Of a stretch of 64,000 bases of DNA, positions 1 to 64,000 are shown piece after piece. The stretch is taken from contig NW_027140861.1 in the NCBI RefSeq assembly GCF_036365525.1, positions 124,001 to 188,000 of the forward strand, read 5' to 3'. Position 1 is the first letter of the stretch. The number at the start of each line of letters is the position of its first letter. Source of the stretch: Heterodontus francisci. Its lineage: Eukaryota. The position numbers and the translations under genes are program-made. The notes under the pieces are model-generated. The model was not told the origin of the DNA. It did no database searches and saw only the letters and a list, made by a program, of their open reading frames with translations.

Positions 1-495
1 GAGAGAGAGAGAATGGGGGCAGTGAGAGGAGAGAGAGAGAGAGAATGGGGGCAGTGAGAGGAGAGAGAGAGAGAATGGGGGCAGTGAGAGGAGAGAGAGA
101 GAATGGGAGCAGTGAGAGGAGAGAGAGAGAATGGGAGCAGTGAGTGGAGAGAGAGAGAATGGGAGCAGTGAGTGGAGAGAGAGAGAATGGGAGCAGTGAG
201 TGGAGAGAGAGAGAATGGGAGCAGTGAGAGGAGAGAGAGAGAATGGGAGCAGTGAGAGGAGAGAGAGAGAATGGGAGCAGTGAGAGGAGAGAGAGAGAGA
301 ATGGGAGCAGTGAGAGGAGAGAGAGAGAATGGGGACAGTGAGAGGAGAGAGAGAGAGAATGGGAGCAGTGAGAGGAGAGAGAGAGAGAATGGGGGCAGTG
401 AGAGGAGAGAGAGAGAGAATGGGAGCAGTGAGAGGAGAGCGAGAGAGAATGGGAGCTGTGAGAGGAGAGAACGAGAATGAGACCTGTGAGAGGAG
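1..495 (+). repeat. Purine-rich ~30-bp minisatellite (GAGAGAGAGAATGGGAGCAGTGAGAG)
   Basis: About 15 visible tandem copies with variable GA runs; truncated by the window edge. Confidence 0.95.
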
Positions 496-811
496 AGGCT
501 GATTGGGACCATGGGACTTCAAGGAGGACAATATTCTCTCTAAGGTGCCTGTGTGCATAGCCAGATACTATCCAGAATTTGCCTTGAATTGTAATGAACA
601 AGCTACTGACAACTTTGCTTAAGATCAGTTAATTTTAAAATATAAATTTCCCATGGCCAATACTCAAGTGCTCAGGAGTTTCTAGTTCACCTGTTACAGA
701 TAAAATTTACACAGAAAATTTCTGAGTACAATGAGTGATACACAGAGTCAGCAGTAGAGGAGATTGATAAAGTGAGCCTCAGAACAGTGATACTGAGACA
801 CACTGATCTAT

Positions 812-1745
812 CTGTCCCTGGCGTTGCTGAGAATGTGTCTGGCCATGTTGTTGCTTCAAGCTCCATTCAGTTGGACCGTGCCGTACTATCTGTCTCTCGT
901 GGCAACGTTTGTACAGAAAAACACCTTTGATCACTAGTCCATCAGGCAGTATTCCACACATAACATCCTTGAGGCCCTGCGGGAAAAGGAGATGGTGGAC
1001 CCTGTCGGTTGGTTCTCTGTGCAGACTGTCAAATGCATTTCCAGATGGTGTCATTGCCAGAACTTCCAAACAAGCACATAGATATAGCAATCCTGGTGGT
1101 GAGAAGGGCCCTCCCTGTCAGTTCTGCATGGCCAGAGCCTGCCTGCCTGCCTGCCTCCGCACGCTGCCCTTGAGGTGACTGCGGTGGGGAAGAGACCATC
1201 ACCCACCTCTTTCTGGAATGTGCCTTTACAAAGCAGCTCTGGAAAGAGATGCAGTGGTTTTCCACAAAGTTGATCCTGAGCAGCTCTGTAATACAGGACA
1301 CATACTGAGATAAACATCAGCTGCTGCTGGAGGACCATCAACTCGCTGAAAGATGCTCTTTGGTCTGCACAAAACCTACTGGTCTTCCAGTGCAAAGAGC
1401 TGTCAATAACCGAGTGTTGCAGACTGGCACAGTCCGAGGTCCGGGCCTATGTATTGAGGGATGTATTGGGGCAGCTGCCACAAAGGCTCAATGGGAAAAT
1501 GCCACTATCTAAGGCCTTCTCACTATGGTAAGCCGAGAGGCTGGAACCCGTGGAAAACCCCTTGGGCTATATGCACCAGAGAATGATATCAAATGCAAAT
1601 GTACCTGTAATGGCAAGTGTTGTGAATCACCTCATATACTGTATTGAAATAAATTGGTCTGTATTGCATTTTATGCAATGTCAACTTTGACCTATATGTG
1701 TTGTACTTACAAATTTTGTGAACAGCATATTTTTGTGGTAAAAGA
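812..1745 (+). mobile_element. Tx1/L1-type LINE 3' fragment
   Basis: Encodes a decayed C-terminal Cys/His motif (CP.GDCGGEETITHLFLECAF) homologous to the 26.6-28.1 kb copy; AT-rich 3' end. Confidence 0.8.
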
Positions 1746-1751
1746 ACCCGA

Positions 1752-4700
1752 AAGACACAAATCGAGGGTGATTGATAAAGGTGAGACTGAATACAGTGAT
1801 ACAGAGAGACACAAACAGAGGGTGATTGATAAAGGTGAGACTTGAAGACAGTGATACAGAGAGACACAAACAGAGGGTGATTGATAAAGGTGAGACTTGA
1901 ATAGAGTGATACAGAGAGACACAAATAGAGAGTGATTGATAAAGGTGAGACTGAATACAGTGATACAGAGAGACACAAACAGAGAGTGATTGATAAATGT
2001 GAGATTTGAATACAGTGATAAAGAGAGAAACAAATAGAGAGTGATTGATAAAGGTGAGACTGAATACAGTGATACAGAGAGACACAAACAGAGGAGATTG
2101 ATAAAGGTGAGACTTGAATACAGTGATACAGAGAGACACAAATAGAGGGTGATTGATAAAGGTGAGACTGAATAGAGTGATACAGAGAGACACAAATAGA
2201 GAGTGATTGATAAAGGTGAGACTGAATAGAGTGATACAGAGAGACACAAATAGAGAGTGATTGATAAAGGTGAGACTGAATAGAGTGATACAGAGAGACA
2301 CAAATAGAGAGTGATTGATAAAGGTGAGACTGAATAGAGTGATACAGAGACACAAATAGAGAGTGATTGATAAAGGTGAGACTGAATAGAGTGATACAGA
2401 GAGACACAATCAGAGAGTGATGGATAAAGGTGAGACTGAATAGAGTGATACAGAGAGACACAAACAGAGAGTGATTGATAAAGGTGAGACTGAATACAGT
2501 GATACAGAGAGTCACAAACAGAGAGTGATTGATAAAGGTGAGACTGAATAGAGTGATACAGAGAGACACAAATAGAGAGTGATTGATAAAGGTGAGACTG
2601 AATAGAGTGATACAGAGAGACACAAACAGAGAGTGATTGATAAAGGTGAGACTGAATACAGTGATACAGAGAGTCACAAACAGAGAATGATTGATAAAGG
2701 TGAGACTGAATACAGTGATACAGAGAGACACAAATAGAGAGTGATTGATAAAGGTGAGACTGAATAGAGTGATACAGAGAGACACAAATAGAGAGTGATT
2801 GATAAAGGTGAGATTTGAATACAGTGATACAGAGAGACACAAACAGAGAGTGATTGATAAAGGTGAGACTTGAATACAGTGATACAGAGAGACACAAACA
2901 GAGAGTGATTGATAAAGGTGAGACTGAATACAGTGATACAGAGAGACACAAATAGAGAGTGATTGATAAAGGTGAGACTGAATAGAGTGATACAGAGAGA
3001 CACAAACAGAGAGTGATTGATAAAGGTGAGACTTGAATACAGTGATACAGAGAGACACAAACAGAGAGTGATTGATAAAGGTGAGACTGAATACAGTGAT
3101 ACAGAGAGACACAAACAGAGAGTGATTGATAAAGGTGAGACTTGAATACAGTGATACAGAGAGACACAAACAGAGAGTGATTGATAAAGGTGAGACTGAA
3201 TAGAGTGATACAGAGAGACACAAACAGAGAGTGATTGATATAGGTGAGACTGAATAGAGTGATACAGAGAGACACAAACAGAGAGTGATTGATAAAGGTG
3301 AGACTGAATACAGTGATACAGAGAGACACAAACAGAGAGTGATTGATAAAGGTGAGACTGAATAGAGTGATACAGAGAGACACAAACAGAGAGTGATTGA
3401 TAAAGGTGAGACTGAATACAGTGATACAGAGAGACACAAACAGAGAGTGATTGATAAAGGTGAGAATGAATACAGTGATACAGAGAGACACAAACAGAGG
3501 GGATTGATAAAGGTGAGCCTGAATACAGTGACACAGAGAGACACAAACAGAGAGTGATTGATAAAGGTGAGAATGAATACAGTGATACAGAGAGACACAA
3601 ACAGAGGGGATTGATAAAGGTGAGCCTGAATACAGTGATACAGAGAGACACAAACAGAGAGTGATTGATAAAGGTGAGACTTGAATACAGTGATACAGAG
3701 AGACACAAAAAGAGGGTGATTGATAAAGGTGAGACTGAATAAAGTGATAGAGAGACACAAACAGAGAGTGATTGATAAAGGTGAGACTGAATAGAGTGAT
3801 ACAGAGAGACACAAACAGAGAGTGATTGATAAAGGTGAGACTGAATACAGTGATACAGAGAGACACAAACAGAGAGTGATTGATAAAGGTGAGACTGAAT
3901 ACAGTGATACAGAGAGACACAAACAGAGAGTGATTGATAAAGGTGAGAATGAATACAGTGATACAGAGAGACACAAATAGAGGGTGATTGATAAAGGTGA
4001 GACTGAACACAGTGATACAGAGAGACACAAACAGAGGGTGATTGATAAAGGTGAGACTGAATACAGTGATACAGAGAGACACAAACAGAGAGTGATTGAT
4101 AAAGGTGAGAGTGAATGCAGTGATACAGAAAGACACAAACAGAGAGTGATTGATAAAGGTGAGACTGAATACAGTGATACAGAGAGTCACAAACAGAGAA
4201 TGATTGATAAAGGTGAGACTGAATACAGTGATACAGAGAGACACAAATAGAGAGTGATTGATAAAGGTGAGACTGAATAGAGTGATACAGAGAGACACAA
4301 ATAGAGAGTGATTGATAAAGGTGAGACTTGAATACAGTGATACAGAGAGACACAAACAGAGAGTGATTGATAAAGGTGAGACTTGAATACAGTGATACAG
4401 AGAGACACAAACAGAGAGTGATTGATAAAGGTGAGACTGAATACAGTGATACAGAGAGACACAAATAGAGAGTGATTGATAAAGGTGAGACTGAATAGAG
4501 TGATACAGAGAGACACAAACAGAGAGTGATTGATAAAGGTGAGACTGAATACAGTGATACAGAGAGACACAAACAGAGAGTGATTGATAAAGGTGAGACT
4601 TGAATACAGTGATACAGAGAGACACAAACAGAGAGTGATTGATAAAGGTGAGACTGAATAGAGTGATACAGAGAGACACAAACAGAGAGTGATTGATATA

Positions 4701-7700
4701 GGTGAGACTGAATAGAGTGATACAGAGAGACACAAACAGAGAGTGATTGATAAAGGTGAGACTGAATACAGTGATACAGAGAGACACAAACAGAGAGTGA
4801 TTGATAAAGGTGAGACTGAATAGAGTGATACAGAGAGACACAAACAGAGAGTGATTGATAAAGGTGAGACTGAATACAGTGATACAGAGAGACACAAACA
4901 GAGAGTGATTGATAAAGGTGAGAATGAATACAGTGATACAGAGAGACACAAACAGAGGGGATTGATAAAGGTGAGCCTGAATACAGTGATACAGAGAGAC
5001 ACAAACAGAGAGTGATTGATAAAGGTGAGAATGAATACAGTGATACAGAGAGACACAAACAGAGGGGATTGATAAAGGTGAGCCTGAATACAGTGATACA
5101 GAGAGACACAAAAAGAGGGTGATTGATAAAGGTGAGACTGAATAAAGTGATAGAGAGACACAAACAGAGAGTGATTGATAAAGGTGAGACTGAATAGAGT
5201 GATACAGAGAGACACAAACAGAGAGTGATTGATAAAGGTGAGACTGAATACAGTGATACAGAGAGACACAAACAGAGAGTGATTGATAAAGGTGAGACTG
5301 AATACAGTGATACAGAGAGACACAAACAGAGAGTGATTGATAAAGGTGAGAATGAATACAGTGATACAGAGAGACACAAATAGAGGGAGATTGATAAAGG
5401 TGAGACTGAACACAGTGATACAGAGAGACACAAACAGAGGGTGATTGATAAAGGTGAGACTGAATACAGTGATACAGAGAGACACAAACAGAGAGTGATT
5501 GATAAAGCTGAGACTGAATACAGTGATACAGAGAGTCACAAACAGAGAATGATTGATAAAGGTGAGACTGAATACAGTGATACAGAGAGACACAAATAGA
5601 GAGTGATTGATAAAGGTGAGACTGAATAGAGTGATACAGAGAGACACAAATAGAGAGTGATTGATAAAGGTGAGACTTGAATACAGTGATACAGAGAGAC
5701 ACAAACAGAGAGTGATTGATAAAGGTGAGACTTGAACACAGTGATACAGAGAGACACAAACAGAGAGTGATTGATAAAGGTGAGACTGAATACAGTGATA
5801 CAGAGAGACACAAATAGAGAGTGATTGATAAAGGTGAGACTGAATAGAGTGATACAGAGAGACACAAACAGAGAGTGATTGATAAAGGTGAGACTGAATA
5901 CAGTGATACAGAGAGTCACAAACAGAGAGTGATTGATAAAGGTGAGACTTGAATACAGTGATACAGAGAGACACAAACAGAGAGTGATTGATAAAGGTGA
6001 GACTGAATACAGTGATACAGAGAAACACAAACAGAGAGTGATTGATAAAGGTGAGACTTGAATACAGTGATACAGAGAGACACAAACAGAGAGTGATTGA
6101 TAAAGGTGAGACTGAATAGAGTGATACAGAGAGACACAAACAGAGAGTGATTGATATAGGTGAGACTGAATAGAGTGATACAGAGAGACACAAACAGAGA
6201 GTGATTGATAAAGGTGAGACTGAATACAGTGATACAGAGAGACACAAACAGAGAGTGATTGATAAAGGTGAGACTGAATAGAGTGATACAGAGAGACACA
6301 AACAGAGAGTGATTGATAAAGGTGAGACTGAATACAGTGATACAGAGAGACACAAACAGAGAGTGATTGATAAAGGTGAGAATGAATACAGTGATACAGA
6401 GAGACACAAACAGAGGGGAATGATAAAGGTGAGCCTGAATACAGTGATACAGAGAGACACAAACAGAGAGTGATTGATAAAGGTGAGAATGAATACAGTG
6501 ATACAGAGAGACACAAACAGAGGGGATTGATAAAGGTGAGCCTGAATACAGTGATACAGAGAGACACAAACAGAGAGTGATTGATAAAGGTGAGACTTGA
6601 ATACAGTGATACAGAGAGACACAAAAAGAGGGTGATTGATAAAGATGAGACTGAATAAAGTGATAGAGAGACACAAACAGAGAGTGATTGATAAAGGTGA
6701 GACTGAATAGAGTGATACAGAGAGACACAAACAGAGAGTGATTGATAAAGGTGAGACTGAATACAGTGATACAGAGAGACACAAACAGAGAGTGATTGAT
6801 AAAGGTGAGACTGAATACAGTGATACAGAGAGACACAAACAGAGAGTGATTGATAAAGGTGAGAATGAATACAGTGATACAGAGAGACACAAATAGAGGG
6901 AGATTGATAAAGGTGAGACTGAACACAGTGATACAGAGAGACACAAACAGAGGGTGATTGATAAAGGTGAGACTGAATACAGTGATACAGAGAGACACAA
7001 ACAGAGAGTGATTGATAAAGGTGAGAGTGAATGCAGTGATACAGAAAGACACAAACAGAGAGTGATTGATAAATGTGAGACTGAATACAGTGATACAGAG
7101 AGACACAAACAGAGAGTGATTGATAAAGGTGAGACTGAATACAGTGATACAGAGAGACACAAACAGAGAGTGATTGATAAAGGTGAGACTGAATAGAGTG
7201 ATACAGAGAGACACAAACAGAGAGTGATTGATAAAGGTGAGACTGAACAGAGTGATACAGAGAGACACAAATAGAGGGTGATTGATAAAGGTGAGACTGA
7301 ATACAGTGATACAGAGAGACACAAACAGAGGGTGATTGATAAAGGTGAGACTGAATAGAGTGATACAGAGAGACACAAACAGAGAGTGATTGATAAAGGT
7401 GAGACTGAACACAGTGATACAGAGAGACACAAACAGAGGGTGATTGATAAAGGTGAGACTGAATACAGTGATACAGAGAGACACAAACAGAGAGTGATTG
7501 ATATAGGTGAGAATGAATACATTGATACAGAGAGACACAAACAGAGGGTGATTGATAAAGGTGAGACTGAATAGAGTGATACAGAGAGACACAAACAGAG
7601 AGTGATTGATAAAGGTGAGACTGAATACAGTGATACAGAGAGACACAAACAGAGAGTGATTGATAAAGGTGAGACTGAATACAGTGATACAGAGAGACAC

Positions 7701-10700
7701 AAACAGAGAGTGATTGATAAAGGTGAGAATGAATACAGTGATACAGAGAGACACAAATAGAGGGAGATTGATAAAGGTGAGACTGAACACAGTGATACAG
7801 AGACACACAAACAGAGGGTGATTGATAAAGGTGAGACTGAATACAGTGATACAGAGAGACACAAACAGAGAGTGATTGATAAAGGTGAGAGTGAATGCAG
7901 TGATACAGAAAGACACAAACAGAGAGTGATTGATAAATGTGAGACTGAATACAGTGATACAGAGAGACACAAACAGAGAGTGATTGATAAAGGTGAGACT
8001 GAATACAGTGATACAGAGAGACACAAACAGAGAGTGATTGATAAAGGTGAGACTGAATAGAGTGATACAGAGAGACACAAACAGAGAGTGATTGATAAAG
8101 GTGAGACTGAATAGAGTGATACAGAGAGACACAAATAGAGGGTGATTGATAAAGGTGAGACTGAATACAGTGATACAGAGAGACACAAACAGAGGGTGAT
8201 TGATAAAGGTGAGACTGAATAGAGTGATACAGAGAGACACAAACAGAGAGTGATTGATAAAGGTGAGACTGAACACAGTGATACAGAGAGACACAAACAG
8301 AGGGTGATTGATAAAGGTGAGACTGAATACAGTGATACAGAGAGACACAAACAGAGAGTGATTGATAAAGGTGAGAATGAATACAGTGATACAGAGAGAC
8401 ACAAACAGAGGGTGATTGATAAAGGTGAGACTGAATAGAGTGATACAGAGAGACACAAACAGAGAGTGATCGATAAAGGTGAGAATGAATAGAGTGATAC
8501 AGAGAGACACAAACAGAGAGTGATTGATAAAGGTGAGACTGAATACAGTGATACAGAGAGACACAAACAGAGGGTGATTGATAAAGGTGAGACTTAATAC
8601 AGTGATACAGAGAGACACAAACAGAGAGTGATTGATAAAGGTGAGAATGAATACAGTGATACAGAGAGACACAAACAGAGAGTGATTGATAAAGGTGAGA
8701 ATGAATACAGTGATCCAGAGAGACACAAACAGAGAGTGATTGATAAAGGTGAGACTGAATAGAGTGATACAGAGAGACACAAACAGAGAGTGATTGATAA
8801 AGGTGAGACTGAATACAGTGATACAGAGAGACACAAACAGAGGGTGATTGATAAAGGTGAGACTGAATAGAGTGATACAGAGAGACACAAACAGAGAGTG
8901 ATTGATAAAGGTGAGACTGAACACAGTGATACAGAGAGACACAAACAGAGGGTGATTGATAAAGGTGAGACTGAATACAGTGATACAGAGAGACACAAAC
9001 AGAGAGTGATTGATAAAGGTGAGAATGAATACAGTGATACAGAGAGACACAAACAGAGGGTGATTGATAAAGGTGAGTCTGAATAGAGTGATACAGAGAG
9101 ACACAAACAGAGAGTGATTGATAAAGGTGAGAATGAATAGAGTGATACAGAGAGACACAAACAGAGAGTGATTGATAAAGGTGAGACTGAATACAGTGAT
9201 ACAGAGAGACACAAACAGAGGGTGATTGATAAAGGTGAGACTGAATACAGTGATACAGAGAGACACAAACAGAGAGTGATTGATAAAGGTGAGAATGAAT
9301 ACAGTGATCCAGAGAGACACAAACAGAGAGTGATTGATAAAGGTGAGACTGAATAGAGTGATACAGAGAGACACAAACAGAGAGTGATTGATAAAGGTGA
9401 GACTGAATACAGTGATACAGAGAGACACAAACAGAGGGTGATTGATAAAGGTGAGACTGAATACAGTGATACAGAGAGACACAAACAGAGAGTGATTGAT
9501 AAAGGTGAGAATGAATACAGTGATACAGAGAGACACAAATAGAGGAGATTGATAAAGGTGAGACTGAATACAGTGATACAGAGAGACACAAACAGAGAGT
9601 GATTGATAAAGGTGAGAATGAATACAGTGATACAGAGAGACACAAATAGAGAGTGATTGATAAAGGTGAGACTGAATACAGTGATACAGAGAGTCACAAA
9701 CAGAGAGTGATTGATAAAGGTGAGAATGAATACAGTGATACAGAGAGACACAAACAGAGGGTGATTGATAAAGGTGAGACTGAATAGAGTGATACAGAGA
9801 GACACAAACAGAGAGTGATTGATAAAGTTGAGAATGAATACAGTGATACAGAGGGACACAAACAGAGAGTGATTGATAAAGGTGAGACTGAATAGAGTGA
9901 TACAGAGAGACACAAACAGAGAGTGATTGATAAAGGTGAGAATGAATACAGTGATACAGAGAGACACAAACAGAGAGTGATTGATAAAGGTGAGACTGAA
10001 TACAGTGATACAGAGAGACACAAACAGAGGGTGATTGATAAAGGTGAGACTGAATAGAGTGATACAGAGAGACACAAACAGAGAGTGATTGATAAAGGTG
10101 AGAATGAATACAGTGATACAGAGAGACACAAACAGAGAGTGATTGATAAAGGTGAGACTGAATACAGTGATACAGAGAGACACAAACAGAGGGTGATTGA
10201 TAAAGGTGAGACTGAATAGAGTGATACAGAGAGACACAAACAGAGAGTGATTGATAAAGGTGAGACTGAATAGAGTGATACGGAGAGACACAAACAGAGA
10301 GTGATTGATAAAGGTGAGACTGAATACAGTGATACAGAGAGACACAAACAGAGAGTGATTGATAAAGGTGAGACTGAATACAGTGATACAGAGAGACACA
10401 AATAGAGGGTGATTGATAAAGGTGAGACTGAATACAGTGATACAGAGAGACACAAACAGAGGAGATTGATAAAGGTGAGACTTGAATACAGTGATACAGA
10501 GAGACACAAACAGAGAGTGATTGATAAAGGTGAGAGTGAATACAGTGATACAGAGAGACACAAATAGAGGGTGATTGATAAAGGTGAGACTGAATAGAGT
10601 GATACAGAGAGACACAAACAGAGAGTGATTGATAAAGGTGAGAGTGAATACAGTGATACAGAGAGACACAAATAGAGGGTGATTGATAAAGGTGAGACTG

Positions 10701-13700
10701 AATAGAGTGATACAGAGAGACACAAACAGAGAGTGATTGATAAAGGTGAGACTGAATACAGTGATACAGAGAGACACAAATAGAGGGTGATTGATAAAGG
10801 TGAGACTGAATAGAGTGATACAGAGAGACACAAACAGAGAGTGATTGATAAAGGTGAGAGTGAATACAATGATACAGAGAGACACAAACAGAGAGTGATT
10901 GATAAAGGTGAGACTGAATACAGTGATACAGAGAGACACAAACAGAGAGTAATTGATAAAGGTGAGACTGAATACAGTGATACAGAGAGACACAAAAAGA
11001 GAGTGATTGATAAAGGTGAGACTTGAATACAGTGATACAGAGAGACACAAACAGAGAGTGATTGATAAAGGTGAGACTGAATACAGTGATACAGAGAGAC
11101 ACAAATAGAGGGTGATTGATAAAGGTGAGACTGAATAGAGTGATACAGAGAGACACAAACAGAGAGTGATTGATAAAGGTGAGACTGAATACAGTGATAC
11201 AGAGAGACACAAACAGAGAGTGATTGATAAAGGTGAGAGTGAATACAGTGATACAGAGAGACACAAATAGAGGGTGATTGATAAAGGTGAGACTGAATAG
11301 AGTGATACAGAGAGACACAAACAGAGAGTGATTGATAAAGGTGAGACTGAATACAGTGATACAGAGAGACACAAAAAGAGAGTGATTGATAAAGGTGAGA
11401 CTTGAATACAGTGATACAGAGAGACACAAACAGAGGGTGATTGATAAAGGTGAGACTGAATAGAGTGATACAGAGAGACACAAACAGAGAGTGATTGATA
11501 AAGGTGAGACTGAATACAGTGATACAGAGAGACACAAACAGAGAGTGATTGATAAAGGTGAGACTGAATACAGTGATACAGAGAGACACAAACAGAGTGA
11601 TTGATAAAGGTGAGACTTGAATACAGTGATACAGAGAGACACAAATAGAGGGTGATTGATAAAGGTGAGACTTGAATACAGTGATACAGAGAGACGCAAA
11701 CAGAGAGTGATTTATAAAGGTGAGACTCGAATACAGTGATACAGAGAGACACAAACAGAGAGTGATTGATAAAGGTGAGACTTGAATACAGTGACACAGA
11801 GAGACACAAATAGAGGGTGATTGATAAAGGTGAGACTGAATACAGTGATACAGAGAGACACAAACAGAGAGTGATTGATAAAGGTGAGACTGAATACAGT
11901 GATACAGAGAGACACAAATAGAGGGTGATTGATAAAGGTGAGAGTGAATACAGTGATACAGAGAGACACAAACAGAGAGTGATTGATAAAGGTGAGACTG
12001 AATACAGTGATACAGAGAGACACAAATAGAGGGTGATTGATAAAGGTGAGAGTGAATACAGTGATACAGAGAGACACAAACAGAGAGTGATTGATAAAGG
12101 TGAGACTGAATACAGTGATACAGAGAGACACAAATAGAGGAGATTGATAAAGGTGAGACTGAATAGAGTGATACAGAGAGACACAAACAGAGAGTGATTG
12201 ATAAAGGTGAGACTGAATAGAGTGATACAGAGAGACACAAACAGAGAGTGATTGATAAAGGTGAGACTGAATAGAGTGATACAGAGAGACACAAACAGAG
12301 AGTGATTGATAAAGGTGAGACTGAATAGAGTGATACAGAGAGACACAAACAGAGAGTGATTGATAAAGGTGAGACTGAATAGAGTGATACAGAGAGACAC
12401 AAACAGAGAGTGATTGATAAAGGTGAGACTTGAATACAGTGATACAGAGAGACACAAACAGAGAGTGATTGATAAAGGTGAGACTCGAATACATTGATAC
12501 AGAGAGACACAAACAGAGAGTGATTGATAAAGGTGAGACTTGAATACAGTGACACAGAGAGACACAAATAGAGGGTGATTGATAAAGGTGAGACTGAATA
12601 GAGTGATACAGAGAGACACAAACAGAGAGTGATTGATAAAGGTGAGACTGAATACAGTGATACAGAGAGACACAAATAGAGGGTGATTGATAAAGGTGAG
12701 AGTGAATACAGTGATACAGAGAGACACAAACAGAGAGTGATTGATAAAGGTGAGACTGAATACAGTGATACAGAGAGACACAAATAGAGGGTGATTGATA
12801 AAGGTGAGACTGAATAGAGTGATACAGAGAGACACAAACAGAGAGTGATTGATAAAGGTGAGACTGAATACAGTGATACAGAGAGACACAAATAGAGGAG
12901 ATTGATAAAGGTGAGACTGAATAGAGTGATACAGAGAGACACAAACAGAGAGTGATTGATAAAGGTGAGACTGAATAGAGTGATACAGAGAGACACAAAC
13001 AGAGAGTGATTGATAAAGGTGAGACTGAATAGAGTGATACAGAGAGACACAAACAGAGAGTGATTGATAAAGGTGAGACTGAATAGAGTGATACAGAGAG
13101 ACACAAACAGAGAGTGATTGATAAAGGTGAGACTGAATACAGTGATACAGAGAGACACAAACAGAGTGATTGATAAAGGTGAGACTTGAATACAGTGATA
13201 CAGAGAGACACAAACAGAGAGTGATTGATAAAGGTGAGACTTGAATACAGTGATACAGAGAGACACAAACAGAGAGTGATTGATAAAGGTGAGACTTGAA
13301 TACAGTGATACAGAGAGACACAAACAGAGAGTGATTGATAAAGGTGAGACTTGAATACAGTGATACAGAGAGACACAAATAGAGGGTGATTGATAAAGGT
13401 GAGACTTGAATACAGTGATACAGAGAGACACAAACAGAGAGTGATTGATAAAGGTGAGACTTGAATACAGTGATACAGAGAGACACAAACAGAGAGTGAT
13501 TGATAAAGGTGAGACTTGAATACAGTGATACAGAGAGACACAAATAGAGAGTGATTGATAAAGGTGAGACTGAATACAGTGATACAGAGAGACACAAATA
13601 GAGGAGATTGATAAAGGTGAGAATGAATACAGTGATACAGAGAGACACAAACAGAGGGGATTGATAAAGGTGAGACTGAATACAGTGATACAGAGAGACA

Positions 13701-16605
13701 CAAATAGAGGGTGATTGATAAAGGTGAGACTGAATACAGTGATACAGAGAGACACAAACAGAGAGTGATTGATAAAGGTGAGACTGAATACAGTGATACA
13801 GAGAGACACAAATAGAGGGTGATTGATAAAGGTGAGACTGAATACAGTGATACAGAGAGACACAAATAGAGGAGATTGAGAAAGGTGAGAGTGAATACAG
13901 TGATACAGAGAGACACAAATAGAGGAGATTGATAAAGGTGAGAATGAATACAGTGATACAGAGACACACAAACAGAGAGTGATTGATAAAGGTGAGACTG
14001 AATAGAGTGATACAGAGAGACACAAACAGAGAGTGATTGATAAAGGTGAGACTGAATACAGTGATACAGAGAGACACAAATAGAGGAGATTGATAAAGGT
14101 GAGAATGAATACAGTGATACAGAGAGACACAAACAGAGAGTGATTGATAAAGGTGAGAATGAATCCAGTGATACAGAGTGAGACGCACAAACAGAGGGTG
14201 ATTGATAAAGGTGAGACTGAATACAGTGATACAGTGTGAGACACAAATAGAGGGTGATTGATAAAGATGAGACTGAATACAGTGATACAGAGAGACACAA
14301 ACAGAGGAGATTGATAAAGGTGAGACTGAATGCAGTGATACAGAAAGACACAAACAGAGGAGATTGATAAAGGTGAGACTGAATACAGTGATACAGTGTG
14401 AGACACAAACAGAGAGTGATTGATAAAGGTGAGACTGAATACAGTGATACAGAGAGACACAAAAAGAGGGTGATTGATAAAGGTGAGACTGAATACAGTG
14501 ATACAGAGAGACACAAACAGAGAGTGATTGATAAAGGTGAGACTGAATACAGTGATACAGAGAGACACAAACAGAGAGTGATTGATAAAGGTGAGAATGA
14601 ATACAGTGATACAGATTTGGACGCACAAACAGAGGGTGATTGATAAAGGTGAGAATGAATAGAGTGATACAGAGAGACACAAACAGAGGGGATTGATAAA
14701 GGTGAGCTTGAATACAGTGATACAGAGAGACACAAACAGAGGGGATTGATAAAGGTGAGACTGAATACAGTGATACAGAGAGTCACAAACAGAGGAGATT
14801 GATAAAGGTGAGACTGAATACAGTGATACAGAGAGACACAAACAGAGAGTGATTGATAAAGGTGAGACTGAATACAGTGATACAGAGAGACACAAACAGA
14901 GAGTGATTGATAAAGGTGAGAATGAATACAGTGATACAGATTTGGACGCACAAACAGAGGGTGATTGATAAAGGTGAGAATGAATAGAGTGATACAGAGA
15001 GACACAAACAGAGGGGATTGATAAAGGTGAGCCTGAATACAGTGATACAGAGAGACACAAACAGAGGGGATTGATAAAGGTGAGACTGAATACAGTGATA
15101 CAGAGTGAGACACACAAACAGAGGGTGATTGATAAAGGTGAGACAGAATACAGTGATACAGAGTGAGACACAAATAGAGAGTGATTGATAAAGGTGAGAC
15201 TGAATACAGTGATACAGAGAGTCACAAACAGAGGAGATTGATAAAGGTGAGACTGAATACAGTGATACAGAGAGTCACAAACAGAGGAGATTGATAAAGG
15301 TGAGACTGAATACAGTGATACAGAGAGTCACAAACAGAGAGTGATTGATAAAGGTGAGACTGAATACAGTGATACAGAGTGAGACGCACAAACAGAGGGT
15401 GATTGATAAAGGTGAGTATGAATACAGTGATACAGAGTGAGACAAACAGAGGAGATTGATAAAGGTGAGACTGAATACAGTGTGAGACACACAAACAGAG
15501 GGTGATTGATAAAGGTGAGACAGAATACAGTGATACAGAGTGAGACACAAATAGAGAGTGATTGATAAAGGTGAGACTGAATACAGTGATACAGAGAGTC
15601 ACAAACAGAGGAAATTGATAAAAGTGAGACTGAATACAGTGATACAGAGAGTCACAAACAGAGGAGATTGATAAAGGTGAGACTGAATACAGTGATACAG
15701 AGAGACACAAACAGAGAGTGATTGATAAAGGTGAGACTGAATACAGTGATACAGAGAGACACAAACAGAGAGTGATTGATAAAGGTGAGAATGAATACAG
15801 TGATACAGATTTGGACGCACAAACAGAGGGTGATTGATAAAGGTGAGAATGAATAGAGTGATACAGAGAGACACAAACAGAGGGGATTGATAAAGGTGAG
15901 CCTGAATACAGTGATACAGAGAGACACAAACAGAGGGTGATTGATAAAGGTGAGACTGAATACAGTGATACAGAGAGTCACAAACAGAGGAGATTGATAA
16001 AGGTGAGACTGAATACAGTGATACAGAGAGTCACAAACAGAGGAGATTGATAAAGGTGAGACTGAATAGAGTGATACAGAGAGTCACAAACAGAGAGTGA
16101 TTGATAAAGGTGAGACTGAATACATTGATACAGAGTGAGACGCACAAACAGAGGGTGATTGATAAAGGTGAGTATGAATACAGTGATACAGAGTGAGACA
16201 AACAGAGGAGATTGATAAAGGTGAGACTGAATACAGTGATCCAGAGAGACACAAACAGAGGGTGATTGATAAAGGTGAGACAGAATACAGTGATACAGAG
16301 TGAGACACAAATAGAGAGTGATTGATAAAGGTGAGACTGAATACAGTGATACAGAGAGACACAAACAGAGGAGATTGATAAAGGTGAGCCTGAATACAGT
16401 GATACAGAGAGACACAAACAGAGGGGATTGATAAAGGTGAGACTGAATACAGTGATACAGAGTGAGACGCACAAACAGAGGGTGATTGATAAAGGTGAGA
16501 CTGAATACAGTGATACAGTGTGAGACACACAAACAGAGGGTGATTGATAAAGGTGAGACAGAATACAGTGATACAGAGTGAGACACAAATAGAGGAGGTT
16601 GATAA
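1752..16605 (+). repeat. 54-bp satellite array (~275 units)
   Basis: Unit GTGATTGATAAAGGTGAGACTGAATACAGTGATACAGAGAGACACAAACAGAGA; homogeneous centre, more diverged right end. Confidence 0.99.
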
Positions 16606-16854
16606 ATGTGTATATATTGTAAAGTGCAGGGACATGGAATGGGATGGGTTTATTCCAGGTGACCTTGTACAGGGTAGGAAAGGAATCTGTGCTGTTTTGT
16701 GTAGAACAAATTGAGAATGAACAGGATCAGTAAAAGGAAATGATTCCACATGAACCCAGAGTGGGACAGGCAGACACAGCCCGAATCTCACTGTATAAAA
16801 CACAAGGACAAACACGCACAACAGAGGGACAGACAGACACAACACAAATCTCAC

Positions 16855-16950
16855 TGTATAAAGTAGTGGTCCTCAGACTGGGGCTCACTGGACCGCAGGA
16901 TGTCTCTATTGCCTTTCCAGAGGGTTTGCTGCATAATCTCTGGCGTGGGA
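16855..16950 (-). CDS. Candidate 96-nt exon of an unidentified gene/pseudogene
   Basis: Strong acceptor (cccccttctgttttttctctctcag) and donor CA|gtgaga. Open in two frames; the phase-2 frame reads PTPEIMQQTLWKGNRDILRSSEPQSEDHYFI. Confidence 0.5.
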
Positions 16951-17153
16951 CTGAGAGAGAAAAAACAGAAGGGGGAGAAAGGGAATGAACAATAAAAAGG
17001 CAAGCCGCCAGCTTTTTATGAATTAACAGTGGTTTGTGTTAGAACCTCACATTTACTTTCAATGGGAGTGAAGGTGGGAGGCCAGCTTCTGCTGTGATTC
17101 TCGGGTGCATTTTATTTTGACTCGTGCAGTTAGCAAGTGTCATTATAATGCTA

Positions 17154-17292
17154 AAATAAAAGCAAAATACTGCAGATGCTGAAAATCTGAAATGAAAACA
17201 AAAATTGCTGGAAATTCTCAGCAGGTCTGGCAGCATCTGTGGAGAGAGAAGCAGAGTTAATGTTTCAGGTCAGTGACCTTTCATCAGAACAC
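17154..17292 (-). mobile_element. Short hammerhead-motif retroelement (Penelope-like derived), copy A
   Basis: Minus strand reads GTT-CTGATGA-A-AGGTC-ACT-GACCT-GAAACATT-AAC. Flanked by a 9-bp direct repeat ATAATGCTA (17145-17153, 17293-17301). Confidence 0.7.
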
Positions 17293-17750
17293 ATAATGCT
17301 ACCTGCCTGCTGAGCATTTCCACCATTTTATCTTGATATTAATCTCTTGTTGGTTTAATTCTTATAATCATGGAAATTCTGTCAGTTGGCCGAACTAAAA
17401 TCTTCCACCATATATATAAATCCCTTGCATTGTTAAATAACACTGAAACTTGGCTGGATTTGAACTGTTCTGTAAAATAATCCCAAGAATGTCACTTTCC
17501 AGTGAGTACTAGGTAATAGAATTAGAGGGAAAGGAACTCATCTGTTTAAAGGATGTTTAAAAAAAAAATGTAACCTGCTTTGAGTCTGTTAAACGTCTGA
17601 AATGGTGTGACTGCTGTTAATACTGATTTAGCCAACAGCTGTTTGTATTGGATATGAACTGATTGCGTGTGTAGACCATTAAGAAACAATATTTAATGAC
17701 ATTAAAAGCAGTTCAGTTGGCATCATTAGAATGTTAGCAGATCCGCACAG

Positions 17751-19168
17751 AATCACAGAATCGTTACAGCACAGAAGGAGGCCATTCGGCCCATCATGTC
17801 TGCACCAGCTCTCGGAGTGAGTAATTGGCTTAGTGCAGTTCCCACCCCCACCCCCGCCTTCTCTCCATAACCCTGTGCATTCTTCATTTTCAGGTAACTG
17901 ACTAATTCCCTATTGAATGGCTTGTTTGAACCTGCCTCCACCACGCTATCAGGCAGTGCATTCCAGATCCCAACCACTCGCTGTGTGGAAAGGTTTTTCC
18001 TCATGTCACCATTGCTTCCTATGTCAATTATCTTAAATCTGTGCCCTCCCGTTCTCGATCCTTTCATGAATTTCTCCTTCTCTATTCTGTCCAGATCCCT
18101 CATGATTTTGAATACCTCTATCAAAACTCCTCTCAGCTTTCTCTTCTCCAAAGAAAACAGTCCAAATTTCTCCAGTCTATCCTCGTAAATGAAGTTTCTT
18201 ATCCTTGGAACCATTCTTGTGAATCTTTTCCGGATTCTTTCCAATCCCTTCAAGTCTTTCCTTAAATGTGGCACCCAGAACTGGATACAATACTCCAGCT
18301 GAGGCCAAACTAGTGTCTTATAGAAGTTCAACATAACCTCCTTGCTCTTGTATTCTATGCACCTATTAATAAAACCTAGGATACTGCATACATTATTGAC
18401 CGCACTCTCAACCTATCCTGCCATCTTCAATGACTTATGCACATATACTCACAGGTCCCTCTGTTCCTGCACCACCCTTTAGAATTGTACCCTTTATTTT
18501 ATATTGTCTCCATGTTCTTCCTACCAAAATGAATCATTTCATATTTCTCTGCATTGAACTTCTTCTGCCACTTGTCCACCCATTCCACCAGCTTGTCTAT
18601 GTGCTTTTGAAGTTCTACACTATCCCCCTCATAGTTCACAATGTTTCCAAGTTTCGTATCATCCGCAAATTTTGAAATTGTGCCCTGTACACCAAGGTCA
18701 AAGTCATTAATATAGATTAGGAAGAGCAAAGGCCCTAACACTGACCCCTGGGGAACTCCACTACAAACCTTCCTCCAGCCCGTAAAACATCCATTAATCG
18801 CTACTCTCTGTTTCCTGTCACTCAGCCAATTTCGTATCCATGTTGCTACTGTCCCTTTTATTCCATGAGCTATGACTGAGCTCACAAGTCGGTTGTGTGG
18901 CACTGTATCAAATGTCTTTTGGATGTCCATGTACACCACATCAACGGCATTGCACTCATCAACCATCTCAGTTGCCCCTTCCAAAACTCCAGCAAGTTAG
19001 TTAAACATGATTTTCCCGAGACAGATCCATGCTGGCTTTTCTTAATTAACCCGCATCTGTCCATGTGACTATTAATTTTGTCCTGAATTATTGTTTCTAG
19101 AAGTTTCCCCACCACCAATGTTAAACTGATTGGCCTGTAGTTGCTGGGCTTATCTTTACATCCTTTAA
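17751..19168 (-). mobile_element. CR1 LINE ORF2/3' fragment
   Basis: RT motifs GVPQGSVLGPLLFLIYIND and KFADDTKL; CR1 3' tail with ATTCTGTG-like end. Confidence 0.93.
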
Positions 19169-21494
19169 CTTTGTTTTATCTAGTTATCTCATTACTGTCT
19201 ATGTGTTAATTGCATATGAATTGTGTTTAATTATATGCAGGTGGAGGGCATTAATTAGGATTTCACTTGAGCACATGTAAAGAGACACTTACTGAAACTA
19301 TGGTTGAGTTAGGAGCTGTGTCCATGTAATGTTTGACTCTGTAAATAAATGTGAGATTGACTAAAGATTGGCTCCAGTGCTTTCCTTCACCAACTGGCTT
19401 CCTGGAATATAATATGGTAGCAGAGGATAGTTGCCTAAAGGTGAAGGTAGAAAAGCAAGAAAAAAAATGAGACAGAAGACTACAATCCTAATAGCCATTG
19501 TGAGAAATTACAGAAAGTGAGTGTAAATTATCTGGGTTTGATTACCCTCCAATGTTCTCAGAGTGAGCCATATAACCAGTGGAAGCATGAAGTGGATTGG
19601 TGGACATGGGTTATGCCCCTACCAAACAGGAAACAAGGTATGGCCTTGGCATTGTCAATTCTTACAAGAAGTAAAATCAGAAGAAAAGTATTTTGTGAGC
19701 AAAGTGCTCATCAGTTGAATACTGATGAAGGTTTGGATCTTCCATTAGAGTTCTTGGATGAAATCTACAAGAAATATCATCTATTAAATACCTATGAGGC
19801 ATGGTCAGAATTTGATAGATTTCAGAAGACAGATAGTTAGTCAATGGAAGAATATACCATGGATTCTAACAGACTGCATAAAGATTGAGGAAATTCAATT
19901 TAGAGATCCCTGGTTCAGTGCTAGCATTTAAATTGCTGGATTATACTAAGGTTGCATATGGATAGGCTCCTGGTTCTAAATGGTTTTTGGTTCTCAGAGA
20001 GAATCCTGTTGGATTAGATGTCTGCTGCCTTGAAAAAAATCCAGAGGAAACAGTCATTTGCTGCAGTCTTTGTCGAACAGATGGAATATTTTGCAGTGAC
20101 ACAAAGAATAGAAAACTCAATGATTCCCAGATTTGAAATGGTCCAGATATTGGATGCAGGCATACAAAGGAAGAATTACAGACAGGTGGAATGAGCATGA
20201 AAGCTACTTACATTCAATTAATGAATAAAAAATCTGGAATTGAGAGCTAGTCTCAGTAATGGTGCTATGAAACTATCATTGATTATTGCAAAAACCCATC
20301 TGGTTCACATATGTCCTCTACAGAATGAAATCTGTCATCCTTACCTGGTCTGGCCTACATGTGACCCACATGAGATTTGGCTACTACAGCAGAAGACAGA
20401 ATTGGAATAGCAATAATAGGTGAATCCCAGGAATGCCAAGGAACAGTTAATAAGTGTTTCAGGTGTGACTCAAAGTGTTGTTATGTGATGAACTGCCCAC
20501 AGCAAAGAGGCAGGGTCCTCGAAAAGGCATTTTTTTTTTTTATTCATTCATGGGATGTGGGCATCACTGGCAAGGCCAGCATTTGTTGCCAGTCCCTAAT
20601 TGCCCTTGAACTGAATGGCTTTCGAGGCCATTTCAGAGGGCATTTTAAGAGTCAATCACATTCCTGTGCGGCACATGTAGGCTCTGCCTCTCAAGGATTG
20701 GCCTTCACAGCCATCAGCAAAGGTGCACCAAAAGAAGACACTCCACCTAAATAGATTGTTTGCTCCGTGTCCATCATGTTTGATCGATGGAGTTTCCGGC
20801 TGGAGTAAGCCACTTTATCAGTCCTGATACAATCTCCAGTGACATACCTCTGCTGCTGAATAAAGCACAAATGAAACTTGACATGGAACATAACAAGGCA
20901 GTGGATCTGGAGTTTACCCAATCAGGACATTATTGTATCCCCCTAACACAACCTAATGTTTCACATCAGAGTATAAGACAAGAATTAATGGCATCAGGTG
21001 ATAAGAATCAGAGAGGAAAACAAACAAATTGTCTTAAAGTTACATAGACAATTTACACACTCTACTTGTCAATGGTTAAAAATCCTGTTAAAAGATGCTG
21101 GTGTGGTTGATGAAGGTTCTATGAGGTTAATAGAAGAGATTAGTGAGAATTGTGAAATCTGTAAAAAGTATCGAAGGACACTGCCGCGGCCTATTGCCAA
21201 CCTTCCATTGACAAGTGACTTTAACAAGGGAGTTGTCCTGGATCTAAAGGTGTGGGACAAAGACAGAAATATTTTTATTCTACATTTTATTGACCAGACA
21301 ATTTGATTTCGTCTTTTAATAATAATTCATAGCAAGGACAAAAGGGTGATTATAGATACAATCATGGAGAAATGGATAGGGACTGGACTTGGGGCACTGA
21401 CTGATAATGGAGGGGAATTTGCCAATGATGAGTTCAGACACATATGTGAAAAGATAAACATTATGGTCATGAATTCGACTGCCGAAAGTCCTAG

Positions 21495-21800
21495 TCTAGA
21501 ACTAGGGGTCACTGTTTTAAAATAAGGGGTCACCCATTTAAGACAAAGATGAGAATTTTTTTTTCTCTCAGAGGGTTGTGAGTCTTTGGAATTCTCCTCC
21601 TCAAAAAGTGATGGAAGCAGAGTCTTTTAATATTTTTAAGGCAGAGGTAGATTGATTCTTGATAAGCAAGGGGTGAAAGGTTATTGGGGGAAGGTGGGAA
21701 TGTGGAGTTGAGCTTACAATCAGATCAGCCATGATCTTATTGAATGGCGGAGTAGGCTCAAGGAGCCAGGTGGCCTACTCCTGCTCCTAATTTGTATGTT
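21495..21800 (+). mobile_element. CR1 3' end nested in the Copia integrase
   Basis: Typical CR1 3'UTR (gatcagccatgatcttattgaatggcggag...cctactcctgctcc) splits the integrase core. Confidence 0.85.
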
Positions 21801-22533
21801 CGTATATCCTTTCAGCAATGGACTCTGTGAAAGGAATTACACGGCAATCAATGAAATGCTGCTTAAAATCCAGATGATCAAGCAAACTGCAAGTTGGCAA
21901 CTGCTCTGGCATGGGCAGTTCATGCAAAGAATCCGTGTCAGATGGTTGGGGGATATAGTCCCTCTCAATTGGTCTATGGGCGAAATCTAAAATTGCTTTC
22001 TGTGCTGTGTGATAGTCCTCCTACACGAGAAGGTACGACAGTTAGTTCCATTTTTGCTGCACACTTGACTTCTTTACATGCAGGGAGACGGGCTTTCATC
22101 AAGACTGAGTTCTCTGAGAAAATTTGAAGAGCTGTGAGGCATCAAATAAGGCCATTTTAAACAGAATTTAATTCAGGAGGTTTGGTGTATTATAAAAGAG
22201 AGGGTCATAGGAAATGGAAATGCCCTGGTAATGTAATAGATCATGATGGGAAGACACTACTTATCAAACATTTCAATCAAACTGTTAAGCTTCATTCTTC
22301 ATGATTAGTCAGAGTTGATTACAAAATCTCAGAATCTGAGCAGCTGATAGAAGGAAACAAGGCACCTTGTACCTCAAATGCTCATGTGTTTTGTGAGAAG
22401 GTCCTGAGGAACAAAATACAGTGATCAAGGGCGGATACTGGTAACATGAGTGATCATGAAACACAGGACAGAGCTATTACATCCAAAGACCAATTGTCCA
22501 CAGTGGGTCCATGAGTGATGTATATTCCAGAGG

Positions 22534-22628
22534 TTCTGAAGAAAGGTCACTGACCTGAAACGTTAACTCTACTTCTCTCTCCACAGATGCTGCCAGACCT
22601 GCTGAGTATTTCCAGTGTTTCTCATGTT
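22534..22628 (+). mobile_element. Short hammerhead-motif retroelement, copy B
   Basis: GTT-CTGAAGA-A-AGGTC-ACT-GACCT-GAAACGTT-AAC; 13-bp TSD TATATTCCAGAGG at 22521-22533 and 22629-22641. Confidence 0.75.
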
Positions 22629-22979
22629 TATATTCCAGAGGGGTCTGGAAAATGAAGGGATGTGACAATTGGGGGGCATGCAGGAAAAGCTACGGCCAAG
22701 TTTAAATATTGGTTGAATGTTCAGGATGGTGGTCAAGAAGTGAGGTCCATGGACTGGCAGAATTGGGTGAATGAATGGAGAGTAAGAAAGCGCAGTGCAA
22801 GTTCTAAATGGGTTCAAAGGTGACTCTAGTCAGAAAACAGTCATATACCAGAGAAGGAGCATGCTATAGTGTGAGATAGAGATCTCACAGCAATAGTCCC
22901 AAAAAACATCAACGTGCAAGTACAAGCTATATCTTGAATAGATTACACAATGAAATGAGGGCTACAGAACAGTCTTGAG

Positions 22980-25740
22980 CAGAACCAGAAGCAGAAAAAG
23001 GAATGAAACCAGACGGACCACCCGGCATCGACCTCGGCACCAGAAACGACAACGGCAAACCCAACCCTGTCGACCCTGCAAAGTCCTCCTTACTAACATC
23101 TGGGGGCATGTGCCAAAGTTGGGAGAGCTGTCCCACAAACTAGTCAAGCAACTGCCTGGCATAGTCATACTCACGGAATCATACCTTACAGACAATGTCC
23201 CAGACACTGCAATCACTATCCCTGGGTATGTCCTGTCCCACTTCAGGACAGACCCATCAGAGGTGGTGGCACAGTGGTATACAGTTGGGAGGGAGTTGCC
23301 CTGGGAGTCCTCAACATTGAATCCGGACCCCATGAAGTCTCATGGCATCAGGTCAAACATGGGCAAGGTAACCTCCAACTGATTACCACCTACCGCCCTC
23401 CCTCAGCTGATGACTCAGTACTACACCATGTTGAACACCACTTGGAGGAATCACTGAGGGTGGCAAGGGCACAGAATGTACTCTGGGTGGGGGACTTCAA
23501 TGTCCATCACCAAGCGTGGCTCGGTAGCCCCACTACTGACCGAGCTGGCCGAGTCCTAAAGGACATAGCTGCTAGACTGGGTCTGTGGCAGGTGGTGGGG
23601 GAACCAACACAAGGGAAAAACCTACTTGACCTCGTCCTCACCAATCTGCCTGCTGCAAATGCTTCTGTCCATGACTGTATTGGTAGGAGTGACCACCACA
23701 CAGTCCTTGTGGAGATGAGGTCCCGCCTTCACATTGAGGATACTGTCCATCGTGTTGTGTGGCACGATCACCGTGCTAAATGGGATAGATTTTGAACAGA
23801 TCTAGCAATGCAAAACTGGGCATCCATGAGGCGCAGTGGGTCATCATCAGCAGCAGAATTGTGATCAACCACAATCTGTAACTTCATGGCCCGGCATATC
23901 CCCCACTCTACCATGACCATCAAGCCAGAAGACCAACCCTGGTTCAATGAAGAGTGCAGGAGGGCATGCCAGGAGCAGCACCAGGCATACCTCAAAATGA
24001 GGTGTCAACCTGGTGAAGCTACAACACAGGACTATCTGCGTGCCAAACTGTGTAAGCAGCATGCGATAGACAGAGCTAAGTGATCCCATAACCAACGGAT
24101 CAGATCTAAGCTCTGCAGTCCTGCTACATCCAGCTGTGAATGGTGGTGGACAATTAAACAACTAACTGGAGGAGGTGGCTCTTAAATATCCCCATCCTCA
24201 ATGTTGGGGGAGCCCAGCACATCAGTGCGAAAGATAAGGCTGAAGCATTTGCAACAATCTTCAGCCAGAAGTGCCGATGATCCATCTCGGCCTCCTCCTG
24301 AAGTCCCCAGCATTACAGATGCCTGATTTCAGCCAATTCGATTCACTCCGCGTGATATCAAGAAACGACTGAAGACACTGGATACTGCAAAGGCTATGGG
24401 CCCTGATAAAATTCCGGCAATAGTACTGAAGATCTGTGCTCCAGAACTTGCCGCGCGCCCTAGCCAAGCTGTTCCAGTACAGCTACAACACTGGCATCTA
24501 CCCTGCAATGTGGAAAATTGCCCAGGTATGTCCTGTACGCAAAAAGCAGGACAAATCCAACCCGGCCAATTACTGCCCCATCAGCCTACTCTCTATCATC
24601 AGTAATGTGATGGAAGGGGTCATCAACAGTGCCATCAAGCGGCACTTGCTAAGCAATAACCTGCCCAGTGACGCTCAATTTGGGTTGCGCCAGGGCCACT
24701 CAGCTCCTGACCTCATTAGAGCCTTGGTTCAAACATGGACAAAAGAGCTGAACTCAAAAGGTGAGGTGAGAGTGACTGCACTTGACATCAAGGCAGCATT
24801 TGACCGAGTATGGCATCAAGGAGCCCTAGCAAAACTGACGTCAATGGGAATCAGGGGGAAAACTCTCCGCTGGCTGGAGTAATACCTAGCGCAAAGGAAG
24901 ATGGTTGTGGTTGTTGGAGGTCAATCATCTGAGCTCCAGGACATCACTGCTGGAGTTCCTCAGGGTAGTGTCCTAGGCCCAACCATCTTTAGCTGCTTCA
25001 TCAATGATCTTCCTTCAATCATAAGGTCAGAAGTGGGGATGTTCGCTGATGATTACACAATGTTCAGCACCATTTGTGACTCCTCAGATACTGAAGCAGT
25101 CCGTGTAGAAATGCAGCAAGACCTGGACAATATCCAGGCTTGGGCTGATAAGTGGCAAGTAACATTCGCGAGTAACTCTCCTCCTGACTCCCCAAAGCCT
25201 GTCCACCATCTACAAGGCACAAGTCAGGAGTATGATGGAATACTCTCCACTTGTCTGGATGGGTGCAGCTCCAACAACACTGAAGAAGCTCGACACCATC
25301 CAGGACAAAGCAGCCCGCTTGATTGGCACCCCATCTACAAACATTCACTCCCTCCACCACAGACGCACAGTGGCAGCAGTGTGTACATTCTAGAAGATGC
25401 ACTGCAGCAATGCACCAAGGCTCCTTAGACAGCACCTTCCAAACCCGCGACCTCTACCACCTAGAAGGACAAGGGCAGCAAATACATAGGAACATCACCA
25501 CCTGCAAGTTCGCGTCCAAGTCACACACCATCCTGACTTGGAACTATATCGCCGTTCCTTCACTATCGCTGGGCCAAAATCCTGGAACTCGCTTCCTTTC
25601 AGTGGGTGTACCTACCCCACATGGACTGCAGCGGTTGAAGAAGGCAGCTCATCACCACCTTCTCAAGGGCAATTAGGGATGGGCAATAAATGCTGGCCTG
25701 GCCAGCGTCGCCCACATCCCATGAATGAATAAAAAAAAAG
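22980..25740 (+). mobile_element. APE-RT non-LTR retrotransposon (CR1/L2-related), near full ORF2, decayed
   Basis: Endonuclease motifs (VILTESYL, GDFNVHH, SDHH) and RT motifs (LDIKAAFDRVWH, GVPQGSVLGP, FADD); 3' tail ATGAATGAATAAAAAAA. Confidence 0.92.
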
Positions 25741-26585
25741 AAACCCTCATGACCATCAAGTGTTAGTGGCTGCCAATAAACTTTAGGATAAACTAATGAG
25801 AGGCAAAACAAAAGGAGTTCGAGAGTTGGAGAGAGTTTGGTGGTTATTCTGAGCTATCAGATAGGGGACAGCCAGCCTTGTGACATAAATGGATTTGTGC
25901 TGAAAAAGTGTTGCGGATGTGACTTATAAGGCTAAAGTGAGGCTTGTTGCTGGGTTTCTTTAAGAGGGACTGGGCAATACAGATGATGGAGTGGACTCTG
26001 CCACAGCTGGAAAAGTAATCTTAAACATCTGTTTCGAGCTCTTTTGGCCACATAGTCATTGGAGGGTCGGTCAATTGACATAAAAGCTGTATTTCTGCTG
26101 GGTATCACTTTTCAGCATGAAATGTTTCTGAAACTGACTAGAGGCAGCAGATACAGAAGGAAAACTATGGAAACTAAACAAATGCATCAATGGCCTGAAT
26201 GATGCTTCCAGGGTGTGGTATCTTTCAGTGAGATCTGTTTTGCTGAAAATAGCTTCTGTTCAACTAAAAGTAGATCCGCAATGTTTTATTTGTATCCTAA
26301 AGGAACACTTTCAGGAATCTTCATGATACGTGTTAATGATTTCTTATGGGGTGGTATTGGAGAATTTGAGAAATGTGTTCTTTCTCAGATTAGATTAGAA
26401 TTTAAAATTGGGAGTCAGACCAGTGGGACTTTTAAATATATTGGTTTAGATATGAAGCAAAGTAGATCTGAAGTAACTTTAATCACAATCCTAATAGAGA
26501 GGTGTTACTCCCATCCTGGTTAATTGGTCATCAGAGAAAGATGATGTTATATCTGAAGAAGAGACAGAACAATTTCAAAGCTGAT

Positions 26586-28080
26586 TTTTTTCCCAAAGAT
26601 ATGCTTTATTTATAAAATTTTTAAAAGTATACTGCAAAATTCAAATTGTATATTTCATCAAGTTCAGTTTCTTTCAATGCGGTCCAGGAGGTGCCTCACA
26701 ACTCTTGCCATACAGCCCGAGGGGTTTTACATGGGTTCCACCCTTGTTACACTTTGACAGTAGGACCTTACATAGTGGTCTTTCCCCATTGAGCCTTTGC
26801 TGCCCCAAGCTTTAATGCATCCCTCAACATGTAGTTCTATACCTTGGAATGTGCCAGTCTGCAACACTTGGTTGTGGACAACTCTTTGCACTGGAAGACC
26901 AGCATGTTTTGGGCAGATTAAAGTGAGTCTTTCATCTGGTTGATGATTATCTCAGTGTGCGTCCCTGGTAACAGCCTGTAGAGCACAGAGTCCTGCATTA
27001 TGGAGCTGCTCGGGATGAACCTCGACAAAATCCACTGCATCTCTTTGCAGACCTGCCTTGCAAATGCACATTCCAGAAGGAGGTGGGTGACAGTCTCTCC
27101 CCCACCACAGCCACCTCGAGGGCAGTGTGCAGAGGCGGTGAGACTCTGGCTATGCAGGAAGGATCTGATGGGGAGGGCCCTTGTCACCGCCAGCCAAGCT
27201 ATGTCTTGGTGCTTGTTTGAATGTTCTGGCAATGAGGCATTCTGCCAAATGACTCTGACAGTCTGCTCGGGGAACCATCCGACAGGATCCACCATCTCCT
27301 TTTCCCGCAGGGCCTTGAGGACGTTCTGTGCGGACCAATGCCTGATGGACTTCTGGTCAAAGATGTTTTTCAGTACAAACATTTCCACAAGGGAGAGGTG
27401 GTACTGGACAGTCCAACTGAATGGAGCGTTCCACGGTAACGTAGCCAGACCCATCCTTCACAATACTGAGGACAGACAGATCAACAGCACATAGTGACAG
27501 CTTGTGTCTGCATACCCGAGGTCTACGCACAGCTTGATGCAGCCACAGACAAAGGTGGCCATCAGGATGAGGGTGATAGGGTGATGTTGGGTACGTTTCC
27601 CCTCCCCCCCTTTATCTAGAGGTTTGAACATCATGTCCCTGCGGACGTGGTCCATTTTCAATCTCCAGGTAAAGTAGAAGAAAGCTCTGGTGACCGCCAT
27701 GACGCAGAAGTGGATATGGGCCGTCCTGTGCCATGTACAGCAACACTGAGAGCGCCTCACACCTGATGACCAGGTTCTTAGCCACAATATAGAGGGAGTG
27801 CCACTCCCACATGACCAGTTTCTGTTTCCCCATGGCTACTCACTCCTTCCGGTTTTTGTCCCCAGCCCCAGTCCCTCCGAGCCATATCCCCAGCACCTTC
27901 AGACAGTCTGACCTGACAGTGAAGGAGACAAAGGATCGATTGGCACAATTCCCAAAGAACTTGGCCTCTTTCTTGCCACAATTTACTTTGGCTCTAGAGG
28001 CCAGTTCAAAGTGGTCACAGATGCTCATCAGTGTGCGAACTGACAGCGGATCTGAGCAGAAGACGGCAACATCATCCATG
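26586..28080 (-). mobile_element. Tx1/L1-type LINE fragment inserted between Copia RT and RNaseH
   Basis: MDDVAVF RT motif and CPRGGCGGGETVTHLLLEC; poly-T at the left end; imperfect TSD CAAAGCT(T)GAT at 26577 and 28081. Confidence 0.88.
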
Positions 28081-29211
28081 CAAAGCTTGATCGGTCACTT
28101 GAACTGGTTGTGCACTCAGACTAGACCAGATTCTAGTTTTGATATGTTGGTGTTAAGTTCTATGATGAAACACCATAAAGTCAAAAAGGTTTGAAGGGCA
28201 AATAAAATGTTGAAAAAATAAATCTGGAGAAATGTGTACTTAAGTTCCCAACTTAGGTGACCCAAAGAACATACAATAGTTATTTTTAGTGAGGCTTCAC
28301 CTGCTAATCTTCCTGATTGGTATTAGAGTGCAGCTGGTTTCATGTTATTTCTAATGGGTGAAAATGGGAAATGTTGTCCTTTAGTTAGGAAGGTTAAGAA
28401 AATAAAGCAGGCCTATTAAAAGTACTTTAGTGCAGAAACACTGGCTTTTGTGAGGCAGTGGGATTCTATTTGACAAACATTTTAAGTAGGATTCTATACA
28501 ATGGACATACTGGGAGATAGTCTACCCATTGAATGCCATGTAGATAATCGTTCCTTTTGGGATAATGTACACTCTATGAAACATGTGAGTGAGAAAAGGA
28601 TATGGATTGACTTTACTGGCTTAAAACAAATGTTGGAGAGAAATGAAATCTCTAAAATTAAATGGGTAGCTGCAAGTCACCAACAATCTGAATTGTTTTA
28701 CAAAAAGAAATGCTTGTACAAAGAACTTGTTAGGGGTCTTTGGGCCGAAGGGCCTGTTTCGGTGCTGTATCTCTCTCTCTCTCTCTTTGACTCTCCATGT
28801 CCTCGAGGAGGAGCATCTGGCAATATAACGCTCTGTACTGAATATGGAAATTGTTTCTGATTTTCTTTTGAAATGTTATTTGTGCATATTAACTCTTAAG
28901 ATTTATTTAAAAAGAAAGAAGGGAATCTGTTAATTGTATATCAATTGTGTTTATTTATATGCAGGTGAAGGGCATTAATTGGAGTTTTATTTTAGCACAT
29001 ATAAAGTGACACTTACTGAAACTGTGTGGTCGAGTTAGGAGGTATATGCTTGTAATGTTTCACACTGTAAAGACTGAGTAAAGTTTGGGTCCCATATCAT
29101 CCTTCATCAGTTGGTTTTCTGCAATAGAACAAGAGAGACAGACACTGCATTAAGATTGTACAGTAAGCACCAGTTATAAAGTTCCAGTTGAAGGCCATTG
29201 AATGATCTGTT

Positions 29212-32200
29212 TTTTTTTAAATTCATTCATGAGGTGTGACAGTCACTGGCAAGGCCACAGCATTTATTTCCCATCCCTTATTGCCCATGAGAAGGTAGTA
29301 ATGAGCTGCCTTCTTGAACCGCTGCTGTCCGTGTGGTGTAGGTACACCCACAGTGCTGTTAGGGAGGGAAACCAGGATTTTGTCCCAGCGACAGTGAAAG
29401 AACAGTGATATACTTTCAAGTCGCATGATGTGTGACTTGGAGGAGAATTTACAGGTGATGGTGTTCCCATATGTCTGCTGTCCTTGTCCTTGTAGGTGGT
29501 AAAGGTTGAGGATTTGGAGAATGCTGTTGAAGGAGGCTTGGTAAGTTGTTGCAATGGATCTTGTAGATGGTACACACTGCTACACTGTGCACTGGTGGTG
29601 GATGGGTGCAGATCAAGAGGTTGATTTTTCCTGGATGGTGTCGAGCTTCTTGAATGTTGTTGGAGCTGCACTCATCCAGGCAAGTGGAGAGTATTTCATC
29701 ACACACCTGACTTAAGCTTTCCAAATATTGAGCAGAATTTGGGGAATTACTCACATCAGAATTCCCAGATGCTGACCTGCTCTTGTAGGTACAGTATATA
29801 GCTGCTTAAGCTAATTTTCTGGTCAATGGTAAACCCCACTGCCTTCCTCCAAATGTTGAACGTGGTATTTCAGTGACGGTAATGTTGTTGAATGTCAAAG
29901 GGAGATGGTTAGATTCTCTCTTGTTGGAGATGGTCATTGCCTGGCATTGTGTGGCATGAATATTACTTACCACTTATCAGCATAAGCCTGAAGGTTAAAT
30001 GTTGTCCAGATCTTGCTACAGGTGGGCATGGACTGCTTCAGTATCTGAGGAGTGGCACACGGTACTGAACACTGTGCCATCCTCAGTGAATATGCAATAT
30101 CCTTGGGAGAGATGATTGGCCTCCTAACCACAACCATCTTCCCTTTGTGCTGGGTATGATTCCAACCAGTGGAGAGTTTTCCCCCGATTCCCATTGACTT
30201 CCAATTTTGTGAGTGCTCCTTGATGTCATACTCGGTCAAAGGCTGCCTTGATGTTAAGGGCAGTCACTCTCACCTCACTTCCTGAATTCATCTCTTTTGT
30301 CCAAGTTTGATCCAAGCTGTAGTGAGGTCTGGAGCCGAGTGCCCTGGTGGAACCCAAACTGAGCATTGGTTAGCAGGTTGCTGCTGAGTAAGTGCCGCTT
30401 GACAGCGCTGTCGACAACACCTTCTCTCACTTTGCTGATGATTAGAGTAGACTGATGGGGTGGTAATTGTCTGGATTGAATTGGGCTGCTATATGTGGAC
30501 AGGACACACCTGGGCAATGTTCCACATTGTCGAGTAGATGCCAGTGTTGTAGCTGTACTGGAACTGCTTGGCGAGGGGTGCAGCTAGTTCTGGAGCACGA
30601 ATTTTCAGTACTACAACTTGGATGTTTTCAGGGCCCATAGCCTTTGCTGTATCCACAGTGCGCTGCTATTTCTCAGAGTCATAGAGTTAAACAGCACAGA
30701 AACAGGCCCTTTGGCCCACTGTGGTCTGCGCCGGCCATCAAGCCTATCTATTCTAATCCCATTTTCCAGCACTTGGCCCGTAGCCTTGTATGCTATGGCA
30801 TTTCAAGTGCACATCTAAATACTTCTTAAATGTTGTGAGGGTTCCTGCCTCTACCACCCCTTCAGGCAGTGTGTTCCAGATTCCAACCACCTGCTGGGTG
30901 AAATTTCTTTTCCTCAAATCCCCTCTAAACCTCCTCCCCTTAAATCTATGCCCCTTGGTTATTGACCCCTCTGCTAAGGGAAAAAGTTTCTTCCTATCTA
31001 CCCAATCTATGCCCCTCATAATTTTGTATTCCTCTATCAGATCTCCCGTCAGCCTTCTCTGCTCTAAGGAAAACAATCCTAGCCTATCCAATCTCTCTTC
31101 ATAGCTGAAATGCTCCAGCCCAGGCAATTTCCTCTGCACCCTCTGCAGTGCAATCACATCCTTCCTATAATGTGGCGACCAGAACTGTACACAGTACTCC
31201 AGCTGTGGCCTAACTAGCATTTTATACAGCTCCATCATAACCTCCCTGCTCTTATATTCTATGCCTTGGCTAATAAATGCAAGTATCTCATATACCTTCC
31301 TCGCCACCTTATCTACCTATCTTGATATCATGTGGAGTGAAACTGGCTGAAGACTGGCATCTATGATGCTGGGGTCCTCAGTAGGAGGCCAAGATGGATC
31401 ATGCACTCCACACATATGGCTGGAGATGGTTGAAAATATTTCAAACTTGTCTTTTGCACTGACATCCTGGGCTCCCCCATCATTGAGGATGGGGTTGTTT
31501 GTGAAGCCTCCTCCTCCTGTTAGTTGTTTAATTGTTCTCCGCCATTCCTGACTGGATGTGACAGGACTGCAGAGCCTGGATCTGATTCGTTGGTTGTGGG
31601 ATCGATTAGCTCTCTCTATCCCATGCTGCTTCTTCTGCTTATCATACATGTAGTCCTGTGTTGTAGCTTCACCAGGTTGGCACCTCATTTTTAGGTATGC
31701 CTGGTGCTGCTCCTGGCATGCTCTCCTGCACTCCTCATAGAACCAGGATAGGTCCTCTGGCTTGATGCTAATGGTAGAGTGGAGGATATGAAAGGCCATG
31801 AGGTTACAGATTGTGGTTGAATATAATTCTGCTGCTGCTGATGGCCCACAGTGTCTCATGGATTCCCAGCTTTGAGCTGCCACACCTGTTTTGAATCTAT
31901 CCCATTTATCATGGTGATAGTGCCATGCAACATGATGGAGGGTCTCCTCAGTGTGAAGATGGGACTTCATCTGCTCAAGAACTATGTGTAGCCACTCCTA
32001 CCAAGACTGACATGGGCAGTTGGTGAGGTAAAGTATGTTTTTCCCTCTTGTTGGTTCTCTCATCACCTGCTGCAGGCCCAGTCTGGCAGATATGCCCTTC
32101 AGGACTTGGGCAGCTTGGTCAGTAATGGTGCTGCCAAACTGCTGTTGGTGATGGACATTGAAGTCCCCTACCCAGAGTACATTCTGTACCCTTGCTGCCC

Positions 32201-32930
32201 TCAGTGCTTCTTCCAAGTGATGTTTATCATGGATGAGTGATTCAACAGCTGAGGGGGAGCTGTAGGTGGTATTCAGCAGGAGGTTTCCTTGTTTATTTTT
32301 GACCTGATGACATAAGACATCATGGGGTCTGGAGTCGATGTTGAGGACTTCCAGGACAACTACCTCCCAACTGTATACCACTGTGCTGCCACCAATGGTG
32401 GTTCTGTCCTGTCGGTGGGACAGGACATACCCAGGGATGGTGATGGAGGAGTCTAGGACATTGGCTGTAAGGTATGATTCTGTGAGTATGACTATGTCAG
32501 GCTCTTGTTTGACTGGTCTGTGGCACAGCTCTCCCAATTTCGGCACAAGTCCCCAGATGTTAGCGACGAGAGCTTTGCAGGGTCGACTGGGCAGGGTGGA
32601 GCCTTTGTTTTTTTCGCTGTCTAGGTCAATGCCGGGTGGTCTGTCTATTTTTATTCTTTGACTTTTCTGTCATGGTTTGATACAATTGAGTGGCTTGCTA
32701 GGCCATTTCAGAGGGCAGTTAAGAGTCAACCAAATTACAGTCAGTCTGAAGTCACATGTAGGTCAGATCAGGTAAGGACAGCAGTGAACCAGATGGGTTT
32801 TTATGACAATCTGGTAACTTGATGATTCCAATTTCTGAGACATACTTTTTATTTTATTTTATTTATGAAATAATTGAATTTAAACTGCACCAGCTTTAAT
32901 TGAGGGATTTGAACTCATGCCTATGGAGTA
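29212..32930 (-). mobile_element. Second copy of the APE-RT LINE (same family as 22980-25740) with a SINE-like 5' region
   Basis: ORF fragments are homologous to the plus-strand copy (PKLGEL...VILTESYL, WFYEECRRACQEQHQAYLKMRCQP); same 3' tail at 29212. Confidence 0.9.
30676..31318 (-). mobile_element. CR1 3' fragment nested in a LINE
   Basis: LVRPQLEYCVQFWSPHYRKD...YEERLDRLGLFSLEQRRL. Confidence 0.9.
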
Positions 32931-33204
32931 TTAGTCTGAGCTTCTGGATTAGTTGTCCTGTAACATTACTACTATACTATTGATCCGTTGAGACAGAAGA
33001 TGAGCCATGATCATAGTGAATGGTGGGGAAGGTTCGATGGGCCTTATCATCGACTCCTCCTATTTCTTCTGTGCTTAGAATCCTATTTTTACAACATATC
33101 TGCAAATGAGTCAGTAAAACAAATATGAATAAATTAATCCATGATAATCTTATTCAACATCAGGAATAACAACTTTTTCCACATTACGTGACATTTAAAA
33201 GAAT

Positions 33205-33940
33205 ATAAGAAATAGGAGCAGCAGTAGACCATACGGTTCGTCAAGCCTGCTCCACTTTTCAATTTGATCATGGCTGACCTTCTGCCTCAATTCCACTTTC
33301 CATCCCATTCCCCATATCCCTTGATTCCCTGAGTGACCTGTCTCTCTCAGCCTTAAATATATTCAACGATGGAGCATCCACAACCCTCTGGGGTGGAGAA
33401 TTCCAAAGATTCACAACGCTTGGAGTGAAGTAATTTCTCCTCATCTCATTCCTAAATGATCGGTCCTGTATCCTGACACTGTGCCCCCGGATTCTAGATT
33501 CCCTGATCAGTGGAAACAATCTCTCAGTATCTACCCTATCCAGCATCTTCAGAATGCTGTATGTTTCAATGAGATCACCTCTCATTCTTCTAAACTCCAG
33601 AGAACATGAACCCAATTTACTCAGCCTCTTATCATAGGACAATTCTCTCATCCTAGGAACCAATCTAGTGAACCTTTAAAGTACAGCCTCCAATGCAAAT
33701 AGATCTTTCCTTCAGTATAGTGATTGGAATTGCACAAAGCATTCCAGATGTGGTCTCACCAAAGCCCTGTACAATTGTGGCAAGATTTCCTTATTCCTGG
33801 ACTCCAATTCCCTTGCATTTGCCTTCCTAATTGCTTGCTGTACCTACATGTTAACTTTCTATGAGTACACCTAAGCACTGCTGAACACCAATGTTTGGAA
33901 GTTTCACACCTTTTAAAAAATAATCTGCTTTTCTATTTTT
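33205..33940 (-). mobile_element. CR1 3' fragment
   Basis: SLEFRRMRGDLIETY motif and CR1 tail. Confidence 0.88.
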
Positions 33941-34489
33941 TCACACTAGGTCACAACAGGATGCATCTGTCCTGAGCTCAGCATTTCAAGGCATCAACAG
34001 TTTAGCTAATATTTACATATCCTTTCACACCTTATGTGACAATTTGCATACTGCAATTTATTCTTACACATCTTGTTAAATACTTGTTATTAAAAATGGA
34101 GAAGAGAAAGTTTATCCCATGTATACTCTTCACCTTGAAGAGAAGGAATCCTATCCAACTCCTCACATTTAGACAATTAGTTTTTAATTAATGCAGCCAA
34201 TTTAAAACTCAAATATTTTGTCAAACATTTCATTAAGCATCACAAATAACATACATCATGATTATTAGTACAGTGATTACAATTCTCTGAGCACAAATTA
34301 TAATCATAGACCAAATCCCTCTCCATGGGTGCTGACTGACATTATACCCTACTTTGCACCATTTATTATTGCCTAACATTACTGTGCCCCTTTCCATGGT
34401 AGTTTATATGACAGTGACTACAAACATCAGTTATATTACAGCTTGGTGGCATAGTGACATTCAGACACATTTTATCTGTCTCACTCTAG

Positions 34490-34812
34490 ACAAGGACAAA
34501 CTGTACCGATTAACTAATGGTACAAGGACTAGGGGACACAGATTGAAGGTTTTGGGCAAGAGAAGCGTGGGAATATGAGAAAGAACTTGTTACACAGCGG
34601 GTGGTAAGGATCTGGAACTCGCTGCCCACAAGGGTGGTGGAAGTGGAGGCAATCAATGACTTCAAAAGGAAATTAGATGGCCAGTTGAAGGAAATATATC
34701 TTCAGGAGATTGAGTGGGGGAGTAGGACTGATTAGGGAGCTCCGTGGAGAACTGGCATGGACTTGATGGGCCGAATGGCCTCCTTCTGTGCTGGATATGA
34801 CTCTATGACTCT
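34490..34812 (+). mobile_element. CR1 3' end
   Basis: RTRGHRLKV motif and gggccgaatggcctccttctgtgc tail. Confidence 0.85.
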
Positions 34813-35775
34813 CCATACGATCTCTGTAGTAGTAGGTAGCCTCTCAAGGTAGGTAACCAGACCTAGAACAATTAATACTCTAAGAAACACATTCCACCTG
34901 CCGGCAAGGTGTAGTATTTATTCCTTGACAGTTTTGAGCTGATTAATGTGATACTATTTGATATAACTCAGACATTTCTTACTTGAAAACTGAACTATAT
35001 ACATGGCAGGACTGGCCTGATCAGTGATAGGGTATAGTCCTGCCGTTTTTGTTCTAACAAAATGGTCCTTTTTACCATAATTTAGGACCATTACAGAGTC
35101 TCCAATTTGATACTCAAATGGATGATCCTATTTGTCAAAGTACTTTTAGACCTGATTCTTGGATTCTCCCAAATTCCATGTTACGAATTGATTCGTCTGA
35201 TCGATGTAATGGATCATCTGCTTCAACCACTCAGTGGTACAACTGCTTTAAAGCAAAGGACCTGCTGTGGGCACCAGTAGGTGTCCAGGCATACACATCA
35301 GACATCCTGTCATTACCCGATAGGGGTAAATTCATGTAGTACGACACTGTCTAGATCACATCACCAGTAAATACATTGGTAACATGCTCACCCATTGAAA
35401 GGGGTGATCTGCACAGAACTTTTTAAACATTGTTTGAAGTCCTATTCTCTCTTTCCACTACTCCAGATCATTGAGGATGGTGACATATGGGCAATTTGTA
35501 TTTAATCCTCATCAATTTCTGTCGTTCAGTCAAAACGTTTCCTGTAAGATGTGATCCTTGATCACTAGCTACCTGTATGTGCACTCCCCACCTGCAGATC
35601 ACCTCAATCAATGGTATTTTAGCCTCAACAAAAGCACGATTATTATGGTAAGGAAAAGCCTCTGTCCATTTGATCAACTTGTCTAATATAAGTAGCACAT
35701 GTTACTGGTTAACTGGAGGAGTTGGCAATGAACTGATAACATCGAGCTGAAGGTGCATCCAGGGTCCTGCAGGAG

Positions 35776-37250
35776 GTCATAGAGTCATTACAACACAGAT
35801 TGAAGCCATTTGGCCCATTGTGTCCATGCCAGCTCCCTATACAGAGTCAGTCCCATTCCCTCGCCCTACCCCCGTAGGCCGGAAAGTTTCTTTCTCTCAA
35901 GTGTCGATCCAATTTCCTTTTGAAATCATTGATCGGCCCTGCTTCCATCACCCTCGTAGGCAGCGAGTTACAGGTCATTACCACTCGCTACATATAAAAA
36001 TTCTTCTTCATATTTCCCCTGCATCTTTTGTCCAAAACCTTAAATCTGTGTCCCCTCGTCCTTGCACCATCAGCCAATGGGAACAGATTTTCTTTGTCTA
36101 CCTTATCTAAATCTGACATAAATGTGTACCTCTCTGTTAAATCTCCCCTCAACTTCCTTTGCTCCAAGAAGAATAACCCCAGTTTCTCCAACCTAACCAT
36201 GTAACTAAAATCCTGCAGCTGGAATTTTACACCCCCTGCAGGAGCGGGCTGGAGGTGGAGGAGGGAGGTTGTAAAACTGAGTGGGAGGTGGGGGGGTGCC
36301 GTTCCCGTCGCCTTCCAGCACTCGCTGCAGTTTCACGTGCGGTGGTGGCGGCAAGAAACGGCCCACCCGCCTCAGGCCAATTAAAGCCCTTAAGTAGCCA
36401 ATTAACAGCCACTTCAGGGCCTCCTCCCATCACTGCCAGTCCATTACCAGCAGCATGTGGGCAGCTCAAGACCTTAAGAGGCCACTCGGCAAAACCTAGC
36501 AGCCACCACTGCAGCACATTCCTCCCCTCCGCCCCCACAACTGACTCCGCTTGCCTTGACAGGGCCCGGCCGATTGTCCCCGGTGAGGCCCCGCACACTT
36601 AGCTTCATTCTAAGGCCAGCATCCATGCTGCACCTCTCGCCGGGTGCAGTACCAGTCGTGCCACCGCTCCTGGTGGCACTGCTGGGACTGAGAGCTGACA
36701 GCCCGCTGATTGGCAGCTCCTGGAGGTTGGAGTTCCTGCCTCAGAGGGGTTGAACTCCTGCCCGAGGACAATTAACGGCCAGGGGCCCGTAAAATCTCTG
36801 CATGGCTTCCAGGTGGGATGGAGGCGGGCTCACCCCCGAATTCTTGGCCATTGGGTGGGGCCTCCAGCCCAATGTACGATTCCAGCCTGCATCCCTGGAA
36901 CCATTCTGGTAAATCTCCTCTGCACCCTCTCAAAGACTCTCACAACCTTCCTAAAGTGTGATGTTCAGAACTGGATGCAATACTTTAGTTGTGGCCTAAC
37001 CAGAGATTCAAAATGGTAAAGCATAATTTCTATTCAATTATTTATCTATTTATGCAGTACAAGTTCCCACATGCTCTGCTAATTATTCTCTCAACATGTT
37101 CTGCCACCTTCAAAGGTCTACGCACATGAATACCCTGGTCCCTCTGTTCCTGCAAACTGTGTTGTTAAGTCTCTATTGCTTCTTCCTATTTCTTCTGCCA
37201 AAATGCAACATCTCACATTGCTCTGTAGTAAATTCCATCTGCTACTTGTA
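35776..37250 (-). mobile_element. CR1 3' fragment split by a MITE
   Basis: RLEKLGLFFLEQRKLRGDL; CR1 sequence resumes after 36891. Confidence 0.85.
36218..36886. mobile_element. GC-rich non-autonomous DNA transposon (MITE)
   Basis: TIRs GCTGGAATTTTACA / TGTACGATTCCAGC; flanking CTGCA duplication; inserted in CR1. Confidence 0.7.
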
Positions 37251-37646
37251 CAGGAAAGTGCAGTTGGTGTTTGTAGGAGGATTGTACTGTGCTTACAGGT
37301 AATGTTACTTGTCTTATCTGGCTCCCATACAGTTTGAGCTATTTTCTGGACAGTTAATATCCACAAAGAAATGTGCTCCCAGGACGACTGTGAAACAGCT
37401 CAAAGAGCTCCTCCCCCACCCCCCTTCTCACATCATATCACATTCATTTCTCATCAGTTCATAACAGGATGCACCTGTCCTGAGCTTTGCATTTTGTAGG
37501 CATCAACAGTTTAGCTTTATATTTGACACAGATCCTTTTGCACCTCGCATGACCATTTGCATACTGTAATTTATTTTTACACACGTATTATTGCTGCATA
37601 CTTGTAATTAAAAATCGAGAAGAGAAAGCTTATTCCGTGCCCTTAC

Positions 37647-37709
37647 AGTGCCTCATCTCCAGGCCGATCCTCCAATGTCATCCAACCATCTGTGCTCAGA
37701 CTGTTTCAA
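37647..37709 (-). CDS. Candidate 63-nt exon of the same unidentified gene/pseudogene
   Basis: Acceptor ctcttgtctcctttgttccag, donor CT|gtaagg. An internal ATG gives MTLEDRPGDEA(L), phase-2 compatible with the 16950 exon. Confidence 0.4.
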
Positions 37710-39885
37710 CTGGAACAAAGGAGACAAGAGGAGATTTCATTGAGGGATTTTCAAATGATGAAGGGTTTTGATCAAGTGAATCGGGAAATACGATTTCCTC
37801 TGTTTTAGGGGCCATTGAAGAGGGGGCAATAATTTAAATGCTCATTGAGTGAGGAGAGAAGATAGGAGACATTCCTTCTGAGTTGTTTGGAACATGGAAT
37901 GCCCTACAAACAGGGAGTGGGTGATGGAAAGAGCTTTGCATCTTTTAAAGGGAAATTGGATCAATATTTGAAGGAGTGAAAGAGACTGGTTGGTCAGATT
38001 GCAGAGCTCACAGAGGCTGTCTATAGTGTGTGAGTCAGAGTTTGGAGAGTAAGGTCACTGAGTCTGTCATCCCTACCACTTCCACCTTCGGGATTCTGAC
38101 ATTGATTTCTATTGTTAAATATATAAATTGACCCCGTCTCCCCTTGTGCTGGACCTCCACATCCAGACATCCTGTCCCCACATCAGCATCAAGCAGCAAA
38201 CCTGCTCCAGCTCCAACTCCACTTCACCATTGCTTGGGGTTAATGACACTGAAACTGGTTAGTGCCAAGTCCATACAGTCATCTCCCACTGATGTCAGCT
38301 GTGGGTTCACCTTGGGACTGAACAGGACAGGCTCAGGATGGGGAGGCTCCTGTTGTCTTGATGGTTCAGAGTGGGACAGGATGCTTATGGCCACTCACCA
38401 ACCTGTCCCTGATATCCCAGTCCACACCATCAGGTGAAGCCTTGTTAACAGCTTCTATTGAGACCTCCCAGGATGAAGACAAATGGTCCTCTTTGGGCAC
38501 CAGCGCCTCTGAGGTGTCTGTGCACAGACACAATGGGCTGAATGGCCTCCTTCTGTGCTGTAATTGTTCTGTGGGTCTATGGTGCCAGAGTCAGGCTGGT
38601 TCACCCAGGCAGCACCAGCTACTGTCGGTGAGTCCATCACCCGAGGCATCTGCCATCCCCTCTGGTGCCACTAACCCAGCCCTGGGACATTGGTCTCCAG
38701 TTGGCACTGGCTCATTTGGGGACATCACCCTCTGAGGACTCAACCATGCTGAGGATCGTCGATGTTGTGGGTGATTTCCACGGTGAGGGCAGTCGCAGGT
38801 CTCTGTTCACTTTTTATAGATCAGTGCCTCCCCCACCATCACTGTGGAGCCACCTTCAACCTCTCCCTCTAACTGCTGAGGGACAGCCAGATTGCGAGGG
38901 CACCCTCTCCCAGGGAGGGTACATGTGTCTCAGTGCCACTTCCCCCAAGTGGCAGGGGTTCACATCTCGAAGGTTTAACCAATGACTTGTATTCATCAGT
39001 TTATAGCTGCCTTGATCCCTGCTCCCAGGACTCCCTATCAACCTTCCCTGTCGGCTCAGCCTGTGGAAGCTTCCTGGAATTGGGAGCCAGAGTCGGAACA
39101 CAACCAGCATCTGCTGAGGCCTTTTCATGAGAGAGAGAGAGAGTCAGAGACCAGGAGCAGGTTGGTATCTGCCATCCCACACTGCTGCCACAGAGGGATT
39201 GGGCCAGTAGTTAACAGGGATGTCTCCAAAGGCCATTCCTAATTTACTGCTGGGTTGGAGAGAGCTCTTGGCTGTGGCTTTCTGTTCCTTCAAGGAATAT
39301 TATACCTACATTCCCTCCGTTCAGGGGCAGTGCCAGGAGCCAGTGGACAGTCAGTTCCTCAGGGAGCCAGTAATTGTCCAGTCTTTGGTTGGCAGGGTAA
39401 GTGAGAACACTGTCCGGTCAATGCAAATACAGGCAAACGGCAGACTGTGGTAGTGGGGCTAAGCTGCTCGTGATGGAGGTGGAATGAAAGGCTGGTCTGT
39501 CCAAAGACACAGGGAACTGTCTCAAACTGTTCATAGTGTAACCAGTCCACTGGCCTACTCTAGATAGTAGAGCAGGAGGGACAGGCAAGATTTCCCTGAG
39601 AGGCAGCAGAGAGGGAAGGAGGGTAATGGGAAAGCAGTAACTGAGCTCTGGATAGACATGGAACTTTCATCCAGGTAGGATGGTGAAGGCCAGTGAGAAT
39701 TACTGGCTGCTCTGGGAATTCCCTGTCTAGTATTGTACTGGTCATGGGGCAGGGGGAAGGGATGGTCAGGGTGATGGTTTCAAAGTCAACCCTGATCAAA
39801 TGATTCTTAGTGATCCTGGTTCTTTGTGTCAGGGTCTGGGACTGGACAGAGTGAACACACAGATACAGTTTGTGGAACAAGTGTT

Positions 39886-39891
39886 TTTATT
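39886..39891 (-). terminator. Polyadenylation signal AATAAA of the class I gene
   Basis: Minus-strand AATAATAAA followed about 25 nt later by a TGT/GT-rich downstream element (ctgtatctgtgtgttc). Confidence 0.6.
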
Positions 39892-40170
39892 ATTCAATAG
39901 GTACAAATGTAAACTTTAATCCAGTACGTAGAGTGGTACAGAGTGCAATCCCAAACATTTTACATTCCCCACCCTCGGCTCACACAACAGGCCAGTGACA
40001 GACTGGGTTTAGGGAAGTGAAGCTGTTCATTTCATTTAATAAACCACATTCCCGGGAAACACAGGATCCAACCTCAGGCACCAATGAAGACGGACAGTTA
40101 AAAAACAGAAACTTAAACTGATCAGAGAATTAAAACGTCGAACCTCCCAGAGGGAAGAGATAGAAACATA

Positions 40171-40755
40171 GTCAGTGATCTGTGATTGGTCAGTGGCCTG
40201 TCGATCCCTCCCTATAATCAGTGATCTGTGATTGGTCAGTGGCCTGTCGATCCCTCCCTATGCTCAGTGATTTGTGATTGGTCAGTGGCCTGTCGATCCC
40301 TCCCTGTGCTCAGTGATCTATGACCGGTCACCGGCCTGTCGATCCCTCCCTGTGTTCAGTGATCTGTGATTAGTTACGGCCTGTCGATCCCTCCCTGTGC
40401 TCAGTGATCTGTGATTGTTCATCTGCCTGTCGATCCCTCCCTGTGCTCAGTGATTCGTCACCAGCCTGTCGATCCCTCCCTGTGCTCAGTGATCTATGAT
40501 TGGTCACCGGCCTGTCGATCCCTCCCTGTGCTCAGTGATCTATGATTGGTCACCGGCCTGTCGATCCCTCCCTGTGCTCAGTGATCTATGATTGGTCACC
40601 TGCCTGTCGATCCCTCCCTGTGCTCAGTGATCTGTGATTGGTCACCGGCCTGTCGATCCCTCCCTGTGCTCAGTGATCTGTGATTGGTCACGGCCTGTCG
40701 ATCCCTCCCTGTGCTCAGTGATCTGTGATTGGTCACGGCCTGTCGATCCCTTCCC
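40171..40755 (+). repeat. 40-bp minisatellite (~14 units) in the putative class I 3'UTR
   Basis: Unit CTCAGTGATCTGTGATTGGTCACCGGCCTGTCGATCCCTCCCTGTG-like. Confidence 0.95.
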
Positions 40756-41167
40756 TTTACTGGTTTAAATGAACATTTCTCAGATGCAGGAATGCAAGCA
40801 ACAACAGCAATTAGAAATATCTCAATATTAAACTCCAAAATATTCAACTGGAGATTTCTACCAAATTACCAAGCAGAAAATAAACTCAGAATTCCAATAA
40901 ATGATAGATGTATTGTTTCACTATATAAAACACAGCCAAATAAAGATAAAACATCCAGATTGTTTCTAAATGAATCCTCCCAGTGACACAGCCAGTCCAA
41001 TCTCTAGTTCGAGTAATCTTCAATTCGGAATCAACCTGGCAAATGAAAGATGGACAGAATCACATGGAGGCTTCACACCCAGTACAGGAGTTGGAACCCA
41101 GAAAGATCAATGTGGAAACTCTGTTCCTTAGACACTTACTCCATCCCTCTCCCTGGTCACTGTCAGA

Positions 41168-41600
41168 CTGAACCAGATTGTTCACAACCTCAGTGTCCTA
41201 TTTATTCCTGAGCTGAGCTTCCAACACCATAACCTCTCCATCACCAAGATCCCCTCTTGATCCAGCGCAGTAACACTAACCTACTCCATCTCTGCCTCAG
41301 CTCATCTGCTGCCGAAACTCTCATCAATACCTTCATTACCCCCAGACACTGCTGACCAACCTCTCATATTTCATCCTCCATAAACTTCAGGTCATCCAAA
41401 ACTCTGCTGCCCGAATCCTAACTCACACCAAGTCCCATTCACCATCACCCCTGCGTTCTCTATCCTACATAGGTTCCTGGTCCGGTAATGTCTCAAATGA
41501 TTTTAAGGTTCTCATCCTCATTGTCAAATCCCTCCATATCTTCATAACCTCTGTAGCCCCCCAACTTAGAGATCTCTACACACCTCCAATTCTGACCTCT
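41168..41600 (+). mobile_element. Old L2-type LINE fragment
   Basis: Decayed L2 ORF2 3' sequence (ctcatctgctgccgaaactctcatc...atccaaaactctgctgcc...catcacccctg). Confidence 0.65.
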
Positions 41601-42910
41601 TTCTTCCCCCCCTCCCCCCCCAATCCCACTCCCTTTAACACATCATTGGCAGCTGTTCCAGGTGTCATGGGACAGGTTCCCTACAGTCACAGGTAAAGAG
41701 TGCAGTGATATGACTGAACCCAGACTGACCAGCCTGAACCCACAATCCATCCCCTGAAACTTCTCCAGGAGCACCATATCTCAGTGAAGATCGAGTGTCC
41801 CAGCACTGGATCACCAGGCTCACTGCACAATCTATCAGTCTAAGACCCAGGCTCCAAAATGAAGTCTAATCTCTGTCCCCACGTACACAGCACAACTATC
41901 TCCCCCTCTCCAGGTGACAGATCCCATCCTCCTGTATATTAAACAGCTGCAGTGTCTCACTAAGCAGCTGACAGCATCCGGAAGTTTGTTGCTCACCAGA
42001 CCAGCTTTAGAAAGTTCCAGTTCTCCGTGTGATTCATGTCTTTGCTGCCTGGAATATTAACCTGCACAATCCAGTCACACTCCTGGAATCACCTGCTCCC
42101 TTCCCAACATATTGACCTCCCATTGGTCCAAAACAGTTGTACGTTTAATTCATTGGCTCAAGGGAACTGGATGCAGGTCAGGCACATTTAACAGAACAAG
42201 AGAATCCCAGGAGGTTCGTGTTACACCATCAGTGCAGGACCAGGGGTACAAAGTAACAAGACAAGTTCAGAACAAGTCAGCAGTACTTAGACTGGTCTCT
42301 GGATAGAGACGTGGACAGCAGTTAGACATGGGGGAGTGTGAGGAATCATAGCAGTCTGAGCAAGGAGGAGCCAGAGAGGCTGAATGGCCTCCCTGTGGTT
42401 TGTAATATACAAGTATATCTTTGTGATGGGGAAGAGCAGCAATGAATGGTGAAGAGCAGTAGGAGAATGAAAGGAGGTGACTCGAGGTTAAATTGAGGAG
42501 GAAAGCTTCATTCTACCTGACCAGACCTGGGCCTGCTCGATACTGATGGTGGGTTAAAAAAACTGCTCCTTGTCACAAAACCAGCTGATATTGATGGAAC
42601 TCCTGTGTATTAAACCAGAGTTGATCAATGGTAGGCCACGACTATCAGAGTTAGTCACTTTACCATTGGAGCTTGTGTCTCTTACAGACTGGCTCATGAA
42701 ACTCAACTTACACTTTATTTATTTATTTTTATTTCTATTTAGAGATACAGCACTATGTGAGAAATTTATGTAAACAAGTAAAAACACTGCGAGCCAGTGG
42801 TGAAACTCAGTAAAGTCCCTTCCGATACCCTGAGCTCACAGTTACTGCTGTTTATAAACTGCTTTGATGCTAGTTTAGCTGCTGTTAAACTCCAGTGAGT
42901 GATTCATACC

Positions 42911-42957
42911 TCAGGCCAGGGCTGATGAGTTCGAGGATGATTCCACTCCTCTTACAG
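42911..42957 (-). CDS. UAA: MHC class I cytoplasmic exon 7 with stop codon
   Basis: tttttcacag|CT ... PVRGVESSSNSSALA-TGA (42913-42911), then G|gtatga donor 1 nt after the stop. Ser-rich tail typical of class I. Confidence 0.87.
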
Positions 42958-43003
42958 CTGTGAAAAAGAAAGATTTCAGTCACACAGTCACTTTACAACA
43001 TGG

Positions 43004-43209
43004 NNNNNNNNNNNNNNNNNNNNNNNNNNNNNNNNNNNNNNNNNNNNNNNNNNNNNNNNNNNNNNNNNNNNNNNNNNNNNNNNNNNNNNNNNNNNNNNNN
43101 NNNNNNNNNNNNNNNNNNNNNNNNNNNNNNNNNNNNNNNNNNNNNNNNNNNNNNNNNNNNNNNNNNNNNNNNNNNNNNNNNNNNNNNNNNNNNNNNNNNN
43201 NNNNNNNNN
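43004..43209. other. Assembly gap (206 N) in class I intron 6
   Basis: Run of N. Confidence 1.
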
Positions 43210-43347
43210 AGACAAAGTAATGGAGCTATACTGTCTTAACAGACCAGAAATGGCTGTTCAGCCAATCGAGTCCATGCCAGAAAGTTCTGCCTCGAAGACA
43301 AGGCAGCTAACAACTGAACCAGACTATTGTAATATTTGCACACTTAC

Positions 43348-43383
43348 GATTTGCTGAGCTGTAACTGTGTTTATATTCTCCTC
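43348..43383 (-). CDS. UAA: MHC class I cytoplasmic exon 6
   Basis: 36 nt, tctttgtag|GA ... C|gtaagt. GGEYKHSYSSAN contains the YxxA motif typical of class I exon 6. Confidence 0.88.
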
Positions 43384-43542
43384 CTACAAAGATCAGAAAC
43401 AGAACTTCAGTTAACAAAAGCTCCCCCACCCACCCCTCACCCACACAAACTTACTGTAGTCATGGGGGGAATGACCAGCTTAACCTGAGCTCGCTTACAG
43501 GAGACTCTGCTCCTCACTCAACCCTTTACTCTGCATTCAGCC

Positions 43543-44280
43543 CAGTCCCTTCATCCCCTGTACAGGCCCCCCAGTCCCCTCACTCCCTGTAGGGGACCTC
43601 AGTCCCCTGACTCCCCATATGGGCCCTCAGTCACCTCACACCCTGTACGGGACCTCAGTCCCCTCACCCCCTGTACGGGATCTCAGTCCCCTCACTCCCT
43701 GTAGGGGACCTCAGTCCCCTGACTCCCTATATGGGCCCTCAGTCACCTCACACCCTGTACGGGACCTCAGTCACCTCACTCCCTGTACGGGATCTCAGTC
43801 CCCTCACTCCCTGTACGGGACCTCAGTCCTCTCACTCCCTGTACGGGACCTCAGTCACCTCACTCCATGTAAGGGTCCCTCAGTCCCCTGACTCCCCATA
43901 TAGGCCCTCAGTCACCTCACTCCCTGTACGGGACCTCAGTCCCCTGACTCCCGATATGGGCCCTCAGTCACCTCACTCCCTGTACAGGCCCCCAGTCCCC
44001 TCACTCCCTGTACAGGCCCTCAGTCACCTCACTCCCTGTACAGGCCCCCAGTCCCCTCACTCCATGTACGGGACCCCCAGTCCCCTCACTCCGTGTAAGA
44101 GTCCCTCAGTCCCAGCTCCCCATATGGGCCCTCAGTCACCTCACACCCTGTACAGGCCCTCAGTCACCTCACTCCCTGTACAGGCCCCCAGTCACCTCAC
44201 ACCCTGTACAGACCCCCAGTCCCCTCACTCCGTGTAAGAGTCCCTCAGTCCCAGCTCCCCATATGGGCCCTCGGTCCTCT
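43543..44280 (+). repeat. ~28-bp C-rich minisatellite in class I intron 5
   Basis: Unit CAGTCCCCTCACTCCCTGTACGGGACCT and variants. Confidence 0.95.
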
Positions 44281-44438
44281 CACTTCCTGTTCCTCAGCCC
44301 CCTCACGCTCTGTACATCACTGGACTGTGTGTGCATTTCCCACATGTGTAGGAAAGTCTCTAATGCTTTGATATTTGTGCTTTAACATTTTAAAACTGCT
44401 GATACCAGAGAGTGACAGACCCTGCCCTCACTTCCTAC

Positions 44439-44564
44439 CTCTCCTTTTCAACGCAACTGCACCGATGACAACAGCAATCAGAGCGATGGCAGCAACAACA
44501 ATTCCAACAATCAGTCTGATATTTGTTCCCTCTGAAGATCCTACAGTCACTGGGAGCATCCTGG
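44439..44564 (-). CDS. UAA: MHC class I connecting peptide/transmembrane exon (exon 5)
   Basis: 126 nt, acceptor ccccacag|CC, donor G|gtagga. ARMLPVTVGSSEGTNIRLIVGIVVAAIALIAVVIGAVALKRR: hydrophobic helix followed by a basic stop-transfer motif, in phase with alpha3. Confidence 0.9.
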
Positions 44565-44904
44565 CTGTGGGGGGGGGGGAGGGGGGAAATGAGGAGGAGA
44601 TCAATGAATAACCACAATCGCTGCTCATTCAGAAGCAAGTGTACCAAAGCGGGGCCTGAGTTTGAATGAGATTCAAGTCTGTGATGTAATGGGCAGTCTC
44701 TGAGCAGAGCATGTTGTAGGTTAGAAAGGTTCAGCATGACTTGGATTACACTCCTGTGAAGCACTTTGGGATGTTTATCTACATTAAAGGAGATAAATAA
44801 ATGCAGACATTGGAATTCCACATCATTCCAAAGACACTTCCAGTCACCCAAACAAGTGATTAATTCCCACATCAATCTCAGAATAGGCTTGTTGCAGCAT
44901 AGTG

Positions 44905-47900
44905 ATGGGAGGTAGGGAGTTTCTAGGGAAAGGAAAGAGGGGGTGCCATATTGATCAAAGATACTGTTACAGCACTGGAAAGGGGTGACATGCTGGAGGA
45001 TTCAATGTCAGAATCTATTTGGGTAGAGTTAAGGAACAATAGAGGAGCTATTTCATTGCTGGGTGTAAACTATTGGTCACCCCAAATATAGGGAAGGAGG
45101 TCGAGAAGCAAATCTGCAGGTAGATTGCAGAAAGATGTAAGAACTTTAGAATGGTGATAATGGGGGAGTTCAATCATCCTAATATAGACTGGGATAGTAA
45201 CAATGTAAAGGCAAAGGTCAGAAAGGAATTCCTGAAATGTATACAAGAGAACTTTATTGATCATTGTGTTTCCAGTTCAATGTGAAAGGAGGCAGTGTTG
45301 GATCTAGTTCTGGGGAATGAAGTAGGGCAAGTGGAGCATGTTTTAATTGGGGTGCATTTGGGAAACAGTGATCACAATATCATCAGGTTTACAGTAGTTA
45401 TGGAAAATGACATGGAAAAATTGAACATGAAATTACTCAACTGGAGGAGGGCTAATTTCAGTGAGTTGAAAAGCAGTCGATTGGTTTGATAAACATCACT
45501 AAAGAGGGTGCTGCTAATTTCACAGTAGAGGAAGAGGTAGTAGAGAAACTGAATAGAATAAAAATTGATAAAGAGGAGGTAGTTAAAAGGTTGGCAATGC
45601 TGAAAGTAGAAAAGTCACTGAGATTACTGAGGGAATTAAAGGTGGAGATATCGGAGGCTGTGGTCACAATCTTGCAATCCTCCTTCGGTAGTGGGATGGT
45701 GCCAGAGAACTGGAGAGGTTCAAATGTTATACACAGACACACAGACACACAGACACACAGACACACAGACACACAGACACACACACACACACACATACAC
45801 ACACACGGGCAACTACTGTTAGCCTGACTTCAGTGGTGCGAGAATGTTGAGACAACAGGAATAGGAGTAGACCATTCAATCCTTAGAGCCTGTTCTGCCA
45901 TTCAGTGATATTGAGGGTGATCTGTGTCCTAACTCCATATACCTCAATAGATTAGCTAGCAAAAAAATCTATTGACCTCAGATCTGAATTTAATTGAGCT
46001 AGCATTTACTGCTTTTTATGGAACAGAGTTACACACTTCTCCCACCATCTGTTTGAAGAAACGCTTCCTAACTTCTCTCCTGAATGGTCTGGGTCTGATT
46101 TCAATGTTATATCCCCTTTGTCCGAGACTCCACCACCAGCAGAAAAGTTTCTTTCCATCTACCTTACCCTCAATTCCTTCCAAAATCCTGAAAACCTCAA
46201 TCGTCCTTTAACCTTCTCTATCCCAGGGAACACAAGCCTAGTCTGTGTAATCTCTCCTCATAATTAAACCTTTGTAGCCAAGTAACATTCTGTTGAATCT
46301 GTGCTGCACTCCTTCCAAGGCCAGTATATTTATACCTTTCTAAAGATGAGGTGCCCAGAACTGTACACAGTTCTCCAGGTCTGGTCCGAGACAAGGCTTT
46401 CCACCATTTAGAAAATACGCTGATCTACCCTTATTTCATCCAAAATGGATGACTTCACGTTTGCCTGCACGGAAATACATCTGCCACAATTTTGCCCACC
46501 CAAACAATCAATGTCTCTTGTAATTTTATGCTCCTGTCTACTCTGCTTGCTATGCCACTGAACCTGGTGTCATCAGTAAACTTGGATATGTGTCGCTCTA
46601 TTGTGCTTTTTAAGACTTTAAATACTGAATGGTTGAGGCCCCAGCACAGATCCCCGTGAGATACCACTGGTCATTTCCTTCCAATTCATACATACCCATT
46701 ATCCCTACAGTCTGTCTACTGCCAAATCAATTTCCTAATCAGCTCAATAATATGCTTTCAATTCCAAGAGCTTTAAGAAATCTCTTATGTGGAACCTTAT
46801 CGAAAGTCTTCAGCAAGTCCACATAAACTATATCCATAGACATTCCCCTATCCACTACTTTAGTTACTTCCTCAAAAAAATTCAATTTGTTTCATTAGAC
46901 ATGACCTCCCCCTTACAAATCCACATTGGCTCTCTTCAATCAGCTCAAATTTCTCTAAGTACTCAGTCACTCTGTCTTAATGATAGATTCCATAACCTTC
47001 CCCACAACAGATGTTAGACTAACAGATTTATAATTTCTTGGTTTCTCTCTCACCTTTCTTTAATAATGAAGTTATGTATACAATTTTCCAATCGATAGGA
47101 ATAATTCCTGCATCGAGGGAGCTTTGGAAGATTATGGCGAAATTATCTACAATTTCCTCACCTACTTTCTTTAAAACCCAGGGGTGAAACCAACAGGTCC
47201 TGGGCATTTCTCAGTCTCTACAGTCATTTTTCTAAATACTATTTTCCAGCTTACATTGTCATTGGTTCATTATTTGTTTCCCTGCAATGTCAGGTATATT
47301 ATCCTTTCCCATTCCTATGAAGATTGAAGCCTGGAAAAAGTAAAGCAGTAACAGAACAATGGAGAACATTCGGGAAGAGATAGTTCAGACAGAAACATAT
47401 AAACTAGATATGTTCCTTTGAAGGGGAAAGGGCAGAGCATCCAAAGCTAATGTGCCATGGATGACAAAGGAAGTAAAAGTTAAACTAAAGCAGAGAAAAA
47501 AGGAGGCTATGACAGATGTCACTAGCAAGATTCAGTTAATAACCAGGAAGATTATGAAAAGTACAGGAATGTACAAATACACCAATCACTACAGGTTAGC
47601 AAGGCTTTCTTTCTAGAGGAATAGAATTGAAAAGTACTGAAATTATGTTAAACCTGTATCAAACCGCGCGACGTCCCAGTTGCCATATTATAAAAAAAGA
47701 GATAGAAGCACTCAAGAGAGTGAAAGAAGATTTACAAGGACAATACAGGAAATACATGGGTATACATATCAGGAAAGGATGAACAGCTGGGTCTCTTTTC
47801 TCTTTAAAAACAAGGATGAATTGTGACTGAAAAGAGGTCTTTAAAATTTGACAGGATTTCACAGAGTGGATAGAGAGAGAAATTTTCCACTTGTTGGGAA

Positions 47901-48050
47901 GACCATAACAGGAGGAGATCAATAACAGATAGCTACCATGTGAACACAGAATTCGCTATCACAGGGAGTGATTGAAGCAAATAGTATCGATCTATTTAAG
48001 GAGAAACTAGACAAGCATATGAGGGAGAAGGGAATACAGAGTTCCGATGA
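44905..48050. mobile_element. Cluster of CR1 fragments in both orientations, with an (ACAG)/(AC) microsatellite at 45733-45806
   Basis: Endonuclease LDLVLGN...GNSDHN (+); RT HISKFTDDT (-); 3' ends. Confidence 0.8.
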
Positions 48051-48061
48051 CAGATTTTTTT

Positions 48062-48399
48062 TAGTTTAGAGATACAGCACTGAAACAGGCCCTTCGGCCC
48101 ACCGAGTCTGTGCTGACCATCAACCACTCATTTATACTAATCCAACACTAATTCCATTTTCCTACCACATCCCCACCTGTCCCTATATTTCCCTCCCTAT
48201 ACTAGGAGCAATTGCTAATGGCCAATTCACCTGTCAACCTGCAAGTCTTTGGCATGTGGGAGGAAACCGGAGCACCCGGAGGAAACCCACGCAGACACAG
48301 GGAGAACTTGCAAACTCCACAGAGGCAGTACCCAGAATTGAACCCGGGCCGCTGGAGCTGTGAGGCTGTGGTGCTGACCACTGCGCCACTGTGCCGCCC
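48062..48399 (-). mobile_element. HE1-like tRNA-derived V-SINE
   Basis: tRNA head GGGCGGCACAGTGGCGCAGTGG...GGTTCAATTC; V-domain GCGTGGGTTTCCTCCGGGTGCTCCGGTTTCCTCCCAC; CR1-like tail. Confidence 0.9.
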
Positions 48400-48489
48400 T
48401 TTAAATGAGGAAAGATGGGAGGAGGCTTGAGTGGTGCCACCAACATGGACTGGTTGGGCCGAATGGCCAGTTTCTCTACTATTTATCCT

Positions 48490-50840
48490 ATGTAATCTTT
48501 CAATCTTCATTGGATATAGGAGCGCTATTGGAGAACTGGAGGGTTGCTAATGTTATACCACTATTAAAGAAAGGGGAGAGGGATAAACCAGGAAATCACA
48601 GGCCAGTCAGCTGATAATTGGTAGTGGGGAAGTTATTCAAATCCAGTATCAAGGACAAAATTAACTTTCAATTGGAAAGGCATGGGTTAATCAAGAAGAG
48701 CCAGCATGGGTTTGTTAAAGGCAAATTGTGTCTGACCAACTTGATTGAATTCTTTGATGAGGTAACGAAGAAGATTGATCAACATAGTTCAATAGATATA
48801 AAAACAAGAAATGCTGGAACCACTCAGTAGGTCTGGCAGCATCTGTGAAAAGAGAAGCAGAGTTAATGTTTCGGGTCAGTGACCCTTCTTTGGAACTGAC
48901 AAATAGTTCAATAGATGTTGCACATATGGACTTTTGGAAGGCGTTCAGCAAAATGCTGCACAGGAGGCTTATTAAGGAGATGTCAGCCCATGGAACCAAG
49001 GGGATATGAAACTGGCTCAGTGACTGGAAGCAAAGGATGTTGGTAGATGTTTTTCAGATTGGGAAGTGGGGGGCAGTGTTGTTTCCCAAGGGTCAGTTTT
49101 GGGTCCATTACTCTTGGCAACATTTATAAATGGCTTAGGCTTAGGTGTAGGGAACAGCATTATAAAGTTTGCAAATGATAAAACTTTTGGCAAAGTAGTA
49201 TGGAGTAATGAGGATAGGATGAACATGGAGAGACAATATAGAATAAAGGGTACAATTCAGAAGGGGGGGCAGGAGCAGAGGGACCTATGTGTATATGTGC
49301 AAAAGTCATTGAAGGTGGCAGGACAGGTTGAAAGAGAGGTTAATAAAGCATACAGTATCCTGTGCTTTATTAGTAGGGGGGTAGAGTACAAGAGCAAGGA
49401 AGTTGAATTTATATAAGACACTAGTTTGGCCTCAGCTGGAGCATTGCATCCAGTTCTGGTGGCCGCACTTTAGGAAAGATGTGAAGGCATTGGAGAGATT
49501 ACAGAAAGGATTCACGAGAATGGTTCCAGGGATGAAGAACTTCAGTTATGAAGATAGATTGGAGAAGTTAAGACTGTTTTCCTTGGAGAAGAGAAGGCTG
49601 AGAGGTGATTTGATAGAGGTATTCAAAATCATGAGGGGTCTGAACAGAGTAGAGAGAGAGAAACTGTTCCCACTCGTGAAAGGATCGAGAATGAGAGGGC
49701 ACAGATTTCAAGTATTTGGTAAAGTTAAGCAAAAGTGACATGAGGAAAAGCTGTTTCATGCAGCGAGTGGTTATGGTTTAGAATGCACTGCCTGAGAACG
49801 TGGTGGAGGCAGGTTCAATTGAAGCATTCAAAAGGGAATTAGACAGTTATATGACAAGGAAGAATGTGCAGGGTTACAGGGAGAAGGCAGCTGAATGGAA
49901 CTGAGGAAATTGCTCTTTCAGAGAGCCAGTGTAGACAAGATGGACCGAATGGCCTTCTCCTGCACGGTAACGATTCTGTGATTCAATCATTCTAGGCTTC
50001 AGGGTGACAGGATGGTGAAATGGACAAAGACATGGCAGGTGAAGTTCAATGTAGGGAAGTGTGAAGTGATGCACTTTGGAAGGACTAATGTTGAAAGAAT
50101 GTAGATGATATTTTGAAAAGTGTAGATGAATAAAGAGACCTTGGTTTCCAAATGCACAAATCCTTAAAGATGGCACAGCAAGTTGATAAGGTGGTTGTAA
50201 AAGTATATGGGTTACATGGATTTATAAATCGAGGTACAGAATATAAAAGTAAAGAGATCATGCTAGAACTTTATAAATCACTGGTTAGGCCTCGGTTGGA
50301 GTATTGTGGACAATTCCGGCCACCACACTTCCGAAAAGATGTAAAGGCCTTAGAAAGGGCACAGAGGAGGTTTATCAGGATGTTAACAGAGATAACAGAC
50401 TATAGTTATGAGGAGAGGTTGGAAAAGTTAGGACTGTTCCCCTTGGAATAGAGAAGGTTAGGAGGTGACCTAATAGATTTTTTTCAAGATGATGAGCAGT
50501 TTTGCTAAGGTAAAGAGAGGAAAGTTATTCCCTCCGGTGAGTGGGTCAATAACCAGAGGTTATAGATTTAAAATCATTGGTAAAAGATAGAGAGGGGAAA
50601 TGAGGATTTTATTTTACTCAGCTGTCGGGATCTGGAATGTTCTACCTGAAAAGAAGTGGAAGCTGATTCCAGAAACAATTTTAAACAGGGTGTTGTACAG
50701 ATATTTGAGGATGATGAGCTGACACATTTAGGGACAAAAAGCAGACACATGGCACTAAGAATGACTACTCATCCCAAGAGCCAGCATAGGCTCGATGGGC
50801 CAAATGGCCTCCTACTGTGCTGTAGGGTTCTATGATTCAA
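48490..50840 (+). mobile_element. Tandem CR1 ORF2/3' fragments
   Basis: SQHGFVKGK.CLTNLIEFF, LYKTLVWPQLEHC, LYKSLVRPRLEYC. Confidence 0.9.
48798..48902 (-). mobile_element. Short hammerhead-motif retroelement, copy C, inserted in CR1
   Basis: AGTT-CCAAAGA-A-GGGTC-ACT-GACCC-GAAACATT-AACT; 14-bp TSD ATAGTTCAATAGAT at 48784-48797 and 48903-48916. Confidence 0.75.
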
Positions 50841-50857
50841 TGACACGAAGTTCCAAC

Positions 50858-51080
50858 AAAATAAAACACTGCAGATGCTGGAAATCTGAAATAAAAACAT
50901 AACATTCTAGAAATACTCAGCAGGTCAGGCAGCATCTATGATGTGAGCAACAGAGTTAATGTTTCAGGTCAATACCACTTTGTCAGAATGGAGGTCACTG
51001 ATCTGAAAGGTTAACACTATTGCTCTCTGTACAGATGCTACCTGACCTGCTGAGTATTTCCAACATTGTCTGTTTTTATT
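50858..51080. repeat. Inverted pair of the same short element (hairpin)
   Basis: Arm 50890-50975 is the reverse complement of arm 50995-51080, with mismatches. Confidence 0.8.
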
Positions 51081-51899
51081 GTATTATTCTAAAAGTCCTA
51101 CCCTTTCCTTATTCACATTTGCAGTATGACCGCAATGATTTTTAAAGGGCCACATGGGCCTTTTGCTTCTGACATAATTGTAAAAGCTTTGTGTTAATCT
51201 TGATACCCTCATAAATGTCTGTTGATATTTCTGCTCTTACTGTATGTTCTTTCGCTCTCTCCCAGTCCACTCGATCTATACTATGCTTTGCTTTATCCTT
51301 TAGTTTTAGGTTACCTTTCACTTCTTCTCAAGTAGACCTCTCGGCCCTTCTCGTTTCTGTATTAAGCTAAATTCTTTTCTGAACACCTCCCACTGTTCAT
51401 CTGTAGTTTTACCCAATAACAGTTTTGTTCAGTTTGCGGTCATCAGTCTCTGTCTCATCCTATTAAAAGTTAGCCTTACCAAATTCGAGGATCTTCATAA
51501 CAGTATTATGTTTTTCCTTTTCAAACATGTCAGGCTCGCAGTTAAGTAAATGTTCCCTTACCGTTAGATTAACTATGTCTGGCTCACTACTAGATCTAGT
51601 GTGGCCTGCCTGTTTGTTGGTTCCAGAAAACTATGTTGAATGCAGTCAAGAAATTCACAAGCTTTCTGACTTGAGCTACTCTGTTCTTCCCAATCTATAT
51701 GGGAATTAAAGTCTCCCATTAAAACATCTCTTCATTGACTACAAGTCTCTTTGATCTCTGAATTAACAGCTATGCAGTGGAAGAATGTATTATCAGGATG
51801 CCTGTAGCCAACTCCCATTACAATTCTTATCACAGTCTCCATTGATTGCTTTCACTTACCTCGATCCTCTCTTGTTAATGTTGTAACAATCTGGGACAA

Positions 51900-52460
51900 A
51901 CTTAATGTCAGGTGGAAAAACATGGGTTAATAAATTGAAAGCGAGCACAGAATTGTCAAAGGCAAACTTGTCAAACTTGATCAAGTTCTCTGATGAATAG
52001 ACGGACAGTGTTGATGAGGGTAGTGTGCTGTATGTTGTGTATATGGGCTTTCAGAAGGCATTTGATAAAGTGCCACAAAATAGACTTACTAGTAAAATTG
52101 AAGCCAATGGGATAAGAGGGACAGTGTCAGAGTGGATATGGAATTGGATCAGGGACAGAAATCAGAGAGGAATGGTGAATGATTATTTTTCAGACTGGAA
52201 GGAAGTAGAAAGTGAAGGATTGGTATGAGGATCACATCTCTTTTTGATATATATTAATGATCTGGACTTGGGTATAAGGGCATAAATTCAAGGTGTGCAA
52301 TGACACAAAACTCAGAAATGCAGTAACCAATGAAGAGGATTAGAACAGATTTCAGGAGGACATAGACAGACTGGTGAAATGGGCAGACACGTGACAAATG
52401 CAGTTTAATGCAGAGAAGTGTTAGGTGATTGATTTTGGAAGGCAGAATGAGGAGAGGTGA
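51900..52460 (+). mobile_element. CR1 RT fragment abutting the alpha3 donor
   Basis: VYMGFQKAFDKVPQNRL. Confidence 0.85.
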
Positions 52461-52486
52461 TTCTAAACAGTCACTGTTCCTCTTAC

Positions 52487-52762
52487 CCCAGTCTAGGATC
52501 TCCATTCCTTCTTTTTCGCTTTGCTCATACTGACAGGAATAGTTGGCACCATTCTCAGGTGCGATCTGAACCCATCTCCTGAGCTGGTAGGTGCCATCAT
52601 GGTTGGGTAGGATGCCAGTGGAACATGTGTCTGCAATCGGTGCGCCATTTCTCAAGAGGGTGACTTCGATATCGCGAGGGTAAAATCCTGTGACGAGGCA
52701 GCAGAGTTGTGTCGGTTTAGCAGCTGATGCCTTGTCCGCGGAAAGAAACACTTGAGGAGCAA
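52487..52762 (-). CDS. UAA: MHC class I heavy chain, alpha3 (Ig C1) exon (exon 4)
   Basis: 276-nt phase1/1 exon, acceptor actctcag|TT, donor G|gtaaga. VAPQVFLS...LCCLVTGFYPRDIEVT...LPNHDGTYQL...YSCQYEQ...LDW. Confidence 0.96.
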
Positions 52763-52819
52763 CTGAGAGTAAAACAGATCAGAGGCAGGTCAGTGTGAGA
52801 GACAGGGAATGGCAAATAT

Positions 52820-53310
52820 CCCTTTAAATTGGGGATTAGACCCCTGACCCCAGGGAAAGGTACATACCCCTTTAAACTGGGGTTTAGACACCCTGACTCC
52901 AGGTAACAGTACGTACCCCTTTAAACTGGGGTTTAGACCACCGACTCTCAGTCACCTCTTCTGACTCACCGACTCTCAGTCCCCCCTTTACTCACCAACA
53001 CTCAGTCCCTTCCCCCTCAATCACCGACTCTCAGTCCCCCCTCACTCACCAACTCTCAGTCCCCCCTCACTCAGAGTCTCAGACCCCCTCACTCAGAGTC
53101 TCAGTCCCCCCTCACTCAGAGTCTCAGTCCCCCCCTCACTCGCTGAGTCTCAGTCCCACCTTACTCGCTGACTTTCAGTCCCCCCTCACTCGCTGACTCT
53201 CAGTCCCCCCCCCTCACTAACTGACTCTCAGACCCCCCTCACTCACTGACTCTCAGTCCCACCTCATTCACTGACTCTCCCCCCTCCCCCCACCCCCACC
53301 CACTCACTCA
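52820..53310 (+). repeat. Minisatellites filling class I intron 3 (~52-bp x2.5 and ~25-bp C-rich units)
   Basis: CCCTTTAAACTGGGGTTTAGAC repeats, then CTCACTCACCGACTCTCAGTCCCCC units. Confidence 0.9.
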
Positions 53311-53311
53311 C

Positions 53312-53584
53312 CGTGTCTCAGTTCCTTTTCTCCAAGTTTCAGGTACTTCTTCAGCCATTCGATGCAGGTCCCCTCCAGGTAACCCTTCCTCTGCTGGTTC
53401 CTGGCCTTGTCCTGGTCCCACTTGTTCTTGGTAATCAGTCCCCAGCTTACCGGTGTTACCCACACCATGTTATCCTTATCAAAGCTGATGTAATCCCGCC
53501 CGTCCCAGCCTTCCTGATGGAACCCGCTGGTGCTCCCGTCATCCTGCAGCTCACAGCCATACATCACCTGTACTGTGTGGATCC
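53312..53584 (-). CDS. UAA: MHC class I heavy chain, alpha2 domain exon (exon 3)
   Basis: 273-nt phase1/1 exon, acceptor ttgacag|GG, donor G|gtgagt. GIHTVQVMYGCELQDDG...WDGRDYISFD...TKNKWD...YLEGTCIEWLKKYL, with C101/C164, T143, K146, W147, Y159, Y171. Confidence 0.97.
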
Positions 53585-54209
53585 CTGTCAATCAAACACA
53601 CACAGCCAATCAGAGCCAAATAACAGAGAGCCAACAGTTCTGACTGCCTTCCACAACTGTCAGTGAAACACACACAGCCAAACAGATCCAGGAGCAGAGT
53701 GAAGGGGAGGTGGGGGAAAGCCGGGAATGATTGGGAGTTGGTAAAGAGCTGGTCCTGTCTTTCAGCCCCACAACAAAGTGCATCACTCCACCCAATTCCC
53801 GGCTTCTGTTTACTATATAGTGGAGAGACCATTACGGTTGGAGCGTATGAAACAAAAATTGTGTTTGGAAAATATGTTTGAGATTTTTGAAGAAGTAACT
53901 GATAAGATGAATAAGGAGTACCAATGGATGTAGTGTATTTGAATTTTCAAAAAGCATTCAATGAGGTGCCATCCAAGAGCTTTTTTCCACTAAATTAGGA
54001 CTCAAGGCTTTGAGGATTAGTTAAAGGACAGAAAACAGAGAGTAGGAATAAACGGGTCATCTCCGGGATGGCAGGCTGTAATGAGTTGGGTACCACAGGG
54101 ATCAGTACTTGGGTCTCAGCTATTTAGGCCCAAGACACAAAAAGTTCCACAGAGGGATAGGGCAGGTTGAGTGAGTAGGCAAGAACATGTCAGATGAAAT
54201 ACAATGTGG

Positions 54210-55620
54210 TAGGGTGGCCATTTGGTCTGCATCCATTACTTTGGAAATGTCCAGCCTCTCGTCTTCATTGGCTAATATCAGTGTCATTTAAAATCAGAAT
54301 TCTATTGGTCCTGTGAGTACCCGCAAAGATCCTATTGGACCTAACCATGTGCCTGTCTTTTAGACGCCCGAACGCTATATCTGTTGCTTGTACTGTGATG
54401 AAAGTGGAGCCATTGTCTTCTTCATCAAAATGCTCAAGCAAAAGACATTGTTCAATGCAGTATGGTCAAAAGAAAGTGATTTCATAGCAAAAAAAAAATC
54501 AGGAAGGGAGAGGATCAAACACTCTGCATTTTGTACCAAGGTGATACCAATGTCAGCCACCAAGGAAAGGGAGATGTGGATCAACACATTTTGTTGGAAA
54601 AACACAAAGTGAGCACCCAATTTGCAAGTACATCATCATTGAGGTCTTTTTTTCAAATCATCTGCATCACCTCAAAACAATAAAGTAACTGCTGCTGAAC
54701 TACAAATGTCTGCCACGCGGTGAAGAATCACCAGTCTTATAGAAATATCGACTGCAGTACAAGGTGACAAAGAAATCTCCTTCATACCAAGAGACCTGAC
54801 ATGTGGGGAAACAAAGGCAAAAACACTGAGCGAGAAGCTTCATGCAGAAGTACTTGGATTGCATTAAAGCAGATGATCTTTTTATTTTCTTTGGCAATTG
54901 ATGCGTCAAACAAGGGTGAAACAAAATGTTTCCCCTTCGGTTTGGGATATTTTAATTTTGAGAAGGGGATCCCGCATTTACTGTTGGATTTTTATACTGA
55001 TAGCCAGGAAACCTGGGAAGCAATCGCAACAGAAAAATGATCCAAACTCAGTGCCTTTGATCTCATCCCATGAAGACTTTCCGTGTATTTGGCTGACAAC
55101 ACTAGTGTTAATTCTGAAAAGCACAACAGTATTTACCAAGAAGTAAAAGGCTCTCAAACGGACATAGTTGCAGCCAACTGTTTGGCTCATATTTTGCATA
55201 ATACAACAAGGTACATCATCTGAAACCTCGCTGTTGATACAAAAAACCATCATTCTCAAGGTATACGGTCACTTCCACACTTCTGCAATCAGAACAGAGC
55301 ATTTAAGGGAGTTTTGTGACTTTGTTGGCATGGAGGAGCGCAATCTGTTGAAGCACGTTGTGATCAGGTGGCTTTTTCTACTGCTGGCTATTGACAGATT
55401 GTGGAAATGCTGGAAAACTCGAACAAGATCATTTCAGAGTTTAGGTGAGCAAGAATGCCCCAAAATACGATGGAAATGCTTCAGGGATGAGGAGGTTGCT
55501 AATGACGTGGCTGAGCTTTACTTTCTCTTTCTCAGCATTGCTCAAACTATTCACTTTATCAAAGCTTTAGAGGCCAAGTCGTTCAGCATCCTCTTGGTGT
55601 ATGAGCTGATTTAATTAAAT
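54210..55620 (+). mobile_element. hAT-superfamily DNA transposon remnant
   Basis: TAGGGTGGCCA terminus; fragmented transposase FSLAIDASNKG and LLKHVVIRWLFLLLAIDRL. Confidence 0.7.
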
Positions 55621-55639
55621 TAAATCAATCAGATTAGAG

Positions 55640-57775
55640 AACATAGGAAATTGGAGCAAGAGTAGGCCATTCAGCCCCTTGAGCCTACTCCACCATTTAA
55701 CTAGATCATGGCTGATTTTCTACCCTAAGGGCATCCTCCTGCACTATCCCCATATTCATTGATATCTTCAATATCTAGAGAACTATCAATCTCTCTCTTG
55801 AACACACTCAATGACTGAGCCTCCACAGCCCGCTGGGGTAGAGAATTCCTAAGATTTACTACCCTCTGAGTGAAGAAATTCATCCTCTCTCAGTCCTAAA
55901 TGGCCTAATCCTTAATCTGAGACTGTGGCCGCTGGTTCGAGACTCCCCAGCCGGGGGAAACCTCCATCCTGCATCAACCTTGTCGAGACTTCGAAGAATT
56001 TTGTATGCTTCAATGAGATCATTCTTCCAAACTCTGGAGCATACAGGCCCAGTCTCCTCAATCTCTCCTCATAGGACAATCTCACCATCCCAGGAATCAG
56101 TTTGGTGAACCTTCATTGCACTCCCTCTATGGCAAGTATATCCTTCCGGAGGCAAGGAGACCAAAACTATACTCGACACTCCAGGTACGGTCTCACCAAG
56201 GCTCTATAAAATTGCAGCAAGACATCTTCACTCCTGTACTCAAATCCTCTTGCAATATAGGCCAACATACCATTTGCCTTCCTAATTGCTTGCTGTACCT
56301 AGAGTCATAGAGTTATACGGCACCGAAATAGGCCCTTTGGCCCATCGTGTTCATACTGGCCATCAAGCACCTAACTATTCTAATCCCATTTTCCAGCACT
56401 TGGCCCATCGCCTTGTGTACTGTGGCGTTTTTTTTTTAAACACCTGCATGTTACTTTTTAGTGACTGATGAACAAGGAGACCCAGGTCCCTTTGGACATC
56501 AACACTTCCCATTCTCTCACCATTTAAGAAATACTCTGCATTTCTGTTTTTCCTACCAAAGTGGATCCACATTATATTCCACCTGTCATGTTCTTGTCCA
56601 TTCACTTAGCCTATCTAAATCCCCTTGAAGCCTCTTTGTATGCTCCTCACAACTCACATTGCCTCCTAGTTTTGTGTCATCAGCATAATTGGAAATATTA
56701 CATTTGGTCCCTATATCCAAATCATTGATATAGATTGTGAATAGCTGGGATCCAAGCACTGATTCCTGCCATACACCACTAGTCACAGCCTGCCAACCTG
56801 AAAATGGCCCATTTATTCCTACTCCATGTTTTCTGGTCATTAACCAATTCTCAGTCCATGCCAGTATATTACCCCCAATCCCATGTGCTCTAATTTTGCT
56901 TACTTACTCTTGTGTGGGACCTTATCGAATGCCTTCTGACAATCCAAATACACCACATCCTCCGGTTCCGCCTCATCTATCCTGCTAATTACATCCTCAA
57001 AATATTCCAACAGGTTTGTCAAACATAATTTTCCTTTCATAAATCCATGGTGACTCTGCCCAATCCTACCATTATTTTCTAAGTGACCAGTTATCACATC
57101 CTTTATAATAGATTCTAGCATTTCCCCTACTAATGTCGGGCTAACATGTCTGTAGTTACCTATTTTCTCTCTCCCTCCTTTCTTAAATAGTGAGGTTACT
57201 TTTTCTACCTTCGATATGATAACTACAATTACACAGGGTATAGTTGAGGTCACACCTGGAATATTGTGTGCAGTTTAAGGAAAGAACGTACTTGCCCGAG
57301 ATGGAGTATAACAAAGGTTCTCTAGACTGATTCCAGTTAATTGGCCTATAAGAAGAAATTGAGTATGGTAGACCTATATTCCCTGGAATTTAGAAGAATG
57401 GGAAGTGATCTAATTGGAATATACAAGATTCTGAAGGGGCTTGACAGAGTAGACACTGAGAGGTTGATTCCCCTGTTCGGGGAATCTAGAATACGGGGTC
57501 ACAGTCTCAGAATAAGGAGTTGGTCATTGTAGATTGAGTTGATAAAAAAATGTCTTCATGCAGAAGGTTGTGAATCTTTGGAATTCTCCACCCTAAAGAA
57601 CTGTGGATGCTCACTCATTGAGTAGATTCAAGACAAAGGTTGATAGATTTTTGGGTGCAAAGGGAATGAAGGGAGGGGAGGACGGTGCAGGAAGGTGGAA
57701 TTGAGATAGAAGATCAGCCATGATCTTTTAAATGTTGGAAAAGGCTCAATAGTCTATTCCTGCTCCTATTTCTTA
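55640..57775. mobile_element. CR1 fragments (minus 55640-57215, plus 57250-57775)
   Basis: ISNYADDTKLGG, HGFMKGKLCLTNLLE, SLEFRRMGSDL. Confidence 0.88.
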
Positions 57776-57843
57776 AGTTCTTTTGAGACACAGCAGGGGT
57801 AGGGGAACAGAGAGAGATGAGTTGGGGGAGTAGAGAGACACAG

Positions 57844-58651
57844 GGGGCTGAAATTTATAGTCCTGTCACCATAATCGGCGGTGGGCGAAAGCAGGGCGGG
57901 CTGCACATTGCACAGCCCCCGCGATATTAAGTGCGGCGGCTCATTTAAATAGCCGATTCGGACCGCCCACCACGATGACATGGAGAGGGCGGCTGTCCGT
58001 CCCCGGCAACAGCGTCAGCTACCTTTGTGCAGGCGCTGAGGCCATTTTTAAAGGGCTTCCAACCCTAGATTTCAATTTAAATATTTAAAGAGCGATTGAT
58101 TTTTAAAAATTAAATAAATTGATCTTGCCCCTCTCCCACCAACCCCCCCCAATAACCATCGATTAAATTACCAGCCCTCTCCCCCTACAAAACAGTTACC
58201 TTGCGCACCTGACCTTCCCCCCACAATGTGCATCAACTTTACACTTCACCCCTTCCCCCCCATCCCCTGCACCAATGAGATAACTGTGACCCAACTCCCT
58301 CCTCTCCACACAGAGAAACACACCTGCTCCGCCCTCTCCACCAGTGTTCCGCCTTTAATCCCTGGACGGGGATCCGAAGGTGTGGGATTGCCGGCCACTG
58401 ACACAAATACCACACCAGGACAGACGGCGGGAGTGTAAAGGGAATTTCTTTGTTTATTTAAATTAATTTATGTATTTAAATTGGGCTCCCGACGCCAAGC
58501 GGTGGGAGTGCCGCCATGAGGCCTCGTCACCGCCGGCAATATCGGGCCGGGCCTTCCCGGCATCATGGTCTGTGGTGAGCCTGTCCCTCAGGCATTTTCC
58601 GGACTCCCCACATCACGACCCCTGATGTCAGGGGGTCTGTAAAATTCTCCC
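57844..58651. mobile_element. GC-rich MITE (PIF/Harbinger-like)
   Basis: TIRs GGGGCTGAAATTTATAG / CTGTAAAATTCTCCC; 3-bp TSD CAG (57841-57843, 58652-58654). Confidence 0.7.
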
Positions 58652-58654
58652 CAG

Positions 58655-60595
58655 GGGAACAGAAAGACATGAGGAGTGAAGAGAGAGAGAGAGAGAGAAA
58701 AACAGGGTGTGGGAAGAAGAGAAAAACTAGGGAGGGTGGGGGAACAGTTAGAAATGGGACGGGAAATAGATATGGAGGGGAATAGTGAGACACAGGAGCG
58801 GAATAGATCGAGAGACACAGGAGGGGAAAAGATAGAGAGACACAGGAGGGGAATAGATAGAGAGACACAGGAGGGGAAAAGAGAGACACAGGAGGGGAAA
58901 AGAGAGACAGGGGGAGGGTTCAGAGAGAGATGGTGGGGGGGGGGTGGCGTGCGTGGTGGGATAGTGACACGGGAGTTGAGAAAAACCAGGGGAGTTGGGG
59001 GAATAGAAACATACATAGAAACATAGAAAATTGGAGCAGGAGTAGGACATTCGGCCCTTCGAGCCTGCTCCACCATTCATTATGATCATCGCTGATCGCA
59101 GTGGTTAGCACCGCAGCCTCACAGCTCCAGCGACCTGGGTTCAATTCTGGGTACTGCCTGTGTGAAGTTTGCAAGTTCTCCCTGTGTCTGCGTGGGTTTT
59201 CTCCGGGTGCTCCGGTTTCCTCCCACAGCCAATAGACTTGCAGGTTGATAGGTAAATTGGCCATTATAAATTGCCCCTAGTATTGGTAGGTGGTAGGGAA
59301 ATATCGAGACAGGTGGGGGATGTAGTAGAAATATGTATAGGATTAGTATAAATGGGTGGTTAATGGTCGGCACAGACTCGGTGGGCCGAAGGGCCTGTTT
59401 CAGTGCTGTATATCTAAATCTAAATCTAAATCCAACTCAGTAACCTGGTCCCGCTTTCGCCCCATACCCTTTGATCCCTTTAGACCCAAGAGCTACATCT
59501 AACTCCTTCTTGAAAACATACAATGTTTTGGCCTCAACTGCTTTCTGTGGTAGTGAATTCCACAGGCTCACCATTCTCTGGGTAAAGAAAGTTCTCCACA
59601 TCTCAGTCCTGAAAGGTTCAAGCCCTGGTAGAATTTTATAGGTTTCTATGAGATTCTCCCTCACTCTTCTGAACTCCAGCGAATATAATCCTTAGCGAAT
59701 TAATCTTTCCTCATACCTCAGTCCCGCCATCCCAGGAATCAGTCTGTTAAACCTTCGCTGCACTCCCTCTATAGCAAGAACATCCTTCCTCAGATAAGGA
59801 GACCAAAACTGCTCACAATATTTCAGGTGTGGCCTCACCAAGGCCCTGTATAATTGCAACAAGACATCCCTGCTTCTGTACTCGAATCCTCTCACTATGA
59901 AGGCATGGAGTGTCAAATAGATATGTGGGGGGAATAGAGAGATACGGGAGGGAGGAATAGAGAGACATGGGGGTAGAATAAAGACAGATGGAGGAATAGA
60001 GAGACATGGGAGGGGATATAGAGAGTTACTGGGGTGAAAATAGAGCAGCAAAGGGGTGAAATACAGAGACACGGGGGGCATAGAGAGAGAGAGAGACGGA
60101 TGGGTGTACAGAGAAACATTGTGGGGGAGGCAGTTGAGAGACTGGGGTCTAATAGAAAGACACCATAGTGGAACAGAGAGACTTGGAGGGAATAGAGAGA
60201 CATGATGGGGTTTGGGGGGGCGGGCGGGGGGGGCGGGGGGGGGAGGGGTTGGGGGTTGGGAATAGAGAGACACTGGGGTGGAGTAGAGAGGCACAGAGTG
60301 GTGTAGAGAGAGATGTGGGGGAGGAGGCAATTGAGAGATGGGGGTCCAATAGGGAGACACCTTGGTGGAAAAGAGAGACTTGGAGGGGAATAGAGAGAGA
60401 TGGGGGAATAGAGAGACACGGAGAGAGGAATAGAGAGACAGGGTGGTGGAATAGACAAATATGGGAGGGGGAAATAGACACAACGGTGGGGAATAGAGAG
60501 ACACGGTGAGGCTTGAATTTAGGAATATGAGACGGTAAATAGACATGAGGAAAATGTAGAGAGAAACAGTGGTGCGGGAATAGAGAGCATTGTGG
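58655..60595 (+). repeat. Degenerate purine-rich minisatellite (GGGGAATAGAGAGACAC) at the start of class I intron 2, split by CR1 and SINE (59005-59910)
   Basis: Same motif at 57790-57843, 58655-59005 and 59915-60595. Confidence 0.85.
59097..59431 (+). mobile_element. HE1-like V-SINE nested in CR1
   Basis: tRNA-like head, V-domain and (TCTAAA)n tail; near-identical to the 48062-48399 copy. Confidence 0.9.
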
Positions 60596-60611
60596 GAGGG
60601 CAAGGTCTCAC

Positions 60612-60872
60612 CACCCGTCTGGTTGGTCCGGTTTAAGGCGGTCTGAATATTGGTCTGTCCAATGTGCTCTGAGCTCCGCAGGATCTGTGTCTGCTGTTCC
60701 CAGTACTCAGGGCCCTGACTCTCCGCCATCCACTGTTGCCGAGAGATTACTTCCTGAAGATTGCTGTCGTAGTAATCAATCGTAGCATCGTCCACATAAC
60801 CGACGGCCACAAACTCTGGCAGACCAGGAATCGGGGTCATTGCCGTGTAGAAATACCGGAGAGAGTGAGATC
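60612..60872 (-). CDS. UAA: MHC class I heavy chain, alpha1 domain exon (exon 2)
   Basis: 261-nt phase1/phase1 exon, acceptor tgtttcag|GA, donor G|gtgaga. Encodes GSHSLRYFYTAMTPIPGLPEFVAVGYVDD...EYWEQQTQ...NRTNQTG with Y7, Y59, R84 and the N86 sequon. The UAA label is inferred from the conserved residues. Confidence 0.97.
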
Positions 60873-60879
60873 CTGAAAC

Positions 60880-63800
60880 ACAGAAAGACATCAGGCATGA
60901 ACCCCAAAACACCAACCCAACAGAGAGAAAGAGAGAGAGACATCAGGGCATGAACCCCAAAACATCAACACCACAGAGAGAGAGAGAGAGACATCAGAGC
61001 ATGAACCCCAAAACACAAACCCAACAGAGAGAGAGAGAGAGAGACATCAGGGCATCAACCCCAAATCACCAACCCCACAGAGCGAGAGAGAGAGAGAGAG
61101 AGACATCAGGGCATGAACACGAAAACATCAACACCACAGAGAGAGAGAGAGAGAGAGAGAGACATCAGGTCATCAACCCCAAATCATCAACCCCACAGAG
61201 AGAGAGAGAGAGAGACATCAGGGCATGAACCCCAAAACACAAACCCCACAGAGCGAGTGAGACATCAGAGCATGAACCCCAAAACACAAACCCAACAGAG
61301 AGAGAGAGAGAGAGACATCAGAGCATGAACACTAAAACATCAACACCACAGAGAGAGAGAGAGAGAGAGACATCAGGGCATCAACCCCAAATCACCAACC
61401 CCACAGAGAAAGAGAGACATCAGGGCATGAACCCCAAAACATCAACCTCACAGAGAGAGAGAGAGACATCAGGGCATGAACGCTAAAACACCAACCGCAC
61501 AGAGAGAGACATCAGGGCATGAACCCCAAAACACCAACCCCACAAAGAGAGAGAGAGAAAGACATCAGGGCATGAACCCCAAAATACCAACCCCACAGAG
61601 AAAGAGAGACATCAGGGCATGAACCCCAAATCACCAACCCCACAGAGAAAGAGAGACATCAGGGCATGAACCCCAAAACATCAACCCCAGAGAGAGAGAG
61701 AGAGAGAGAGAGACATCAGGGCATGAACCACAAATCACCAACCCCAGAGAGAGAGACATCAGGGCATGAACCCCAAAACATCAACCCCACACAGAGAGAG
61801 ACATCAGGGCATGAACCCCAAAACATCAACCCCACAGAGATAGAAAGACATCAGGGCATCAACGCTAAAACACCAACTGCACAGAGAGAGAGCTCAGGGC
61901 ATGAACCCCAAATCAACAGCCCCACAGAGAGAGAGACATCAGGGCATGAACCCCAAAACATCAACCCCACACAGAGAGAGACATCAGGGCATGAACCCCA
62001 AAACATCAACCCCACAGAGAGAGAAAGAAATCAGGGCATGAACCCCAAATCAACAACCCCACACAGAGAGAGACATCAGGGCATGAACCCCAAAACATCA
62101 ACCCCACAGAGAGAGAAAGAAATCAGGGCATGAACCCCAAATCAACAACCCCACACAGAGAGAGACATCAGGGCATGAACCCCAAAACATCAACCTCACA
62201 GAGAGAGAGAGAGACATCAGGGCATGAACCCTAAAACATCAACCTCACAGAGAGAGAGAGACATCTGGGCATGAACCCCAAATCAACAACCCCACAGAGA
62301 GAGAGACATCAGGGCATGAACCCCAAAACATCAACCCCACAGAGAAAGAAAGAAATCAGGGCATGAACCCCAAAACATCAACCTCACAGAGAGAGAGAGA
62401 CATCTGGGCATGAACCCCAAATCAACAACCCCACAGAGAGAGAGACATCAGGGCATGAACCCCAAAACATCAACCTCACAGAGAGAGAGAGAGACATCTG
62501 GGCATGAACCCCAAATCAACAACCCCACAGAGAGAGAGACATCAGGGCATGAACCCCAAAACATCAACCCCACAGAGAGAGAAAGACATCAGGGCATGAA
62601 CCCCAAAACATTAACCCCACAGAGAGAGAAAGACATCAGGGCATGAACGCTAAAACACCAACCGCACAGAGAGACACATCAGGGCATGAACCCCAAAACA
62701 CCAACCCCACAAAGAGAGAGAGAGAAAGACATCAGGGCATGAACCCCGAAATACCAACCCCACAGAGAAAGAGAGACATCAGGGCATGAACCCCAAATCA
62801 CCAACCCCACAGAGAAAGAGAGACATCAGGGCATGAACCCCAAAACATCAACCCCACAGAGAGAGAGACATCAGGGCATGAACCCCAAAACATCAACCCC
62901 ACAGAGATAGAGACATCAGGGCATGAACCCCAAAACATCAACCCCACAGAGAGAGAGAGAGACATCAGGGCATGAACCCCAAAACAACAACCCCACAGAG
63001 AGAGAGAGAGAGAGAGATCAGGGCATGAACCCCAAAACATCAACCCCACAGAGAGAGAAAGACATCAGGGCATGAACGCTAAAACACCAACCGCACAGGG
63101 AGACACATCAGGGCATGAACCCCAAATCACCAAACCCATGAGAGAGAGAGACATCAGGGCATGAACCCCAAAACACCAACCCCACAAAGAGAGAGAGAGA
63201 AAGACATCAGGGCATGAACCCCAAAATACCAACCCCACAGAGAAAGAGAGACATCAGGGCATGAACCCCAAATCACCAACCCCACAGAGAAAGAGAGACA
63301 TCAGGGCATGAACCCCAAAACACCAACCCCACAGAGAGAGAAAGAGACATCAGGGCATGAACCCCAAAACATCAACCCCACAGCGAGAGACAGACATCAG
63401 GGCATGAACCCCAAAACATCAACCCCACAGAGAGAGAGAGAGAGACATCAGGGCATGAACCCCAAAACATCAACCCCACAGAGAGAGAGAGAGAGACATC
63501 AGGGCATGAACCACAAAACATCAACCCCACAGAGTGAGAGAGAGACATCAGGGCATGAACCCCAAAACATCAACCCCACAGAGAGAGAGAGAGAGACATC
63601 AGGGCATGAACCCTAAAACACCAACCCCAGAGAGAGAAAGAGAGACATCAGGGCATGAACCCCAAAACACCAACCCCACAGAGAGAGATAGACATCAGGG
63701 CATGAACCCCAAAACACCAACCCCACAGAGAGAGAGAGAGAGACATCAGGGCATGAACCCCAAAACATCAACCCCACAGAGAGAGAGAGAGACATCAGGG

Positions 63801-64000
63801 CATGAACCCCAAAACATCAACCCCACAGAGAGAGAGAGAGAGACATCAGGGCATGAACCCCAAAACATCAACCCCAGAGAGAGAAAGAGAGAGAGATCAG
63901 GGCATGAACCCCAAAACACCAACCCCACAGAGAGAGATAGACATCTGGGCATGAACCCCAAAACACCAACCCCACAGAGAGAGACATCAGGGCATGAACC
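60880..64000 (+). repeat. ~45-bp satellite filling class I intron 1
   Basis: Unit (GA)n CATCAGGGCATGAACCCCAAAACATCAACCCCACA; runs off the window. Confidence 0.98.

Follow-up and report, generated by a model that had tools for sequence, protein, structure and literature searches.

The small hammerhead unit of the shark Heterodontus francisci is the pseudo-LTR of a Penelope-like retrotransposon and has a sharp 5' boundary

Dispersed minimal hammerhead ribozymes tied to truncated Penelope-like elements (PLEs) were reported in 2014 in animals including fishes, where the motif was found in Xena, Poseidon and Neptune (PMC4209133, accessible part). Solo hammerheads derived from truncated Penelope elements are already known. 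The zinc-finger-like linker of Neptune is also present in Nematis (PMC8557442), and in the Poseidon element of Anolis carolinensis (PAc) the 30–40-bp tail spans the interval from one internal priming site to the other (PMC11167929). Regeneration of the pseudo-LTR (pLTR) has been stated as unexplained (PMC2377424), and one of the proposals for it includes hammerhead cleavage and circular RNA (PMC4209133).

The window analysed here is a 64-kb stretch of H. francisci DNA, and five copies of one pLTR family, designated A to E, are located in it (Table 1), which corresponds to the genome-average density. Positions in the unit are numbered from C3 of the hammerhead core, taken as 0 (22536 in copy B), and the cleavage is predicted between +28 and +29. 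The motif of copy B reads GTT-CTGAAGA-A-AGGTC-ACT-GACCT-GAAA-CG-T-T-AAC and consists of a helix I of 3 bp, the CUGAAGA core, an extra A, a helix II of 5 bp with an ACU loop, GAAA, and the ACGU palindrome. This motif and its 13-bp target-site duplication (TSD) inside a Copia element are as given in the initial annotation, and the assignment to minimal type I hammerheads of the Penelope kind holds. Copies A and C were likewise confirmed as homologous, each a separate insertion with its own TSD: A shares 95% identity with B over 83 nt and C 84% over 101 nt, while B is 86% identical to the natural full-length copy L062. Two 3' ends are preferred in the family; B and C terminate at the first and A at the second. 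The core of A is intact, that of C is broken (CCAAAGA), and as C has lost G5 and both A and C possess ACAT instead of ACGT, a typical CpG decay, copy B represents the sole intact motif in the window. The head-to-head pair D/E (50863-51080) has no TSD around it, the longest word common to its flanks being 5 nt. Homology and TSDs are not due to chance, because the window copies match each other with blastn E values of 1e-18 to 1e-34 and TSDs exceed those of shuffled flank pairs. The Rfam scan of the window that had been proposed as a check gave no hammerhead at E ≤ 5, its six weak matches being all unrelated.

Table 1. Members of the hammerhead family in the window, their duplications and the host of copy B (TSD, target-site duplication; pLTR, pseudo-LTR)
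Feature	Coordinates	Strand	Remarks
Copy A	17154..17292	-	-3 to +133, two added 5' bases, ~37-nt tail included
TSD of copy A	17145-17153 / 17293-17301		9 bp
Older same-family fragment adjoining copy A	17296..17329	+ (opposite to A)	35-nt; 83%, E 5e-4
Host of copy B	19201..29129	+	Decayed Copia-order LTR element; target only, outside the unit
Left TSD of copy B	22521..22533	+	13 bp; final G common to TSD and element position -3
Minimal type I hammerhead motif of copy B	22533..22567	+	Predicted cleavage after 22564
Copy B	22534..22628	+	pLTR stub, ~-3 to +92; 3' end is the first of two preferred ends
Right TSD of copy B	22629..22641	+	13 bp direct repeat
Copy C	48798..48902	-	~-9 to +95; youngest subfamily, 94% to L062
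TSD of copy C	48784-48797 / 48903-48916		14 bp
Copy D	50863..50989	-	Old decayed arm of head-to-head pair, with tail
Copy E	50992..51080	+	Second arm of head-to-head pair, without tail

The host of copy B is bounded by an LTR-like pair (19201-19412 / 28925-29129) and shows the motif order integrase, RT, RNase H, copy B being inserted between the integrase-like and RT-like motifs. Copia elements are uncommon in vertebrates; the same host is also broken by LINE-like insertions at ~22950-25740 and ~26700-27480. Copies C, D and E lie between the alpha-3 exon of an MHC class I gene (Pfam C1-set) and an exon of transmembrane-like character identified from its translation only, which agrees with the MHC class I setting recognized before. 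This gene occupies 44470-60942 of the minus strand, with an alpha-1 exon matching Pfam MHC_I (E 1e-20), the alpha-3 exon at ~52500-52778 and the transmembrane-like exon near 44500. Minisatellite arrays are present in and upstream of the gene (40172-40754, 43541-44316, 60852-64000), in addition to a satellite of ~15 kb with ~54-bp period and ~94% self-identity at 1744-16610. The region of copy A has 9 further occurrences, 7 of which are located on contig C29 (57-63 Mb), and this recurrence suggests a large duplicated cluster. ORF pieces of the parent element were absent from the 64-kb window.

Genome-wide, the small unit is the hammerhead-bearing pLTR of an autonomous 3.3-kb PLE. The search with copy A yielded 30 loci, ten of which are its own locus and segmental duplicates (L002-L010, with identical flanks); neither these nor L020-L022, which represent a single event, were counted as independent insertions. 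Six of the 18 independent loci share 120-900 nt upstream, leading into a GIY-YIG frame. The first look for the GIY-YIG domain gave 99,076 candidates, and among 150 scored, five were located in open frames of 920-924 codons (L061-L065), each of which has the unit on both sides, 10 nt ahead of the frame and ~370-390 nt behind it. Whole-element tandem arrays of 3291 bp also occur in the genome. The parent ORF is a single long frame with RT followed by GIY-YIG endonuclease; its Pfam matches (RVT_1, E 4.7e-6; GIY-YIG, E 0.0019) are both below the Pfam cut-off, and its 1707 homologues at E ≤ 1e-20 carry RVT_1 and in part GIY-YIG, the nearest named proteins being those of bamboo shark (66-70%). The linker CNRRRCNTC, a zinc-finger-like CX2-5CxxC sequence between RT and endonuclease, is found in four of the five long frames and is partly deleted in L064, and a search of solved structures with the parent ORF gave no match. 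The family also possesses the hallmarks of endonuclease-bearing (EN+) PLEs, namely pLTRs from partial tandems, inverted 5' pieces and an optional 30–40-bp tail. Placed by features and not by tree, the parent is an EN+ PLE of the Neptune/Nematis type.

Several observations concern particular members of this element. The whole 3291-bp element is repeated head to tail in arrays at G000:C204:10718649-10728835 and on C748 (L042-L047, L068, L069), and the same 3' flank in C204, C873, C940 and C1063 points to amplification inside larger duplicated blocks. The youngest and most recently active subfamily (L061-L075), which includes the intact ORFs, combines a CCGAAGA core (U4C) with a canonical G10.1-C11.1 pair; U4C lowers hammerhead activity in vitro and is tolerated in a viroid (PMC3088659, accessible part). 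In L063 (2519-2608) an ATG at +51 of the pLTR directly follows a strong acceptor-like CAG and starts a frame of 30 codons, with its stop 8 codons before the main ATG (+168) in the same frame, and another acceptor-like AG is present at +165; such an arrangement may possibly serve translational or splicing control, and no splice joint at these sites was found in assembled contigs. The pair L234/L235 (G000:C1:11610550-11611129), in which two same-strand repeats are 500 bp apart and the first begins at -1 and runs into the ORF side, is probably an internally deleted element.

Pairing in the hammerhead was counted in 80 of 91 copies together with copy B, 11 being left out as offset or beginning at or after -2. 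In the 69 distinct copies helix pairing is kept in 94% of cells, and the pair 10.1-11.1 is GU in 30, AU in 23 and GC in 13 of them. Double-sided helix changes are limited to two cells, and the covariation score was equalled in 10 of 500 shuffles, the sequences being related. The core is intact in 29 of 47 short versus 39 of 44 long copies; selection on the hammerheads of stubs was considered and is not seen in these figures, in which an age bias is possible. The lowest-energy homodimer predicted for copy B shows a non-catalytic pairing instead of the active fold.

The anatomy of the copies was studied in the first 100 matches of an internal 35-mer on contig C1. The independent mobility that the initial annotation attributed to the tiny unit is not supported: although picked only by this 35-mer, 28 of the 100 copies extend at least 100 nt upstream into the parent element, of which the unit is the pLTR. 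Short copies amount to 68 of 100, lack an upstream TATA-like box, and in 17 of 68 cases have an inverted 5' partner. The 3' ends form two groups, at about +92..107 and +129..135, which are ~35-37 nt apart; in two stubs, L276 and L284, the 3' bases belong to the ORF side of the repeat. TSDs of at least 10 nt were found in 18 of 51 solo short copies versus 3 of 200 shuffled flank pairs, and in 13 of 35 versus 1 of 300 shuffled in a second test whose sample shares 30 loci, L158-L187, with the 51-copy test. Their lengths are ~9-19 bp with a median of about 14 bp, and they mostly abut the element start with 0-3 extra bases between, which leaves no room for an upstream exon.

The abundance of the family is considerable. 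The internal 35-mer has 26,713 exact matches genome-wide, and the genome-wide count proposed earlier as a check gave 18,774 exact CUGANGA motifs, or 59,330 when U4C is allowed, while reversed-sequence controls for these patterns gave 0. Eighty evenly spaced 10-kb stretches (790 of 800 kb with letters) contained 50 deduplicated copies, i.e., 63 per Mb, which extrapolates to ~380,000 copies in the 6.0-Gb genome; ~2.4% of the sampled bases match the family. The family itself is ordinary, being another hammerhead-bearing PLE, though a very large one.

The 5' ends are distributed in a non-random manner, and this is the point added to the earlier knowledge of solo PLE hammerheads. In the 100-copy sample 28 starts are at -100 or beyond, 4 at -99..-30, 5 at -29..-10, 43 at -9..+4 and 20 at +5..+39; only 3 of the last group fall at +25..+33 around the cleavage site, where no peak of 5' ends is observed. 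In the random sample 16 of 50 copies start at -7..-2 and none at -54..-8. Exact patterns extended stepwise upstream match genome-wide 59,330 (-2), 53,765 (-3), 44,818 (-4), 35,028 (-5) and 25,793 (-9) times, which corresponds to a loss of 9.4% at -3, 16.6% at -4, 21.8% at -5 and then 7.4% per base to -9, compared with a baseline of 2.2% per base from -9 to -18 (27,260 of 33,333 kept). According to the excess over this baseline ~49% of the 59,330 hammerhead-intact copies begin at -2..-8. The boundary is sharp, with a peak at -3/-4, and is located at an initiator-like motif, YCAGTTC with A at -4, which fits the initiator consensus; TTAWAA is present 29 nt upstream in the upstream repeat. Of 23 upstream sequences, only about half have TATAA as the TATA-like box and most others TAAAA, the sampling filter having partly selected for a TATA-like region. 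Among 11 copies entering the ORF two start near the boundary (full-length L062 at -4 and L234 at -1) and six have long upstream repeats. Two possible traces of the 5' end were rejected: a non-templated T before G(-3), as T makes 3,446 of 8,947 non-A bases (39%) without excess, and a cap-derived extra G before A(-4), which is not evident (2 of 13 by eye).

Starting from what is directly observed, namely the parent element, both groups of 3' ends, the TSDs, the head-to-head pairs and the 5' boundary, it appears reasonably probable that the stubs are abortive cDNAs made by the element's own RT-endonuclease running off the 5' end of uncleaved RNA; we infer that the 5' boundary corresponds to this RNA end. 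Transcription by Pol II would begin near A(-4) of YCAGTTC, with the TATA-like TTAWAA of the upstream repeat 29 nt before it, the endonuclease would nick AT-rich DNA, and the RT would prime inside the RNA at +97 or +131. With priming in the 5' repeat the RNA end would be reached after 100-135 nt, and about half the time the short cDNA would be inserted in the target unchanged, leaving a dead stub that lacks a promoter, or a head-to-head pair if both target strands were primed. Otherwise transfer of the cDNA to the 3' repeat, or priming there, would result in long copies and tandems, and the jump would rebuild the pLTR without duplicating the unit, as in the seamless tandems; hammerhead cleavage would not be needed for the run-off route. 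In LTR retroelements the minus-strand strong-stop DNA, a short cDNA copied from the 5' repeat of the RNA, has to be transferred to the 3' repeat. By analogy, and tentatively, the stubs can be seen as integrated strong-stop products, in which case capped uncleaved RNA would start four bases before the hammerhead, pLTR and promoter would be rebuilt by a homologous jump, and about half of all events would fail at this jump, so that stubs of the order of 100,000 would remain. If true, the positions of the start site and of both priming sites could be read from the stubs to the base.

That the short copies are by-products of the autonomous element, by whatever route, is held with high confidence. 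Their number (68 of 100), fairly defined ends and TSDs also suit an independent SINE or retrozyme, a 95–140-nt unit amplified via hammerhead-processed or circular RNA, and animal non-LTR retrozymes are described as derived from PLE pLTRs, with one chondrichthyan genome (bioRxiv 10.64898/2026.07.22.740005, accessible part); such an origin is nevertheless highly improbable here. Judged by five diagnostic columns only, in 91 copies (47 short, 44 long), the five main haplotypes are common to short and long copies (5/13, 10/7, 5/9, 9/3 and 6/2, short/long), and a haplotype specific to short copies was not found among them. A same-strand neighbour within 600 nt accompanies 1 of 212 sampled matches, in a sample that leaves rare arrays elsewhere possible, and no tandem array of the short unit with two or more hammerheads was met among these 212. 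Given the pLTR identity, the common haplotypes and the scarcity of neighbours, the copies show no sign of a separate SINE or tandem retrozyme; further points against it are the core being better kept in long than in short copies, the lack of a boundary at the cleavage site and stubs without the upstream promoter-like region. Of the abundant hammerhead SINE or retrozyme family proposed for cartilaginous fish, the abundance stands, and the SINE or retrozyme status is not supported in this sample; the feature is real, but it is not a new retrozyme.

For the boundary itself, ordinary 5' truncation of copies all primed in the 3' repeat, with a stop at -3/-4 caused by structure, bound protein or microhomology, is a rather unlikely explanation. 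PLE insertions are heavily 5'-truncated (PMC8557442, PMC8969392), -4 coincides with the 5' edge of helix I, TSD microhomology is common at 5' junctions and 20 of 100 copies have their start within the motif; however, helix I would already be unwound by the RT on reaching -4, about six bases suffice for the per-base loss to drop from 22% to 2.2%, and the ORF-side 3' bases of L276 and L284 need a repeat continuing towards the ORF. A boundary at -3/-2 produced by splicing to the CAG acceptor or by other processing, so that stubs copy processed RNA, is improbable, even though nearly all of the 23 upstream sequences contain a branch-like CTAAY followed by pyrimidines and CAG at -17..-3 and the intron end of D. 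virilis Penelope maps to helix I (PMC4209133): no common extra sequence is found between TSD and element start, and neither a GT..AG joint nor a circle joint is present among the contig matches listed (15 of 175; 15 of 20), a weak argument, as assembled contigs cannot show RNA ends. The run-off of uncleaved RNA agrees with the PAc data, where internal priming at two sites defines the tail, both strands are primed and unprocessed RNA is the substrate (PMC11167929), and with the TATA plus Inr-like motif of the rotifer pLTR (PMC3846280). In its favour count also the TSDs abutting the element start, the starts of L062 and L234, the ORF-side bases of L276 and L284 and the haplotypes common to short and long copies. 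Against it count the CAG at -5..-3, which with the branch-like CTAAY also reads as a putative splice acceptor, the weak and partly filter-selected TATA-Inr evidence, the cap-derived G not being evident and the long upstream repeats of six of the 11 ORF-entering copies. The sizes of the ladder steps, which also fit exon-end base frequencies, count against it too. A different layout is described for D. virilis Penelope, with a TATA-less internal promoter and a start 46 nt before an intron (PMC2377424). In circle models the special position is the cleavage site, while in this genome -4 is marked and +29 is not, a pattern in favour of an uncleaved template.

The 5' boundary and the absence of a mark at the cleavage site matter more than the family itself. 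The case is also a caution that solo hammerheads of constant size, flanked by TSDs, can mimic a SINE without being one. In the open-access literature no earlier report of a fixed 5' boundary or of a strand-transfer model for PLEs was found.

In comparison with the minimal hammerheads of metazoan PLE pLTRs (PMC4209133) the shark family is similar in the absence of helix III with a palindromic 15.2-16.2, the extra base between A9 and 10.1, the short helix I, and the presence of thousands of single motifs, which the authors of that study related to truncated PLEs. It differs in the number of exact intact motifs (59,330 here versus 4,000-9,000 in coelacanth and Xenopus, counted by different search methods), in the 10.1-11.1 pair being A-U, G-U or G-C, in U4C of the youngest subfamily and in the measured sharp 5' boundary. 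With the EN+ PLEs Neptune and Nematis (PMC8557442) it shares one frame of RT then GIY-YIG, the C-x4-C-xx-C linker, partial tandems, inverted 5' pieces, the optional 30–40-bp tail and 5' truncation, while the shark TSDs are clear, their median length being about 14 bp, and the flanks that were inspected gave no sign of microsatellite targeting. Animal non-LTR retrozymes are similarly non-coding, PLE-pLTR-related and equipped with type I hammerheads, but according to the accessible parts of the sources they are defined by tandem units with at least two hammerheads and by circular RNA (PMC7761336; bioRxiv 10.64898/2026.07.22.740005), and such tandem units were not met in the shark sample. PAc resembles the shark family in two internal priming sites defining the tail, in priming of both strands and in cleavage being dispensable for insertion (Frangieh et al. 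2024, PMC11167929); its priming sites are inside the ORF, whereas both shark 3' ends precede the first in-frame ATG (+168), and genomic stubs with a fixed 5' end are not described for PAc in the accessible part of that report.

The likeness to strong-stop DNA, which is of analogy only, consists in a short cDNA of the RNA 5' repeat. The proposed shark cDNA would be primed by nicked target DNA and not by tRNA, and a failed jump would therefore leave a genomic stub.
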